Virus record (IMG/VR): IMGVR_UViG_3300029037_000169
DNA: 64,000 nucleotides
Origin: a virus
Direction: 5' to 3' (one strand)
In this document: one piece after another, positions 1 to 64,000 of the stretch
Position numbering within the stretch: the stretch's first letter is position 1
How the letters are laid out: every line of letters begins with the position of its first letter
Program-made: the position numbers and the translations under genes
The notes under the pieces: model-generated
The model's database searches: none
The model's input: only the letters and a program-made list of their open reading frames with translations
Told to the model about the DNA's origin: nothing

Positions 1-822
1 ATGGCATCTAAAATACACAATGGAATACTCATTCTTACGCTAATTTTATTTGCGTCTTGCCGTACGCAAAAGCCTGCTCCACGCCCGGCCCCTCCCGAAA
101 CTGTGGATTTCCCTACGGCAAATATTCCTCTTCCCGTCGTGGATTTCAATTTCATGTTGCCGGAAGCTCCGGAGCTAGCGGTTTGTCATTCTCCTAGAAA
201 AGATATCACGGAAGCCTTTACGCCCCGTGATAAAAGCCAGATAGCGATCAAGGACCCCAAGCTATTCGATGAGAATAACACGGAAATTATTGATTTATCC
301 TTGATCCCCGCCGGGGAATACGCATTTCCCCTTCCTAATGGAAACGTGATCTCTCCTTACGGGGGAAGGAGAAGGCATCATTCCGGAGTAGATATCAAAA
401 CTTGTGCCAACGATACGATCGTGTCTGCTTTCGATGGTATTGTCAGGATGGCGAAACCATTCGCCGCCTATGGCAACGTTATCGTTGTCCGCCATTATAA
501 TGGACTGGAAACGATCTATAGCCACAACTCCAAGAACTTGGTTAAACCCGGAGATCGCATTCTCGCCGGACAACCGATCGCCTTAACCGGACGTACTGGC
601 AGGGCTACTACCGAGCATTTACATTTTGAGACTCGTATAAACGGAGTTCATTTCAATCCGAATATCGTCTTCAACATGGCTAAAAGGAAATTACGTTCAA
701 AATGTCTGGTTTGTACCCAGAAAGGTAATAACGTAATCGTCAAATCGGTTGATATATTACCCCATCAAAAGGCTGGTCCATACGTACCGCCACCTCCTTA
801 TAAATGGGTTTACAATGAATGA
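1..822 (+). CDS. M23 family metallopeptidase, lipoprotein-like (host flank, may be 5'-truncated by window edge)
   Basis: N-terminal signal/lipobox-like LILFASC; HxxxD (HHSGVDI) and HLHFE motifs typical of LytM/M23 peptidases. Confidence 0.7.
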   Translation: MASKIHNGILILTLILFASCRTQKPAPRPAPPETVDFPTANIPLPVVDFNFMLPEAPELAVCHSPRKDITEAFTPRDKSQIAIKDPKLFDENNTEIIDLSLIPAGEYAFPLPNGNVISPYGGRRRHHSGVDIKTCANDTIVSAFDGIVRMAKPFAAYGNVIVVRHYNGLETIYSHNSKNLVKPGDRILAGQPIALTGRTGRATTEHLHFETRINGVHFNPNIVFNMAKRKLRSKCLVCTQKGNNVIVKSVDILPHQKAGPYVPPPPYKWVYNE

Positions 823-860
823 AAAAAGGCCTTACGGACAATCCGTAAGGCCTTTTTTCA
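823..860 (+). terminator. rho-independent terminator of peptidase gene
   Basis: AGGCCTTACGG-acaat-CCGTAAGGCCT hairpin followed by T-run. Confidence 0.6.
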
Positions 861-864
861 TTCC

Positions 865-879
865 GTGGAGATGGAGAGA
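865..879. repeat. left prophage junction (attL core), 15-bp direct repeat GTGGAGATGGAGAGA
   Basis: Exact 15-mer repeated at 60919..60933 where it forms the 3' end of ssrA (minus strand). Confidence 0.65.
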
Positions 880-1038
880 CCATAACTTATACTATCATAC
901 AGTATCAAACAATATCATATGCGCTCATGTTCAATACATTCGTGTGTTTTTAAACAGTCAACAAATATCATGTAATATCATATGATGTCATGTTTTTTGC
1001 GTGTAAATTCGCGTAGTTACACGCAACACGTTTTTATC

Positions 1039-2319
1039 ATGGAAATAAAGAGGAGCATAACATTCGAGATAGAGAAAAGAAGGAAGGAGGGGGAATTGAT
1101 TACCAAGAACGTCCCCATCAGGTGCGTGGTGACATTCAACCGGAACAGGATCACGCTCTCCACGGGGCACAGGATAGACGCTAATAAGTTCATCCCGGAG
1201 AAAGGTATCGTCAAGAACGGATGCTTCAACAAGGCCGGGGAAAGCTCGTCCGAGATAAATTCCGATCTTGACGATATACGTGCCACATTGCAAAATATAT
1301 TCCGCCAATACGAGAGAGAGGGCGAGATGCCTAGATCCAACGATATCAAGGAAAAGTTCAAGGTTGCGACAGGCCGGGCGAAGGAGGAAGAGAGGAAGCC
1401 GGTATCCCTGTTCGATATCTACAAGGAGTTTATCGATACGGTAGGGAGGCAGAACGCATGGACGAAGACATCGCACTACAAACATAACTCGATCATGCAC
1501 CTTCTGGAGGAGTTCAATCCACTGATCAAGTTCGATGACCTGTCGGAGGATACCTTGCAAGACTTCGTAGAGTTCTTAAGGGAATACAAAGGTATAAGGA
1601 ATACCACGTTGAACAAGTACCTGCACTTTATAAAGCAATTCCTTTTATGGGCCGACGACAAGGGATACAACACGAGAAAGGACTATCGAAGGTTCAGCCC
1701 AAGGCTTAAAGGGGCGAACTTCGATCTGAAGAAAGTCATATACTTGACATGGGAGGAACTGATGCGTATATATAATATGTATATAAAGGAAGGGACGTTA
1801 TCCACCGTCCGTGACGTTTTCTGCTTCTGCTGCTTCACCGGCCTCCGTTACTCCGACGTATATAACTTAAGGAAGACAGATATCATTAACGGGAAGATTG
1901 ACATCGTGACACAGAAGGACAGCGACAACATACAGATCGAGTTGAACAAGTACAGCAAATCAATACTTGATAAATACGAAGACATCAAGCTCAAGAACGG
2001 GAAGGCGCTGCCGGTCTTGTCCAATCAGAAATACAACATGCATCTAAAGGATCTCGGCAAGATGGCGGAGCTGGACTCCGAGATAACCGAGGTATGGTAC
2101 GAGGGCAACAAGCGAATACAGCAGACATTTCATAAATGGGAACGGCTTACTACCCATGTCGCCAGAAAGACATTCGTCGTCAACGCCCTTATGCTAGGCA
2201 TCCCCCCTCAAGTTATCATGAGATGGACAGGGCACAACGACCTCAAGGCCATGAAACCTTACACTCATATAGTGGATAAGCTGAAGGAGGACGAGATGAG
2301 CAAGTTCGATAAGATATAA
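1039..2319 (+). CDS. int: tyrosine-type site-specific integrase (ORF opens at 982; probable start 1039 MEIKRS)
   Basis: C-terminal catalytic signature HVARKTF...RWTGHNDLKAMKPYTHI (R..H..R..Y); position adjacent to attL. Confidence 0.85.
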   Translation: MEIKRSITFEIEKRRKEGELITKNVPIRCVVTFNRNRITLSTGHRIDANKFIPEKGIVKNGCFNKAGESSSEINSDLDDIRATLQNIFRQYEREGEMPRSNDIKEKFKVATGRAKEEERKPVSLFDIYKEFIDTVGRQNAWTKTSHYKHNSIMHLLEEFNPLIKFDDLSEDTLQDFVEFLREYKGIRNTTLNKYLHFIKQFLLWADDKGYNTRKDYRRFSPRLKGANFDLKKVIYLTWEELMRIYNMYIKEGTLSTVRDVFCFCCFTGLRYSDVYNLRKTDIINGKIDIVTQKDSDNIQIELNKYSKSILDKYEDIKLKNGKALPVLSNQKYNMHLKDLGKMAELDSEITEVWYEGNKRIQQTFHKWERLTTHVARKTFVVNALMLGIPPQVIMRWTGHNDLKAMKPYTHIVDKLKEDEMSKFDKI

Positions 2320-2349
2320 ACAAGTACCTTATATAAAAAAGAATATATT

Positions 2350-2580
2350 ATGAACGATGAATTAAAACAGCTTTTGGAGTGGTTTGATAACTACGAGATA
2401 ACATTTAACGAGATCCGGCTAAGCCCGTGTCAATACATATTTGACCTCCATAAATTCATTTCTGTACAGACAAACTCCGTCCGAAGAAACTGGGAAAATC
2501 CAACATTTGAGTATGATATTTTGAGCCTATATCAGCTTAAAAAGGTGCTGGAGGAAAAAGAGAAAGAAAACATGCCATAG
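2350..2580 (+). CDS. hypothetical protein
   Basis: ORF with RBS-like context downstream of int. Confidence 0.3.
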   Translation: MNDELKQLLEWFDNYEITFNEIRLSPCQYIFDLHKFISVQTNSVRRNWENPTFEYDILSLYQLKKVLEEKEKENMP

Positions 2581-2689
2581 AACATAAAAATAATCCTCTA
2601 AAAACTTGCGTACTATCAAATTTGATAGTATATTTGCAATATCAAAATAACAATAGAACCGGCGGCAACGGATAAGCGGCATTAAGGAA

Positions 2690-2968
2690 ATGAATACATC
2701 TACGTATAGAGAACTATCCAAGACAGGACAAGGCAGAAAGCAATCACATGAAATGATGCTTGAAGATGTCAAAAAAAGAATCGATAAATTTGTTAACGAA
2801 GCCCCTGAGAGCACAAGGGAAAAAGCATCTCAATTAATGCAAACCGCATTTGAAAAAATATCCAAACTTGGCAACGGCATGTTGTTTGATTGTTTTGCCG
2901 ATGATCAAGTAAGCGACAGAAACTTTTTGCTTTACGTTAATGACATTTTAAAGGGAGAGTTACAATAA
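2690..2968 (+). CDS. hypothetical protein
   Basis: ORF only. Confidence 0.3.
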   Translation: MNTSTYRELSKTGQGRKQSHEMMLEDVKKRIDKFVNEAPESTREKASQLMQTAFEKISKLGNGMLFDCFADDQVSDRNFLLYVNDILKGELQ

Positions 2969-3010
2969 ATAATAATAAAAGCTGAGCTACCGGCGTGACG
3001 GGCAATTAAT

Positions 3011-3256
3011 ATGACATTAGAACAAATTAACGCTATCAACCTTGAGGTTGAAAAAGTCTATAATATTATTAACAACACTGCTAGTAATTGTGGTCTTGAA
3101 TTAAATGACCTTGCTTTTCCTGAGCATGACGGCGTAGAGGATGATGTCGCTATAGGCGACATGATGACTCTAAGGGTTAACTTAAACGGGCTGAGGCATG
3201 CTTGCAAAATTATGGCAGAAAAGATAACCTATGCAATTGGAGATTACGAAGAATAA
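3011..3256 (+). CDS. hypothetical protein
   Basis: ORF only. Confidence 0.3.
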   Translation: MTLEQINAINLEVEKVYNIINNTASNCGLELNDLAFPEHDGVEDDVAIGDMMTLRVNLNGLRHACKIMAEKITYAIGDYEE

Positions 3257-3469
3257 TTGAATTTATGATTTTTAAATTAACATCTTATGAAAACATATCT
3301 TAAAAATAATTTTAATGGCGAAGAGATTGAAGTAACATCCACTACCAATCATCCAGATAGCAGCTATGGTAAGGCTGTTTGGGTGGACAAGGAAGGCAAT
3401 GCCTACTGTCAAGTAGGGATGGAGGATCCATTTTACACAGTAATTACAGTGAATAGCTGATTATCCCAG

Positions 3470-3904
3470 ATGATAAAAACAAAAGATACTTTAAACAAAA
3501 CAGGGCGGCAACCTATAAGCGGCGTAAAGACAATGACAACTAGAAAGCTATTTGAACTTTTCGTTAAGAACAACACAAAAGGCAGAGATGGTATTACTCC
3601 TAATGCCAATTTCAAAAGGACATACGGCGACATTTCATTTGAGCAAGCTTTCGAGAGCTATCTTACAAATGTCAACGATTTTCTTTCTTTAAAAAAGAAG
3701 ATAGACAAATTTGAATCCTTCTTGCTAAAAGAAGGTTGCCAAAGGATTCAGAGCAATATTTCGGAAAGTAGATATTACTACTACGGAGGAATAAAATATC
3801 GCTTCAGCAGCCACGTATATCCTACGGGTTCAATGACAGATAAGATAATGGGAGTGGTTGATTTAGCGGCTGATCCAGAACTTATAAATGATGTTATTTA
3901 TTAA
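3470..3904 (+). CDS. hypothetical protein
   Basis: ORF only. Confidence 0.35.
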   Translation: MIKTKDTLNKTGRQPISGVKTMTTRKLFELFVKNNTKGRDGITPNANFKRTYGDISFEQAFESYLTNVNDFLSLKKKIDKFESFLLKEGCQRIQSNISESRYYYYGGIKYRFSSHVYPTGSMTDKIMGVVDLAADPELINDVIY

Positions 3905-4256
3905 TATGAGAAATATATCTTTGACCCTTCCAGAATTCGCCTTCGTCGAAGGCTCCGGCCACGAAAAAGGCGGAGATCCCTTATATGGGAGAAATGTCAT
4001 CTTACACACCCGCTCCGCTAGCGTGATGGAGGTATTATTAAAAGATGATGTCGTATTGGAAGAAGACGTATTGTCATTCAACTTTTCGAATACCAACATG
4101 CTTGGAGAAAACGAACGAATGACAATAGCGTTGCATTACTCGGCGACACTTGATAAAATAGCCGATAGAGATATGATAATAAAAGATATTTTAAGACAGG
4201 CCGCAATATGGTATTGCGACTACTGTGACTGGGAGGACACCAAAGATGACAGATAG
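3888..4256 (+). CDS. hypothetical protein
   Basis: ORF overlapping previous stop. Confidence 0.3.
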   Translation: MMLFINMRNISLTLPEFAFVEGSGHEKGGDPLYGRNVILHTRSASVMEVLLKDDVVLEEDVLSFNFSNTNMLGENERMTIALHYSATLDKIADRDMIIKDILRQAAIWYCDYCDWEDTKDDR

Positions 4257-4449
4257 AGAAAGAATCGGTAAAAGAATAGCCCAGCTCCGCATGGAGGCCG
4301 GGATATCACAGTACAAACTAGCTGAACTTACAGGGCTAGCGCCGGGAAACATCGCCCGGATAGAAACTGGGAAGTACAGCACAGGTGTTGACCTATTGTC
4401 CAAAATAGGCGATGCTTTAGGCTATAAGCTTGATTTCACAAATAAATAA
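4225..4449 (+). CDS. XRE-family HTH transcriptional regulator (Cro-like)
   Basis: IGKRIAQLRMEAGISQYKLAELTGLAPGNIARIE = canonical HTH_3 motif. Confidence 0.7.
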   Translation: MTGRTPKMTDRERIGKRIAQLRMEAGISQYKLAELTGLAPGNIARIETGKYSTGVDLLSKIGDALGYKLDFTNK

Positions 4450-4466
4450 CATTAAAAACTAACATC

Positions 4467-4682
4467 ATGGCAAGAACTATCAATTATGAGCTAAAGGCTC
4501 AAAAAATCAAGGGGCAAATAGACGAGTTAGTAACCGCTCTTTTGGAGGAGAGTAAAAATTCCTTTGACGAGAGCAATAAGAAAATAAAGATTGCAAATGT
4601 AGATCTGGAAGGGTTGAGCAGCCTTGAGTTGCAACAACTGCAAGTTCGAATTTCAAAGATTTTGGTCGAAAGGACAAAATAG
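4467..4682 (+). CDS. hypothetical coiled-coil protein
   Basis: ORF only. Confidence 0.3.
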   Translation: MARTINYELKAQKIKGQIDELVTALLEESKNSFDESNKKIKIANVDLEGLSSLELQQLQVRISKILVERTK

Positions 4683-4707
4683 TTCTATTTGTCGCATCAA
4701 AAAGTAT

Positions 4708-4745
4708 AACGCCCGTGTTTTTTCTGACACGGGCGTGTTTTATTG
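4708..4745 (+). terminator. rho-independent terminator
   Basis: ACGCCCGTGT-tttttctg-ACACGGGCGT hairpin then TTTTATT. Confidence 0.55.
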
Positions 4746-4777
4746 GTCTATTTCACTTATCGCTATAGTAAATATCT

Positions 4778-5029
4778 CTATGTTGAAAATTCGCTCGAAT
4801 CAACATTCCTACGCTTGACATAAAGGCATCGCTTGGATATCTCAGGATTCGCTATACCACGGTTATAAACTCTCACCGTCATTACCACTTTTCTTTTCTC
4901 TAAAAACAAATCTTCCGTCAAACGAATAATCTGCTCTACTCTATCGTCATAATCGCCAACCATATTAATTAGATTTTTTAAGGTAATAATTAAACAGTAT
5001 AGCGAAAAAGTTTGTTTTGCAACGCTCAC
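4778..5029 (-). CDS. hypothetical protein
   Basis: ORF only. Confidence 0.3.
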   Translation of the reverse strand: MSVAKQTFSLYCLIITLKNLINMVGDYDDRVEQIIRLTEDLFLEKRKVVMTVRVYNRGIANPEISKRCLYVKRRNVDSSEFST

Positions 5030-5035
5030 ATGTTA

Positions 5036-5491
5036 TTAAGCAGAATCTTTCTCTCCTTGCCGGCTTCCGGACCTCTCGTCTCTCTCTTGCTTCAACGACT
5101 CGGCCAACAGGCCTATGAGCTTCTCGATATTCCGGCTGTTCCTCTCGTTCGCCTCCGCGTTTTGCTTGCCTTGCGCCGTTAGGTCATGTATGATATCTAG
5201 CAGTTCCCTTGGATTAAAGCCGTCACCTATTTCTTCCGGGATATCAACTGATCGTGCGGGTGGAACGTCAGAGGTTAGCATATCACCAACACCTGTAAGA
5301 AGCCAAACTTTATTATAATGAGGATATACAGATATTATTTTATCAGCAATCTCTTCAGATATTTTCTTAATCTTTCCTTTTTGAAGGTCATATATTTGAG
5401 TAGGTACAACCCCAACACTTTTCGCAAATGTTGCTGCCTTCAGACCTTCTCTATCAAGAATAGAACTAATTATTTCTGATGTTATTCTCAT
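5036..5491 (-). CDS. HTH DNA-binding protein, phage repressor-like (CI-like), divergent from cro-like gene region
   Basis: N-terminal HTH LKAATFAKSVGVVPTQIYDLQKG; minus strand with AT-rich promoter region 5492-5817. Confidence 0.55.
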   Translation of the reverse strand: MRITSEIISSILDREGLKAATFAKSVGVVPTQIYDLQKGKIKKISEEIADKIISVYPHYNKVWLLTGVGDMLTSDVPPARSVDIPEEIGDGFNPRELLDIIHDLTAQGKQNAEANERNSRNIEKLIGLLAESLKQERDERSGSRQGEKDSA

Positions 5492-5817
5492 TCTACTTAA
5501 TTTTATTGTATAGCAAAAAACTATATATATTTATTCCTATATCAAGTTACTAAAACGAACCCCGCAAATCAATATAAAAACATTGAAACACAAATAAATA
5601 AGATCAAATGTCTTACTTGCAAAATCTACTAGACATACATTTTTACATAATATCCATAAACATCAAAAGTTAAAAAAACCTTTTATACAGTATTTTACTC
5701 TACAAGTGTTTGATCGTATAGTAAAATACTATATATTTGCATCATCATTCAATCACGCACAAAGATACGATAAAGATTGAAATAACGAAATGGCATAAAC
5801 ATGCCAAAATAATATAA

Positions 5818-5891
5818 GGCCCTTTAGCTCAGCGGAACAGAGCGACGGTTTCCTAAACCGCAGGTCCCGGGTTTGAGTCCCGGAAGGGCCA
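5818..5891 (+). tRNA. tRNA-Arg (anticodon CCT), phage-encoded
   Basis: Cloverleaf: acceptor GGCCCTT/AAGGGCC, D arm GCTC..GAGC, anticodon loop TTCCTAA, T arm CCGGG-TTTGAGT-CCCGG. Confidence 0.75.
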
Positions 5892-6288
5892 CTAAAAAAG
5901 AGTTCTTTGACTTATTGAATAAAATCCTTACCCCCATAAGAGGATATACGTAAGAGATATAGGTATGGTGGTAAGGTTATGATAGTCGAAGATACCGGAA
6001 GGGATGATGATCCCCGCTCCCGATGTAGTTTGATCGGTTCCGATGTTGGAGTCTACATATTTAATAATGTATAACAGTACGATCCCATTCGGGTATCCTT
6101 GCGGTGGATGGAGAAGAAGACCGTATCGTACTAAATAATACGACTTTTCCTACGAGTCGTATCTAAGATATAGTAGGAGGTTAATACGGCCAAAAGTATG
6201 ACAGATTGGACAGACAATCATAAGATGACGACAGATCGGAAAGACGATCAAGCCGAGAACTCCGGCTTTGCATGAGTTGATTAAGACT

Positions 6289-6346
6289 CCCCCACCCGTC
6301 TATGATTCGGGTTCTCGAAACCGTTGGAGGTTGTGGGGGGGAGCTA
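6289..6346 (+). repeat. structured ~55-bp direct repeat, copy 1 (CCCCCACCCGTCTATGATTCGGGTTCTCGAAACCGTTGGAGGTTGTGGGGGGGAGCTA)
   Basis: Near-identical copy at 7326..7379; outer 7-bp stem CCCCCAC/GTGGGGG; lies ~25 nt upstream of an ATG. Confidence 0.7.
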
Positions 6347-6372
6347 TTATAAATAAAAAGGAAATGTAAATC

Positions 6373-6570
6373 ATGCAGAAAAAAGTGGAAAGCAAAAGAA
6401 AGATCAGAGAAATGAAAGTATCTGAGAAACTATCCTTCCCTATAGAAGTGTTGGAGACGGTTAGAAATAACGTGTCTCTGTTAAACGCTAAGTATTATAG
6501 AGAGGGAAGGAAATGGTCTTCCGTATCAAACAAGGAAGAAGGGATCGTTTATGTCAGACGCTTAACATGA
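6373..6570 (+). CDS. hypothetical protein
   Basis: ORF with AAAGGA RBS-like sequence downstream of repeat copy 1. Confidence 0.35.
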   Translation: MQKKVESKRKIREMKVSEKLSFPIEVLETVRNNVSLLNAKYYREGRKWSSVSNKEEGIVYVRRLT

Positions 6571-6576
6571 CAGATC

Positions 6577-6966
6577 ATGGAAAGGGTATTCACCGAGTTA
6601 ACCGAGGAATGTGATTACACGGCCCAGTATTACGCCGTAGGGTTCGAGAAAAAAGAGATAGCCGAGAAAAAGTGCAGGTCGTTACATACGATCATAAACC
6701 AGCTAAGGACGGCTTTCGAGATACTAGGCGTAAGGAACGGTAGGGAGTTGGCCATAAAACTATGTGAGAGACTATGCGATATAAAAGCTAACGTGGATAT
6801 ACAGCAGATGGTTCATTCCGCCGTGGCGTGCGTATTGCTGCTTGTCCTTTGCGCCGACTCACATCTGGAAATGAGAAGGACAAGGCAAAGATGTCGGTCC
6901 GTGGCTAAAATAGAGATATCCTCTAGGGCTTTCAGGGGCTGTAGAGGAAAGAATATAACATTATAA
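6577..6966 (+). CDS. LuxR/GerE-like HTH regulator candidate
   Basis: FEKKEIAEKKCRSLHTIINQLRTAFEILGVRNGRELAIKL resembles LuxR C-terminal HTH. Confidence 0.4.
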   Translation: MERVFTELTEECDYTAQYYAVGFEKKEIAEKKCRSLHTIINQLRTAFEILGVRNGRELAIKLCERLCDIKANVDIQQMVHSAVACVLLLVLCADSHLEMRRTRQRCRSVAKIEISSRAFRGCRGKNITL

Positions 6967-6977
6967 TAAATAACGAT

Positions 6978-7259
6978 ATGGAGAATATAGCGGATTTACC
7001 GGCGACACAAGTAACGGCGGGGCAGCTGGCCGACTTGATCATAGAGAGGCTTGGGATTAACAAGGAGGCCAAGGATAAACCTAAATACGTAAGGGGCCTT
7101 GAGTCATTGGCTAAAACGCTCCAAGTAAGCCCGGCGACAATCGCCAGATACAAAAAGAGAGGAGTGTTTGGTGACGCTATAAAACAAAACGGGAAATACA
7201 TCTTGGTGGATATCCAACTCGCCCAAGAGCGTTTCCTTGGCAAAGGCAAGAAGAAATAA
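6978..7259 (+). CDS. excisionase/AlpA-like HTH (HTH_17) DNA-binding protein
   Basis: LAKTLQVSPATIARYKKRG HTH motif typical of Xis-like proteins. Confidence 0.5.
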   Translation: MENIADLPATQVTAGQLADLIIERLGINKEAKDKPKYVRGLESLAKTLQVSPATIARYKKRGVFGDAIKQNGKYILVDIQLAQERFLGKGKKK

Positions 7260-7325
7260 CATCCCGGATGTCCCTAGGCCTTATCGCACCTGTGGCGCTA
7301 GGGGTGTCCGGACCTACTTATAAGG

Positions 7326-7379
7326 CCCCTACCCGTCTACGATTCGGGTTCGAAACCGTTGGAGGTTGTGGGGGAGCTA
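7326..7379 (+). repeat. structured ~55-bp direct repeat, copy 2
   Basis: CCCCTACCCGTCTACGATTCGGGTTCGAAACCGTTGGAGGTTGTGGGGGAGCTA; T/C change keeps stem via G-U; preceded by further inverted repeats (GGCCTTAT/ATAAGGCC, CCCTAG/CTAGGG). Confidence 0.7.
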
Positions 7380-7402
7380 ACATTAAATATATAAAGGATA
7401 TG

Positions 7403-7582
7403 GGCATTACAATTAAAAAAATCGTGGAATCATTTATAGACACTATAAAATCGATCCGCACATCATCTGAAAATCATGATCAAAAGACGAACGGATCGAC
7501 CAAAAGTTTCTTTAGAAAAGATAACGAAGACGTGGCTACTTCTCTTTTTGCCTTAAAAACCTATCAATCTTCTGGAGATTGA
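7403..7582 (+). CDS. hypothetical small protein (longer ORF 7268.. reads through the repeat and is probably artefactual)
   Basis: ATG ~25 nt downstream of repeat copy 2 with AAAGGA. Confidence 0.3.
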   Translation, partial: GITIKKIVESFIDTIKSIRTSSENHDQKTNGSTKSFFRKDNEDVATSLFALKTYQSSGD

Positions 7583-7814
7583 AGTTCGCCACGAAGCCGC
7601 AATTATCACAAGTCAATGGGAATAAACGAAAATAATCATTTTCCCCCTCCTTGAAGACAAGGCTTTGTCCTTCTTTGGTAGCAGAAAGCAACTCGAATTC
7701 ATTTTCGGGAAAGGTAAAACCAGAAGTCGAACCGCAAATAGGACAACGGAACTTACCCGCTTTCTTTAAAATCTCGGACGTTATCTCGTCCAAACGTTCA
7801 TCTGTTAATTTCAT
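7536..7814 (-). CDS. small zinc-ribbon protein (CxxC...CxxC)
   Basis: RCPICG ... CDNCG; start taken at internal Met MKLTDERL. Confidence 0.4.
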   Translation of the reverse strand: MKLTDERLDEITSEILKKAGKFRCPICGSTSGFTFPENEFELLSATKEGQSLVFKEGENDYFRLFPLTCDNCGFVANFNLQKIDRFLRQKEK

Positions 7815-8036
7815 AAGCTTAATATTTATGTTTAGCGCCGTAAAGTTAAGCAATCCCGCCAAGAGAGCCAAAGACTCGCAGGTTCCGGAGCAAGACCGGA
7901 GGCGGGACGAAACCATTTGCACTGTTTGACATGTTTATGTGTAATAAAGCTACCAAGACCTTAATATACCGCCGTGAGGCAGGAAGGAATATTAGTTTTT
8001 ACTTAAACTGTGCCGGGGTGGGATTCCCCGGCAAAC

Positions 8037-8111
8037 GCTCCCTTAGCTCAGTTGGTCGAGAGCATCCGGCTCATAACCGGGAGGTCGCTGGTTCAAGCCC
8101 GGCAGGGAGCA
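8037..8111 (+). tRNA. tRNA-Met (anticodon CAT; could be tRNA-Ile2 if lysidinylated), phage-encoded
   Basis: Acceptor GCTCCCT/AGGGAGC, D arm GCTCAGTTGGTCGAGAGC, anticodon loop CTCATAA, T arm GCTGG-TTCAAGC-CCGGC. Confidence 0.75.
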
Positions 8112-8180
8112 CGTTTCACCCCTAGAGGGTGCTTATTCATCTATTTTTAAGTCACAAATAGTTTTAGACATTGCAACGCA

Positions 8181-8207
8181 GGTCTCCGTCCGTGAGGATA
8201 TGAGGCC
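8181..8207 (+). ncRNA. hairpin with conserved 15-nt loop CGTCCGTGAGGATAT (stem GGTCTC/GAGGCC)
   Basis: Same loop with a different, compensating stem at 13752..13780. Confidence 0.45.
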
Positions 8208-8239
8208 TTTTCACATCGATCAATTTAAATCAACAACAT

Positions 8240-8470
8240 ATGATAAAGAGAAACCAAGCGTGGCTCTGGAAGATATTCCGGGCCACAAAGAGCGTGATCG
8301 TCTTCTCTTTTAGGATGATCTCCGCTACCATACTAGGACTAATATCAATAGTGTCAATATTTGAGTGGTACGATAAGCCATTCAATATTCACCTCTTGAT
8401 CTTATCGATCATATCAATCTTTATTGTGGTACACCAAATAGTTATAATGACTTATGAGTCAGAAAAATGA
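8240..8470 (+). CDS. small hydrophobic membrane protein
   Basis: Two predicted TM segments. Confidence 0.4.
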   Translation: MIKRNQAWLWKIFRATKSVIVFSFRMISATILGLISIVSIFEWYDKPFNIHLLILSIISIFIVVHQIVIMTYESEK

Positions 8471-8614
8471 TTTCGGGGTGTTGTACGTGGTACAAGCCCC
8501 ATCAAGACCGAATCGATCGAGGAAGGACGATATCCTAGACGAGCTAAATTCTCTTAGCAAGGAGGAGCTTATACAAATCAGGAAAGATATTATAAAACTT
8601 ATAAACGAGAAATA

Positions 8615-9250
8615 ATGAAGACATTCGAGGAATTAAAGAAGGATCTGCTTGAACGGGCTAAAAAACATAACGCTTGTCAAGATGGATACAGGATGGGGTT
8701 AAACGCAAAAAGCAAACAAGATTTGCTGAAAGCAATAACCAATAATTGGTATTGGGTCTTGAGTGCATCCAAGATGATTGACGCAAATTACCTAGAAAAT
8801 AACTTTTCTGAAGAGGAATTAGCCGAAGCCGGTATTTACACAAGAAAAGAACACACCTCTAATGCTAAATCATTTGCTTGCGGCTCTGCCACGGTCGAGG
8901 CTTACGGCTCTGCCACGGTCGAGGCTTACGGCTCTGCCACGGTCGAGGCTTACGACTCTGCCACGGTCAAGGCTTACAACTCTGCCAAGGTCGAGGCTTA
9001 CGGCTCTGCCACGGTCAAGGCTTACGACTCTGCCACGGTCGAGGCTTACGACTCTGCCACGGTCGAGGCTTGCGACTCTGCCAAGGTCGAGGCTTACGGC
9101 TCTGCCACGGTCAAGGCTTACGATAACTCATATGTTGAGGATTGCACAGGGAACATAAATACAGTTTCCGATCATGGAATAATCAAAGATTACTACAATC
9201 ATAAGATATATATAAAGAAAGGAAAATTCGAGATTATTGAGATCGAATAA
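8615..9250 (+). CDS. protein with eleven tandem 8-aa repeats (G/D-S-A-T/K-V-E/K-A-Y)
   Basis: 24-bp DNA unit GGCTCTGCCACGGTCGAGGCTTAC x11 in frame; globular N-terminal 90 aa. Confidence 0.55.
   Translation: MKTFEELKKDLLERAKKHNACQDGYRMGLNAKSKQDLLKAITNNWYWVLSASKMIDANYLENNFSEEELAEAGIYTRKEHTSNAKSFACGSATVEAYGSATVEAYGSATVEAYDSATVKAYNSAKVEAYGSATVKAYDSATVEAYDSATVEACDSAKVEAYGSATVKAYDNSYVEDCTGNINTVSDHGIIKDYYNHKIYIKKGKFEIIEIE
8881..9144 (+). repeat. 24-bp tandem repeat array (x11) inside CDS 8615..9250
   Basis: Direct reading of sequence; all three frames open across it. Confidence 0.9.
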
Positions 9251-9257
9251 ATTCAAT

Positions 9258-9322
9258 GCCTTAGCTTATCGGTAGAGCGCCCCTAACATGGGGATGGCCG
9301 GGTTCGACTCCCGGAGGCCCAC
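9258..9322 (+). pseudogene. degenerate tRNA-like pseudogene
   Basis: Good D arm TAGCTTATCGGTAGAGCG and T arm CCGGGTTCGACTCCCGG, but 6-nt anticodon loop and only 4 bp of acceptor pairing. Confidence 0.45.
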
Positions 9323-9574
9323 AAATCAAGATATATGAGAGACATCTACATCAAAGACCCCGACGGAGATTACGAGTACGACGGGGAGGAAGACAACGAG
9401 GAATATGAGGAGAGCATGGAGGAACTTAGGTTCCTATGTGATTCATATAATTGGTAACATCCCGCCCTTACGAGGTGCAACCCCGACCCAGACCGGCAAC
9501 CGATATCCTAGACAAGTGGTAGGCCATGACGATATCATTGGCCCGGTGGAAAGGGACACGGTAATAAGGGCAGG

Positions 9575-9615
9575 GCGGCCGATGGTCTTAGTCCGGGTTC
9601 GACTCCCGGAGGCTG
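9575..9615 (+). pseudogene. tRNA 3'-fragment (T arm + partial acceptor)
   Basis: GATGGTCTTAGTCCGGGTTCGACTCCCGGAGGC repeats the 3' part of 9258..9322. Confidence 0.45.
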
Positions 9616-9637
9616 ACGAATTTAAATACAAGACAAC

Positions 9638-10300
9638 ATGGACAAATCAGAAGAGATTGACAAATTAGCCATAGCGTTGGCCAAGTTCCAAGGGTCGCTA
9701 GAGCAACCAAGCCTCAATTCAGAGGTCAAGGTAAAGACTAAAACTGGACTAGAGTACAAGTTTAAGTACGCGGACCTATCCGAATGCAAAAGGGCGGCGA
9801 AACAACCATTAGCCGATAACGAGCTTGCTGTATGTCAGCTAATAGAGGATGATTACTCTATCCGGACCATACTGCTTCATTCCTCCGGCCAATGGATATC
9901 GTCCAAGGTAAGGATGCCATCCAATACGGCGGACGCTCAATCCATAGGATCGGCCATCACGTACGCCAAGAGATACGCCTTTTGCGCCATCCTTGGCATC
10001 GTGGCCGACGATGACGAGGACGCTAACATAGCGAACGGTAATACCGCCCAAAAGGAGCTGCCTAAAAAAACGGCAAGCTCAAACCAGAAGAAAGAGCTTA
10101 CGAGAGATCATATAAACAACGAGAGCGCCATGAAATCCATATCGGAGTGGATATACAAGAACGAGAAGAAGGCCAAGGAATCCAACCAGCCCTTCTCCGT
10201 GGAGAGCCTTATAAACAAGGCTTACATCGCCGGAAAGGTTGAGATGGAATCCATTATCGAGATATACAACAACTATAAAATAAACAACAACCTGTCATGA
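9638..10300 (+). CDS. erf: Erf-family single-strand annealing protein (recombinase)
   Basis: ITYAKRYAFCAILGIVADDDED matches P22 Erf core SSYARKYCLNGLFGIDD. Confidence 0.75.
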   Translation: MDKSEEIDKLAIALAKFQGSLEQPSLNSEVKVKTKTGLEYKFKYADLSECKRAAKQPLADNELAVCQLIEDDYSIRTILLHSSGQWISSKVRMPSNTADAQSIGSAITYAKRYAFCAILGIVADDDEDANIANGNTAQKELPKKTASSNQKKELTRDHINNESAMKSISEWIYKNEKKAKESNQPFSVESLINKAYIAGKVEMESIIEIYNNYKINNNLS

Positions 10301-10776
10301 GCAAAGAACTAGAGCTAAGCGGCAAGACCCCGCTAACGAGAAGCGAGATCGAGGCCTTATCCATAGACCTTTTGAACCCGGTACTGGAAGGGGAGGTAGA
10401 CCCCGTATCACACGTCATCAAGTTAAAGGCGATGCAAGAGACCATCAAGAGGACGCTGGACGATGACCGGATGAAGGACGCTGTCCTTTCCGAGATCGAG
10501 AAATACGGGAAGGAGCGCTCTTGGAACGGGGCCACGGTCAAGATGAAGGAGGTAGGCGTATCCTACGACCACTCCAATTGCAACGACCCGGTCTACGCTA
10601 GGTTGATCGAGGAAAGGACGATTCTCGATGCCAAGATAAAAGAACGGGAGGCGTTTCTGAAAACGGTGCCGGACAATACCACGGTCGTTGATGACGAGAC
10701 CGGGGAGATATACACGATCCATCCGGCGATAAGGATAGCCAAGATGTCATACTCTATAACATTCAACAAAAAATAA
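10297..10776 (+). CDS. hypothetical protein, translationally coupled to erf
   Basis: ATGA overlap with erf stop. Confidence 0.45.
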   Translation: MSKELELSGKTPLTRSEIEALSIDLLNPVLEGEVDPVSHVIKLKAMQETIKRTLDDDRMKDAVLSEIEKYGKERSWNGATVKMKEVGVSYDHSNCNDPVYARLIEERTILDAKIKEREAFLKTVPDNTTVVDDETGEIYTIHPAIRIAKMSYSITFNKK

Positions 10777-10872
10777 TCCACGCGTGCCGTGGCTACGGGA
10801 CGGTGGTTATCCCCGCCGTAGCGAATAACCGACCGCCCCGCTTATAAATCTAAAATTTAAAATCATAACATT

Positions 10873-11181
10873 ATGGCAAATTTATACGGCTCAATCTGCT
10901 TGAGCGACATACCGAAGGAGTTGATGAAAAAAGTAATGACGGCCAAGGGGGAGAAGATCTTCCTCAATATCTCGATCGGGGAGAAAAAAGAGCCTGTCAC
11001 GTTCGACAACCGCACCTATACGCATTATGTGTCTTGCGCCCCAAGGAAAGAGGAACGAAAGGAAGGCGTTTATTATGGCATAGGTGACTTGATGGAATCC
11101 ACGTTCAAGAGCAACATCCCCTCACCGGAGGATATCAACAACGCCCCATCGGTTGGAGAAGACGATGGATTGCCGTTCTGA
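10873..11181 (+). CDS. hypothetical protein
   Basis: ORF only. Confidence 0.4.
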   Translation: MANLYGSICLSDIPKELMKKVMTAKGEKIFLNISIGEKKEPVTFDNRTYTHYVSCAPRKEERKEGVYYGIGDLMESTFKSNIPSPEDINNAPSVGEDDGLPF

Positions 11182-11183
11182 CC

Positions 11184-11618
11184 ATGGAACTATACTTGCT
11201 CAACACCGCCAGCGGATTGAGGCCATGCTATGATTCCGACTATGACGAGAAGAAAAAGCTCAAGCTAGGCAAGATATACAAGGCCAAGATAACGCTGGCA
11301 CGGAACATAGATTTCCATAGGAAGTATTTCGCCTTGATAAATTGCGCATGGTCTTACCAGAACGAGAAGACCACGGCGCATTTCAAGGAGAGCGTGGAGT
11401 GCTTCCGGAAGACTGTAGAGATCGCCGCCGGGCATTGCGATACGGCCTACAGCATATCCCGAAAGGAATGGATAGAGATCCCGAAGTCGATAGCCTTCGA
11501 CAAGATGGACGAGGCCGAGTTCATGGATCTCTACGAACGTGTCAAGGACGTGCTTTTCTCGGTATTCCTACGGGACATATCCGAATACGATTTTATGAGA
11601 AACCTCTCAAATTTCTAA
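11184..11618 (+). CDS. hypothetical phage protein
   Basis: ORF, tight spacing. Confidence 0.4.
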   Translation: MELYLLNTASGLRPCYDSDYDEKKKLKLGKIYKAKITLARNIDFHRKYFALINCAWSYQNEKTTAHFKESVECFRKTVEIAAGHCDTAYSISRKEWIEIPKSIAFDKMDEAEFMDLYERVKDVLFSVFLRDISEYDFMRNLSNF

Positions 11619-11620
11619 TC

Positions 11621-11794
11621 ATGAGAAAAAGTGACAGGCCTCCAAATTACTTAATAGAAAAGATCGTTAGGCATGCGAACATTATTATTACCGCTCCTTA
11701 TGGCAGCGTCAAATACATGGATGCGGCCAGACTCCTTAAAAAGGAGGTCAAGAAGCTGGAAACCTATAAGAGATACGATAATGAGAGATCTTAA
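11621..11794 (+). CDS. hypothetical small protein
   Basis: ORF only. Confidence 0.3.
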   Translation: MRKSDRPPNYLIEKIVRHANIIITAPYGSVKYMDAARLLKKEVKKLETYKRYDNERS

Positions 11795-11978
11795 ATACTG
11801 CCTCAATGAGGATTGCTGTAAAAGACATTGCCTTTGCCATCAACGGCAAAAGCATTGGAAAGACCCGTCTAAAAAAGATGGGGAAACTACAAGGGCTTCG
11901 GCCCTATTTGACGGAAACACCCCTTGCGAGGGGTATGTCCCACAGTTTGAAAGAAAGAAATACAACATAAACTATTAG
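11781..11978 (+). CDS. Cys-rich small protein
   Basis: CLNEDCCKRHCLCH motif. Confidence 0.3.
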   Translation: MRDLKYCLNEDCCKRHCLCHQRQKHWKDPSKKDGETTRASALFDGNTPCEGYVPQFERKKYNINY

Positions 11979-11982
11979 CGAC

Positions 11983-12708
11983 ATGCACAACTATTTTGAA
12001 TGTAAGGTCTCCTACGAGAAGATGTTGGAGAACGGTATGCAAAAGAAAGTAACGGAACCTTATTTAGTAGATGCCCTGTCTTTTACGGAAGCGGAAGCTC
12101 GCATCATCGAGGAGATCCGCCCCTTCATCACGGGTGAATTCACGGTAACAGACATCAAACGAGCTCGTTTATCCGAGTTGTTCTTCAACGAAAACGGTGA
12201 CCGGTTCTATAAGATCAAGGTTTATTTCATCACGCTGGACGAGAAGAGCGGGTCTGAGAAGAAAACAGCCGCTACCATGTTAGCCCAAGCCTCTAATCTA
12301 AAAGAGGCCATCGCCGTATTGGAAGACGGCATGAAGGGTACATTGGCGGATTATACCATCGCCTCGGTAACGGAGACAATGATCATGGACGTGTTCCCGT
12401 TCAACGCGGATGTCAACAAGAGAGTCGTTGACATAGACAAAGAAGAGATAGAGAGATCATTGTCCGACTCCGGCAAGTCCATCGAGGACAAGATGATAGA
12501 ATGTAAGGAGATCATAACCCGTGATCCCAAAGAAGGGGACGGGGATCTTATAACAAGGACGCAATCCTTCATCAGGCAAAAGGCCGGGCATGACAAGGGC
12601 AAGTTCAAGGAGGCGGCGATAGAGATAGCCTTGCTACAAAAATTGCCAGCTTCCCAAGTATGGTTCATGGGATGCGGGCAACTCTTAATTGAAGAGCTAG
12701 AAGTTTAA
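11983..12708 (+). CDS. conserved hypothetical protein (DUF4494-like, Bacteroidales phage-associated)
   Basis: N-terminal YFECKVSYEKMLENGMQKKVTEPYLVDALSFTEAEARIIEE from memory of a recurring family; not verifiable here. Confidence 0.45.
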   Translation: MHNYFECKVSYEKMLENGMQKKVTEPYLVDALSFTEAEARIIEEIRPFITGEFTVTDIKRARLSELFFNENGDRFYKIKVYFITLDEKSGSEKKTAATMLAQASNLKEAIAVLEDGMKGTLADYTIASVTETMIMDVFPFNADVNKRVVDIDKEEIERSLSDSGKSIEDKMIECKEIITRDPKEGDGDLITRTQSFIRQKAGHDKGKFKEAAIEIALLQKLPASQVWFMGCGQLLIEELEV

Positions 12709-12722
12709 TAAATAAAAAGATC

Positions 12723-12902
12723 ATGAAGAAATTTATCAACAAACACTGGATATTGATATTGGCCATAGCCTTTATTCCGGCAGGGAACAGAGTTTTTAAC
12801 CATGTTGACGCATGGCTAGGAATAGTCATTATGTTAACTAGTTCATTATTTATAATTTACAAACTATTTAATTTTATCAAGAATGAAAAGGACAAGTTTT
12901 AA
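12723..12902 (+). CDS. small membrane protein (59 aa), overlaps start of SPFH gene
   Basis: Two hydrophobic segments; 20-nt overlap with next gene. Confidence 0.35.
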   Translation: MKKFINKHWILILAIAFIPAGNRVFNHVDAWLGIVIMLTSSLFIIYKLFNFIKNEKDKF

Positions 12903-13695
12903 GTTTTTTACTATAGCGATAATCGCTATGGTATTTTTATCCTCTTGTGAACGTGTAGCACCTAATTACGCTGGGGTATTGATGGAAAATTATGGGAAAC
13001 AAGGCAAGGAGGATTTCAAGGTCGTATCGGGTAAGGTATCCACTTGGGAATGGGGGACGGAATTATTCCAAGTCCCATTATTTGATCAAAGAGGTGAGTT
13101 TGCGAGCCCTGTTACGTTAAAAGCCGCAGATAATACGGAATTTAACGCACGCCCCACTTACTCATACAAGGTTATCAAGAACAGGGCCATAGACGTTGTT
13201 TTCGACAACAAACACATAGACAAGGCCGATACGGAATCAGGCAAAGACGGTTTCATGCAATCATTGGAGGATAATATACTTGAGCCTCGCATCTATGACT
13301 TGATCAAGGAAGAGAGTCGTAAACATAAGACAGACAGCTTAATGGCGGATGGAGGATCGCTTCTTTTTGAGAAACGACTTGAGCAGATAGTAGATAAGGA
13401 ATTCGAGAAAAGAGGCCTTCAATTACTCACATTCTCCGCCCAGCTTGAGTTTTCCAAGGCGGTACGTGAAAAAATAGACAGCAGGAATGAGGTTAACACC
13501 AATATATCGGTTTTAGACCAGCAGATAGCGGAGCAACGGAAACGTAACGAGTTGGAGCAATTGAAAACGGAACAAGCGTTAATCACCTCGAGAGGATTGA
13601 CTAAAGAAATTCTTTATAAGCAGTTTATCGACAAATGGGATGGTCGTACCCCCATTTATGGAGCGATACCCGATTTAATAAAGATTCAGAACTAA
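12883..13695 (+). CDS. SPFH/band-7 (prohibitin/stomatin-like) domain lipoprotein
   Basis: Signal peptide + LSSC lipobox; SPFH-like core followed by long coiled-coil. Confidence 0.55.
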   Translation: MKRTSFKFFTIAIIAMVFLSSCERVAPNYAGVLMENYGKQGKEDFKVVSGKVSTWEWGTELFQVPLFDQRGEFASPVTLKAADNTEFNARPTYSYKVIKNRAIDVVFDNKHIDKADTESGKDGFMQSLEDNILEPRIYDLIKEESRKHKTDSLMADGGSLLFEKRLEQIVDKEFEKRGLQLLTFSAQLEFSKAVREKIDSRNEVNTNISVLDQQIAEQRKRNELEQLKTEQALITSRGLTKEILYKQFIDKWDGRTPIYGAIPDLIKIQN

Positions 13696-13751
13696 GGATA
13701 TTAATATTAGAGTGTGTTTTTCATGGTATTAGATTTGGGTTAGAATGATTA

Positions 13752-13780
13752 TCCCCGCCGTCCGTGAGGATATGCGGGGA
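13752..13780 (+). ncRNA. hairpin with conserved loop CGTCCGTGAGGATAT (stem TCCCCGC/GCGGGGA)
   Basis: Covaries with 8181..8207. Confidence 0.45.
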
Positions 13781-13784
13781 TTTA

Positions 13785-13861
13785 GGTATCGTGGGTCTAA
13801 TGGTAAGACCACTCCGCCAAAAGACGGAGAGATGCAGATTCGAATCCTGCCGATACCACCA
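13785..13861 (+). tRNA. tRNA-like gene with encoded CCA and non-canonical 8-nt anticodon loop lacking U33
   Basis: Perfect 7-bp acceptor GGTATCG/CGATACC+A+CCA, D arm GGTC-TAATGGTAA-GACC, T loop TTCGAAT, but anticodon stem CTCCG/CGGAG encloses CCAAAAGA. Confidence 0.55.
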
Positions 13862-14045
13862 ACAACAAATAACAATCATGGATTTCGGTAACGACATTCC
13901 GGATTACGGTCCGGACGATTTTGACAATTACGATTATGAATGACATTTTTCAAAGCCTGTTATTATCCTTCGGGGTAACAACGTTCATATTCGCTATCCT
14001 AGCGATAATTTTTATTGTATTAATCTTGATAGACGACAAGTACAA

Positions 14046-14396
14046 ATGAGGAATATCGAATCACAGACCCAGCAAGCTTGCGTCAGATACTTCCGTCTCC
14101 AATACCCGAGATACGCCGGATGCTTCTTTAGCGTCCCGAACGGAGGACGGAGGGACACGGTAACCGGGGCGATACTGAAAGCGGAAGGGGCATTGGCCGG
14201 GGTCGCCGATCTGTTCCTGTCAGTCCCGAATAACGTCCATCACGGTCTGTACGTGGAAATGAAGACAAGAAAAGGCCGGCAACAGGACAGCCAGAAGGCA
14301 TTCCAGAAGGCGGTAGAGGCTCAAGGATACAGATATGAGATATGCCGATCGCTGGACGATTTCATCGCGCTTATAAAAGACTACTTGAATGGCTAA
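14046..14396 (+). CDS. VRR-NUC domain nuclease (PD-(D/E)xK)
   Basis: ADLFLSVPN...YVEMKTRKG catalytic D..E.K arrangement. Confidence 0.65.
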   Translation: MRNIESQTQQACVRYFRLQYPRYAGCFFSVPNGGRRDTVTGAILKAEGALAGVADLFLSVPNNVHHGLYVEMKTRKGRQQDSQKAFQKAVEAQGYRYEICRSLDDFIALIKDYLNG

Positions 14397-14541
14397 GAAA
14401 CCTACCAAGCAGCCCGAGCGTATCAGATGCGCCGATTGCGTGCACGGCAAGCCTCACAAGGGTCTGGCCGTATGGTGCGAGATACTGAACACCGGAAGGG
14501 TAGCGAACTCCTTCCGGTATTGTGACAACTATAAACGATAA
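14389..14541 (+). CDS. small zinc-finger-like protein (50 aa)
   Basis: CADCVHGKPH...C...C; overlaps VRR-NUC stop. Confidence 0.3.
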   Translation: MAKKPTKQPERIRCADCVHGKPHKGLAVWCEILNTGRVANSFRYCDNYKR

Positions 14542-14546
14542 CTTAT

Positions 14547-14735
14547 ATGAGAACGATCAAAGCGAACACGAAGGCAAACGGGGATATACTCCCGGAGCCT
14601 CAATTCAAGAGGATACCCGTAAGGGTTGACAAGAACACGATCATCCTCGTAAGGGAGGGGTTGAACGTGGAAGAGCATCTGAAAAGATTCAAGGACAAGG
14701 ATAACACGCCTCCGGGATATATCCCATGGTTCTAA
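14547..14735 (+). CDS. hypothetical small protein
   Basis: ORF only. Confidence 0.3.
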   Translation: MRTIKANTKANGDILPEPQFKRIPVRVDKNTIILVREGLNVEEHLKRFKDKDNTPPGYIPWF

Positions 14736-14759
14736 AAAAAACTTCAATTTGTTTGGCAT

Positions 14760-14975
14760 TTTTAATTTGAGTTGTATCTTTGCGGTGATTCAAGACCAAG
14801 GAATCACTACATAGTAAACTTGTATGCGGCATTTTTTATGTCGTTACTACAGCTATACCTGCAAAGATATAAGCCGTTGGTTTCCCTGTTGGCTGCATCA
14901 GTTTATCTAATGTAGTGTTCCTTGGTCGGAGTTGGGAGCCAGCGGCTTTCTTTATATAACTCAAATTTCATCAAA
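14760..14975. promoter_or_regulatory. regulatory region with two divergent Bacteroidetes-type TAnnTTTG (-7) elements and three copies of GACCAAGGAA(T/C)CAC
   Basis: TATCTTTGC at 14773 (+) and its complement at 14858 (-); motif at 14801 (+), 14907 (inverted), 14964 (+). Confidence 0.45.
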
Positions 14976-15206
14976 ATGACCAAGGAACATGAAATTGCGA
15001 GTGTAACGAACAACAGTAATTGCACAACCACGTCAGCTCACGAAACGAGCATCTTCTCATGGCGCACAATCGCCAAGCTATTAACCTTCATATCATCCGG
15101 ATTGCTCGAATGCGATAACCGGGATGATGTTATAGGCTATGTAAAGGTTCTCATCTTATTAATGACAGCTTTCATATTAGCAGGAATGGAAGGAGGTGCG
15201 TTATGA
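14976..15206 (+). CDS. small C-terminal-TM protein, paralogous to 63139..63342
   Basis: ~80% DNA identity over ~150 bp to the flank gene; shared C-terminus SWRxIAKLL...LLECDNRxDV.GYVKVLILLM.AFILAG.EGG. Confidence 0.45.
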   Translation: MTKEHEIASVTNNSNCTTTSAHETSIFSWRTIAKLLTFISSGLLECDNRDDVIGYVKVLILLMTAFILAGMEGGAL

Positions 15207-15460
15207 ATACGCTTACCCAACGTCAGCAAACCATCCGTATCAACCGCCTATCCAAGGAGAACGACCAGCTCGCCAAGGAACTTGAGCACGTGAAGAACCA
15301 ACTCAAATGGTCACGCATCACGTCCTCGCAAGAGACGGAGCTAAAGAACTCGTGTTTCTTCTTCATGGTGTCCAAGGGGATATTCACCGAATGGCACGAG
15401 TGGCACGACAGGAGGATAACCGAGAGGTTGATGGACGAGATCAAGAGGACTATCAAATAG
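15203..15460 (+). CDS. hypothetical coiled-coil protein
   Basis: ATGA overlap. Confidence 0.4.
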   Translation: MNTLTQRQQTIRINRLSKENDQLAKELEHVKNQLKWSRITSSQETELKNSCFFFMVSKGIFTEWHEWHDRRITERLMDEIKRTIK

Positions 15461-15732
15461 CCCTACCCTACTCACGTATTAAGATTTTAAAAGCCCCGGT
15501 TCCGACCGGGGAGTATATAGTACACTTTAAAATTAAGCAATCATGGACATAAAGAGAATGTCAAACAAGGATCTCAAATATGGCATAGACCGATGCAACG
15601 CAAGGTTGGCCGGGATAATGCCAATGGGATACATGGACAAGGAGCGATGCCTTAAGGCGTTGGAGCAATATAGGGAGGAATTGTATAATAGAGGAATAAT
15701 ATATTGACTAATAATATAAAACATATAGTGAC

Positions 15733-15936
15733 ATGAGTACATTTATGAAATTCATATCAGAATCTAAGCCTTGTGTAGCATTAGAGGTAAGCCCATTAAG
15801 CGAATCTGATGAGTGCATAAGTTTTTTCATATCTGAATATTCGGACTACATGACCAAAAGCGTAGAAATAAGTAAGGATGATATTAGAAGATTGATAAAG
15901 TTCCTAAAAGAGGAATTGGAAAATGCCGACAACTGA
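15733..15936 (+). CDS. hypothetical small acidic protein
   Basis: ORF only. Confidence 0.3.
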   Translation: MSTFMKFISESKPCVALEVSPLSESDECISFFISEYSDYMTKSVEISKDDIRRLIKFLKEELENADN

Positions 15937-16828
15937 TATGGATAAAGGATTTATCATGTTATCCCGTAAATTATTTTCTCACAGAATATGGAAAGCATCC
16001 CGGACTTTTAGCGAGTGCGAAGCGTGGATAGACTTAATACAGTCAGCACGATTTGAGGCAACGCAGCTTAAGGCTAGTATCGGAGGTAGAGAAATAACAT
16101 ACGGAAGAGGACAATATCCAGCATCCATAAGTTTTCTTTCCAAAAAATGGAAATGGGACTCAGAGAAAAAGGTCCGAAATTTCTTGGACATGCTTAAAAG
16201 GGACGGAATGATAACAACAGACGCATCCCAAGGCATGAATGTGATAACTCTATGCAATTATGATTTATACAACCCTATAAATATAGACAAGGGCGAGGAT
16301 AAGGGCAAGGGTAATGGCATAGACATAGAACAAGAAATCAAGGACTTAAAGCTTTCTTTGGGCGAGCTAAGGGCAAGCCTAGGGGCAAGTGACGAAAATA
16401 AAGGGCAAGGTAAGGGCAAGAATAATAATAAAGATAATAATAATATACCCCCTACCCCCAAATCGGGAGGTGCCGTCACTTCCGTTCCGGACACGGGCGA
16501 TAACCCTGAGACAGAAAAGGAGAAAACATGGAAAGATGATTTCAGCATCTATTTGGATTTAGTCCGTAGCGCATATAAGAGCATATGCGACGATCCAAAG
16601 ATCATGGAGACTCAACAATCCTATTATCCCGGCGTAAACATAAAACTATCCCTAGAGAAGGCTTGCACAAATTTCTGGGCAACAGACGCAGGATGGAAGC
16701 ACAAGAAAAAAAGCAGGGCCAAGGAGATTGACATGAGAATGACATTGATTAACGCAATAGATAAAAACAAGGTTTATTATGGCAAGAACGAACACCGCAC
16801 AGATCTCACATACATCGTCCCCGATTGA
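15923..16828 (+). CDS. putative replication initiation / helicase-loading protein
   Basis: Sits immediately upstream of and overlapping dnaB; low-complexity K/G/N linker. Confidence 0.4.
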   Translation: MPTTDMDKGFIMLSRKLFSHRIWKASRTFSECEAWIDLIQSARFEATQLKASIGGREITYGRGQYPASISFLSKKWKWDSEKKVRNFLDMLKRDGMITTDASQGMNVITLCNYDLYNPINIDKGEDKGKGNGIDIEQEIKDLKLSLGELRASLGASDENKGQGKGKNNNKDNNNIPPTPKSGGAVTSVPDTGDNPETEKEKTWKDDFSIYLDLVRSAYKSICDDPKIMETQQSYYPGVNIKLSLEKACTNFWATDAGWKHKKKSRAKEIDMRMTLINAIDKNKVYYGKNEHRTDLTYIVPD

Positions 16829-19187
16829 CGGCAGGCTGCCTCCCCAAGCCAAGGAGATCGAGCAGATAATACTCGGGGCTTGCCTCATAGAGAGCGACGC
16901 TTTCGAGAAAATCGCCTCGGAGCTATCGGAGGTCGATTTCTACGACAAGAGGAACCAATCGGTATTCAAGGCCATATCCGGGCTATACAAGGAGAGAAAG
17001 CCCATAGACATGATGACGGTCACGCAAGCGATGCTGTCATCCGGGGAGCTTGAGAGTATTGGGGGGCCGATATACATAGCTTCCCTTACCTCCAAGATCG
17101 GGTCTTCGGCCCATATACAGGATCATGCCATGATCGTCAAGGAGCGGTCCATACAGAGGAAGGGGCTGGCTATCGCCAACGACCTTGAGAACGCCATCTA
17201 TTCCAACGAGGATATAGGGGACGTTCTTCACAAGGCCATAAACGGCTCAGAGACCCTCATGGAGGAACTTATCGGCAAGTCTAATGGCGAGCATATATCC
17301 AAGGCCCTTAAAGGCTCCATGGACGGTTTATACAAGCGTGTGGAGATGGCGAGGAAAAACATCCGATCCGGTGTTGACACGGGTCTTCACGACCTGAACA
17401 AGATCACGAACGGATGGCAGCCGGGAAACTTGGTGATAATAGCGGCTAGGCCCTCCATGGGAAAGGCGCTAAGGATGGATGCCAAGGTCTTGACACCTTC
17501 CGGATGGAAACTGAACAAGGATCTGGCGATAGGCGACCAAGTTTGCTCCGTAGACGGGACGGAATCACGTGTGACCGGCATATTCCCGCAAGGGTATGTC
17601 AAGACATACATGGTCGAGTTCTCGGACGGTCGCAAGATCGAATGCTGCGGAAGTCACCTATGGAGCGTAATATCTTCCAAGTTCAATTCCAAGGCCGAAA
17701 GGGTAGTATCTACCTTGGAGCTTATGGACTTGATAAGCAAGGAAAGATATTCCGGCAGAATAAGCATTCCTCGTTTCTCCGGGATATTCGGGGACAGGAA
17801 AGATTTCGTGATCCCACCATATCTCATGGGAGTCTTGTTAGGGGATGGGATCTTGGGCAAAGGGGTTAGCTGGTGCAAGCCAGATAAGTTTATCGCAGAC
17901 AAGATCCGAGGTATGGTTGACTACGATGTTATCGCCTCAGATGATCGATACCTAATAACCAACACGGAGAACAGGAAGGCCAATAAGTACTTGGCAGAGT
18001 TGAAGAACCTAGGATTGCTCAACGCCCATTCTTACGAGAAGTTCATTCCGGACATGTACATTGACACATGTAGGGATCAAAGAGTAGAACTGTTGAACGG
18101 TCTTCTTGACACTGATGGGGATATAGACAAGAATGGGGCTATATGTTACAACACCACGAGTGTCAAATTGGCGAGAGGCGTACAAACGCTTTGCTGGTCT
18201 TTGGGATATAAATGTTCCTTGAGAGAAAGACGCTCATTCCTTTATGGCGAGCGGAAAAGGAACAGTTTCAGGCTCGTGATCGTAGCGGACAACCCTAGGG
18301 AATGCTTCACGCTCCCAAGGAAATTCGACAGGGTGAGGATGGACCGGAGAAACAAGCCTTTGACCGTGATGTCCGTGACACCGACCAACCGCAGGGTTGA
18401 ATGCCAGTGCATATCGGTATCGCATGAGAAGGCCTTGTACATAACGGATGATTACATAGTCACCCACAATACCGCCGTGATGCTTCACTTGGCCAAATCG
18501 GCGGCAAAATCCAACACGCCCGTGGCTATATTCTCGCTTGAAATGTCCGACATAAGCTTGGCCAACAGGTTGATCCTATCCGAGTGCGACGTAGATCCGG
18601 AAAGGTTCAAGTCCGGGTATATGACAAACGAGGAGATCAAAAAGGTAGAGACGGCAGTCAACGAGCTTTGGAGGCTCCCGATCTATGTCGATGACAACCC
18701 GTGCGTTACGATGGACTACATCCGCTCACGATGCAAGATACTGAAGAAGCAAGGCAAGTGCGGGATCATCATGGCCGACTATCTCCAATTGGCGGAGAGC
18801 GGGGAACGGGAAGGAAACCGTGAGCGGGAGGTAGCCAAGATGTCAAGGACCGCCAAGATCACGGCGAAGGAGTTAAAGGTTCCCTTCTTGCTCTTATCCC
18901 AATTGAACAGGGGAAACGAGGCCAGACCGGACAAGAAACCCCTCCTATCAGATCTTAGGGAATCCGGGGCTATCGAACAAGACGCTGATATCGTAATGTT
19001 CATCCATAGGCCGGAGTATTACAAGATCGAGGTAAAGGACAAGAACGGGAACGTCGAACGCAACTATGGGGAGTTGATCGTGGCCAAAAATAGAGATGGG
19101 GCTACTGGATTAGTAAAATTCAAGCATAATGACGGTATGACCAAGTTCTACGATTACGGGAGTTATGACAAGGACATGCCATTTTAA
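16779..19187 (+). CDS. dnaB: replicative DNA helicase DnaB containing a LAGLIDADG-type intein in the P-loop
   Basis: DnaB N-domain; Walker A split ARPSMGK|[ALRMDAKVLTP...YIVTHN]|TAVMLHLA; LLGDGILGKG and LLDTDGDIDKNG endonuclease motifs; RecA-like C-terminal domain. Confidence 0.85.
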   Translation: MARTNTAQISHTSSPIDGRLPPQAKEIEQIILGACLIESDAFEKIASELSEVDFYDKRNQSVFKAISGLYKERKPIDMMTVTQAMLSSGELESIGGPIYIASLTSKIGSSAHIQDHAMIVKERSIQRKGLAIANDLENAIYSNEDIGDVLHKAINGSETLMEELIGKSNGEHISKALKGSMDGLYKRVEMARKNIRSGVDTGLHDLNKITNGWQPGNLVIIAARPSMGKALRMDAKVLTPSGWKLNKDLAIGDQVCSVDGTESRVTGIFPQGYVKTYMVEFSDGRKIECCGSHLWSVISSKFNSKAERVVSTLELMDLISKERYSGRISIPRFSGIFGDRKDFVIPPYLMGVLLGDGILGKGVSWCKPDKFIADKIRGMVDYDVIASDDRYLITNTENRKANKYLAELKNLGLLNAHSYEKFIPDMYIDTCRDQRVELLNGLLDTDGDIDKNGAICYNTTSVKLARGVQTLCWSLGYKCSLRERRSFLYGERKRNSFRLVIVADNPRECFTLPRKFDRVRMDRRNKPLTVMSVTPTNRRVECQCISVSHEKALYITDDYIVTHNTAVMLHLAKSAAKSNTPVAIFSLEMSDISLANRLILSECDVDPERFKSGYMTNEEIKKVETAVNELWRLPIYVDDNPCVTMDYIRSRCKILKKQGKCGIIMADYLQLAESGEREGNREREVAKMSRTAKITAKELKVPFLLLSQLNRGNEARPDKKPLLSDLRESGAIEQDADIVMFIHRPEYYKIEVKDKNGNVERNYGELIVAKNRDGATGLVKFKHNDGMTKFYDYGSYDKDMPF

Positions 19188-19197
19188 GAACAAGATA

Positions 19198-19431
19198 ATG
19201 GAAATAACAGACAGATTAAGGAACACCCCTACCGGGTTCACGGTAAAAATAGGGGAAATAAACATCCGAGTGATGAGATTCGTCCCCTGCACCAATACAA
19301 AGGCGACAATTTGCAAGGGCTGTGCCTTCCGGGACGAGGGAGCGAGGTTTTGCGAATACTCATCCGCATGCATGGCCCATCTGAGGCCGGATCACGAAAG
19401 CGTTGTTTTCTCTAAAACGAGTGAGATATGA
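19198..19431 (+). CDS. Cys-rich small protein
   Basis: CTNTKATICKGCAF...FCEYSSAC. Confidence 0.3.
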   Translation: MEITDRLRNTPTGFTVKIGEINIRVMRFVPCTNTKATICKGCAFRDEGARFCEYSSACMAHLRPDHESVVFSKTSEI

Positions 19432-20075
19432 AACAATACAACGATTGGGAAGAGATCGACAAGGACACGAACGGCCTTGTCACCTCGCTAACCTACATGG
19501 TACTTTTCGTGAACGACCAAGTGTATAACTACACGGTATCGCTCATGGAGGCCATGAGGAATAGCGAGCACTACAGGCATAACGCCAAACGGACGGCCAA
19601 CGCTATCGAGAAAGAGATAGACGCTTATAACACCAACATCTTCCGGATAGCCAAGGCGAACAAGGAGGCGTTAGCGGAGATAACGCAAAGCATGGAAGAG
19701 GACGTGCAGCCCCACATAGACCGATACTACTACACGATCAGCCAGATATTGCTGGATCACGGGGTATCGGGCATGACAAACCGGATCGCCTCGCTGTCAT
19801 CAACGATAAACATGCTAGCGCAGATGTCGAGGATCACGATAAGCGATTTCGGTGACAGGATGCGGGGGATCGTTCCTTTGGCGTACAACCCCCTATCCTA
19901 TCTGACACTGGACAAGGTGGAATATCTGAGCGACCGGTTATCAAGCGAGGTCACCGGAAAGGACGTGAGAATAAACTTAAATGAGCAGCCCGGGATCGTG
20001 AAGGCGTTCACGGCGATAACGAACGCTATACTTGATCCGAGGGTGTTCAATAAGGCTTTTGAGAAAGCAGGGTGA
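19428..20075 (+). CDS. hypothetical protein
   Basis: ATGA overlap. Confidence 0.4.
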   Translation: MKQYNDWEEIDKDTNGLVTSLTYMVLFVNDQVYNYTVSLMEAMRNSEHYRHNAKRTANAIEKEIDAYNTNIFRIAKANKEALAEITQSMEEDVQPHIDRYYYTISQILLDHGVSGMTNRIASLSSTINMLAQMSRITISDFGDRMRGIVPLAYNPLSYLTLDKVEYLSDRLSSEVTGKDVRINLNEQPGIVKAFTAITNAILDPRVFNKAFEKAG

Positions 20076-20241
20076 TTTTTTTCAATGATTTTATTTGGCG
20101 TTTTGGAAAGAAGTGGTACATTTGTAGCGACTATCATACTCAAGAGGCAGACGGAAGCCTGCCATATATAGCGGGCATTTTTTATGCTTGTAAGATCGAT
20201 GTATCTAAGATATACGGCTTGTACCCCCGTGGTGAACTGTA

Positions 20242-21129
20242 ATGGGACACCAGCCTCTTGAGGTGATAGTCAACGGGAAAGGCAAGCCGTTTTTCTTTGC
20301 CTATAATGCCAAAAAAATGACTATCGATATGGCAGAAATTACAACAAACGTAGGGGCGTTAATCCCCATCACAGAAAGCAACGGAAAAAGAGCCGTTAGC
20401 GCAAGAGCTTTGTACGACTTTTTAGGTTGTACGGAAAGATTCCAGTCTTGGTTTGACCGACAACTACAGTACGGTTTCGACGAAAACAAGGACTATGTAG
20501 GGTGTAAAGTATTTAACACCCTTGCGAATCAAGAACTTCAAGATTACGCAATGACATTAAACATGGCGAAAGAAGTATCAATGATCCAAAGAAGCGAGAA
20601 AGGTAAGCAAGCCCGCCGTTACTTTATCGCTTGTGAGGAAAAACTGGAAGAAAGCAAATCAATTAACCAATCCAGACCAGTGTCCGTCACCCCGACAAAA
20701 GTCCGGGCCGGAATAGAATGGGTGAAGGGCGTAAGCGAGATGCTGAACCTCAATGACGTTTCCAAGCTGTCTTTGCTTGAGAAAGTAGCCACCCCTCTTG
20801 GATTGCCCTTGCCTGACTACGTCCCGTCGAAGGGCGTGATGAAATCGGCCACTGACTTACTCAGCGATAAAGGTTACAAGGTGTCAAGGAATCAATTCTA
20901 CAAAAGGGCTATCGAGCTAGGATATATCGAACGTATATCCCGTAAATCCTCTAAAGGGAATACCAAATATTTCAACTCCATATCCAAGAAAGGACTCGAA
21001 TACGGAGAGAATCAAATAAACAAGAACAACCCGAAGGAAACGCAACCGGAGTGGTATGTGGACAAATTCGATTCTCTTATGTCCGTGTTAGGATTTTCTA
21101 AGATGGAGGAGTTGAACTATGCTAGCTAA
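20242..21129 (+). CDS. AntA-like phage antirepressor-domain protein
   Basis: SARALYDFLG...FQSWFDRQLQYGFDENKDY resembles the AntA/AntB N-domain. Confidence 0.45.
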   Translation: MGHQPLEVIVNGKGKPFFFAYNAKKMTIDMAEITTNVGALIPITESNGKRAVSARALYDFLGCTERFQSWFDRQLQYGFDENKDYVGCKVFNTLANQELQDYAMTLNMAKEVSMIQRSEKGKQARRYFIACEEKLEESKSINQSRPVSVTPTKVRAGIEWVKGVSEMLNLNDVSKLSLLEKVATPLGLPLPDYVPSKGVMKSATDLLSDKGYKVSRNQFYKRAIELGYIERISRKSSKGNTKYFNSISKKGLEYGENQINKNNPKETQPEWYVDKFDSLMSVLGFSKMEELNYAS

Positions 21130-21325
21130 ACAATACGACTTTACCTCGTTTAACGAGTTCATGAACAAGATCACCACGCCCTCCGAGGTGTGCGACCAAC
21201 TGATGGACTTGGTATTCAACTACTCATGGTGCATCAACGAGGAAACGGTGGATCGTTTCAAGGACGATATCGCCACGATCTATATGTTGCTTGGGGAGTT
21301 CAAGAAACTTGCCGAGCAGAACTAA
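21119..21325 (+). CDS. hypothetical small protein
   Basis: ORF only. Confidence 0.3.
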   Translation: MLAKQYDFTSFNEFMNKITTPSEVCDQLMDLVFNYSWCINEETVDRFKDDIATIYMLLGEFKKLAEQN

Positions 21326-21539
21326 TAATCTATCCGGGGCGTTCCTTTCATGGGATGCCCCTTTAAATCAACAAGAGAAAAATTAGCATGAGAAATAAAG
21401 AACTAATCGCTCTTCTCCAAGAGCAAGACCCGGAAGCGGAGGTAATGATACGCACGTCCGATGGAGAGTATGAGTACGATCCGGTGGATGTCACATGGGA
21501 CGAAGAGATAGAATACACAATTATTCAGGAGGGGTAGAT

Positions 21540-22136
21540 ATGAAAAATGAAACAAAAATCCTCAATTTATTTGTCGGTAACGACAAGTATAGACCAGCAT
21601 TAAACCAAGCGTTCAAACAAGGAGACATGGTATGTGCCACTGACGCTATCACGCTTATAACAATACCTATATCCTTGATAGGTCTTAGGTATCCGTATCA
21701 AGACAAGCCAGATGTATCATCTGTGTTGAATATAAGGAAAGAATGCCATGAGATCATAGAATTGTCTTGGTTGAAGGAATTGTACGATGACGTCCCGATG
21801 ATAAATGAAACGTATAAGTGCGAGGCTTGCGCAGGTACCGGGATGGTTGATTATGAGTTTTGTTTTGATGATATAATCTATACGGAAGAGGAGGAATGCC
21901 CCGTATGTCGTGGAGAGGGTCATTTATGCGAGACCGGGGAAATGATAAAAGATCCCCAATATGACATTGACATACACGGGAATCCTTTTAAATCATGGCT
22001 TGTGCTTAAAATGATAAATCTCATGGAGCTTCTTGATATCACCTCTTGTGTTCTTGTTTCGAACCCTTTATATGGACCTAACCTGTTTAGGTTCGAGAAT
22101 GGGATAAATGTAATATTAATGCCTTGTTTTAGATGA
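21540..22136 (+). CDS. hypothetical protein with zinc-ribbon motifs (CEACAGTG...CPVCRGEG)
   Basis: ORF and motifs. Confidence 0.35.
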   Translation: MKNETKILNLFVGNDKYRPALNQAFKQGDMVCATDAITLITIPISLIGLRYPYQDKPDVSSVLNIRKECHEIIELSWLKELYDDVPMINETYKCEACAGTGMVDYEFCFDDIIYTEEEECPVCRGEGHLCETGEMIKDPQYDIDIHGNPFKSWLVLKMINLMELLDITSCVLVSNPLYGPNLFRFENGINVILMPCFR

Positions 22137-22196
22137 GATGAATAAATTGAGGGAAAGATATGGATAATAAGGAATATTTTAACAACGAATTATAAT

Positions 22197-22577
22197 ATGA
22201 ATCAAATTTGCACGAACAAAGAACAATCACAACGGCTGTTAGAGGCCGGGGTGAGACCGGAGACGGCGGACATGTATCTTGACGAGTTCGAACGTCTGGT
22301 CGCATTTGAATATAGAAGGATTAAAAGTAAAGCGTATCAAGATACGGTATTGCCCACTTGGTCTCTATCCAAGCTAATAGACATGATACCCGATCAAATA
22401 GAATGTGAGGGATATAACTATTACCTATTCATACTTCCACGAGATAAAGAATTCACTATAAAGTATTCCGCTGGAAGTAACCTTGCCAAGTCATATTGCA
22501 GGGAGAGCCTTTTTGATGCTATCACAGAAATGATTGAATGGCTTATCAAGGAAGGACACCTTGACAATAGAAACTAA
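22197..22577 (+). CDS. hypothetical protein
   Basis: ORF only. Confidence 0.35.
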   Translation: MNQICTNKEQSQRLLEAGVRPETADMYLDEFERLVAFEYRRIKSKAYQDTVLPTWSLSKLIDMIPDQIECEGYNYYLFILPRDKEFTIKYSAGSNLAKSYCRESLFDAITEMIEWLIKEGHLDNRN

Positions 22578-22763
22578 AAAAAGCCCAAAGTTACAGGACA
22601 ATGGGCTTGTGTCTTTTCTCGGACAAGGGAGATAGGACAAGGAGGTGAATGACAGTTCACCAGATTGGAGGTGTTAATGTTCCAACCAAACGCAATGCAA
22701 ATATACAGGTTTACCGTATACTAACAATGTGTGGTTAGCAATATTTAAATATTATTTAAAATC

Positions 22764-23060
22764 ATGGAAAGAGATATTGATAAGAGACAGACGGTAGAAG
22801 AAGCGGCTCATTTCTTCGCTGAAAGCAGGAGTAGCGGTAGTGCATTCCCGGCGTATTATCAGGGATTTATAGCAGGTGCCGAATGGGAAATGGCAGAAGC
22901 TATTAATGCTCACTGGAAAAGTTGTCCAAACCTCTCTAAAGACAATGATCGAATGTGCAATCAAATGAATGATTGCAATCAGAATTGCGAGTACATGAGG
23001 TCTTTTATTAGACTATTAAGAGGAATAGTATTAACCGAGCCTTCCCGGGAAGGCTCATAA
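22764..23060 (+). CDS. hypothetical protein
   Basis: ORF only. Confidence 0.3.
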   Translation: MERDIDKRQTVEEAAHFFAESRSSGSAFPAYYQGFIAGAEWEMAEAINAHWKSCPNLSKDNDRMCNQMNDCNQNCEYMRSFIRLLRGIVLTEPSREGS

Positions 23061-23070
23061 TTTAAAAGAT

Positions 23071-23364
23071 ATGAAAGAAAAAATAGAAGAAGCTAGAAAA
23101 AAAGCACTTTGTTATTATCATGATCTTATTGCCAAATGTCTTGAAGTACATGACATTGATCTAACAACAATCATCAGTGATTGTGTAACAGCGGGATATG
23201 AGGCCCGTGCAGATGAAGTTATTGAACTTCGAGTAAAGTTAGATCGAAAAGTGAGTCAAAAACTTGAGTATGAGAAACTATACGAAGAAGCTAAAGATAA
23301 ACTTTATAAAGCGGGGATAGAGCCATGCCCTATTCGAGAAAACAATCATTCACGTAACTCATAA
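23071..23364 (+). CDS. hypothetical protein
   Basis: ORF only. Confidence 0.3.
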   Translation: MKEKIEEARKKALCYYHDLIAKCLEVHDIDLTTIISDCVTAGYEARADEVIELRVKLDRKVSQKLEYEKLYEEAKDKLYKAGIEPCPIRENNHSRNS

Positions 23365-23391
23365 TTAAGAAAAATGAGCAAATTATAATTT

Positions 23392-23652
23392 ATGAAACTA
23401 GGCAAGCAAACAATAGTATTCTTGGCCGTAAACAAGAATGGTGACGAGGTTATTCTTGATAACTTCCCAGTGCGGCAAGGAGAGGTATGGACGGACGATA
23501 GATCGGCGCATGACGAGGAATATTTTTCCGTCGAGGATCACAATTCGGCGATCGTACTTCCAAAAGGCAGTATATATAGGTTAACAGGTAGATACTTAAC
23601 GTGGGAAGACGATCCCATATCTCTTAAATCCGTCATTGAGGAACTTCCTTGA
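23392..23652 (+). CDS. hypothetical protein
   Basis: ORF only. Confidence 0.3.
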   Translation: MKLGKQTIVFLAVNKNGDEVILDNFPVRQGEVWTDDRSAHDEEYFSVEDHNSAIVLPKGSIYRLTGRYLTWEDDPISLKSVIEELP

Positions 23653-23778
23653 TGGTTATCTATGTGGAATGATAGATTCATTATAATAGGCACATCAAGT
23701 GCCGTATCCGAGCCATCACCTCATAGAAGTTGACAGGCTCGAAATCCAAGGAATCCGCGAGGCGGTCTATCTCCCGTC

Positions 23779-24249
23779 TTACGGATTCCTTTTTCTTTTT
23801 ATCTTCTTTTTTCTTTCCCATAACTCATCGTTTATATCGTTCCTGTGACGATGGCAATCGCAGATGAACATCCTTATCTCATCGGACATCAAGGCTCCTA
23901 TATCGCCAGCCAAGTAAGCGATAGGCTCCCCTCCGATCTCCAGATCCAAGGCCAAGGACATATGATCCGTCAAGTGCCGGCACTCGTGGAACAACGAATT
24001 AGAGAACTCCCTGTAAGACGAGGTCCGGCCTATCACCATGACGGATTCCCTTCGCCGGTAGTTGGAATAAGTAAGTCCCACGTCCAGCTTGCAGGATCCT
24101 ACGTTGCCATAAGCCTCCCGTATCTTGCTTTCCGGGCAACCGGCCCTCCTCAATAGGGCTATGATATCGGATATCCTCGAGCAGGTGACGTTATACAGTA
24201 CGTGGATCACCCAATCGTATCTCTTGATATGGTAATCCCGTCGTATCAT
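23779..24249 (-). CDS. HExxH zinc-metallopeptidase-like protein (ImmA/IrrE- or SprT-like)
   Basis: LFHECRHLTDH motif. Confidence 0.4.
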   Translation of the reverse strand: MIRRDYHIKRYDWVIHVLYNVTCSRISDIIALLRRAGCPESKIREAYGNVGSCKLDVGLTYSNYRRRESVMVIGRTSSYREFSNSLFHECRHLTDHMSLALDLEIGGEPIAYLAGDIGALMSDEIRMFICDCHRHRNDINDELWERKKKIKRKRNP

Positions 24250-24427
24250 CTCCTTACCGTCTTGAACTCCCGCTCTATCCTCCTCCTTTGTTGCCGGGTG
24301 AGATTGGTTGCCTTGAGATTGCCCACCACCTCGGATACCTTGTCAAAATCCTTCTCTGGCATACTCGCCAGCACGTCCTTGGGGGACTCTCCCTTCAAGA
24401 TCCTCAGTATGTAGCCCCAGCCTCCCA

Positions 24428-24880
24428 TCACATCATCTCCTCCCAGATTATAGGCGTGCCGGACCCGATGCAATCAGCGTAGAACCGGGTGAACACTATC
24501 CCGTCGTAAGCGTCCGGATCGTCGCAGACGTTCTTGACATAAAGAGCGGCGTACTGCTCGTTAGGCACTGAGGAGCCAAGGTAATCGGCCTTGCACATGT
24601 TGGCGGCGTAAACATAATCGTATCCACCCTTTTTCTTCACGTCAACGCTATACTTCTTCAGCATCTCATCCACCTGTTCCTTCGTGAAAGGGGTTATCTT
24701 GACCTTCTTCCCGTTTCCGTCCTCCTTCTCCATCATGGATACGGCCCAATCGCACATGGCCTTGGAAAAATGCCAGCCATACGCCTTCAGGTAGGATCGC
24801 ATCCCGGAAGGGAAATCATCATACATATCTAGTCTCATATTCCTCTGTTTTTTAGGAGGGGGAAACCGGTCCCCCCTCAT
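24428..24880 (-). CDS. hypothetical protein
   Basis: ORF only. Confidence 0.4.
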   Translation of the reverse strand: MRGDRFPPPKKQRNMRLDMYDDFPSGMRSYLKAYGWHFSKAMCDWAVSMMEKEDGNGKKVKITPFTKEQVDEMLKKYSVDVKKKGGYDYVYAANMCKADYLGSSVPNEQYAALYVKNVCDDPDAYDGIVFTRFYADCIGSGTPIIWEEMM

Positions 24881-24882
24881 GG

Positions 24883-25200
24883 TTATCTACGATATCGTCT
24901 CGAGTAGCGTCCGGTGCCCGGTACCCCACGGCGATTGCCATAGCCTCCCCCGGATGATCCACGACCGCCGCCACGGTTGCCGTAGCCGCCACGCTCCCAC
25001 ATCTCACGGAACTCGTCGTCGTCCTCGAACTCATCGTCTTCGTCTTCCTCCATGCGGTTGCCATAGCCTTCCATGGCCTTCCGCTTTCCTTCCTTACAGC
25101 CAAGCTTATAGGCCTCCTTCGCCAGTTCCAACATATCCTCGTCTTCCATGGCGTCGAATTCCTCGATCAGCTCTCTCAGTTTTCTGCTATATGTTCCCAT
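24883..25200 (-). CDS. acidic, GYGNR/RGG-repeat low-complexity protein
   Basis: EEDEDDEFEDDDEF acidic patch; three GYGNR repeats. Confidence 0.4.
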   Translation of the reverse strand: MGTYSRKLRELIEEFDAMEDEDMLELAKEAYKLGCKEGKRKAMEGYGNRMEEDEDDEFEDDDEFREMWERGGYGNRGGGRGSSGGGYGNRRGVPGTGRYSRRYRR

Positions 25201-25201
25201 A

Positions 25202-25747
25202 TCACTCTGTTTTTTTATTCTTGTTATTATTACCGTTCACGGAACCGACAAGTTGCTCCATCATGGCAACCAACCTTGCGTTAGCCTCCTTCAGATCGGA
25301 CATCTCGTTTCTCATGTTAGCGATCTCACTCTCCCTCTCCTTCTCCCGGGCAAACTCAGGGTTCAGTATTACCAGCATCTTCTCGCACCCCTCAATCACG
25401 GATTTATGGTAATCGATGCTGTCAAGTGCCTGTCGGCTTTGCTGCATCATGGCGTTGATCTCCGTATTCAGGGCACCTAGATCGCATGACACAACCAGTT
25501 TCTCCCCATTTGTAGTGGGGTAATCCGTAATGGTAACGTCGGACAAGACGTTGGAGAAGCTGACGTTGTCCTCACCTACCTTGGCCTTTATGTCCACCAC
25601 GATTTTAGCTTGCGGACCATACATGTTGAAATTTGGATTCTCCGGTCTCGGAGGGGACACGCTGACTATGCTTCCAACCTCACAAAAAGGCGTATTCCCC
25701 TTATGAAGGATATATAAAGGATTCCCTTGTCTCTGATTCTTGAACAT
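25202..25747 (-). CDS. hypothetical protein with C-terminal coiled-coil
   Basis: ORF only. Confidence 0.4.
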   Translation of the reverse strand: MFKNQRQGNPLYILHKGNTPFCEVGSIVSVSPPRPENPNFNMYGPQAKIVVDIKAKVGEDNVSFSNVLSDVTITDYPTTNGEKLVVSCDLGALNTEINAMMQQSRQALDSIDYHKSVIEGCEKMLVILNPEFAREKERESEIANMRNEMSDLKEANARLVAMMEQLVGSVNGNNNKNKKTE

Positions 25748-25800
25748 ATTTATTGGTTTTTATGAGAGCCGGATCGCTCCGGTCTCTCGTTGATACTCTC

Positions 25801-26145
25801 TCACACCACTCCCGTCATTATCTGGAGCGTATTATTGCCCGACTCATAGTAACACAAGTAGATTCCGGTGCCGGTTATATCGGATGCCGTGACATCTGCG
25901 CCGTTAATGGTCGTTAGCGCCTGCGTGGAGCCGTTCGTGTCAAACACTACCGGCAACGTCCCGGTAGTACCAGCCGGGATAGGCTGGGCCAGACGGAACA
26001 AGATCAACCCGCTAAACGGGGCTGACAGGAACGGGTGATTGCGGAAGGAGAAACGAACGTTGGTCGTCCCGACCGTAACGCCCGTGCTCTCCAAACGTGG
26101 GATACCGTTCTTGTTCGCCATTATGAAAGGACTAATGAATGCCAT
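25801..26145 (-). CDS. hypothetical protein
   Basis: ORF only. Confidence 0.4.
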   Translation of the reverse strand: MAFISPFIMANKNGIPRLESTGVTVGTTNVRFSFRNHPFLSAPFSGLILFRLAQPIPAGTTGTLPVVFDTNGSTQALTTINGADVTASDITGTGIYLCYYESGNNTLQIMTGVV

Positions 26146-26173
26146 AACTCTTTATTTTTAGGTTATTAACTCA

Positions 26174-27148
26174 TTATCCCCATCCGTTGCCGAAGTTTCC
26201 CCAGTTACCGAGACCTAGGCCTAATCCGTACTGGGCGGCCACGCAAGTGGGTATGCCTACCACGGGGGAGTAAGGAACCTTTGCCACCTCCGGCTGGTTA
26301 CACTCGATCTTGGCCAATCTTGAGCTCAAATCACCCAAGGCGTTACCTAGAGGGGCGGTCTGCGCCTGTAGAGTAGCGGCGAAATAGGCGTTCTGGTTGC
26401 TTTGGGAGATCTGTCCTTTCAAGGCTAGGTTCTCCGCCGTCAAGCGATCCATCTTGTCTTGTTGATACAAGTTCTTGAAATCACGAACCTCGTTGATGAT
26501 ATCACGGGTGTTCTGCAGACCTGAGTCACGGAGAGTCAACGTGTTGTTGTTCATCGTATTCACCAGCGTGTTTGTCTGGTTGCAGCTAGCCAATTGGTTC
26601 TCGTAGCCCATCTTAGTGATGTTGTTGTTAACCGTGCAGCAGCACTCGGCGATCTGGCTCAATAATTGATTGTTACCACTTTGGACGGCGTTAATGATTT
26701 GTTGGGAACTCATGCCTACTTGGTTACCCACGCTCTGGATCTGTCCTTGGATCTGGCAGATAGCGTTTTGTAATTGTTGGGTTGAGCAATTCAAGGAAGA
26801 TGACAATTGGCTGATAGCCGTTCCGTTTCCTTGGATAGCGTTCATCAACAATTCACGACCAGCGTCATTGTTCAATTGAGCCGGTAATCCGTTAGCCCCG
26901 TTGTTGCCGAAGCCGTTGCCACCCCAGCCTCCCCATACGAAGAACAGGAGGATGATCCAGATCCACCAGCAACCACCACCGCCCCAAGCGTCTTGATTGC
27001 CCTTATTGTTCATCAAAGCCGCTACCAAATTGGGGTCCAATGATTTTCCACCGCCACCCATCAAGCTCGGGAGAAAGGCCATGATGTCAAACTTACTTCC
27101 ACCGGAATTACCTCCTTCGGGAGTACCGATAAAATAATTTCTATCCAT
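26174..27148 (-). CDS. Gly/Gln/Asn-rich protein with central hydrophobic segment
   Basis: Low-complexity GGGG/GNGxGNNG runs. Confidence 0.4.
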   Translation of the reverse strand: MDRNYFIGTPEGGNSGGSKFDIMAFLPSLMGGGGKSLDPNLVAALMNNKGNQDAWGGGGCWWIWIILLFFVWGGWGGNGFGNNGANGLPAQLNNDAGRELLMNAIQGNGTAISQLSSSLNCSTQQLQNAICQIQGQIQSVGNQVGMSSQQIINAVQSGNNQLLSQIAECCCTVNNNITKMGYENQLASCNQTNTLVNTMNNNTLTLRDSGLQNTRDIINEVRDFKNLYQQDKMDRLTAENLALKGQISQSNQNAYFAATLQAQTAPLGNALGDLSSRLAKIECNQPEVAKVPYSPVVGIPTCVAAQYGLGLGLGNWGNFGNGWG

Positions 27149-27531
27149 TATCTTTAATTTTTGTCGTTAATCCGGCACCATTACCGGACACGACAAAAAT
27201 CATGAGAAGGGCTTTGCTAAATAAATATCTCCTTGCTAGCTTGTTGCGAGGTTGTTGCTAGTTCTTTGCGGAAGGGGATGAGACAAAAAAAGCGCCGCCA
27301 ATTTGTGTTGACGACGCTTTTACCTTTTAAGGGAGGCTTTATAATGATATGGAAAGGAGCTCTTCTCCTAATTTATGCAAGGCTGTTTCCAATACATGCA
27401 TTGTAGCGTGGTTGGACTAGATATATGTTTTTTTCTATCTGAGTATTTATCAAAACTATTCCTTTCTAGGAATTCATCATACTCCTTAGCTAGTTCATCT
27501 AAATTTTTCATACCTTCCTCTTTATATGATA

Positions 27532-28005
27532 TCACTTTAGTTTATCCTGCAATATTTTCTCAAATATCTTTTTATACTCCCGAGGAGTTTTCTTGCTTTG
27601 ATATAGCGTATAAATCAAATCCAAGTATTCTTTCTCAAACAAACTACATATAAAAGTCAAATCAGGCACATTCAATGATAAGCTATGCGTGGAGGTCTTT
27701 GTATAACCATAATCTGGAACGACCGTACTATCTTCAGGAAATCTGAAGCTTTGAGTAACTCCATTGCCGTCTTTGTATGTGCCTACATCCTTACTGGCAA
27801 GAAACACATAAGATTTAGGGTCATTAGATCCAGAAGGATTTTTCCCATGCACATAATCACTAACCCCAGACCTCTTTTTCGATGTAGTGTATGTGGCTAA
27901 CACACAATCTTGCCCGTCATTATGTAAAATGATCGCATATTTTGGTTTCGTGCATATATTTGACAGCTTAAACGTGCCATATAAAACGTTTCCGGGCTTA
28001 AACAT
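27532..28005 (-). CDS. MazF/PemK-like toxin candidate (CcdB/MazF fold)
   Basis: GNVLYGTF...KPKYAIILHND...VLATYTTSKK parallels MazF GDLIWVDF...RPAVVLS...CVPCTTQSK; 8-nt overlap with upstream Panacea gene. Confidence 0.4.
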   Translation of the reverse strand: MFKPGNVLYGTFKLSNICTKPKYAIILHNDGQDCVLATYTTSKKRSGVSDYVHGKNPSGSNDPKSYVFLASKDVGTYKDGNGVTQSFRFPEDSTVVPDYGYTKTSTHSLSLNVPDLTFICSLFEKEYLDLIYTLYQSKKTPREYKKIFEKILQDKLK

Positions 28006-28591
28006 TATCGCATGACTTTAATTTACTATTAATCATCATAATCTCCATGGCACCATTATAGTTCTCCAGTTTCTCAGGATCATCCGCTATTAGTCTCTTA
28101 AAGTCTAAGCTATAATCTGATACTTTATAATCATTATCGAAAATAATATTATGCTCTTTCTTGGTAATATCCCATAACGATCCCTTTTTATGGGTCAAAT
28201 TCACCAATTCACTAGGCTTTTTATTCCCATATTCTTTTATGACACGATCTATTATGTCCATTTCGTAGTCGCTAAATTTATCATCCGAGAATGACACCTT
28301 CGGCAAAACATAAAAATGATTATCTGATCCTGAACATTTCTCCGCCTTAACATAATCAGAGAACTCCATTCCCCCGCATTTTATATAATATGTATCTGGG
28401 GCTACAGGGCCATATTGCCACGCCTTATAATCAAGCCAAGTGACAGGAACGCCATCATCCTTAACAGCCTCTTCATCTATAAGATATAGAAGCTTAATAA
28501 GCTGAGTATGGTATATTGGAGATATCCTCTCCGACAAATATACCATAAGATTGCCTATTTTATCTTTATTGACTTTTATTCCTAAACACAT
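27998..28591 (-). CDS. Panacea-domain (DUF4065/SocA-like) antitoxin
   Basis: LIKLLYLIDEE...WQYGPV motifs characteristic of DUF4065. Confidence 0.6.
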   Translation of the reverse strand: MCLGIKVNKDKIGNLMVYLSERISPIYHTQLIKLLYLIDEEAVKDDGVPVTWLDYKAWQYGPVAPDTYYIKCGGMEFSDYVKAEKCSGSDNHFYVLPKVSFSDDKFSDYEMDIIDRVIKEYGNKKPSELVNLTHKKGSLWDITKKEHNIIFDNDYKVSDYSLDFKRLIADDPEKLENYNGAMEIMMINSKLKSCDNV

Positions 28592-28753
28592 TTCGATTTA
28601 AATAATTTCCTGTTCAATAAACAAAACCCCGATACGGATTGTTGCGCCGCCGAGGTTTCATTATTATCTTTCATGCCGCAAAGGTCGCATAAAATTTTGT
28701 TATATGAAAATTTTTTCATAGACAAATCACATGCCTTACAACATAACGCACCC

Positions 28754-29050
28754 TCAGACCGTACCGGATAGCTCCTCTTTCACGCTCTCCACCGTTCTTC
28801 TCAGATAGTAACTCCTCCTTATCCTGTCCGGGTACAGGTTTCGCATCCGGTTCACGGCTTGCCTCGTCATTCCCGTCAGATCGGATATGATATTATCGCT
28901 CAACTTGCGATCGGCCAGTATGGTTATAGCCACTCCCCTAGCGTCAACGTTCCTCTCCTTGTTGTTGCTAAACATCATTACCGGATCGGTCCCGCACTCC
29001 TTGCAGACTGCCTCTATCACTTTTTTGTAAAAAATTTCCACCTTATTCAT
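28754..29050 (-). CDS. DnaA C-terminal-domain-like HTH DNA-binding protein
   Basis: RNVDARGVAITILADRKLSDNIISDLTGMTRQAVNRMRN. Confidence 0.4.
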   Translation of the reverse strand: MNKVEIFYKKVIEAVCKECGTDPVMMFSNNKERNVDARGVAITILADRKLSDNIISDLTGMTRQAVNRMRNLYPDRIRRSYYLRRTVESVKEELSGTV

Positions 29051-29254
29051 AAACTTTTTATTTCGTGGTTTGTTTTACTATCAAAGCCGGGCACAAAAAA
29101 TGCACGGCAGAAGAAATAAAGAATCTCTCCCGTCGTGCAGCGATAATTAAAACAAACTTCCGATCCGTTTTAATTTGTGGGGAGATTCTTTCTTTATCTC
29201 CCCGCCAACTCGTCCTCACGGAGTCATTGGATAACACTATGTATCAATATTAAA

Positions 29255-29734
29255 TCACCCTCTCTTATTAATGATCCACCATAACATGGCCGCAATCATT
29301 CCTCCTACCAACAGATACCACCATACCCTAGGATGGATAAGCCTCGTTTCCTTATCCACGTTTATCGTTTCTCTCTCATCGGAGACGACCGTCTTGTTAT
29401 TCGTCCGTACCTCTGTCATATCAGATCCGGTCGAAACGATCTTCTCGCCGGATTCCTCTCGCTCCTTACCTATGGTTATATCTGAGGTCTTGACTGGATA
29501 CTGGTTCCCCACGCTGTCTGGAGAAGACCACTCCACGACCAAGATCCGGGCGCTCAATCTCTCGTTAGATAATATCCGCTCTATGGCCGAAAGGCTGTCT
29601 TTTTTAAAGATACTATCCGATAGACTGACACTTGCAGTGGTATGCCTTTCCGTATCCGTGGATTTCTTGGAGGTTCCACAGGCACAGAAAAGGCATAACA
29701 ATATGACGTACCATATTCTCATAGCAAGTTCCAC
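29255..29734 (-). CDS. putative unimolecular spanin (N-terminal lipoprotein signal + C-terminal TM)
   Basis: ILLCLFCACG signal/lipobox region; C-terminal WWYLLVGGMIAAMLWWII TM; last gene of lysis cluster. Confidence 0.45.
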   Translation of the reverse strand: MELAMRIWYVILLCLFCACGTSKKSTDTERHTTASVSLSDSIFKKDSLSAIERILSNERLSARILVVEWSSPDSVGNQYPVKTSDITIGKEREESGEKIVSTGSDMTEVRTNNKTVVSDERETINVDKETRLIHPRVWWYLLVGGMIAAMLWWIINKRG

Positions 29735-30129
29735 CCAGCTATAACGTCCGACATTTCGGCCTCCCTACCGTTCTCGACCCGACTCATACCAGCGACAATA
29801 CGGATCATCTGCTCACGATCGTTGATATTTACAGGATCGTCAGCCGGTATCCCGGCGTAATCGGACACGGCCTTAATGTAAGCGTCCGTATCGTTCTCGT
29901 TTTCCGGTGCCCAGCGACCGATCATCTTGCGGATCGTGTCCAAATTATAGTTGTTATAGTAGTTACGCAAGATCCGGAATATGGCACGGTAGCCATACGC
30001 CATCGTCTCAAACTGTTTGAACGACTTGTCCTTGCTCGGACGTATCTCACCTTGGAACAAGTCTCCGTTGATCCGGATGTTTCCCGGGTTGTTGTTCCGA
30101 TACCCACGAGGTAAATTATTTTTCCCCAT
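29719..30129 (-). CDS. putative endolysin / cell-wall hydrolase (family not recognised)
   Basis: Sits between holin-like and spanin-like genes with overlaps; RGYRNNNPGNIR motif. Confidence 0.35.
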   Translation of the reverse strand: MGKNNLPRGYRNNNPGNIRINGDLFQGEIRPSKDKSFKQFETMAYGYRAIFRILRNYYNNYNLDTIRKMIGRWAPENENDTDAYIKAVSDYAGIPADDPVNINDREQMIRIVAGMSRVENGREAEMSDVIAGWNLL

Positions 30130-30132
30130 ATT

Positions 30133-30609
30133 TTACTCTCCTTTCTTCTTTTTATTCATGGCATTGGATAAAGCGTTTGTCAAAGCGTCCTCCAAAACCT
30201 TTTGCGTTACAACCTTACCGATCATGTCGGCTGTCTTACTCGCCTGCCTCCTTTGTTTGGCGTCAGCCTTCTCCCAGATAGACCGAACCTCCGTTATCAA
30301 GATAAATACGGTCACTATCGAGGATACGACCGGGACATTGGTCAAGAAAGGCAGATGGATAAATTCCCAGAACCGGCACACGTAGCAAACCGAGTCTATC
30401 CCGCACGCTATACATACGCTACCAGCGTAAAGTATGAACTTACTGACCGTCCTACGCATGCCATACGAATTACGCTCCTCGCCCCTCAATTTAGCCTTGT
30501 AATAACCCGAGGCGAAATCCCACCCCATCGCCACCATAACGATGAACATCTCAAACACGACTACAGTCAGTAGCTCCCTCATACTGCAAATCATTTTAAA
30601 AAATTCCAT
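30133..30609 (-). CDS. holin-like protein (3 TM + charged C-terminus)
   Basis: Three hydrophobic helices then K/R/D-rich tail. Confidence 0.5.
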   Translation of the reverse strand: MEFFKMICSMRELLTVVVFEMFIVMVAMGWDFASGYYKAKLRGEERNSYGMRRTVSKFILYAGSVCIACGIDSVCYVCRFWEFIHLPFLTNVPVVSSIVTVFILITEVRSIWEKADAKQRRQASKTADMIGKVVTQKVLEDALTNALSNAMNKKKKGE

Positions 30610-30634
30610 TCTTCCGATCCTTTTTTTTATTTAG

Positions 30635-31027
30635 TTATAAAACCACTATGCTCTCCTCCTCTCTCGCCGCCTCCCACTCGGCGAAATCGCTATCCACACG
30701 GTCTTTCAACGCCTTCCTCTCGTTAAGGAACGTCTTATAAGACTCCACGTATGACAAGTCCAATATGCCTAGCTGGGCGGCGTTGTAGTCGTTCAGCTTC
30801 TTTTGCTCCACGTCCTTGTCCCATAGGGCGTTGATACAGGCCTCCAATATCTTGTTGGCAGTTAACGTGGCCCATATCCTGACCTCGTTGTAACTATAGG
30901 AGATCACGGGGGCCATATCGTCACCCATCTCCCTTGTCTCCTCTCTAACGTCCCACCGGTACAGGTAGGAACCGTCACCGTCCCGCTCTATTTTAGGCGG
31001 CATTGTGTCGCTCCATGATCGCTTCAT
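30635..31027 (-). CDS. hypothetical protein downstream of RT
   Basis: ORF overlapping RT start. Confidence 0.4.
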   Translation of the reverse strand: MKRSWSDTMPPKIERDGDGSYLYRWDVREETREMGDDMAPVISYSYNEVRIWATLTANKILEACINALWDKDVEQKKLNDYNAAQLGILDLSYVESYKTFLNERKALKDRVDSDFAEWEAAREEESIVVL

Positions 31028-32054
31028 AAAACTCTGGTTTTAAAATTTTCTTAGCTAAATGCTTGCTATCGCTATCATATATCCAGCCCAGCCAACCGGC
31101 TAGACCTGCCTTGTATTCCGTTAAGGATATATTCGGGACTTTATTCAATCTAGCCGCCGCACGACATAGATTTTGCTTAGTCCTCTTCCTTATCCGTATA
31201 TGCTCCTTATAGAAAACGAACCCCACGAAATCTATACCACGGCCGCTTTTATCCGATCTTCTCTCAGCGATCTTAAATATCTGGTAATTCCCTTTCAGCT
31301 CCAACTTCAACACGGTCAACCTATCGATAAGCCACGGAAGCAATACGTTTCTCAAGAAACACTTATCATGATGGAAAAAAGTCATGTCATCCGCATATCT
31401 GATATAATGCTTTATATCTATAATCTCCTTTATCTCGTGATCCAGATAGGCGAGATAAAGATTCGCAAGATATTGGCTAAGATAATTCCCGATCGGAACG
31501 CCGGGAGCGGAATCGATGATCTCATCCAACAACATAAGCAAGCGATCGTCCTTGATCTTCTTCCGAGCTATGCCTTTCAACACTTCATGGTCTATTGACG
31601 GATAGAATTTGCGGATATCAACCTTGAGGCAATAGGCGGATTCACGATCGGACAAAGCCCGTCTTGTCCTTTTATACGCCTCCGTTATCCCTCTTCCCTT
31701 GATACATGATGTCGTGTCAGAAGTGAATATGGAAACCCATATAGGTTCCATGACGTTCATTATAGCATGATGCAATATCCTGTCCGGGTAATAAGGAAGC
31801 TTGAATATGACCCTTTCTTTAGGCTCATAGATGATATCAGTCCGGTACTTGGAAGTCTTGAACGTGCCATCCTGCAAAGACTTTAGCAAACGGCTGAGAT
31901 TACCTTCTTTGTCCTTGTCAAACAACCTTATGCCGTAGGAATCCTTCTTCCCCCTCCGAGCCTTGATGTCTGCCAGTATCAAGTTATCCATATTCGCTAT
32001 CTTATCAAATAAATTTCCTATTCTCTTCATTGTCATCAATTTGCTTTTTATCAT
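30993..32054 (-). CDS. diversity-generating retroelement (DGR) reverse transcriptase
   Basis: YADD catalytic box (IRYADDMTFF); DGR-specific IGNYLSQ in place of QGxxxSP; ~350 aa; adjacent TR. Confidence 0.85.
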   Translation of the reverse strand: MIKSKLMTMKRIGNLFDKIANMDNLILADIKARRGKKDSYGIRLFDKDKEGNLSRLLKSLQDGTFKTSKYRTDIIYEPKERVIFKLPYYPDRILHHAIMNVMEPIWVSIFTSDTTSCIKGRGITEAYKRTRRALSDRESAYCLKVDIRKFYPSIDHEVLKGIARKKIKDDRLLMLLDEIIDSAPGVPIGNYLSQYLANLYLAYLDHEIKEIIDIKHYIRYADDMTFFHHDKCFLRNVLLPWLIDRLTVLKLELKGNYQIFKIAERRSDKSGRGIDFVGFVFYKEHIRIRKRTKQNLCRAAARLNKVPNISLTEYKAGLAGWLGWIYDSDSKHLAKKILKPEFYEAIMERHNAA

Positions 32055-32161
32055 AGGGAGTCTTCGGTTCCCCTACCAACACCCTTTATATGGGGAGACT
32101 TTTTTCGCCAAGAGGCGAGGCCACCATCCCTGTTTGTTCCCTAAATATCTTTCCCCTTTCT

Positions 32162-32278
32162 TAAAAGTATAGGCGTGAACCGATGTTACGATTCGCATCG
32201 GAAGGCGCATTATTCGTATTCACGTTAGCGAGGCCTGCATTCGACCTGTTGTCCGCGTTACCGCCAACCAGCACCACC
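32162..32278 (-). repeat. DGR template repeat (TR)
   Basis: 117-bp homology to VR 32727..32843; every mismatch (~18) is at a TR plus-strand T, i.e. an A on the coding minus strand. Confidence 0.85.
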
Positions 32279-32302
32279 TAGGGATGATCGACCCTTATTC
32301 CG

Positions 32303-32644
32303 TTATTCGAGATAATACCTGTTCCCGGAGGCTCGCATCGTCACTTTCCTCGGGAACTTGTCCATCTCCTTTATCTTTCCAAGCACGTACTTGATCTCTT
32401 GGGAATTCGTAAAGAATTTCTTGGCATCACTGTCCTTGTCCTCGATATTGTTCTTGATCATAACGAGTGCCCGGTCCTTCCCAAACTTGGTGGACACGCC
32501 GTCCATGTAATCAATGACCCAGAACGTGAGGTTCGTCAACTTCTGTTGGGTGATCTCCGGACAATTAAAATGCCTTGAGTTCTTATCCCTTGGGATGTTC
32601 AAGAATGACAAGCTGCCATCGTCTTTATTCTTATTTTCTTCCAT
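32303..32644 (-). CDS. DGR accessory variability determinant (Avd) candidate
   Basis: 113-aa ORF positioned between target gene and TR, the canonical avd slot. Confidence 0.45.
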   Translation of the reverse strand: MEENKNKDDGSLSFLNIPRDKNSRHFNCPEITQQKLTNLTFWVIDYMDGVSTKFGKDRALVMIKNNIEDKDSDAKKFFTNSQEIKYVLGKIKEMDKFPRKVTMRASGNRYYLE

Positions 32645-32697
32645 TTCATATTGTTATTTAATTGTTATACAAAATATTTCCGACGTGATACGTGCGG

Positions 32698-35600
32698 CTA
32701 CGCCGACGTTTTACGAAATTCGGGGAAAAAGCAAAGGCGCGAACCGAAGTGACGAAACGCAGCGGAAGGCGCATTATTCGTACCCACGTGAGCGAGGCCC
32801 GCAGCCGACCCGTCGTCCGCGCCACCGCCAACCAGCACCACCTGTAAGCGGTTGGCTTGCGTATAGGTGTAGTAATAGTCGCACCAGTAGGTAGAGCTAC
32901 TACCGCCGACCTCCGTAGCCACGATATCCCCATCTTCCCCAAGTAACATCTTCTTGGCATAACCATTGGTACGGCAGATGTTACCTTTCTTGTCATAACC
33001 TGTGTAAGATGTATCGCTGAAGTTTGACGGGTCATCGGTAGTCCATAGGATAGACAATCCGGAATCACCCGTGGTGACTTGTATGTTGGCCCCATCGGTG
33101 TATTTCCAGATATGGCCGAACGGGTTCTCTATGCCACGGTACCTGTTAGCCATCAACGTGGCGTGAGTACCACCGGAGGCGTTCTTCACGACATACGCCT
33201 TCTCTCCCGAGCCGTTCCCGAACTCGTTGGTATAGCCGCATGGGATAAGAGGATTGGCGTTGTTGAAGTTCGTCCAATCCGTCATTTGCGTCGGTCCCGG
33301 ACCTAGGCCGCCTTGGGCGAAACCGTTAGCGTCCTTCTGGGCGTTGAAAGGTTTCTGGCTGTCCAGCGTGGCGTACTCGACGGCGAATAACCAGAACAGG
33401 ATCTTGTGGGCGTTATAGGTGTACATTTCCCAGCCGCTGCCACGTTTCCTAGCGGCTTGCCGGAATTGGTCTCGGGTGAGGTTGGTGACGGGGCGGCCGA
33501 GTAGGGAACGGTAGGTATCATCCCATTCAGCGGTGTTGTCACCACCTCTAAAATTAGTTGAATTAGGATCACTTAATTTACTAGCTCCAGCCGCCGAACA
33601 TAATAAATTATCGGTTCTATACATTCTGGCTTCATATGTTGAGATATAGAACTTATCTACATGTTTATACCCAGGTAATGGAATTTCGGACAACATCTTC
33701 CTAAATTTAGTGCCATTAAAATACAATTTATACCAATGTTCAGGTATCTCTGTCATAACGGCATAATCCAAATAGCTTCCACCCCATGAAAGCTCATTAT
33801 CCAAATATTCTTTAACTCCACCATCTCTATCCAAAAGACACCTTCTCATCTTACTCTGCACCGGCAACTCCCGATGTAGTTGCATATTACCCACACGCTT
33901 CCCGTCCGGGCTTGACGATGCCATGTCCCACTCTACACCGTAGGCGTACCGCTCCTCTATATCCGGGATGTCCTCCCAAGCGGGGGTCCACTCGGTGGAG
34001 ATGTCACCATATTCAAGTTTAATCTTATGGATGGTGGAAGTTGATGTGCCAGTTTTAGGAGAACTAAATACAACCATATGTGTATTATCAGCTACTGCAT
34101 CTCCGATATTAGTAATCCATTTAAAAGTCTTACTGGCCTTCCCATTCACAAAGTCAGCCTTACTGAACTGAGCCATAGAACCTACTGCACCAGTAGAGTT
34201 ATATATAGTGAACATTTCCTTATCATCACCCAATTCTCCAAAAATAGTCAATGTTACTTGTGTTCCTTTAGATATCGGTTCAGTTAGCCAATAATCAGCG
34301 ATATTGTAATTCGAGTTACTCACCTCCTTCCCTGATCCCAGCAACAGGTTCCTGCCGTACACGGGCAGCTTGCGGTACTTGCCATCAGCCATCAGAGACT
34401 TATCCTTGTCCCCCTTGGTCTCCAGCGTTATCGACACGTCCGGATCTTCGTTTTGGGCCTTGTCCGGCGTTATGGTTATCTGGCCGTTAGACGGGGTGGA
34501 TGTGACAACGGGCTTTAACTTATTAACGTCCGTCCTTAGACCGGTGACCAGATTCCGGATATCCGTATCGTCGTAATTATCCAATCCATCCAACTTACCC
34601 TTATCTTCGTCAGTATAATTATTGTCCGTATGGACGTAATTAGCGTCCTTTACGATGTGATCGTCATTTGTTAATTGGGATGTCTTGGTTGGGATCAAAG
34701 CCGTTATCTCCGCACGCAAGTCATTGAGAAGACCGGTTAGGGTTTCCTTATCAGTAATACCCTGCAAAAAAAGCTCGATCTCATGGAAGGTATCTATAGC
34801 GTCGCTCGCTCCATCACCCAATAACGTGTCGATATCCGCCTTGATAGAGGCGATCTCACTCCTGACCCATTCATCATCATAGTTGGATAAGCCGTTGATC
34901 TTAGATAACAGCTCATCCGTAAGGTCGTTTGTGCTAAGTCCCTTCCCTTTGATCTTCTCGACAAACCTATCGTCAATCTGTCCGGACGTGTAATAACCTG
35001 ACAAGATACTCGTGACCTCCGCAAGTATTTGTTTTTTCAAATCCAGCAACACTCCGGCCATATCCTTATCCTCTGTCATACCGGACAAGAACTCCACCAC
35101 CTCCTGCCATCTGTTGATGATATTGTCCGCGTCCGGATCTCCCGTTATAAACGTGGACAGATCGGAAGCAACTTTCCTTATGGCCGTGTCAAGATCCCCC
35201 TCTACCTCCTTCGCCCTGCTGATCTCGGAGGTTAAAGCCTCTCTTAACGCCGTGTCATCGTAATTACTCAATCCGTCGAGCTTTTTCAAAAGAGCGTCCG
35301 TCAAGTTGTTATCCGTATGCGTGTAATCGGCATCGGTTACGATATTATCCGGGAGAATGGGTATCCCTAACTCCTCTAGGGACTTATCCCCGACCAACTC
35401 AACCCCGTTGATCCGTGGTTTATTGGTCATACTTTCATAATCTCCGGTCCCTACGGCAGGAACGGAGATATCTCCCGTTAGCCTTACCGTTGTCACCTTG
35501 ACGCTGCCACATCCCGTATCTCCACCTACGGAGCACGACCGTGGGATAAGACGGAACGCATCGCAAGCGTCTACGGTGTACATGCCCTCCTTCCCTTTGT

Positions 35601-35823
35601 TCTCGATAAGAGTCAGCGTATAGACACCGTTATAATCTTGGTCTTTGCCTAGGTAGGTGAATCGTATCACGTTATCCCGGAAGTGGAGGTCTTTTACCTC
35701 CATCTTCCTGTAACCATTGGTCATGAAGACGCTAATGTTCTTGCCATCCAAAGACTCGGGCTTACCGTCCCGGAAGATGGTCCATTCTATATTGATGTCG
35801 TTTCCTATGCGAATAGCTTCCAT
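32698..35823 (-). CDS. DGR target: tail fibre / receptor-binding protein with C-terminal variable region
   Basis: 1041 aa, fibre-like, VR at C-terminus, sits in tail-fibre cluster. Confidence 0.75.
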   Translation of the reverse strand: MEAIRIGNDINIEWTIFRDGKPESLDGKNISVFMTNGYRKMEVKDLHFRDNVIRFTYLGKDQDYNGVYTLTLIENKGKEGMYTVDACDAFRLIPRSCSVGGDTGCGSVKVTTVRLTGDISVPAVGTGDYESMTNKPRINGVELVGDKSLEELGIPILPDNIVTDADYTHTDNNLTDALLKKLDGLSNYDDTALREALTSEISRAKEVEGDLDTAIRKVASDLSTFITGDPDADNIINRWQEVVEFLSGMTEDKDMAGVLLDLKKQILAEVTSILSGYYTSGQIDDRFVEKIKGKGLSTNDLTDELLSKINGLSNYDDEWVRSEIASIKADIDTLLGDGASDAIDTFHEIELFLQGITDKETLTGLLNDLRAEITALIPTKTSQLTNDDHIVKDANYVHTDNNYTDEDKGKLDGLDNYDDTDIRNLVTGLRTDVNKLKPVVTSTPSNGQITITPDKAQNEDPDVSITLETKGDKDKSLMADGKYRKLPVYGRNLLLGSGKEVSNSNYNIADYWLTEPISKGTQVTLTIFGELGDDKEMFTIYNSTGAVGSMAQFSKADFVNGKASKTFKWITNIGDAVADNTHMVVFSSPKTGTSTSTIHKIKLEYGDISTEWTPAWEDIPDIEERYAYGVEWDMASSSPDGKRVGNMQLHRELPVQSKMRRCLLDRDGGVKEYLDNELSWGGSYLDYAVMTEIPEHWYKLYFNGTKFRKMLSEIPLPGYKHVDKFYISTYEARMYRTDNLLCSAAGASKLSDPNSTNFRGGDNTAEWDDTYRSLLGRPVTNLTRDQFRQAARKRGSGWEMYTYNAHKILFWLFAVEYATLDSQKPFNAQKDANGFAQGGLGPGPTQMTDWTNFNNANPLIPCGYTNEFGNGSGEKAYVVKNASGGTHATLMANRYRGIENPFGHIWKYTDGANIQVTTGDSGLSILWTTDDPSNFSDTSYTGYDKKGNICRTNGYAKKMLLGEDGDIVATEVGGSSSTYWCDYYYTYTQANRLQVVLVGGGADDGSAAGLAHVGTNNAPSAAFRHFGSRLCFFPEFRKTSA
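32727..32843 (-). repeat. DGR variable repeat (VR) at 3' end of target gene
   Basis: See TR; lies within last ~48 codons of 32698..35823. Confidence 0.85.
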
Positions 35824-35824
35824 A

Positions 35825-36865
35825 TTATTGAAGGGTGAAGGGGTCTATTATTTTAAAAGATTCTCCATCTCCATTGGACACAATAATCTTTCCTTGGCAA
35901 CTCTCGGAGATTTGAAAGACATAGTCTGATCCAGCTTTAAAAGATCCTAATACCGTACATCCTTTAAGAGAACCTGAAATTTGGAGTCTAGCCTGTCCTT
36001 CGATGTTAAATAGGTTATTAGTCACCATTAAATTTGCGCCATTCAATAATATATCTACATAATTATTTACCGTATTACCGCTAACTTCCATAGCGACATC
36101 ATCTATATTAAGTCCATATCTCATATCATTAGTATCTATTTTTGAGTTAACGGTTCCTTTAACAGCTATGAAAAAAGACTTATTTGAGCTATTTTTCTTT
36201 ATCCTGGCAGAACCTATCGATGGTTTTGCCACACTAAGGACATACACAGCAGTATTGGTTATACTATCAAGAATATATATTTCATTATTCATTGCCTTGC
36301 CATCCAAGGAAGCGTCCATAACCGAATCCTCGCTAATGCCATTATATGAATTTAAAAAAGTAAAAGTAAAAAACGGTACAGGACCATTTGTCACCTTTTT
36401 AAAAATATTTGAGTCTATTTTCCATTTTATGTTCTTAAAATCAAAATCAGCCTCATTTCCATATTCGTCTATAAGCCTATAAATATATCCTTTCCCACTC
36501 TCATGAGCGATTGGATACGATTTAGTATCATTATTGATATCATACCATATTTCCCAAGATCCTAGGTCTGATCCGGCGAAGTAATCATCACCTTCACGCA
36601 TTATGGCAGATGCTTTACGTTCTAGTTTATTGGAAGATTTAGCCGTGACGATAATGTCAAAAGGTTTCTCCGCTGAAACAGCCTTGTATTTATCATTTAC
36701 TTTAGTTACATAATCTGTGATCCTGTACTTGTTCCCTGCGACAAGAGAGCTTGCCTGAATCAAAGATACTATCTCCTGATAGGTTACAGAAATCATTGTT
36801 GAGCCGCCAGAACCAGCCAAATCATATTCTTGCCCATTTACATTTATTTTTCTGATTGTTCCCAT
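35825..36865 (-). CDS. tail fibre-associated protein
   Basis: Position and size; beta-rich. Confidence 0.45.
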   Translation of the reverse strand: MGTIRKINVNGQEYDLAGSGGSTMISVTYQEIVSLIQASSLVAGNKYRITDYVTKVNDKYKAVSAEKPFDIIVTAKSSNKLERKASAIMREGDDYFAGSDLGSWEIWYDINNDTKSYPIAHESGKGYIYRLIDEYGNEADFDFKNIKWKIDSNIFKKVTNGPVPFFTFTFLNSYNGISEDSVMDASLDGKAMNNEIYILDSITNTAVYVLSVAKPSIGSARIKKNSSNKSFFIAVKGTVNSKIDTNDMRYGLNIDDVAMEVSGNTVNNYVDILLNGANLMVTNNLFNIEGQARLQISGSLKGCTVLGSFKAGSDYVFQISESCQGKIIVSNGDGESFKIIDPFTLQ

Positions 36866-36873
36866 ATTTTTAT

Positions 36874-38706
36874 TTATTTGATTGTTAATACTCCATTAGC
36901 AACCGTTGTTTGCGAATCGGAAATAAAAAAGGTTTCACCCGACACTTCCGCTTGTATATTTTTAGTAAAAACCAAAACACTACCTGAAACAAAAGCCTTT
37001 GTTATCCCAACTCCGGACTGTAACAAGGCTAACAAATCCTTTATCTGATTAGATTGCTCATCTATAATAGCCTTAAGCTCTTCGTTATTATTATTAAATT
37101 TATTGTTTAAACCTATAACTTTCGAATCTGTAGCATCATTTATCCTATCTTCCAAGCTAGGGATTAATACAGTTCCATCTTCCAATATAGACAAAGCGTT
37201 TTCTCGCGAGTTATCATCACGTCCTATCCCATAGGAAAACAGCACATTTTTATTATTTAGTGTTGGCTTATTAAAACGACCAAAAGAAACGCCATAATCC
37301 GAATTTACAAGCAGCCACTTCCCATGACAAAACGCCAACCTTGCAGGGGCTATATTACCTATAGTGCAATACTCTCCTCCTACATGCGAAAAAGAGCATC
37401 CCGGATAAACCTCATTACTATATCCTTCCACATGAACACAGAAGTTTTGGTCTGTATATTCTCTCCCCGAAAACAGAACATTATTGTATCCTTCCACATG
37501 ATTTGCCTTATGTACAATTGGTGCACTATGCGAATAATACAAATCACCACATATATTATTATATCCTTCTACATGGCTTGTGTTATCACAAATAAAATTG
37601 TTAGCTCCCTCGAGGTGGCTTCGGGTGCCAATTGAAATGTTCAGAGCGAACTTCTCTCGTATAGATACAGCGTCAAAAAATAATGAGTGCTCAATATTTT
37701 CAGAGTTATAGACTCCGTAATCTTCTATGAAAGTCCTTAAAGAATCTCCACTCGTATCAAAAATAGGCCGATCCGCTATGCCTCCTACGGCATTTTCAAT
37801 AAAATAAGGCTGGGTGCCTATTGATTCTCCTTCTACATGCGAACCATCTCCTAAACAATAAGAATATAATCCCTCTACATGCGATTGCGCTCCTAAGCAC
37901 CATGTTCCCCTGCCCTCGGCGTGACCCTCGCTAGCGAACACATTCGTTTCGTAACCCTCCGCATGCGCCCTAGGACCGGTAGCGTTGGTATTCATACCCT
38001 CTGCGTGGGCGTAATTTCCTGCCGCCTTGTTATTCTCATAGTCATTGAATATCTCGGCGTTCTTGTAACCCGAGTAGTTTTGACCTACACCAAAGGCAAG
38101 GCTGTCCAATTCGATAAAATCCCCGTTTGCGCTTTTATCAACGGAGGATTTAAAAATATAATATCTATCGGCTATGATATTATCCGTAGGGACAAACACG
38201 TTCCCCGCCCCATTTCCGTCTTGGCCGGGCTTGCCTTGTGGGATACCTAAATCCAAAGCATAAATAGGTATACCTTCTGGGGTCTCCCCTCTCAAGACAA
38301 AGCCAGCCGTTGCCGAGCTATTAAAAGGAAGGGTGGAGACCGTACCGATAGAGACGACCGGAGAATCTCCCGGAGTTCCCTTCGGACCGGTTAGCAAGGA
38401 TAATTCCACCAACACATTCCATCCGGGATTTCCAACATACCTCCATTGGATATCCGTAGACGAAGAGGCTAGTTCTATCTCCCTACCGTCAAGTCCCTTA
38501 AGTATAGCCATGGGGACTCTCACTAATTCCTCCTTAGCGGAAATACCGGGCAAAGATGACACGGAGGATATAGAGTCAATCTCCTTGAACTGACTTAAAT
38601 CCTTGGACTCCTCCGCTAAGATCTTTTTACTCTCAGCGGCGATCGCACGTAAATCCTCGGGCGTTAGAGTAAAGCCGGAAGACAATGTAAGATCCCCTAC
38701 AGCCAT
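36874..38706 (-). CDS. tail fibre protein with repeated H(A/V)EG beta-helix-like motifs
   Basis: At least 9 H[AV]EG repeats over 200 aa (HAEGMNT, HAEGYET, HAEGRGT, HVEGLYS, HVEGESI, HLEGANN, HVEGYNN x2, HVEGYSN). Confidence 0.5.
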   Translation of the reverse strand: MAVGDLTLSSGFTLTPEDLRAIAAESKKILAEESKDLSQFKEIDSISSVSSLPGISAKEELVRVPMAILKGLDGREIELASSSTDIQWRYVGNPGWNVLVELSLLTGPKGTPGDSPVVSIGTVSTLPFNSSATAGFVLRGETPEGIPIYALDLGIPQGKPGQDGNGAGNVFVPTDNIIADRYYIFKSSVDKSANGDFIELDSLAFGVGQNYSGYKNAEIFNDYENNKAAGNYAHAEGMNTNATGPRAHAEGYETNVFASEGHAEGRGTWCLGAQSHVEGLYSYCLGDGSHVEGESIGTQPYFIENAVGGIADRPIFDTSGDSLRTFIEDYGVYNSENIEHSLFFDAVSIREKFALNISIGTRSHLEGANNFICDNTSHVEGYNNICGDLYYSHSAPIVHKANHVEGYNNVLFSGREYTDQNFCVHVEGYSNEVYPGCSFSHVGGEYCTIGNIAPARLAFCHGKWLLVNSDYGVSFGRFNKPTLNNKNVLFSYGIGRDDNSRENALSILEDGTVLIPSLEDRINDATDSKVIGLNNKFNNNNEELKAIIDEQSNQIKDLLALLQSGVGITKAFVSGSVLVFTKNIQAEVSGETFFISDSQTTVANGVLTIK

Positions 38707-38717
38707 ATTATCGTATG

Positions 38718-38996
38718 TTATTCTTGTTTAAGGAAAATATTTGCCGCATCGTCTATCACGGTTGACAATATAGCCTTGCAGTCTTCGTCCGAGACTCCAT
38801 CTTCCAAGACTATCGATTTCCTGCCTTTGTCCACAATGTTTACATAACCGAACCTAAGCTCTCCTTTTTTGACCGAGGCCAATACCTCTGTTACCTTTTC
38901 GCCCGCATTCCGTGTTGTCTCATAGGAGATATCATAATCTCCTACCGTGTTTTTGTATTTGCTTCTCAATACAGATGATAATGTTGATAGTGCCAT
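38718..38996 (-). CDS. hypothetical tail-associated protein
   Basis: ORF only. Confidence 0.35.
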   Translation of the reverse strand: MALSTLSSVLRSKYKNTVGDYDISYETTRNAGEKVTEVLASVKKGELRFGYVNIVDKGRKSIVLEDGVSDEDCKAILSTVIDDAANIFLKQE

Positions 38997-38997
38997 G

Positions 38998-39198
38998 TTA
39001 ATTTCCCCTTTCTATAATGTTATAAATTTGCCCGTTACGCTCGTAGGCCAGAGATCCCACACGTACCTCGTCCTTGATAAAAGAGCCTGTTATCCGGTCT
39101 ATCCGCTCATCGGTCTTGACCGAGGCGGAATACTGTATCTTGATACCGGCCACGTCCGAGTCGCCGTTTATTGTCCTTGTGTCGCTCGTTATCTCCAT
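38998..39198 (-). CDS. hypothetical small protein
   Basis: ORF only. Confidence 0.3.
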   Translation of the reverse strand: MEITSDTRTINGDSDVAGIKIQYSASVKTDERIDRITGSFIKDEVRVGSLAYERNGQIYNIIERGN

Positions 39199-39202
39199 GG
39201 TC

Positions 39203-39493
39203 TTACACGTTTAAAAGGTCGAAGATCTGCCCGAAAGCGCCGGCGGTCAATGTCCTGTTACAACATTTCTTTATCAATATGGATTCCTTGTCGCTGATGT
39301 CCATATCGCCATCGGCGGCGTTGATCCTTGTCATCAGCTTGTAGGACTCATATTTCTCGTCCTCGTTCATCTCATCGCCGGAAGAATAAAGCCTAGCGCA
39401 TACGATATCCTTGATGACCTGAACTTTTCCGAACTCGTCCTTCATGTCTTCCCCCCTGAAGGTCTTTAGGGGCTTGTTGAAATTTACTTTCAT
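39203..39493 (-). CDS. hypothetical protein
   Basis: ORF only. Confidence 0.35.
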   Translation of the reverse strand: MKVNFNKPLKTFRGEDMKDEFGKVQVIKDIVCARLYSSGDEMNEDEKYESYKLMTRINAADGDMDISDKESILIKKCCNRTLTAGAFGQIFDLLNV

Positions 39494-39517
39494 GATTGAT
39501 GTATTTTAATTGTTATA

Positions 39518-42500
39518 TTATTCTATATAGAGAAGTCTCGTAGCGGAATCCCATTTGACATTATATCTCGTTCCAGATGTGGATTCAGTGTTTACTTGTG
39601 TTACCGAAGGCATTAAGCCCATACGCAAGACAGTACGCCATATTCCGGGTGAGTCATTAGAGAACTTCTTTGTCCCAAGCTGTATATCTCTTATTCCATG
39701 CTTGCAATACAAAAAATTCATAAAACCACTATCATTTCTGGTAGACTCACATTCTAATTTTACCATATCAGAATCGTCCGCGTTAGTGACCGCTACTTTT
39801 ATGGCGGTTCTCGGGACTTCGACCATAGTTCTTATCGCCAGTGATTTTTTGATGAACAAGGACGCTGTCCCCGCATCATTCGTTGTCCTATAATTATATC
39901 CTACGCTCAGTTTATACGTTGACTCATTGCTATCAGATATCCCGATCTCACATCTGCTTGAGTCCATGTACATCTTATAACTCCCGTAATATTCATTATT
40001 CGCTGTTCCATAAAGCTGATTATTGTTAATCGTAAATCCTCCAATTGTACCCCTTACTGCGTCCAAACTGGTTGCGTATAGATTATCTACGTCGATCATA
40101 GATGTCTTGATATATCCATTAACTATCACAGTGGCAGAAGTTAAGGCCTTTATTATGCTAGCCTCCTTACTCCATGCAGGAAGATTGTTAATAGCTTCTT
40201 GCGCTGATCCGGCTGTAGTTACGGCTTTAGCGGCATTTGATATGGCCGTAGCTGCGTCTTGAATAGCCTTGGAAGCGTTTGAATATGCTGTACTGGCAGT
40301 CGATTCGGCAGACGAAGCCTTACTCCATGCGCTAGAAGCGTCAGACAAGGCTTCGTTAGCTTTCGATAGAGCCGAACTAGCATTACTGCTAGCGTTATTG
40401 ATCGTATTTTTGACATCCGTATTGAACATATTGAATGTCACCGCCCCTACAAGATTGATCCTCTCCGCCTTGATCGTGGTGGTGGTTGCCGTCTGGTTGA
40501 TATACGATATGATATTATCGCCGTTCTCCAAGCTCTTGGCGGCGAACAACGTATTTCCCTGCGTAGTGTTGATCCATCCCGCCGTGTCTATCTCATTCCT
40601 TATATTATCCACCCTCGTTGATATGGCCGATATTTGCCCTGCGGTGATATTCAATTGAGAATCATACTTGGTATACACCTTACCTGTTTCCTCATCCACA
40701 TAATCCTTCGTTGCCGCCAGCTTGATAGACTCTTCTGTTTGCTCTATCCTTGTCTCCAACCTGATAATGGCATCCGCCAAGTTATCGATAAACAAGGAAA
40801 CACCATAAATCAGTATTTCCCCATCGAAAGATATACGGAAATCGCCACGTTCGTCCCATTTCCCCGCTTTCGAAAGCTTACGATACGAGGATGATGGTTC
40901 CAAGGACATGGAGACATAAAGGCTTGATCCCTCGAAACCTGCGGTCAATATCCCCGCCTTAACAACCCGGTAATGTAATGAGAAGGAATAGTCATACTCG
41001 GTCGCCTCGGTCTCATGTGACGGTATGTTTATAACGTCATTCCGCTGGAGGATATACGAGTCACTGATACGTAAGACATTTCTGTTGCCGTCTTGATAAA
41101 TATCTGAAACTCCCCTCTTCTCTGACAGGAAAGAATCATTGGCGTAAATAAACGATCCGTCATGTCCCCAAAAACTTATTGAGTTCTCTGTCACCCAATA
41201 GTCCGTATTTTGGGAGAATGAGCTATTTTTCAATATATTGCCCGGCTCTAAGGATATATCGTTCCTGATGCCTTCGATTGAACTCTCGAATTTCCCGTTC
41301 ATTATGGAAAATTCCTGCTCGATCGTATTACCTGTATCAAGGATGTAGGTCGAATTTTCAAAGTAAGCCCCGTTACCGTAAATCCCCCAAACACCGGTCA
41401 AATCTATACCGCTCTTGGTCCTTATCCCCGAAAGATTGCCGACACGTGCCTTGGTAGCATTATCGGGATCGGTCTTCATTCCATACACGACATCCATATA
41501 CGGAGCTCCCACCTCGTCAATCGTAGTGATCTTGACAATACCCTTTCTGGTAGAATCGGCCACGCTATCTACACGGGTCAATACATCGCCTTGCGCAATG
41601 TCGGCTTTATCACCGGCAAAGTTGACAAACGTAATCCAGTCTAAACGATTTTCGCCGTCCGACAAATTACCGATGCCGACTTGATCAACCCGAAGTTCGT
41701 ATTGCTTGATGATATTGTAATCATTCTCCACAGTCGGCATTCCCCCGAAACGCTGGACCATCAAGATATCCCCCGAACGGAACGGATTGTAGAGTAAGCC
41801 ATTCCCCGTGTCCAAGTAAATCCTTCCAGTGGCATGGTCATAATACTCCACCTTCATCATCCCGGAGAATATCACGTTGTCATTTTCCCCACGAAGCTGA
41901 GAGACAATGAACTCATAGACCCTGAGACTGCCTCTAACATTTATATCGTCTATCTCTAGACGATATTTCTGCTCCTCTACACCTGCCGAGTTAACCCGTT
42001 TGTATGGCGCAATATCCCAGCCGAAGCCATTGGGGAAGCCCGATATAAACGTATGGGACCCCACTCGTTTCTTGAATAAAACATTCCCACGGAACCATGA
42101 CTCATCAAATATGGCACGACCGTCGGCCTTGATCTCCCATCCCTTGCCGTCCATGCCGTCAAGAAAGATGGAGGAGCCTATCTTCTTGTCGAATAAAATA
42201 TCCTCATGGGCGATATCGGGTATGTCCTTCCGAAGGTAACGTTTGTCGTTATCCTGTTTTACCTTGTTTATCTCATATAATGTCCGTAGAGCGGAGAAAA
42301 CGTTCTCGTCCGAGGCGGCGGTAGTATCCTCTTTCTTTATGATATACACCCCGAAAGAACCGCTACCTTGGTTGACGTACGTGTTATCCTTATATTGGAT
42401 ATTATCCAGCTTACGCTCCAATTCCCCCAGACGGGAGTAAGCCGCGCTCTCTCCCACCGTATAGGAAGGCGAATCATATGGGATATCAAGCTTTTTCTCG

Positions 42501-43936
42501 AAACCCAATACCCTAGATTCCCGCCCATTCTCAAAATAGGCCTTATTGATAAGCCTGACACGCTGCCCTACGGATAGATCAATCGCCTTTTCCGGGTTCA
42601 ATATACCATTATTCTCATCGTAGCCGGAAGCGTAGTACGAGTCAAGGACGCATGTGTAAGTGGAAGGGTCCGACACGACCTTGGCCTTATACTCTATCGT
42701 CCTTCTCAGCAATTCCTCTTCCGCCTGTGGGATAAGGGTGTCACTTACGTATTGCGTGTCAAAATTGTATAGGATATATTTGTTCCCCGTCCCCGGTATA
42801 AGAGGGCTTTCCGGCAATGTCTGGCCATAGGTGTCATTACGGACTATCTCGAACAACTGAGCCTCCGGATCATCCTCCGGCAGTCCTTCCGGGTTGAATC
42901 GCAAGGCGAAATCCATGCCTGACAACGGCCCTGTCTGGAATACGACACGAAGCTCTTTGCCGGGAAGCACGTATTCCTCGGAGAAGGACAATCCCGAGTC
43001 CTTGAACCGATAGACGGTGAATGTCTCCGATATCCCGTCCTCGCCCTCCTCCGTGACCTCCTTAGGTATCACCTCGGTTATCGTACCGATCTTACGTGGG
43101 TATATATCGTCGAATATAACGACCGCCTCCACTATTTGATCCTCGGTCAATCCCTGTACCACGTCCACGTAGGGGGTTCCCTTAGGAAGCATGAGCCGTT
43201 TTTGCACCACCCCTTGCACCACCGTACCGGATTCCCCCTTGCGATAGTCCGAGGGGATATTTCTCGTTGAGCCGAAAGCGTACAGGCGTGTGGCGAACAG
43301 GTCTTGGCTTTGGCTTCTTGACATGGACGCTACTTGCCGGCCTATTTCCAGATCTACTGGATCGCCACGCTCTATCCGCCCTATATATATCTTGTCGCCC
43401 TCTACCCACCACTCGCACTCCCACGCCTCGGCAATCTTGGTAAGGGCATCCACGATATTCGTGCTGTCGTATTGCACGAGCTTGGCTACAGCGTCAACGG
43501 AGCTATCGACAACGGCTTGGTACTCCTTGCCGTTATACCTGAATCCCAGAGATCGCAAATTGGATACGACAATGCTTAGGTGGGCCTCCGGAGCACGTGT
43601 AAGGCTCCATGACGCTTCCTTGTTACCTTGCCTATCGTAAAACAGGATATGATTCTTCCATCGGTAATAATGCGAGTCGAATCGCACGCTATAGTCGTAT
43701 CCGCCTGTGGATGTGTTGAATGTCGGGTATGTCTTGGCAGTTACGTAGAAAACGCTACCTCCATAATCGATATTGTCTCCGATCTCCAGTTGCACCGGGT
43801 CGGACAAGGAGAACACGAGGTTCACATAGTCCTCTTTCATCAACTCAAACCGACGTACCGAACCCGTTTCTATCGATACCGACAACTTGACTCTACCAGA
43901 TATGTCCTTTATCTCGATCATGAACTCAAAGTTCAC
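39518..43936 (-). CDS. large tail protein (host-specificity / central fibre, 1472 aa) with Ala/Ser-rich low-complexity segment
   Basis: Size and position after tape measure/distal tail; NNASSNASSALSKANEALSDASSAWSKASSAES segment. Confidence 0.55.
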   Translation of the reverse strand: MNFEFMIEIKDISGRVKLSVSIETGSVRRFELMKEDYVNLVFSLSDPVQLEIGDNIDYGGSVFYVTAKTYPTFNTSTGGYDYSVRFDSHYYRWKNHILFYDRQGNKEASWSLTRAPEAHLSIVVSNLRSLGFRYNGKEYQAVVDSSVDAVAKLVQYDSTNIVDALTKIAEAWECEWWVEGDKIYIGRIERGDPVDLEIGRQVASMSRSQSQDLFATRLYAFGSTRNIPSDYRKGESGTVVQGVVQKRLMLPKGTPYVDVVQGLTEDQIVEAVVIFDDIYPRKIGTITEVIPKEVTEEGEDGISETFTVYRFKDSGLSFSEEYVLPGKELRVVFQTGPLSGMDFALRFNPEGLPEDDPEAQLFEIVRNDTYGQTLPESPLIPGTGNKYILYNFDTQYVSDTLIPQAEEELLRRTIEYKAKVVSDPSTYTCVLDSYYASGYDENNGILNPEKAIDLSVGQRVRLINKAYFENGRESRVLGFEKKLDIPYDSPSYTVGESAAYSRLGELERKLDNIQYKDNTYVNQGSGSFGVYIIKKEDTTAASDENVFSALRTLYEINKVKQDNDKRYLRKDIPDIAHEDILFDKKIGSSIFLDGMDGKGWEIKADGRAIFDESWFRGNVLFKKRVGSHTFISGFPNGFGWDIAPYKRVNSAGVEEQKYRLEIDDINVRGSLRVYEFIVSQLRGENDNVIFSGMMKVEYYDHATGRIYLDTGNGLLYNPFRSGDILMVQRFGGMPTVENDYNIIKQYELRVDQVGIGNLSDGENRLDWITFVNFAGDKADIAQGDVLTRVDSVADSTRKGIVKITTIDEVGAPYMDVVYGMKTDPDNATKARVGNLSGIRTKSGIDLTGVWGIYGNGAYFENSTYILDTGNTIEQEFSIMNGKFESSIEGIRNDISLEPGNILKNSSFSQNTDYWVTENSISFWGHDGSFIYANDSFLSEKRGVSDIYQDGNRNVLRISDSYILQRNDVINIPSHETEATEYDYSFSLHYRVVKAGILTAGFEGSSLYVSMSLEPSSSYRKLSKAGKWDERGDFRISFDGEILIYGVSLFIDNLADAIIRLETRIEQTEESIKLAATKDYVDEETGKVYTKYDSQLNITAGQISAISTRVDNIRNEIDTAGWINTTQGNTLFAAKSLENGDNIISYINQTATTTTIKAERINLVGAVTFNMFNTDVKNTINNASSNASSALSKANEALSDASSAWSKASSAESTASTAYSNASKAIQDAATAISNAAKAVTTAGSAQEAINNLPAWSKEASIIKALTSATVIVNGYIKTSMIDVDNLYATSLDAVRGTIGGFTINNNQLYGTANNEYYGSYKMYMDSSRCEIGISDSNESTYKLSVGYNYRTTNDAGTASLFIKKSLAIRTMVEVPRTAIKVAVTNADDSDMVKLECESTRNDSGFMNFLYCKHGIRDIQLGTKKFSNDSPGIWRTVLRMGLMPSVTQVNTESTSGTRYNVKWDSATRLLYIE

Positions 43937-44008
43937 GCATATGAGGGGGATGGCAAAAAATCAAGCGGACCTAAAAAAAACAATGAAGGGATTGTTGTAA
44001 TTTTGTTG

Positions 44009-44422
44009 CTACGTCCTGTCATATGGGTTAGGCTCGACAAATTTGCAAGCCAGTTTGGAGACGGTGCGAGATCCATCCAAGGCATATGACGCTGAGTTTT
44101 GGTATACCAACTTATAGGTCTCCCCTAATGCAGGCACACGTAGAGCAACGTTACCCTTATGCAATTCCGTTACAAAAGCCCTATAATGATCTAGGTATTC
44201 CTCTGGTGTCTTTCCGTTTATCGTAAAAGTAAGGGTCACGTTGCGGCTAGCTAACCTAGGATTGGATATTATCATTCTCTTGCCATGCTCAAGACGGCTA
44301 TCATTCTCAACAAACTCTTTTAATGGAGCGGCCATCGATATGTTCTCAATGAAACCATCCCCCATGATGACACCATACATCATGTATGCGTCACTTCCAT
44401 TTATATATAATTGCCCTATCAT
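44009..44422 (-). CDS. distal tail protein candidate
   Basis: Immediately downstream of tape measure, ATGA-type overlap. Confidence 0.4.
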   Translation of the reverse strand: MIGQLYINGSDAYMMYGVIMGDGFIENISMAAPLKEFVENDSRLEHGKRMIISNPRLASRNVTLTFTINGKTPEEYLDHYRAFVTELHKGNVALRVPALGETYKLVYQNSASYALDGSRTVSKLACKFVEPNPYDRT

Positions 44423-47400
44423 TATATCCCTCCCGTATTTATTTTCACTTGCTCTATGTTTTGTGACATCTTCTTTAATGTCTTATCTATGCTTTTTGTC
44501 GTGTCATTTATCTCTTGTATTTCCAAAAACGATTGAACTTGAAAATCCCGTATCTCTCCCGCTATATCCCTTACGGAGTCACTGGCGGATAATACTCCTC
44601 CTATAGAAGCTACAATATTCGATAACAAGGATGTCTGTGTCAAATTTTGCTCCGAGATTACATTTCCACTTTCCTGTAATGCAGTGAAACGCCCATTCAA
44701 CTCCGCTGCCTGATCTTGTGTCATGGTCTCGAAACCTCTAGCGGTGGCCTTTTGATCCTCTGTCTTTGTCTCCTTCTCAAGCCCTGCGGCCTCAAATGCA
44801 GCATCCCTCTCTTTGGCGGCATCCTCGTATATCTTTTTATAGGTTTCCTGTAAATTCCTTTTTTCTAAATCACTTAACTCTCCATCAGCCATAGCTTCAG
44901 AGAATTTTTCATACCATTTTTTGATTTTTTCACTTAATGTCTTATCAATTATAGTATTGACAATGGCTTGCCTCATATAATCCTCAAAATGCTCCGATAC
45001 TTCTTTCATCGTGGTGTCTGTATCCAACAAGAGATTCCTAAGCTCTGATCTTGCGGAATCGAAAGATATGCCAGTAAAAGCTTCCTTACTGTCCTCTTCT
45101 AACTCCTTCATCTTGTCATCCAGTTCCAACAAAGTCTCAAGATATCCTCTAGCATCATCATCAATTTTTAGCCATGCTTCTGGAACATCATCCCTAAGTT
45201 GCCTTATCACTTCTGGATCAAGCTCGAATAACCCCTCCGCACGACCTCCCAATGAGTCCAGATTGATACCGATAGCCCTCAGCTCCTTGTCATAAGCCCT
45301 CAAATCCCTGACAGCCCTATATCCGTAAGAGTGAGACCCCGCACTTGATCCCGCATTGAGTTGAGCCAATCCTAATTTTTTTGTCATGTCAATCTGCTTC
45401 TCAATAAGCGTCACAGCCTTGTTGTAAGCTTCCACCGCATCAGCCCCACTCAATCCGTCAAGTAACGCCTGTTGACGGGAGATAACGCCATCCATCACCT
45501 CCATGAGGTTATTATAGCTATCGATCGTCTCTTGAGCCACTACATTCTTACCACCACCGAACAATCCTCCTATGGCCTTGCCGATACCTCCGATTATACC
45601 GGTAGCGGACGTAATGACACTAAACGGCTTGGTGAGATCTATGCTAGCCAGACTGGACATGACTTGACTCACTCCGTCCAAAGCCTTGGATATGGATTCC
45701 GGGACGGAAACACCCAAGTCGGTGAGCATATCGACAATATTATCCCCGGCAGTAACGATATCCTGCCCTTTCTCTCCCATGGAGTTTATGGCCGATGTCA
45801 TCTTGACCAAGGAGGATCTACGTTTGTTTAACGATTCCGTCAATTTTTTGTTCGCCATCTCCAAAGCCTCCTTGGATGCGGCCCCGCTAGACTCCAGATC
45901 ATTCAACTCTTTTTGAGCGACGGCCACTTCCTCTATTGTCTCCTTATACTCATCATACCCTTGGCGTAATTGATCGATAGGCTTTCGATCGGTCATGGCC
46001 TCGTTGATTTGCTCGATAGCGTCCGATACCGTCTTGAAATCCTCCTTGCTTATGGTTCCGGCAGCGTCTTGGAGGTATTGCTGAAGCTTATCCTTGATTC
46101 CGGACAAAGCCTCGGTAGCAACCCTGTCAAGGTTGCCGAACACGGAAGTCCAATCTATATTCTCCTTGAGTTCTTCTAGGTTGATCTTAGAAAGGCTCTC
46201 CTTCCTTTTCTTGTCAGCCTCTTTTAACGCCGAGTCTATCTGTTTGGCGTTCTCCTCGTTTCTCTGGCTCTGCAAAAACTTGACATCCTCATTGTATTGC
46301 CTCTCGATATCCTCCCTTTGCTTGGCGTAATCCTTATACTTATCCAATGTGCCCTTGAGTAACTCAGCCTCTTTTGCTTGAGTCTCTATCGCTATGGACG
46401 CTAGCATATCGGCCAATAACTGTAGCTGCTCCTTCGGCAACTCGGAAACCTTTGTTGTAGTTGGAGAGAAGGCCTTCCCTTGCTCCTTGGCTTTAGGATT
46501 AGCCGCCTCGAACGCCTTTCTCTCAATCTCCTGTTGAGCCTTCAAGAACTCCTCCCCCAATTTCGTAACCTCTTGTGTCCGCTTCTTATAATCAAGCCTT
46601 AATTGAGCAATACGCTTATCCGCTCCCTCTTTCATAGCGTTTATGCGGGTTTGCTGGATCTGCATCTCTACCTCCAACTCCTTTTCTTGGATCTTCTTAC
46701 GACCTTCCTCTATAGCCATAAGTCTCTCGGAGGTCTCAACCTTCTCCTTATTGGCGCTAATACCTTGGGCTTTAATCCTGTTACCTATTTCTCTCTGCTG
46801 ACTAGACAATTCACGAAGTCTTGATGCTCTTTCCGCTAATTGCTTATTTACGTCTGCCTCTGCTTCCGCTTGTTCCTGCAGTGCTTCTCCGTTAGAATGC
46901 GACAAGGAATTTGTCTCTTTTATGATCTCAAAACGTTCTTGAGCCATATCTACTTCCTCATCATACATTTTTTCTACTAACTTAGAGGCTTCTTTTGAGG
47001 CTTCCAGACGTTCTTTATCCGAATAAGCCGCATTTTGAGATTTCTCCCTTAACTCGTTTATTCTTGCCTCTATTTCTGATCTCTTAACCAACCATGATCG
47101 CTGTCTATTCTCTAATTCATTCTCACGTTTAGCTAAATCTGCTCGCTTTTTTGATTTATCAATGATATCATCCATTAGTCCGGAAGCTTTCTTCAAGGGG
47201 TCCTCTATACCGGTAAAACCTTGTGCGATAGCATCCCCTAAATCCTTCAAACCTTCTCCTACCTCACCTCCAAATATCTTCCAGATAGCCGCACCAATCT
47301 TTGCCGTTGCGTTAAGACGGTTCATTACCTGTCCTTCCAAGAGGCTAACAATATCCTTCATAGCCTCTTTAGGCTTCGTGAACGCCTTATAAAGCCATTC

Positions 47401-48555
47401 TCCAACATCATCCACCACATCTAATATGGAATCCAAGGTTTGCTTGAAATAAGCGCTCGTGACATTCAACGCTTCCTCGCCTTCCCTTGTTCTTTTAAAC
47501 CAAGAAGTCAAGGCCATAAGAGCCAACGATATCCCAGCCAGAACCGCCCCTATTGGCGTGGCAATAAATCGCAAGGATGCCTTAGTCAAGCCTTGCATGG
47601 CAGAAGCGGATTGCCCTATAGGACCGGGAAGCGCCGACATGTTTTGCATCATGTCATTAAGGGAGACGCTTGCGTCATCCAAGGCACTAGCGTAATTACC
47701 TACATTTCTTTGATGATTGCCGAGAGAAGCGTCAAGCCGCTTGACCTCCGCATCCACGTTTTTTATCTCTGACAGCAACGCCTTCCCGAAAGAAGAGGAT
47801 TGCATCGTTGCGCTCATGGAACGATAAAGATCCCTCATCTTCCCCAAGGATAGAGACAATTCATCAATAGATCCTTGAGCGGCCTTGTTCAGCTTTACGT
47901 CGTTACGTATGGATTGCTGGAGAGAGGATATATTCTGCTTGTACTCATATAAGGATCTGGTAAGTTCCTCCCTTCTTTGTTTTTGCTTATCGTTTAACGA
48001 TCCGTTATCTTTCTCCTGCTTGGCTAGATTGGACAGCTCGTTTTTTACCTTAGCCAATGAGCCTTGTTCTCGGATAAGCTTCGCCACATGCTGATCCAAT
48101 GTCCCGTTTACCTTGGTGATCTCCTCGTTAAGGTTGTCATAAGCCGATCTCTGTTGGTTCACTTGGGCGGTAGCTTGTGTCTGGGCGGCAGACGGAGGAA
48201 TTACCTCGACCGTTCTTTTGGTCTTTCCGGCCTCGGCGTTCATTTGCTCATATAACGCCTTATAGGATTGCGCAAGCCTAGCTATCTCTTGCTCTTGTCT
48301 CTTGCTATCATTGATAGCCGATTGGACTTGTTGGGCTTGCTCCTCCTTTAGCTTTCGTATCTGCTCGGTAAGTTCGTCGATCACCTTCTTTTGATCCTCT
48401 ATCTGGGACAATATGACTTTCGATCTGGGATCATCCACATGGACATCCTTCAAGACCTTCTTTAGCTCCTCTATTTTCTTGATAGCCTCGTCTACTTGCT
48501 TGTAATTGGCAGTGATATCTATTGATATGGAAGACATAAACTTTTTTTTGCCCAA
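44422..48555 (-). CDS. tail tape measure protein (1377 aa)
   Basis: Very long coiled-coil protein with central TM segment. Confidence 0.8.
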   Translation of the reverse strand: MGKKKFMSSISIDITANYKQVDEAIKKIEELKKVLKDVHVDDPRSKVILSQIEDQKKVIDELTEQIRKLKEEQAQQVQSAINDSKRQEQEIARLAQSYKALYEQMNAEAGKTKRTVEVIPPSAAQTQATAQVNQQRSAYDNLNEEITKVNGTLDQHVAKLIREQGSLAKVKNELSNLAKQEKDNGSLNDKQKQRREELTRSLYEYKQNISSLQQSIRNDVKLNKAAQGSIDELSLSLGKMRDLYRSMSATMQSSSFGKALLSEIKNVDAEVKRLDASLGNHQRNVGNYASALDDASVSLNDMMQNMSALPGPIGQSASAMQGLTKASLRFIATPIGAVLAGISLALMALTSWFKRTREGEEALNVTSAYFKQTLDSILDVVDDVGEWLYKAFTKPKEAMKDIVSLLEGQVMNRLNATAKIGAAIWKIFGGEVGEGLKDLGDAIAQGFTGIEDPLKKASGLMDDIIDKSKKRADLAKRENELENRQRSWLVKRSEIEARINELREKSQNAAYSDKERLEASKEASKLVEKMYDEEVDMAQERFEIIKETNSLSHSNGEALQEQAEAEADVNKQLAERASRLRELSSQQREIGNRIKAQGISANKEKVETSERLMAIEEGRKKIQEKELEVEMQIQQTRINAMKEGADKRIAQLRLDYKKRTQEVTKLGEEFLKAQQEIERKAFEAANPKAKEQGKAFSPTTTKVSELPKEQLQLLADMLASIAIETQAKEAELLKGTLDKYKDYAKQREDIERQYNEDVKFLQSQRNEENAKQIDSALKEADKKRKESLSKINLEELKENIDWTSVFGNLDRVATEALSGIKDKLQQYLQDAAGTISKEDFKTVSDAIEQINEAMTDRKPIDQLRQGYDEYKETIEEVAVAQKELNDLESSGAASKEALEMANKKLTESLNKRRSSLVKMTSAINSMGEKGQDIVTAGDNIVDMLTDLGVSVPESISKALDGVSQVMSSLASIDLTKPFSVITSATGIIGGIGKAIGGLFGGGKNVVAQETIDSYNNLMEVMDGVISRQQALLDGLSGADAVEAYNKAVTLIEKQIDMTKKLGLAQLNAGSSAGSHSYGYRAVRDLRAYDKELRAIGINLDSLGGRAEGLFELDPEVIRQLRDDVPEAWLKIDDDARGYLETLLELDDKMKELEEDSKEAFTGISFDSARSELRNLLLDTDTTMKEVSEHFEDYMRQAIVNTIIDKTLSEKIKKWYEKFSEAMADGELSDLEKRNLQETYKKIYEDAAKERDAAFEAAGLEKETKTEDQKATARGFETMTQDQAAELNGRFTALQESGNVISEQNLTQTSLLSNIVASIGGVLSASDSVRDIAGEIRDFQVQSFLEIQEINDTTKSIDKTLKKMSQNIEQVKINTGGI

Positions 48556-48685
48556 AAGTATGCCTCATCAAGATCGCAAGGAAATGTAAACAAAAAAAAA
48601 TTGAAACATTATAGGTATTGTTGTAATTTTATTTTAGAAGGGAAATAAAAAACCCCGAACCATTGGAACGGGGCTAAAATATTAC

Positions 48686-49510
48686 TTAATTAAGCCAAGT
48701 AAATTTATGTTCTTTGGCTGTTTCTAAATCTTTGGCAAAATAGATAATATTCTTTGTTGCTGGGCGTGTACCTGTTTCCCATAAAATATCATATTTTGTT
48801 TGCTCATAAACTGCATAATATTTTTGAGGGTACGAATATATATAGCCTTGCATTCTCGCCTTTGGATAGGAATTTATTGTTTCTGAATAACTCGTTTCAT
48901 AATCGGTATATCCTCTTAAACTATTGTTAATATTAAGAAAAGCATCCGCATCTGATCCTGAACTATTGATTACCTTTTCTACTCCACACAATGCTCCGTT
49001 TTCAAAATAATACCTATTTGTAATCTTATATCCTGATTTTGTATATGTAAAATTTTTAGATCCTCTTTGTGTGTCATTCATAAAGCTATCATAAGGTCGT
49101 TCAATTTTTTCTTTTAACTCATCATAGGATATGTCCCAATCAGTGACAGTTGAACCAATGTAATCAATTGTTGAAGTTACAGATACTTTACATTTGGCTT
49201 CCGCATCTCCAAATTTCACAGTAATTGCCGTTTCTCCAATGTGTTCCCCTTCTATATTAATTTTTCCTCCATAGACCATCGCTTCCGCAATAAATTCATT
49301 ATCAGAAGAAACAGTACAATTATCAATATCTACCCCTGATACATCTATGTTAACATCCTCTTCTACATTGATATCGACTTCTGTTTTACTCAATGATATG
49401 TTTACAGGTAGATCTTGCGGCTTATCATTACCCATATCCTCATCATCTCCACAGCCCGTAAAAACAAATAAAGTCAATAGCATTGACCATAAATAAAATA
49501 CTTTATTCAT
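48686..49510 (-). CDS. lipoprotein with Ig-like (BIG2-like) domain - moron
   Basis: Signal LTLFVFTGC lipobox; GETAITVKFGDAEAKCKVSVT Ig-like strand pattern; AT-rich. Confidence 0.45.
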   Translation of the reverse strand: MNKVFYLWSMLLTLFVFTGCGDDEDMGNDKPQDLPVNISLSKTEVDINVEEDVNIDVSGVDIDNCTVSSDNEFIAEAMVYGGKINIEGEHIGETAITVKFGDAEAKCKVSVTSTIDYIGSTVTDWDISYDELKEKIERPYDSFMNDTQRGSKNFTYTKSGYKITNRYYFENGALCGVEKVINSSGSDADAFLNINNSLRGYTDYETSYSETINSYPKARMQGYIYSYPQKYYAVYEQTKYDILWETGTRPATKNIIYFAKDLETAKEHKFTWLN

Positions 49511-49777
49511 TGTAAAATGTATTTAAGTTAATAATGGCACAAATCTAGCAACAATATTTAACACGACAATGTATTTATGAGAAAAACATCAATAAAGATT
49601 ATAAAAAAAGACCGCCCTCCAGCGATCCTTCACCTTATCATGGCATTATTTACTCAGCCTTACCATTTTCCATCGATAACGTGAAATCATTTCTTTTTTC
49701 ATTCTATCTCATCCAATGATTTCATAAGTAGTAGCAAGAAAGTTAAGCCATTCCGTAAATGGGTCACAAGCGAAGTC

Positions 49778-50242
49778 TTACCTTCTATCTGCAAACAGAT
49801 ATTTTCTTTTTGCGTATTCAAGTAAATCAATCAAAAGTATAGTATTGTTAGGACGCCATAAAGGATTATATTCGTTCCAGTATGGGGATGGATACAGATT
49901 CTCATTGGTTTCCAAGGATAAAAGGATGTCATCCTTATATTCCGGAAACATAAGAATAAGCTCATTTGCTTCTTTTTGATTAAAGTAATCGCTATATTCA
50001 ATAGCCAATTCAAGAACATGTTTCATATTTTCAAAATCGCCCCTTTCATCATACAGTAGACCTAAACGTAAAAAGGCTTGCGTTGAACGCATATCCTTAT
50101 CTATTAATCTTATGCTTTCCCAATATGCTTCAATAGCCTCGTCATATCTTTGTTCATCCTGTAAACGACACGCCATTGAGAACATAGAGACACTTCTTTT
50201 GTCACTTTCTGTTCTTTCTTGTTTTTTTCCGCAATAAATCAT
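49778..50242 (-). CDS. TPR-like repeat protein - moron
   Basis: YDEAIEAYWESIRL...AFLRLGLLYDERGDFENM helical repeat pattern. Confidence 0.4.
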   Translation of the reverse strand: MIYCGKKQERTESDKRSVSMFSMACRLQDEQRYDEAIEAYWESIRLIDKDMRSTQAFLRLGLLYDERGDFENMKHVLELAIEYSDYFNQKEANELILMFPEYKDDILLSLETNENLYPSPYWNEYNPLWRPNNTILLIDLLEYAKRKYLFADRR

Positions 50243-50582
50243 GGTATCATTTTTTAAATATTATTTAACACTGTAAAAATCAACAAAAATACTTATATTG
50301 TTCTTCTACACAATGGTTATTCCTATAAATCATCTATTTATCCAAATTTTATTCATAAAATATTGCATATTCCCCAAATATTTATCATCTTTGCAGCGTT
50401 CAACATAAATATACACAAATGCAGGTCGTGAACTTGCATACTACATGCAGGTTATTTTCATGACCGTGCTTAAGATATTAGGTGCTATCGTACCCCCGTG
50501 TGAAGTATTAATGTACTCACAGCATTTGTGTAATGTGTTGAACAGCGGGACAGGCGATAGCACTTTTTTATTACAAATTGTT

Positions 50583-51388
50583 ATGTTCAACAATTACACA
50601 ATTCAAATCTTCCAATATGATGGGAGTCCTGTTTCTTTTAAGAAAAGTAACAGAGTTATGGTAAACGCTACAGAAATGGCAAAGCCATTTGGAAAATTGC
50701 CTAAAGACTGGCTTTCCAACAAATCAACTAAAGAGTTTTTATCCACATTATCAGCCGTTAGGGGAATTATCCTAACGGATTTGGTTGAAATAATTCAAGG
50801 TGGTAATGATAAGCAAGGCACATGGATGCACGAAGATGTAGCCTTAGAGTTTGCTCGCTGGCTAAGTCCTTCCTTCGCCATTTGGTGTAACGATCGCATC
50901 AAAGAACTTCTAACCACAGGTGTAACCACGGTTGCTAACGATGATGAAGCAATTGCCTATGCAATGTCCGTACTTCAAAAGAGATTGGAACAAGCAAAGG
51001 CCGAAAAGCTATGCTTGAGGCCGAAAACAAACAAAAGGATGCCAAAATCGCAAAACTCCAACCGAAAGCCGACTTCGCAGATGCCGCCTTCACCACCGAC
51101 GACAAAGTTGATATCGGGATGGCCGCAAAAATCCTAAAGTTGGGATTTGGGCGCAATACTCTATTCCAAAAGCTAAGACAGGTCGGCGTGTTCTTCTCTA
51201 ACCGGAACGAGCCGAAGCAGCGGTTTGTCAATGCCGGGTATTTCGAGATGAAGGAAAAATTCATCGAGCGCAACAGCCATCCGGGTTTTGTTGTCACGAA
51301 GATTCTTGTTACGCAAAAAGGACTGGCTTACATCAACCATTTGTTCGGAGGAAATCCGTCTGATGGAAAGATTGCGGCTATGGAATAA
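50583..51388 (+). pseudogene. KilA-N + KilAC antirepressor gene, disrupted by a frameshift near 51000
   Basis: KilA-N-like (KDWLSNKSTKEFL...GTWMHEDVALEFARWLSPSFAIW) in frame of ORF 50445..51137; KilAC-like (AKILKLGFGRNTLFQKLRQVGVFF) continues in another frame (51011..51388). Confidence 0.5.
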
Positions 51389-51487
51389 TCATATATACAT
51401 ACCAAATTCATAGGTACGGCGTAAGGACGTACAGCCAAGACTTTGACTTTATGTGACTTGATAATGAATGCAATGATTTAAAACTAG

Positions 51488-51739
51488 ATGAATATGAAAG
51501 ATATAAATAAAATACTCAGCGACATAGCCTTGATATCAAGGGAGGATAAGAAAGCAATGGAGCGATTCAACCGGCAATCCATCAAGATGGAGAGGTTGAT
51601 CGATGAGCTGGAGAGGGCTTGCGGATTTAGAGAGACCAACCCCAAGCCAAGCATGACTGTTTCGGTGTACAACAACGGAAGGTCAAAGCCGGGAAGATTC
51701 GACCTTCGATCGTTAAACACGCATCTTTTAGCGCAATGA
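51488..51739 (+). CDS. hypothetical small protein
   Basis: ORF only. Confidence 0.3.
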   Translation: MNMKDINKILSDIALISREDKKAMERFNRQSIKMERLIDELERACGFRETNPKPSMTVSVYNNGRSKPGRFDLRSLNTHLLAQ

Positions 51740-51776
51740 GGAAAAAGCCGTCTAGCCAATAAGGGCCGGACGGCTT

Positions 51777-51977
51777 TTATCTACCTCCGTTCCGTCTAGC
51801 CAACATATCCTTTCCGGATATTTTCACGATCTTTTTCCCATGACAGATACGGAGCTTGTCCTTTTGCATCATCAAAAGGTTTTGATAAGGGATAACCTCC
51901 AGCACCTCATGGTAAGATAAATGTAAATTCTCCATGAAAGTGGCTATCTGCCCGAACAACGTATCATTACCTATCAC
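51777..51977 (-). CDS. tail assembly chaperone (distal part; possible frameshift extension)
   Basis: Position between major tail and tape measure; 4-nt overlap with upstream chaperone ORF. Confidence 0.35.
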   Translation of the reverse strand: MIGNDTLFGQIATFMENLHLSYHEVLEVIPYQNLLMMQKDKLRICHGKKIVKISGKDMLARRNGGR

Positions 51978-52387
51978 TTCTGTTCCGCCGCCATTCTCGC
52001 TACGCTCTTCGCTAAGGCGGCAGAAACGAAAAAATCATCCACATGTATTAACTTTATGATATCCTCGAAAATGGTTTTCAATTCCTCCAAGGTACAATTA
52101 TCAAACTCGTTCGATAGCCGGGAGGCTTCTCTCTCCCATTCCTCCACATCCCCAACGATAACGCATGATATTCCATGGCTGATATAACGGATATTATCCG
52201 GTACCATGAAAAGAGCATCCACCCAAGTGGCTTCGTTTGGTACCGATACCATCGAGAACCACGTAATAGCCCTACATAACACCTTTATAGTCGGTGGATA
52301 TACCGTCATGGCCCTCCCTTTGACAACCACGGTGGCGAACCTCGTCCCATTGATCGCCTCACTTACTTTCTCTGCGGCTTTATTCAT
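51974..52387 (-). CDS. tail assembly chaperone
   Basis: Position. Confidence 0.4.
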   Translation of the reverse strand: MNKAAEKVSEAINGTRFATVVVKGRAMTVYPPTIKVLCRAITWFSMVSVPNEATWVDALFMVPDNIRYISHGISCVIVGDVEEWEREASRLSNEFDNCTLEELKTIFEDIIKLIHVDDFFVSAALAKSVARMAAEQK

Positions 52388-52436
52388 GCTGATAAGATAA
52401 GGGAGGGTATTTAGCCCTCCCGATTATATTCTCAAG

Positions 52437-52976
52437 TTAAATAGACGGATTTACCACACTATTTGCCCACCAGTATTCCGGGTTAAGCTCTTTTGTCTCT
52501 GGTTCCATCGGAGTGGCGGCGACCGCCAAGCCAATAGCGCCGTCCGTATCGGCCCCACGGCCAACGATAGCCGCTTTCGGGAACACGATCCACACATCAT
52601 CCTCGGTCTCAGCGATCACGCATTTATAGATCTCTTGATATCCCCTAGCTCTCTGCCAACCCGTAGCGGTAGCCGTGCCTCCTTGCAAATCCGCTTTCGT
52701 CTGGAAATCATATTGCCCAATAGTGAAGGAGACTTGAACGGTTCCCTGCTCTTGGGTTTGCCTGTATGTATTCTTAGACAACTGGTTCTTGTACTCGGTC
52801 ACGCTAGCCTCAGCCTCCTCATAACTCCAAGTATCTTGATGCACGTTAATGACCTCCGTCAAGGTTTCCCCGGACAACAGAGTCTTTAATTTCGTGGGAT
52901 CAAACGTAGAGTCCGTGATAACCGGACCATAATACAGTTTCTTGATACCCACGGCCATAATCTTCTCGTTAGCCAT
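52437..52976 (-). CDS. major tail protein candidate
   Basis: Position and size (179 aa) upstream of chaperones. Confidence 0.45.
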   Translation of the reverse strand: MANEKIMAVGIKKLYYGPVITDSTFDPTKLKTLLSGETLTEVINVHQDTWSYEEAEASVTEYKNQLSKNTYRQTQEQGTVQVSFTIGQYDFQTKADLQGGTATATGWQRARGYQEIYKCVIAETEDDVWIVFPKAAIVGRGADTDGAIGLAVAATPMEPETKELNPEYWWANSVVNPSI

Positions 52977-52979
52977 ATC

Positions 52980-53393
52980 TTATCTCATTTTAAAATTAGC
53001 AACCTTAATAAATAATCTCACGTTAACGAAGTAAGAGTCCGTATCCGGGTCTTCCTCCGTGGACAAGTCCTCTATCGAGTATTTTCCCTTATTATCGCCG
53101 TACTCAAAATAGCAAGACAAGAAATTTCTCTCCGCTATCTCTTGAAGCTCGTTCAGCCTTGTATTATTGGGTGTCTTGTAGCCCATGGACTCCAAGCAAG
53201 GCACTAGGATATTGATGTTAGCGTATCCCATGCTCCAAGGCGTATTGGACATCGTCCCCATGTGGACAACAATCCTTTCCGGAACCTTGCCCTTTTTATA
53301 GGGGGGATGCCTGTCCTTATATACAGGTATGCCGTAATAGACCTCCTTGAGCTTACGGTAAAGCAAATCCTTTATATCCTCGGTGGACATCAT
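52980..53393 (-). CDS. tail completion / neck protein candidate
   Basis: Position. Confidence 0.35.
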   Translation of the reverse strand: MMSTEDIKDLLYRKLKEVYYGIPVYKDRHPPYKKGKVPERIVVHMGTMSNTPWSMGYANINILVPCLESMGYKTPNNTRLNELQEIAERNFLSCYFEYGDNKGKYSIEDLSTEEDPDTDSYFVNVRLFIKVANFKMR

Positions 53394-53878
53394 GGTTTAA
53401 GCAATTCTTTTATCTCTATCATAGCGCTATTCATAACGTCCAGTCCCTTGGCATTGACATAGCTAGCGTACCCCATACCGGCTACAACTACCATCGTATA
53501 ACCATTCTTGGCAGAAGTTGCCAGTTCCGTAGCAAGCTTACGTCCCTCCTCGCTACCCAACGTTCCATCTCCGCTAGGCCCATTAGCCCAGAAATCGACA
53601 TTCTTACCCTCCTTGGTAGTAAACTTAGCTCTTTGCATGTTAGGCCCGAACCCCTCAACTTTCTTGAAACCTCCCTCCCTGATAACCTTGCCGTTATAGG
53701 CTAGCACATAGCCTATCGAGCTTCTAAGGTTTCCAGTCCTATTCACGTATTGACCGCTTTTGACAGCCTTTTGGATAGCGGCCTCACCCGTTTGGATAAG
53801 TTTATTTATCACCTTATCGTCCAAGGATTTCAACTCCTGTTCCAAATCAGACAAATCAAACCTGACCTTTATATCCAT
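53390..53878 (-). CDS. HK97 gp10-like neck/tail-component protein
   Basis: NRTGNLRSSIGY motif recalled from HK97 gp10 family. Confidence 0.45.
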   Translation of the reverse strand: MDIKVRFDLSDLEQELKSLDDKVINKLIQTGEAAIQKAVKSGQYVNRTGNLRSSIGYVLAYNGKVIREGGFKKVEGFGPNMQRAKFTTKEGKNVDFWANGPSGDGTLGSEEGRKLATELATSAKNGYTMVVVAGMGYASYVNAKGLDVMNSAMIEIKELLKP

Positions 53879-54195
53879 ATCTCTGAATAGCTTAGGAAGT
53901 TACACATAAGGGGCTTCAAAACCTCGCCTTCACCACGTATATTACCATCTTGATCCAAAACCCGGACCATAGTGCCTATAGGAATAAGATGTTTTCCCTT
54001 AATGACAACATGATAATCATAGGCACGCATTTCACCGCCTACTCCAATCTGCTTACCGGCTCCGTTGTCATCGCACCTACATGTTGACACTAGCTCCCAA
54101 CATTCCGATCCCGTGCCTTCCACAGGATTGCCATTATCGTCAATATCGGGTTCCTTGACAACCTTTCGTTCTAATATGTGAGGAGCGTATATCAT
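53869..54195 (-). CDS. head closure protein candidate
   Basis: Position. Confidence 0.35.
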   Translation of the reverse strand: MIYAPHILERKVVKEPDIDDNGNPVEGTGSECWELVSTCRCDDNGAGKQIGVGGEMRAYDYHVVIKGKHLIPIGTMVRVLDQDGNIRGEGEVLKPLMCNFLSYSEIWI

Positions 54196-54506
54196 AGCAA
54201 TCTAACCGTAGCCTTTTCATTTAACTCGTCCTTTATCCCATTCTTTTTGCAAAGGAAGGAATAGTAAGATTTAACACCATTGATATCCCAAGCCATAGAG
54301 AACCCGCTTTCATTGACAGACGTAGCTCTCAATAGTAAAGACGGAATAAACCTAGCGATCGCCACAGAAACTCTAACATGGCAATCCTTGCACATCTCAT
54401 CCTCTCCACTGACCTCAGCATTCAAACATATGTCCAAAAGGTCAGCTTCCGATAAATCGATACCGAAAGCTTGGAACCTTTGTCTTATGTAGTCATTTAC
54501 CGTCAT
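54192..54506 (-). CDS. head-tail adaptor candidate
   Basis: Position. Confidence 0.35.
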   Translation of the reverse strand: MTVNDYIRQRFQAFGIDLSEADLLDICLNAEVSGEDEMCKDCHVRVSVAIARFIPSLLLRATSVNESGFSMAWDINGVKSYYSFLCKKNGIKDELNEKATVRLL

Positions 54507-55585
54507 ACAACGTTCATTGTATCTAAGTCAATGATCACGATCTTATTTGGAGATGTATACTCCGGAATCCATTCCGCTCCGTATTCCATAAATCGACCCT
54601 CATCTGTACGGACATTAGAGATATACATACCTCCCTCTGAACGGGTATAGCTTTTGCCCGGCACAGGATCGGTTATTTCATACGGAGTATGCCATCTCAT
54701 CTTGCCTTGCTTCGGTGTCGTGAACAGTGATATGCGGTTATCCTTAAACACTTGCTTGAAGCCTCCATCCGGTAATTCCACCAAATCTTCATTAATAACG
54801 ATAGAAGGAAGCCCCAAACCTTGGAAGATAGTCGTGGCCATCTCGCTGGACATCAATCCAGAGGATAGTTGTACTTCTTTTTGGGCGAAGGATTGCTTAT
54901 AAAATTCACCGAAATCGGACGATCCTACGATAGAATTAATGAATGTCTTCCGTGACATCTCCATAGATAGGAAAACTCCAAATTTAGTTCTCAACTCCAC
55001 GACCTGATCCATAAGGTACTTTACGAAATGAGACTTATCCGAGGTTTGAGGAGTTATTTTATGAACAGGCAAAACCATGTCCAACAACTCTATTCCTTGA
55101 GGATTATCATCGACTTTTACGGAAGCCTTTCCGTCGGAGCGCAAATCACCATCCACGATATCCATGCGCTTATGAGGAGCAAGGAGAATCTGTCTCATAT
55201 CATCCACAATATAAGCGATAATATCGTCCAATACGGTTCGCTGATCTTGCGTTCTTGAGGTATTGAATTTGGTAATAAGCTCTTGTAGCATATCCAAACG
55301 ATCATTATCCATCTGATAACGATCTCCTAAATAAGCAACCTCCCCATACCCTGATCCAAGGGATTTACGCTCTCTCAATGGCTTATTTGAGTTCCGATCA
55401 ATAATAGAACCCGCAGTAACGCCTGTTACCGTACCTAGATAGGTCTTAAACACCCTAGATTTAGTCTCCTCAAAATCAAGATGTTTTTTCCAGAAAATAG
55501 TATCTAGGCGAAGCGCTTGCACCCTGTCAATGACCGCCTTTACAATATTAGGGTCATTCAATAATGTTTGAATTGTCAAATACAT
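54503..55585 (-). CDS. major capsid protein candidate (ORF opens to 55660; probable start MYLTIQ)
   Basis: ~360 aa, follows portal/scaffold-like genes. Confidence 0.5.
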   Translation of the reverse strand: MYLTIQTLLNDPNIVKAVIDRVQALRLDTIFWKKHLDFEETKSRVFKTYLGTVTGVTAGSIIDRNSNKPLRERKSLGSGYGEVAYLGDRYQMDNDRLDMLQELITKFNTSRTQDQRTVLDDIIAYIVDDMRQILLAPHKRMDIVDGDLRSDGKASVKVDDNPQGIELLDMVLPVHKITPQTSDKSHFVKYLMDQVVELRTKFGVFLSMEMSRKTFINSIVGSSDFGEFYKQSFAQKEVQLSSGLMSSEMATTIFQGLGLPSIVINEDLVELPDGGFKQVFKDNRISLFTTPKQGKMRWHTPYEITDPVPGKSYTRSEGGMYISNVRTDEGRFMEYGAEWIPEYTSPNKIVIIDLDTMNVV

Positions 55586-55598
55586 AAATCCTCCTTCC

Positions 55599-56189
55599 TT
55601 AATACGTGAACATAAATCTATCGCCCAATGACTCCTTGTCTTTATCCGAGATAGGGACAATCAGTCGGGTAGGCCTAATCTCATAGGCTTGTCCCACGGC
55701 TGTGATAGTGGCCCCATCCTCAACTTTCGTCCAAGCGTAATTCAGTGCCATAGCCATGGCCTTAGGAGTTTTTCCAGCAGCGGATGAAGCCTCAAACAAC
55801 ACCGCATCTTTTTTAGCCGCCAATGTGGGTGAGGCCGCCAATGTTATCGTGTCATATTCCAGTCCCGACTTATCAATAGCCTCTACGGTACCACCATTAG
55901 TTCCATTTCCCAAATGCATTCCTACGTAAGCCAATGAATTCTTATTTATTTTCAAAGAAGTTCCACCAGCTATAATTTCTTCGGCTACTGTCACGTTAAT
56001 GACAACTTTTGCCGTTCTAGTTTTAAAATCTAGTACCAAGGGGGTACAAGGAGGAATATTCTTAACCCCCGATAGGTTAGATATATCCAAATTAAAACCG
56101 CCAGAATATCGATATACCGTATCATAACGGCACATCTCCGGCATATTAGGCTCAATCGGATTTAAATCATACTTAACACCTGCCGACAT
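55599..56189 (-). CDS. capsid-associated protein (decoration or similar)
   Basis: Position between scaffold-like and capsid genes. Confidence 0.35.
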   Translation of the reverse strand: MSAGVKYDLNPIEPNMPEMCRYDTVYRYSGGFNLDISNLSGVKNIPPCTPLVLDFKTRTAKVVINVTVAEEIIAGGTSLKINKNSLAYVGMHLGNGTNGGTVEAIDKSGLEYDTITLAASPTLAAKKDAVLFEASSAAGKTPKAMAMALNYAWTKVEDGATITAVGQAYEIRPTRLIVPISDKDKESLGDRFMFTY

Positions 56190-56207
56190 AATTTTATACC
56201 TTAAAAT

Positions 56208-56834
56208 TTAACTTTGTTTCTTTATCTCTTCTGTACCTTTATTGATAAGATTCGCAATATCGTCAGAGTTCTTCTCTTCAGAGACACCGATCTCCGGAGA
56301 TATTACGCCCGCTAATCCTGCATTGACAAATGTCTGCTTAGCGTCTTTCATAAAAATATCCAAGTCTGCATCTTGTGCGACTTTCAATATAGGGATGAGC
56401 GTTTCGGGAATGCCATACTCCTTAGCCTTAGCAAGAACTTGCTCTTGACGTGTAGCCTGAACTTTTTCCGCCTCAAGCTGAGTAAGCTTATCGGACAGGG
56501 GTTTTACAGCAGCATTTACCGCTTCAACCACCAATCTTGCGAGATCAGGCTTTTCATCTGTTTTTTCTTCTGGCTTAACTCCCGTTTTATTGCCCTTAGC
56601 TTTCAGTTCATCCAGTTCTTTCTTATAGTCCGAACCCTCTTTTCGTACTCTATCGAAATTCTGCTGGAAAGCCCTTAAAGCTGCTTCCTGCCCCTGAATA
56701 ACAGTTGCGAGGTTCTCATCATTTACAAGCCCAGTTGCTGCCAAAGACTCAGCATACCCCTGAAGCACCTCTTCGCTTACACCATACTTCGAGGAAAAAG
56801 TTTGTTTTAAGCTCTGAAAAATCTTTTCTTTCAT
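56208..56834 (-). CDS. scaffolding protein candidate
   Basis: Alpha-helical, charged, coiled-coil. Confidence 0.4.
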   Translation of the reverse strand: MKEKIFQSLKQTFSSKYGVSEEVLQGYAESLAATGLVNDENLATVIQGQEAALRAFQQNFDRVRKEGSDYKKELDELKAKGNKTGVKPEEKTDEKPDLARLVVEAVNAAVKPLSDKLTQLEAEKVQATRQEQVLAKAKEYGIPETLIPILKVAQDADLDIFMKDAKQTFVNAGLAGVISPEIGVSEEKNSDDIANLINKGTEEIKKQS

Positions 56835-56940
56835 ACCGTATGAATTTTGTTTAAAATCTTTGGGATAAAAGTAGCTGGAGTATATAATAGAATAAAATAC
56901 CGAGAGGCATGGTATACAACAATGAGTTCATTGTTGTAAA

Positions 56941-58413
56941 TTAATGATCATCATCACCATCACCGCTATTCTCTTCCTCTATTTCTTTAAGTACCTCATC
57001 CACCCTTTCCGCATTACCGGCAAATAAAATACCTTCTCTCCTACTCCAGATCTTTCCGTTTATCGCATTAGTAGCCGTATAAACCCTCTCATCTATATCA
57101 TCGATCATATACGGAACCAGATCAACATCTATGTCTATTGTTTGTGACGCTTTCATAAATTGACTGGGATTGATATCTCCCATTGCTGATACTAAAAAAT
57201 TAACCCTTCTCTGGAAAAACTCCCCTATTATCTCCGCATGGTTCGAAACCGCCATATGAGCTCCCATAAAGATATATCTAAAAGCCTTTCCTGATACGGC
57301 ATTGCCTATACCTTTCAACTCTTGGGGAGAAATACGAGGTGTATTGGTCATATCATAGGCTCTATTAGTCAGTCCCTCAAGCTCTAGACGAACAGTGTCC
57401 GGGACTTGATTCCATGTTAAATATTGAGCGTTAGCCCCCGGTCCAGTAAGTTGAATCATACGATTCTTCCTCTTCCCAGAGAAGTTTTCTATGTCTCCGA
57501 ACAACATCAAGTAAGGGAAGAAATGATAGTCTATACAATCGGCGTAATTAGATAAAACCTTCTCTATTCTCACACGCAATGGCTTGATCTTATGGCAGTA
57601 ATTTTCAGAACGATAGCAATACATTACCGGAAGTTTTGAGAATAGATGTCTAAAGGATGATTCCCTCTTCTCTTGCCATGCATCACTATTCTCCCATTGA
57701 TATACATGAGTGGATGTTATCGTCTGGAAACATATTATCTCATTATCATCCAAATCCTTTTTTTTATACTCTCTTGAGAAAGCGACCAAATCGTTTGAAT
57801 CATCAAAAAATGGATATAATTTATCTCCTCTGAAAGGAGACCATATAACACTCCTCAATTTATAAGAAGGAAATACGTTCCCTGAAAAAACCATCTTGAT
57901 CTTATTCCTTAGCTTAGTCCAAAATGAATCGTCTTCCACGACATACCAATATTCCGCACATTCTTGTTCCGACAGCCAAGATCGCACCTCCCGTTTGTTT
58001 TGATACTTGATCTTGTTTTTCTTCAAGGTCTGCTGAATAGCCGCAAAAAGTGCCTTTTCCGCATCGTTAGAAGGGGCACAGTCCATTTTAGGCTCTATTC
58101 CTACGGTAAACGCCGTTTGAATATTTGTTATATCCTGCTCAAGAGGAATAGATATACGATTACAAGGCTCAGTATGTTTCTTGGCTGGAATTTCCATATA
58201 TTCACCGGTGTCGTGATTATAAGCTTTTCCCTCTTTCTCATCCACGATTTCTATATCCGGGTATTTCTCTTTATCCGTTATAATCTCATGCAGATCTGGA
58301 TTCCAGTCGGCCATATTCTCTCTATTGTCGGGGAGAGGGGTTCTTCTCCCTTTCTTTAAATACTCGATCTTCTGATCTATATCTTCTAACGCTAAAATCT
58401 CTTCAAGTGTCAT
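56941..58413 (-). CDS. portal protein candidate
   Basis: 490 aa immediately downstream of large terminase; acidic C-terminus. Confidence 0.55.
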   Translation of the reverse strand: MTLEEILALEDIDQKIEYLKKGRRTPLPDNRENMADWNPDLHEIITDKEKYPDIEIVDEKEGKAYNHDTGEYMEIPAKKHTEPCNRISIPLEQDITNIQTAFTVGIEPKMDCAPSNDAEKALFAAIQQTLKKNKIKYQNKREVRSWLSEQECAEYWYVVEDDSFWTKLRNKIKMVFSGNVFPSYKLRSVIWSPFRGDKLYPFFDDSNDLVAFSREYKKKDLDDNEIICFQTITSTHVYQWENSDAWQEKRESSFRHLFSKLPVMYCYRSENYCHKIKPLRVRIEKVLSNYADCIDYHFFPYLMLFGDIENFSGKRKNRMIQLTGPGANAQYLTWNQVPDTVRLELEGLTNRAYDMTNTPRISPQELKGIGNAVSGKAFRYIFMGAHMAVSNHAEIIGEFFQRRVNFLVSAMGDINPSQFMKASQTIDIDVDLVPYMIDDIDERVYTATNAINGKIWSRREGILFAGNAERVDEVLKEIEEENSGDGDDDH

Positions 58414-58424
58414 AATTTTACGTT

Positions 58425-59690
58425 TTAATGTCCAAATATTCCGGAATAATCCCTAGGCTTTAAAACACGCCCCAAAAGACATCCCAACACATAGTACCTA
58501 ATTCCGTCCATGAGATGATTGTAATCATCTATCGGCTCATTGATACGATTTCCATCCTTGTCCTTATCCCATACATAGTTGCGAAGCTCCTTTATGAGAT
58601 TATAAGAATGCTCCGTGACAAATAGCTCCATATCCTTAATCTTATCAATCCCAGCCTTAATAGATCCCGGATACTTATCTACTGGGTAAATATTGACCCC
58701 CCTGTTCTTTATCTCTTGGATAAGACGTGGATCTTGCGAGTCGGCAAATACTTTCAATGAATAAGGGCGGAGCTTTTTAGCTATGGCAGATGAAAGCATA
58801 TCCGTCTCATAGAAAAGCTCATCCACATACAACCTATTATCAATGATTCCGCATCTGACCGCAGCGGATGGATCGTTGGAGAAACCAAAGTCTTGCCCAA
58901 TAGCCACTTTCTTACACCACTGAGGAAAATCTTTAACGATACCCCATTTCTTAAATACTGCACCTTCCGCAACATCAGCCCATCGACCGATAACCACATG
59001 AGCATATTTATCTGGATTATACTCTTTCATTCGTCTCACCTCTCCAAGAAATTGGGGCGATAAGTTATCAATATTATCCAAATAGGTCGTATGTATATGT
59101 AATACATTTGGATGAGTAGATATCTGCACCTGCACACCGTCTATCTCCACCAGCTTATGAGTATTCTCAATATACTTCTTATAGATAAAATGATTGGAAT
59201 CTGTGGGATTCATTACTATGATAATCCGGTTCTGAATCCCCTTTTGGCGTATGGACAACATTATTTTGTCGAAGTCGGATTCTGAAGTCCATTCCTCCGC
59301 CTCATCACACACAAAGGTCGTAAGCCCTTTAATTGATTTGAGCCGTGCCGTCTGATTTCCGGACGATGTTTTTATTCCACGAAAGAGGATTTTGCTATCT
59401 GAGTAATTATTGATGATATCCTTATTAGTTATATCAAAAAACTCATCCGTTCCCTCCAACTCAATCTTCTCCTGCAACTCCGGAATCACTGACATGGAAG
59501 CGGCAACCATCGTATAACGGCAAAATAAGATTATATGCCCAGACTCAAAAGATAGTCGCTCTATAAAAGTAGAGGCATTAAAACTTTTTCCACTGCCCCT
59601 ACCTCCCGTTATAAGAATGATAAATTTATCAGCATCCTCATACAAGGGCTTGTAAGGTAATTGGGGTTTTATGTTAAATACCGGGACCAT
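58425..59690 (-). CDS. terL: terminase large subunit
   Basis: Walker A ILITGGRGSGKSF; Walker B/coupling FVCDEAEEW; C-terminal nuclease-like region. Confidence 0.8.
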   Translation of the reverse strand: MVPVFNIKPQLPYKPLYEDADKFIILITGGRGSGKSFNASTFIERLSFESGHIILFCRYTMVAASMSVIPELQEKIELEGTDEFFDITNKDIINNYSDSKILFRGIKTSSGNQTARLKSIKGLTTFVCDEAEEWTSESDFDKIMLSIRQKGIQNRIIIVMNPTDSNHFIYKKYIENTHKLVEIDGVQVQISTHPNVLHIHTTYLDNIDNLSPQFLGEVRRMKEYNPDKYAHVVIGRWADVAEGAVFKKWGIVKDFPQWCKKVAIGQDFGFSNDPSAAVRCGIIDNRLYVDELFYETDMLSSAIAKKLRPYSLKVFADSQDPRLIQEIKNRGVNIYPVDKYPGSIKAGIDKIKDMELFVTEHSYNLIKELRNYVWDKDKDGNRINEPIDDYNHLMDGIRYYVLGCLLGRVLKPRDYSGIFGH

Positions 59691-59692
59691 TC

Positions 59693-60160
59693 CTAAAAAG
59701 ATTTAATCCACTCAGATATTTTCTTGCTACCCTTCTCATTCGTTCCCTGATCATCTTGTTTATCGGATAATCCAAGTTTCCTAGCGATAATATTTGCGTT
59801 AAACGCTCCCACTACCGCACCTTCGAATTGTTGAGTCTCAATTACGCTCTCTATACGCGATATGACCGTAGAAAAATCTATATGGTTCTTAGCAGCCTTA
59901 AATTGCCTCCAATAAGCCTCGTTAGCGTCACAGTAAAGCATAAACCCGCTTAAACTATAAGGCCTTTGCGTCGGGGTCTCCTCCTTTTCCTTGGTCTTGC
60001 CTTTAGTCTTATTCTTAACTACCTTCCAAGGATGCTTATCACACCATTCAAAATATTCACATGCAGATTCCCATAGCAACTCAGGCGTGGCAAATAACTT
60101 GTCACGCCCATGCTTGTTCCTTAGTTTCCAAAACTGATTTCCTCTTGGTGCCGCACACAT
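59693..60160 (-). CDS. terminase small subunit candidate
   Basis: Directly upstream of terL with 3-nt spacing. Confidence 0.45.
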   Translation of the reverse strand: MCAAPRGNQFWKLRNKHGRDKLFATPELLWESACEYFEWCDKHPWKVVKNKTKGKTKEKEETPTQRPYSLSGFMLYCDANEAYWRQFKAAKNHIDFSTVISRIESVIETQQFEGAVVGAFNANIIARKLGLSDKQDDQGTNEKGSKKISEWIKSF

Positions 60161-60235
60161 ATCTCAATATTTTGTTATCCAAAGATATATATGACCAATA
60201 GCACATCATAAATAAAGATTTATTTATTCACAACA

Positions 60236-60676
60236 TCACCCAAGTTGTTGTGTTTTATTTTCTAGATATTTTCCCAAACGTAATATTATCTCCTTATATA
60301 TCCTTTCAACGTCTTGACGAAAATATTTATAGAGTTGATAGGAAAATACTAAATTGTTAGTGTTGTTGGATACTACCGATTTTTCCTTTATAGGAAATAC
60401 CTCAGCTAGTTTTTCCCTTAAACCAGCCCTCATTTTTCCACCAGCTAAGGTTGTAGGTGAATAAAGATATAAGATTATGAAAATGAATTTTTTCCTTTGG
60501 GAGACATTCCCTTTTGGAAGTTCTTTACCATCAAGGGCTATCTCCTTGAACCACTCATATAGGGTATCGATCATGCCCAAGTCGGTTAACACAGGTTTAG
60601 CGATCTCCGATTCACGCTCAGAGAGTCTGTACTTTTGCTCACGAATGGATTTGAGCTCAAAAATATTTGAAAACAT
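60236..60676 (-). CDS. hypothetical protein (first gene of late operon)
   Basis: ORF only. Confidence 0.35.
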   Translation of the reverse strand: MFSNIFELKSIREQKYRLSERESEIAKPVLTDLGMIDTLYEWFKEIALDGKELPKGNVSQRKKFIFIILYLYSPTTLAGGKMRAGLREKLAEVFPIKEKSVVSNNTNNLVFSYQLYKYFRQDVERIYKEIILRLGKYLENKTQQLG

Positions 60677-60918
60677 ATTTTCGTAACTTTAAGTTACGCA
60701 CCTGTCCCGCAAATATAATGAATAATATACATGACGGCTACACTGTATCCATAAAATATGTTATTGATCATAATTGGGAGTTGAGAAGGAAAAACGTTAT
60801 ATTTGTCACGATGGAGAATTAAGACATCAAAAATCCTATAAAAAAACGCCTTTTACGTGTATTTTTACGTGTAACAACAAAAATAGCCTTGACAATCAGT
60901 AAATTACCAAGGCTATTG

Positions 60919-60933
60919 TGGAGATGGAGAGAT
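60919..60933. repeat. right prophage junction (att core) = 3' terminal 15 nt of ssrA
   Basis: Identical to 865..879. Confidence 0.65.
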
Positions 60934-61315
60934 TCGAACTCTCGTCCAAACGAGGAATTAATTTGCTTTCTACATGTTTATCTTCGCCTTCATTGTCGGG
61001 GAAGAGCAAGACCGAAGCCACCCACTCATCCCTTATCCTCTAAAGTTTCGCCTGAGACCCGAGGCTTATCTCAAACTATCTCCGATATTGCTGCACCACC
61101 TGATCGGAACGCTTCGGAGCCACAGCATCCGGGTGATGTCACGTCCCCGCAACTTTTGCAGGGATTAAGCTTGAATCTACTATACTTCGATTAAGCAGCG
61201 AGAGCGTAATTATTTTCGCCAGTTAATTGTTCGTTGTCTGAGATTTAAGTGCAAGCCAACCACGCACTACATGCTTACAAACCACTTCTACCCGCTGTCA
61301 AAACCGGTCATCCCC
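60919..61315 (-). ncRNA. ssrA: tmRNA (ssrA) with tag peptide GENNYALAA
   Basis: 5' GGGGATGACCGGTTTTGACAGCGGG; tag ORF GGCGAAAATAATTACGCTCTCGCTGCTTAA (61191..61220, minus); 3' tRNA-like GAGAGTTCGAATCTCTCCATCTCCA. Confidence 0.85.
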
Positions 61316-61551
61316 ATGGTTTTATAACTGATTAAAAATCAAAAGAAAGCGAAGATGTTTCCGTTTATGGGTAACAAACTGGTAACAAAATTAAAGAACT
61401 TTTCCTTCAAATAATCGCTTTCTTTGGTGCAAAGATACAGATTAATCTGGATTTGCCAAATAACAGGCCGCATAAAGGCTAAATTCCTCCAACATATCAC
61501 CTATCACATTTTTGTTACTCGTTTGTTACTTACCTGTATTCCGTTGCTACC

Positions 61552-61620
61552 ATCTCCGTCAACCTCTATGTTTCTCATCCAAATAATTGCACAGGTTACG
61601 GGGTTACGGTTACGGTGATA
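61552..61620 (+). repeat. ~68-bp direct repeat A with GGTTAC iterons
   Basis: ATCTCCGTCAACCTCTATGTTT...CACAGGTTACGGGGTTACGGTTACGG; partner at 61886..61953. Confidence 0.6.
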
Positions 61621-61826
61621 CCATACGTGTTATAAATCAATAAATTAAGCGCATTTATACCGTAACCTCAACATTCGTACCCGGCATTCCATCAAAGGAC
61701 AGGCTCAAAGACCGTGCCGGGTGTGGCTGGAGCTACTGAAAGCCTATTTAAACGCACATAGCGTCACCACATATCCAGTGAAGCCTATGCAATCGAAATA
61801 AGACCGCTCTCACGATATTTACCCAA

Positions 61827-61849
61827 GTTGACAGGTTGACGGTTGACTG
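61827..61849 (+). repeat. triple GTTGAC tandem motif (GTTGACAGGTTGACGGTTGAC)
   Basis: Complement CCGTCAACC occurs in both 68-bp repeats. Confidence 0.5.
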
Positions 61850-61885
61850 CATATTATCAATCTATTAATCAGATATTTATACCCA

Positions 61886-61953
61886 AATCTCCGTCAACCT
61901 CTATGTTTATCTATAAAATAAACACACAGGTTATCAGGTTATAGGTTATCAGA
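61886..61953 (+). repeat. ~68-bp direct repeat B with GGTTAT iterons
   Basis: AATCTCCGTCAACCTCTATGTTT...CACAGGTTATCAGGTTATAGGTTATCAG. Confidence 0.6.
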
Positions 61954-62182
61954 CAGCAAATGCATTGAATTTCAAGCCATATACCCCCTTTTAAGGTGAT
62001 AACCTCTAATATCGATCTGCTTATGTCCTGTATCTTCACCTCCAGCTATGAACGTTGCTGGTTAAGTGTGCATTTGTCCCTTGACGCAATCTCGCTTTGC
62101 GTTGTCCGGTCGTTCCGGTCCGCAAGGGTGTCCGGTAGGCAATATTACCTACCGGGCATCAAACTTCCGATCGCCGTTCCCG

Positions 62183-62473
62183 TCATGAGGCATTTCCTTT
62201 CTCGATCACCCTCAGAAAATCCCTCACGCAAGACACGGCCCTCATCTTATCCATGATGTCCTTGTCCTCGTAGCAACCCTCGCAACTCAACTGGATGAGC
62301 GTGTCTATCATATCGCCCATGTCCTCGGAGAACAGGTAACCGGACATGTCCTTTATCTCTTTCATCATTTCCGGGGTGATGCTCAATCCTCCGATCACCA
62401 ATTCCGAAGCCTCATTAATCTTGATCTCGTTCTCGCCGGCTCTCACGACGATGTCCTTAATTAAATCTTTCAT
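62183..62473 (-). CDS. hypothetical protein downstream of ECF sigma factor (anti-sigma candidate)
   Basis: Operon position only. Confidence 0.3.
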   Translation of the reverse strand: MKDLIKDIVVRAGENEIKINEASELVIGGLSITPEMMKEIKDMSGYLFSEDMGDMIDTLIQLSCEGCYEDKDIMDKMRAVSCVRDFLRVIEKGNAS

Positions 62474-62487
62474 TTTTCTTGTAGTTA

Positions 62488-62967
62488 TTAAAATATAGAT
62501 CTATTAAGTAATTTGAAAACGCTCTTTCTCTGGAAAAATATGCGGCTCTTTACCGTACCTATGGCTTTCTTTGTCCGGTCGGATATCTCCAGATAGTTAT
62601 ACCCTTCAATGAATAACGAAAGCTCGATCATCCCCTTGTCACGCATGACCCTGTCAACTCTTTGGTACTCGTCCCTTATGTCTTGGAGTATATCGCCGTC
62701 CTCCAGCATATCACACGCATAAAGTGCCGGATCGTCCACGGGAACCGGCTTGTAGCGCAAGCATTGATTATGATATAGATGTCTCATGATAACGGCACAC
62801 CAGCCCCTAAAGTTGTCACCATACCGGAACTTATCGAGGTTATCCAATATACGGATATTGGTATCTTGCACTAGGTCTTTCGAGTCGTTGACGTTCCCGC
62901 AAAGATGGAAGGCGTAAGCGAATAGGTACTTTTGGACGTTCTCCAGTCGTTTTATGTTACTTTCCAT
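62488..62967 (-). CDS. ECF-type RNA polymerase sigma-70 factor
   Basis: Region 2 (FRGWCAVIMRHLYHN) and region 4 HTH (GYNYLEISDRTKKAIGTVKSRIFFQRK). Confidence 0.65.
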   Translation of the reverse strand: MESNIKRLENVQKYLFAYAFHLCGNVNDSKDLVQDTNIRILDNLDKFRYGDNFRGWCAVIMRHLYHNQCLRYKPVPVDDPALYACDMLEDGDILQDIRDEYQRVDRVMRDKGMIELSLFIEGYNYLEISDRTKKAIGTVKSRIFFQRKSVFKLLNRSIF

Positions 62968-63139
62968 ATCTGCCTCCTCTCAATGGTATCATCGTGGCCT
63001 TGACCGGGGTCTTTTCGCCTTTTAACTCACGGATATCTCGTTGTAGCTCCATGAACTTATCAAATAACTTATTGTAGTCCTTTGCTAGGCTAATAACAAA
63101 GTCCTTATAAAGCTGGATGTTTTTTTGAATTTCTTCCAT
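62957..63139 (-). CDS. hypothetical small coiled-coil protein
   Basis: Overlaps neighbours. Confidence 0.35.
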   Translation of the reverse strand: MEEIQKNIQLYKDFVISLAKDYNKLFDKFMELQRDIRELKGEKTPVKATMIPLRGGRYGK

Positions 63140-63342
63140 TATAGCGACCCTCCTTCCAGCCCGGCCAAAATGAATGCGGACATCAATAAGATTAGTACCT
63201 TGACGTAACCGAGAACGTCGTTCCTGTTATCGCATTCGAGCAAGCCGAATGACAATACGGTTAATAACTTGGCGATGGATCGCCATGATAAGACATTTAT
63301 AGACACCTGTCTTTTGGCTTGTTTTCCTAATGATAAATACAT
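63139..63342 (-). CDS. small C-terminal-TM protein, paralogue of prophage gene 14976..15206
   Basis: Shared ~150-bp DNA segment and C-terminal 50 aa. Confidence 0.45.
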   Translation of the reverse strand: MYLSLGKQAKRQVSINVLSWRSIAKLLTVLSFGLLECDNRNDVLGYVKVLILLMSAFILAGLEGGSL

Positions 63343-63393
63343 AACTTGATTTTTATAATCGGGGGTGCCGAGAATTCGGCTGCCCCCCTTTGT

Positions 63394-63705
63394 TTAATAT
63401 ATCGTGATTAGATTCTCTACCTTGAATGACCGGAACCCGTTCGCCTCAACGTCAAAGTAACGGACGGTCTTGTAATTTTCCGTACCTGTACCTTTGATGA
63501 GGTTCTGAACGTCCTGTAACGTTCCTTTCGCCTTTCTCAAGCTTCCATCCGCTTTCTCGTAAGCGAATGTTACTATTTCCCGGCGCATCCGCTTGGTGAG
63601 GCGGTACAACGCCCACGCCTTGGACAGGCATACCGCAAATGCCTTTCCCGTTGCTCTCATAAGCTCATGAGCCTGTTTGAATACTTTTGTCCTAAAATTC
63701 TTCAT
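63394..63705 (-). CDS. hypothetical protein with terminator hairpin (GGGGGCAGCCGAATTCTCGGCACCCCC) downstream
   Basis: ORF and hairpin at 63343..63390. Confidence 0.4.
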   Translation of the reverse strand: MKNFRTKVFKQAHELMRATGKAFAVCLSKAWALYRLTKRMRREIVTFAYEKADGSLRKAKGTLQDVQNLIKGTGTENYKTVRYFDVEANGFRSFKVENLITIY

Positions 63706-64000
63706 GATCGTATAGTTTTATGTGTTAGTAATCCGTTTACGCTATGTACATCCAATATTCACGAATGTATGTCTCTGCCTCTTTCTCTGTCATAGCCTCT
63801 AGTTCGGCTAGCTCGTTGTTCATGTAATCCTCGTTTGTCATAGCTGTATATCTGTTTGTTTTATTTTGATAATGCAAAGATAATGTAATACTTTATACAA
63901 TACAAGGGCAAAGTAAAGAATTACATTACAATTAACACTATTTAATAATGTTATTCTTTATACATCTATTATAAATGAAAAGAATTACATTATATTTGCA

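Follow-up and report, generated by a model that had tools for sequence, protein, structure and literature searches.

Organization of the locus

The window analyzed here, a 64,000-nucleotide stretch of viral DNA, carries a prophage of ~60 kb whose insertion site is the tmRNA gene of its host, Parabacteroides distasonis, the host being assigned via exact protein matches. The prophage has genes for integrase, terminase, portal, capsid and tape measure, and a 15-bp att repeat is located at 865-879 and 60918-60932. The prophage also contains a diversity-generating retroelement (DGR), the parts of which are all on the minus strand in the order target gene, ORF113, TR and reverse transcriptase (RT) (Table 1); the target gene is located downstream of that for the tape measure (44422-48555). 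This order is kept in all loci with sufficient flanking sequence. Intact ORFs are present for the target, for ORF113 and for the RT, which retains its catalytic YADD, and TR sits within the 248-nt gap that separates ORF113 from the RT.

Table 1. Features of the retroelement and the adjacent DNA, in order of position in the window
Feature	Position	Strand	Remarks
ORF130, acidic, 130 aa	30635..31027	-	phrog_11557; 35-nt overlap with RT 3' end
DGR reverse transcriptase, 353 aa	30993..32054	-	RVT_1 3e-13; phrog_1423 'reverse transcriptase' 5.6e-103
Structured spacer RNA, Rfam RT-17 (RF03020)	32037..32122	-	between TR and RT; 41.7 bits, E 8e-7
Putative IMH*, TR 3' end	32163..32175	-	CGCCTATACTTTT; same basis as IMH
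TR, non-coding	32163..32279	-	ungapped repeat with VR; 28 adenines; 9 AAY codons in VR frame
ORF113, 113 aa, candidate non-Avd accessory protein	32303..32644	-	phrog_19665; between VR and TR
Possible hairpin just 3' of VR	32680..32723	-	prediction; overlaps target stop codon; core ACGTCGGC-GTA-GCCGCACGT at 32690-32709
Target gene, 1041 aa	32698..35823	-	phrog_5302 'tail protein' 6e-109 over residues 524-1035
Putative IMH, VR 3' end	32727..32739	-	CGCCTTTGCTTTT; from fixed positions 109 and 111
VR, target codons 994-1033	32727..32843	-	18/18 mismatches to TR at TR adenines

The target protein has an exact match in nr, DAR34576.1 ('tail collar fiber protein'). Its N-terminal ~615 aa are repeat-rich and fibre-like, and its C-terminal ~426 aa form a conserved variable-protein module with homology to the targets (440 aa) of every related cassette. 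Neither Pfam nor PDB gave a sequence match for the variable domain, and AlphaFold (AF2) modelled these 426 aa with a pLDDT of 45, which is too low to verify a C-type lectin fold. VR corresponds to nucleotides 2981-3097 of the target ORF and leaves 8 codons on its 3' side, in agreement with a first-pass annotation of the sequence, which had placed VR within the last ~48 codons of the 1041-aa gene. The VR-encoded peptide ends in GSRLCF, and the tip of the target is presumed to be receptor-binding.

An adenine-specific repeat pair

TR and VR form a 117-nt ungapped repeat at an offset of 564 nucleotides, and no third copy of the repeat was found within the window. On the minus (coding) strand the two copies differ at exactly 18 positions, every one of which is an adenine in TR; the changes comprise 10 A>G, 4 A>C and 4 A>T, so that substitutions are divided into 18 A-to-N and 0 of any other kind. 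The probability of all 18 mismatches falling on adenines by chance is 2e-14 (hypergeometric). This specificity extends to the related elements, with 1270 of 1297 TR/VR mismatches located at TR adenines in 78 cassettes. The first-pass annotation had described 117 bp with about 18 mismatches, all adenine-specific, which the alignment bears out; its coordinates were exact for VR and one base too low for TR (32162..32278).

Homology between TR and VR ends abruptly past ...CTTTT on the coding-sense 3' side. It had been proposed that the IMH and IMH* lie in the flanking sequences that differ beyond this point. The abrupt stop is real, but the two elements are better placed within the last 13 nt of the repeats themselves. 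Repeat positions 109 and 111 are A in TR and the same T and G, respectively, in all 27 distinct VRs compared; position 109 is synonymous and never varies, whereas position 103, which is also synonymous, does vary. The combination of fixed positions 109 and 111 with a variable position 103 suggests a boundary, and with it a putative 13-nt IMH. The possible hairpin just 3' of VR is weakly predicted, with a z-score of only -0.6, and it is not conserved across the cassette family.

VR variation among related elements

A comparison of 29 related elements with near-identical TRs revealed 27 distinct VRs. Entropy in these VRs is 1.27 bits at TR-adenine positions compared with 0.03 bits elsewhere, indicating that hypervariability is restricted to the positions at which TR has an adenine. 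TR itself is fully conserved (100% identity) in relatives that share just 88-98% identity in the flanking DNA, and the TR in the window is the commonest of the lineage (19 of 29). Relatives with RTs that are 96-98% identical each have a different VR, and therefore VR turnover is faster than ordinary divergence. Given that so many different VRs accompany almost identical TRs, with variation confined to TR adenines, the lineage is active or was so recently. The element had been called apparently active at first pass, a description that these data establish at the level of the lineage rather than of the individual copy. All VRs share the same base at A32, A109 and A111, and 26 of 27 have a G at A43; therefore, part of the difference between TR and VR is inherited and not recent.

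Reverse transcriptase, spacer RNA and ORF130

The RT carries the [ILV]GxxxSQ motif of the DGR type in the form IGNYLSQ at residues 188-194, as had been recognized in the first-pass annotation, together with YADD at residue 220 and the Pfam match listed in Table 1. Both motifs are kept in 73 of 73 family RTs. The protein is 45-55% identical to the DGR RTs of crAss-like phages, and these and the RT of Hankyphage are its nearest characterized relatives. Searches of NCBIfam returned only sub-threshold matches, to group II intron, retron and DRT models.

Between TR and the RT, the Rfam covariance model RT-17 gives a full-length match that exceeds the gathering score of 40.4 bits. The match includes a hairpin, CGCC-UCUU-GGCG at 32106-32117, followed by a run of A. 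RT-17 also exceeds its gathering score in six of nine diverse cassettes, each time in the same slot, and the hairpin covaries, with UA exchanged for CG in 6 sequences and GC for AU in 2, and 0 broken pairs among its 4 core pairs. Clean covariation within the spacer RNA is a feature of this first hairpin only in our alignment. The match assigns RT-17, an orphan motif of Rfam, to the spacer that separates TR from RT in a DGR; for RT motifs apart from RT-10, such a location was no more than speculation in Weinberg et al.

Of the 81 loci in which an RT was found, 77 also have ORF130 downstream of it (tblastn, E <= 1e-5). It is 59% identical to gp045 of cr50_1, which there directly follows the tail gene. 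Although syntenic with the cassette, ORF130 may not be a component of the DGR.

The DGR is genuine and complete, and it would rewrite the tip of a prophage tail protein. The first-pass reading of a complete DGR acting on a tail fibre thus holds, given the adenine-specific repeats, the location of VR at the target's 3' end, the DGR-type RT, the prophage context and the signs of activity in the lineage.

A basic protein in the position of Avd

A 113-aa ORF had been assigned to the canonical avd slot. The ORF does lie between VR and TR, but it is not an Avd homologue: no match to PF05635 (Avd) was obtained at E <= 1, and the predicted structure is a beta-barrel and not a four-helix bundle. ORF113 resembles Avd only by position, size and basic charge. 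The protein is 13.3 kDa with a pI of 9.2 (family mean 8.8) and has no match in Pfam. Its AF2 model (pLDDT 86) consists of five strands and one long helix in the order b1-b2-b3-helix-b4-b5, and we tentatively describe it as a small, OB-like beta-barrel. Identity with the CH1 accessory gene of Wu et al. 2018, the product of which has 160-169 aa and is acidic (pI about 4.7), was rejected on size and charge, a comparison made by description only.

ORF113 is located between the target and TR in 78 of 78 cassettes in which both ORF113 and an RT were found, and this placement is invariant in hosts ranging from Leadbetterella to Parabacteroides. Between hosts, family members share 65-78% identity. Within the same loci ORF113 (67-74%) is better conserved than the RT (51-62%), which in turn is better conserved than the target (39-50%). 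In addition, residues 324-420 of the RT of Hankyphage match ORF113 in frame at 37% identity (E 4e-14), and six other representative RT proteins (clusters) of 433-583 aa combine RVT_1 with a C-terminal ORF113-like domain. A search of BFVD with the ORF113 model returned RT-domain proteins as the top three fold matches. Only 198 representatives of the family are found among 1.84 billion, and ORF113 is therefore not a general phage protein. No homologue was detected in crAss-like phages, even though the closest RTs in the phage collection are theirs; therefore, ORF113 is not universally required in this RT clade.

Comparison with known DGRs

In the prototype DGR, that of Bordetella phage BPP-1 (mtd-avd-TR-brt), one strand likewise carries, in the same order, a target that has its VR at the 3' end, a gene for a small basic protein, TR, a spacer RNA with structure and an RT, with adenine-specific flow of information from TR to VR into a tail-fibre tip. 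Its accessory protein is similar to ORF113 in size and charge. However, that protein is Avd, a four-helix bundle, whereas ORF113 is a predicted beta-barrel. The spacer RNA is RT-10 in BPP-1 (PMC5737381) and RT-17 here, the VR is of class CLec1 in BPP-1 and CLec3-like ('GSRLCF') here, and the putative IMH, unlike that of BPP-1, is short and not G/C-rich.

The DGR of Hankyphage (Bacteroides phage p00) is experimentally active (PMC12135933), and its target is reported to have a C-type lectin domain (PMC6199706). Homology covers all three protein modules, namely the C-terminal domain of the target (24% over 359 aa, E 2e-10, running through VR), the RT (31%) and the ORF113 module (37%). Together with the CLec3-type ending SRLC (PMC7290462), the match through VR gives indirect support to a C-type lectin fold that may display the variable residues of the present target. 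Both elements have TR/VR repeats of 117 nt, the order VR, small ORF, TR, spacer RNA, RT, and a Bacteroidales host. By these similarities, the DGR described here is distantly related to that of Hankyphage. ORF113 is a separate gene here, whereas its counterpart in Hankyphage makes up the C-terminal domain of an RT of 434 aa; the spacer RNA is RT-3 instead of RT-17; the target exceeds 2000 aa compared with 1041 aa; and Hankyphage is a Mu-like transposable phage, whereas the prophage in the window bears an integrase and is integrated in tmRNA.

Lineage 3/CLec3 DGRs, including those of the crAss-like phages crAssphage LMMB, cr50_1 and cr115_1, also lack avd and have Bacteroidota hosts. The VR ending ...SRLC is the motif described for CLec3/lineage 3 (PMC7290462, PMC5758913), and the RT is 45% identical to that of crAssphage LMMB, placed in lineage 3 by its authors (PMC7290462). 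The element thus resembles the Avd-less lineage 3/CLec3 group, an assignment by similarity and motifs alone. Members of that group are described as target-TR-RT, either lacking an accessory gene or having the acidic CH1, whereas the basic ORF113 is always present between target and TR in the cassettes described here.

Proposed mechanism and alternative explanations

We propose that an RNA is made across TR and the RT-17 spacer, and that the RT would copy TR into cDNA, misincorporating opposite template adenines. The cDNA would then replace VR, with the short IMH at the end of VR setting the 3' boundary. Up to 24 positions (about 3e13 peptides) could be rewritten in this way in the last 40 residues of the putative receptor-binding tip of the tail protein. 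In place of Avd, the partner of the RT would be ORF113, which probably binds the spacer RNA, the nascent single-stranded cDNA or both. Taken together, the best explanation of the locus, in which we have high confidence, is a functional-looking, Avd-less, CLec3-type DGR of a Bacteroidota phage, residing in a P. distasonis prophage and having ORF113 where Avd would be.

An ordinary duplication or gene-conversion tract next to an RT of unrelated kind (retron, group II intron or defence) could also produce a repeat pair beside an RT gene, and the sub-threshold NCBIfam matches are in keeping with this. Such an origin is vanishingly improbable and is refuted by the mismatch spectrum, both here and family-wide; the [ILV]GxxxSQ motif and the affinity of the RT to DGR RTs of crAss-like phages and Hankyphage argue in the same direction. 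It is also conceivable, but improbable, that the copy in the window is a decayed or silent DGR in which the differences between TR and VR record the activity of an ancestor. The fixed A32, A109 and A111 and the nearly fixed A43 are what would be expected of inherited differences, but all three ORFs are intact, TR is identical to the commonest version in the lineage, and the closest relatives by RT each have a different VR.

ORF113 could also be a mere passenger among the phage genes, coding perhaps for a small structural or SSB-like protein outside the DGR machinery and leaving the RT to work alone, as has been proposed for lineage 3 DGRs. Lineage 3 DGRs were described without accessory genes (Wu et al. 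2018, PMC5758913), the cassettes of the crAssphage LMMB type are arranged as TG-VR-TR-RT with no accessory gene (PMC7290462), crAss-like phages have no detectable homologue, and ORF130 is likewise syntenic with no obvious role in the DGR. Nevertheless, a passenger would not be expected to hold an invariant position in the cassette from Leadbetterella to Parabacteroides, to be better conserved than the RT, to be fused repeatedly to RT C-termini and to share its fold with RT-domain proteins, or to be as rare as this family is, and we consider a passenger gene rather unlikely. We give even chances to the reading in which the ORF113 family is a previously unrecognized DGR cofactor that replaces Avd in the 'Avd-less' lineage and, with the RT-17 or RT-3 spacer RNAs, enables template-primed, adenine-mutagenic cDNA synthesis. 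In this reading, the cofactor would occur as a separate protein in the prophage cassettes of Bacteroidota, hundreds of them, and as a C-terminal fusion to the RT in elements of the Hankyphage type.

Implications

Tail-targeting DGRs are common in prophages of gut Bacteroidota, with one survey putting their share at 43% of inducible species (PMC12629997), and the element itself is an ordinary DGR, one more well-documented example from a P. distasonis prophage. A putative receptor-binding domain that was already diversified has passed between the siphovirus-like lineage of this prophage and a Crassvirales phage, which bears on the exchange of host-range modules among gut phages. The interesting part of the element is the candidate for a non-Avd cofactor, backed by strict synteny and repeated fusion to RTs. 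If ORF113 does serve as a cofactor, Avd-less DGRs would not be accessory-free, and the family would represent a second, structurally unrelated answer to the RT-cofactor problem.

A retroelement with adenine-specific mismatches

A repeat search within 30000-37000 returned a single long direct repeat, 117 nt in length with 85% identity and a spacing of 564, and no third copy was found across the window. All parts of the diversity-generating retroelement (DGR) lie on the minus strand, and when compared on that strand the two copies show exactly 18 differences, every one of them (18/18) at a position where the copy adjoining the reverse transcriptase (RT) gene has an A. The chance of 18 random mismatches all striking A is 2e-14. 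Alignment and a count by base therefore bear out the template (TR) and variable (VR) repeats proposed in the first-pass annotation, together with its claim of adenine-specific mismatch; its VR coordinates were exact, whereas its TR was placed one base too low (the real TR is 32163-32279). Eighteen of the 28 TR adenines are altered in the VR (10 to G, 4 to C and 4 to T), and first and second codon positions take 15 of these changes. The VR corresponds to nt 2981-3097 of ORF 32698-35823(-), or codons 994-1033 of the 1041-aa target gene, and so sits near the 3' end as claimed. Read in the VR frame, 9 of 38 TR codons are AAY, and the 24 variable adenines give 4^24 = 2.8e14 DNA sequences, or ~3e13 peptides.

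Coordinates of the prophage and DGR features, with DGR parts in coding-sense order
Feature	Position	Strand	Remark
15-bp direct repeat GTGGAGATGGAGAGA	865-879 and 60918-60932		second copy forms the tmRNA 3' end
Integrase	982-2319	+	
tmRNA gene	60918-61315	-	tag GENNYALAA
Target gene	35823-32698	-	contains VR
VR	32843-32727	-	inside target gene
Putative IMH (VR 3' end)	32727-32739	-	CGCCTTTGCTTTT
Gap, target to ORF113			53 nt
ORF113	32644-32303	-	
Gap, ORF113 to TR			23 nt
TR	32279-32163	-	
Putative IMH* (TR 3' end)	32163-32175	-	CGCCTATACTTTT
TR-RT spacer			108 nt
RT	32054-30993	-	
ORF130	31027-30635	-	35-nt overlap with RT end

The RT matches Pfam RVT_1 (3e-13) and PHROG 1423 'reverse transcriptase' (5.6e-103), and carries IGNYLSQ, called DGR-specific in the first-pass annotation, at residue 188, as well as YADD at residue 220. 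Among GenBank phages its sequence comes closest to crAss-like phage RTs, at 45-55% identity over ~95% of the length; these include that of crAssphage LMMB, whose DGR RT was assigned by its authors to lineage 3 (PMC7290462), a group described by Wu et al. as lacking avd (PMC5758913). A genome-contig search with the RT found only relatives of 48-55% identity, in other Bacteroidota. The 130-aa ORF that follows the RT (ORF130; phrog_11557) is acidic, with a pI of 4.6, and may serve in tail-fibre assembly or as a chaperone; a homologue was detected downstream of the RT in 77 of 81 loci with RT.

Diversification across the lineage

An IMG/VR scan with the family of ORF113, the 113-aa ORF between target gene and TR, returned 80 loci, and in every locus with enough flank the target C-terminal domain is followed by the ORF113 homologue, then the TR and then the RT. 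Across 78 cassettes, TR adenines account for 1270 of 1297 TR/VR mismatches. Twenty-nine close relatives carry 27 distinct VRs but just 4 TR variants (two differences or fewer; 19 have the TR of the window), and column entropy calculated over these VRs reaches 1.27 bits for the 28 TR-A positions against 0.03 bits for the 89 others, such that hypervariability is limited to TR-A sites. The TR remains 100% identical in relatives that have diverged elsewhere, with DNA identities of 88-95% immediately upstream of the VR, 92-97% across ORF113 and 96-98% across the RT. A constant template beside a repeatedly rewritten target shows the pattern expected of an active DGR at the level of the lineage. The first-pass description of the element as apparently active is thus borne out for the lineage, with 27 VRs in 29 elements, rather than for the individual copy in the window.

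Two positions of the repeat depart from this variability. TR A32 (window 32811) is G in all 27 distinct VRs, changing AGG Arg to GGG Gly, and can be explained by selection for Gly. At TR A43 (window 32800), which is synonymous and lies within the mutagenised zone, 26 of 27 VRs have G; this near-fixation may reflect the strong A-to-G bias or shared ancestry.

The probable limit of information transfer

TR/VR homology ends abruptly past ...CTTTT on the coding-sense 3' side, but the population VR data are more informative on the IMH, at the 3' end of the VR, than are the flanks. TR A109 and A111 are replaced by T and G, respectively, in 27 of 27 VRs. Selection on the protein does not account for the invariance of position 109, a synonymous third codon position (CTN Leu), and at position 103 (TCN Ser), also synonymous, the VRs include G, T and A. 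With 109 and 111 fixed while 103 varies, information transfer appears to stop between 103 and 109, and from this comparison we infer that the last 13 nt of the repeats act as IMH and, at the TR, IMH*. A hairpin predicted 17 nt past the VR is not significant (z = -0.6) and is not conserved in the cassette family.

ORF113 is a candidate partner of the reverse transcriptase

The first-pass annotation had placed ORF113 in the avd slot, but ORF113 is not Avd. At 13.3 kDa and pI 9.2 (family mean 8.8) the protein is Avd-like in size and charge; however, it has no Pfam family, and its confident AlphaFold model (pLDDT 86; >90 over residues 30-113) places three strands (40-52, 55-64, 75-79) before a helix (82-93) and two strands (99-106, 109-112) after it, which in the model is the element order of an OB fold and not of a four-helix bundle. 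As a Foldseek search of the model against PDB gave no significant match, we tentatively call it 'OB-like'. The CH1 accessory of Wu et al. is 160-169 aa and acidic (PMC5758913), and was rejected as an identity for ORF113 on size and charge. Searches against Pfam, NCBIfam and PDB profiles gave only a weak match, far below threshold, to the middle of a Treponema 'clustered lipoprotein' family, in which residues 32-103 align with Treponema denticola family positions ~210-287 (PF09710, E 9e-4; TIGR01781, E 1.8e-5). Treponema also has DGRs. ORF113 belongs to PHROG 19665, whose function is unannotated. Its family is unusually conserved, at 65-78% identity across hosts that range from Leadbetterella, Tannerellaceae and Muribaculaceae to metagenome bins with the labels Clostridia and Acholeplasma, and 31 columns are invariant. 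Within the same loci its conservation (67-74%) exceeds that of the RT (51-62%), of the target domain (39-50%) and of ORF130 (28-46%).

A tblastn search of GenBank phages with ORF113 matched only genomes of the Hankyphage type (Bacteroides phage p00), and did so inside the annotated RT gene. In the 434-aa p00 RT, ORF113 aligns in frame with residues 324-420 (37% identity, E 4e-14), and the RT of the window with residues 1-322 (31%); the module that is fused to the RT in Hankyphage is free-standing in the window. The Hankyphage DGR is experimentally active (PMC12135933), and its authors and Benler et al. call another small ORF Avd-like, going by nothing but its size and charge (PMC6199706). When 1.84 billion representatives were searched exhaustively with the family profile, only 198 members came up, mostly ~100-130 aa, and all six members of 433-583 aa have RVT_1 ahead of a C-terminal ORF113-like domain. 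In one representative from this search (P0541, 296 aa), probably a chimera of gene calling or assembly, the C-terminal stretch is ORF113-like but is attached to a BPD_transp_2 permease segment. Among predicted viral proteins, the three that match the ORF113 model best in structure all have an RT domain (E 1.4e-6 to 2.9e-4; TMq 0.63-0.66). Given the strict synteny, strong conservation and repeated fusion, the most economical reading is that ORF113 would be a functional partner of the RT. A full-text literature search returned nothing relevant on a DGR accessory protein that has an OB fold or is new and distinct from Avd, which is not proof of absence, nor was a description of the ORF113 module as a DGR component found there.

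A structured RNA between TR and RT

The TR-RT spacer is a full-length match to Rfam RT-17 (RF03020) at 32037-32122(-), with 41.7 bits against a gathering score of 40.4, and also matches RT-18 slightly below threshold. RT-17 reaches its gathering score in the same slot of 6 of 9 diverse cassettes, whereas the Hankyphage slot holds RT-3 (146.6 bits). The first hairpin of the spacer, CGCC-UCUU-GGCG (32106-32117), is followed by an A-run and covaries with no broken pairs (one pair alternates between UA and CG, another between GC and AU). A second stem, drawn by hand, was not supported on a MAFFT alignment, with 57% of cells paired; only the first hairpin covaries, and it alone is recovered by RNAalifold. 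Weinberg et al. located RT-10 in the TR-RT interval of BPP-1, and a DGR role for other RT motifs was no more than speculation on their part (PMC5737381); RT-17 in the window occupies exactly that position.

Prophage setting and host

The window is a prophage. The GTGGAGATGGAGAGA repeat duplicates the 3' end of the tmRNA gene and bounds an element of ~60 kb, in which there are replication genes, an anti-repressor, holin, endolysin and the DGR, along with structural genes for the major head, portal, large and small terminase, and tail, including a 1377-aa tape measure protein. A crAss-like phage was considered as the identity of the window and rejected in view of its integrase and tape measure genes, its att repeats and its integration at tmRNA. 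The integrase, ORF113 and a flanking sigma factor have exact-sequence matches in Parabacteroides distasonis genomes, and we judge from these protein matches that P. distasonis is the host. ARAGORN calls three tRNA-like genes in the prophage, at 13785-13861(+), 5818-5892 and 8037-8112, of types tRNA-Arg(CCT), tRNA-Met(CAT) and one with an odd four-base anticodon (aaaa), which may be a false call or else a tRNA of the frameshift-suppressor kind.

The target domain and a crAss-like relative

The nr database already holds the RT, ORF113 and target as third-party annotations of uncultured 'Caudoviricetes sp.', where the target is called 'tail collar fiber protein'. Genomic context and this annotation, rather than a structure, favor the earlier description of a prophage tail fibre. 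The AlphaFold model of the C-terminal 426 aa, from a 53-sequence alignment, has a pLDDT of 45 (25-31 in the VR) and was unusable for reading a fold, and the target and its family gave no match to Pfam, NCBIfam or PDB profiles. These 426 aa correspond to the whole 440-aa target of most related cassettes. The ending ...GSRLCF is common to all related targets, and 'SRLC' is a signature of CLec3/lineage 3 VRs according to Morozova et al. (PMC7290462). The domain is also homologous through the VR to the C-terminus of the Hankyphage target (24% over 359 aa, E 2e-10), in which Benler et al. described a C-type lectin domain (PMC6199706). The N-terminal 615 aa contain repeated segments 687 nt apart (34560-34640 and 35250-35327) with the motif ...HTDNNxTD...KLDGLSNYDD.... 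Relatives in the target cluster occur in 715-aa and ~1040-aa versions with one common C-terminal domain, which suggests swapping of fibre-shaft modules.

In the crAss-like phage cr50_1 (Crassvirales, Cohcovirus), the last 424 aa of tail protein gp044 are 90% identical to the target C-terminal domain, and the DNA matches over 1237 nt at 89.8% (window 32723-33959; NC_055868.1 94597-95830). Its VR-like stretch differs from the TR of the window at 16 positions, 15 of them TR adenines, and so serves as an independent example of diversification. No cognate TR was found across the 98.8 kb of cr50_1, whose own DGR has a different TR/VR pair (NC_055868.1 98440-98505 and 98713-98778). On these alignments, gp044 appears to carry a receptor-binding module that had already been diversified, is now an orphan, and was exchanged between a prophage of siphovirus-like type and a crAss-like phage. 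The neighboring gp045, 59% identical to ORF130, directly follows the tail gene, and the arrangement reads as if ORF113-TR-RT had been inserted between tail gene and ORF130 homologue.

The DGR recognized in the first-pass annotation is thus real and its interpretation supported. It is an ordinary member of a known and abundant class, tail-targeting DGRs being present in 43% of inducible gut Bacteroidota prophage species (PMC12629997). Beyond ordinary DGR content are ORF113, a well-supported candidate for a non-Avd cofactor, the placement of RT-17 in a DGR, and the apparent passage of a receptor-binding domain, already diversified, into a Crassvirales phage.
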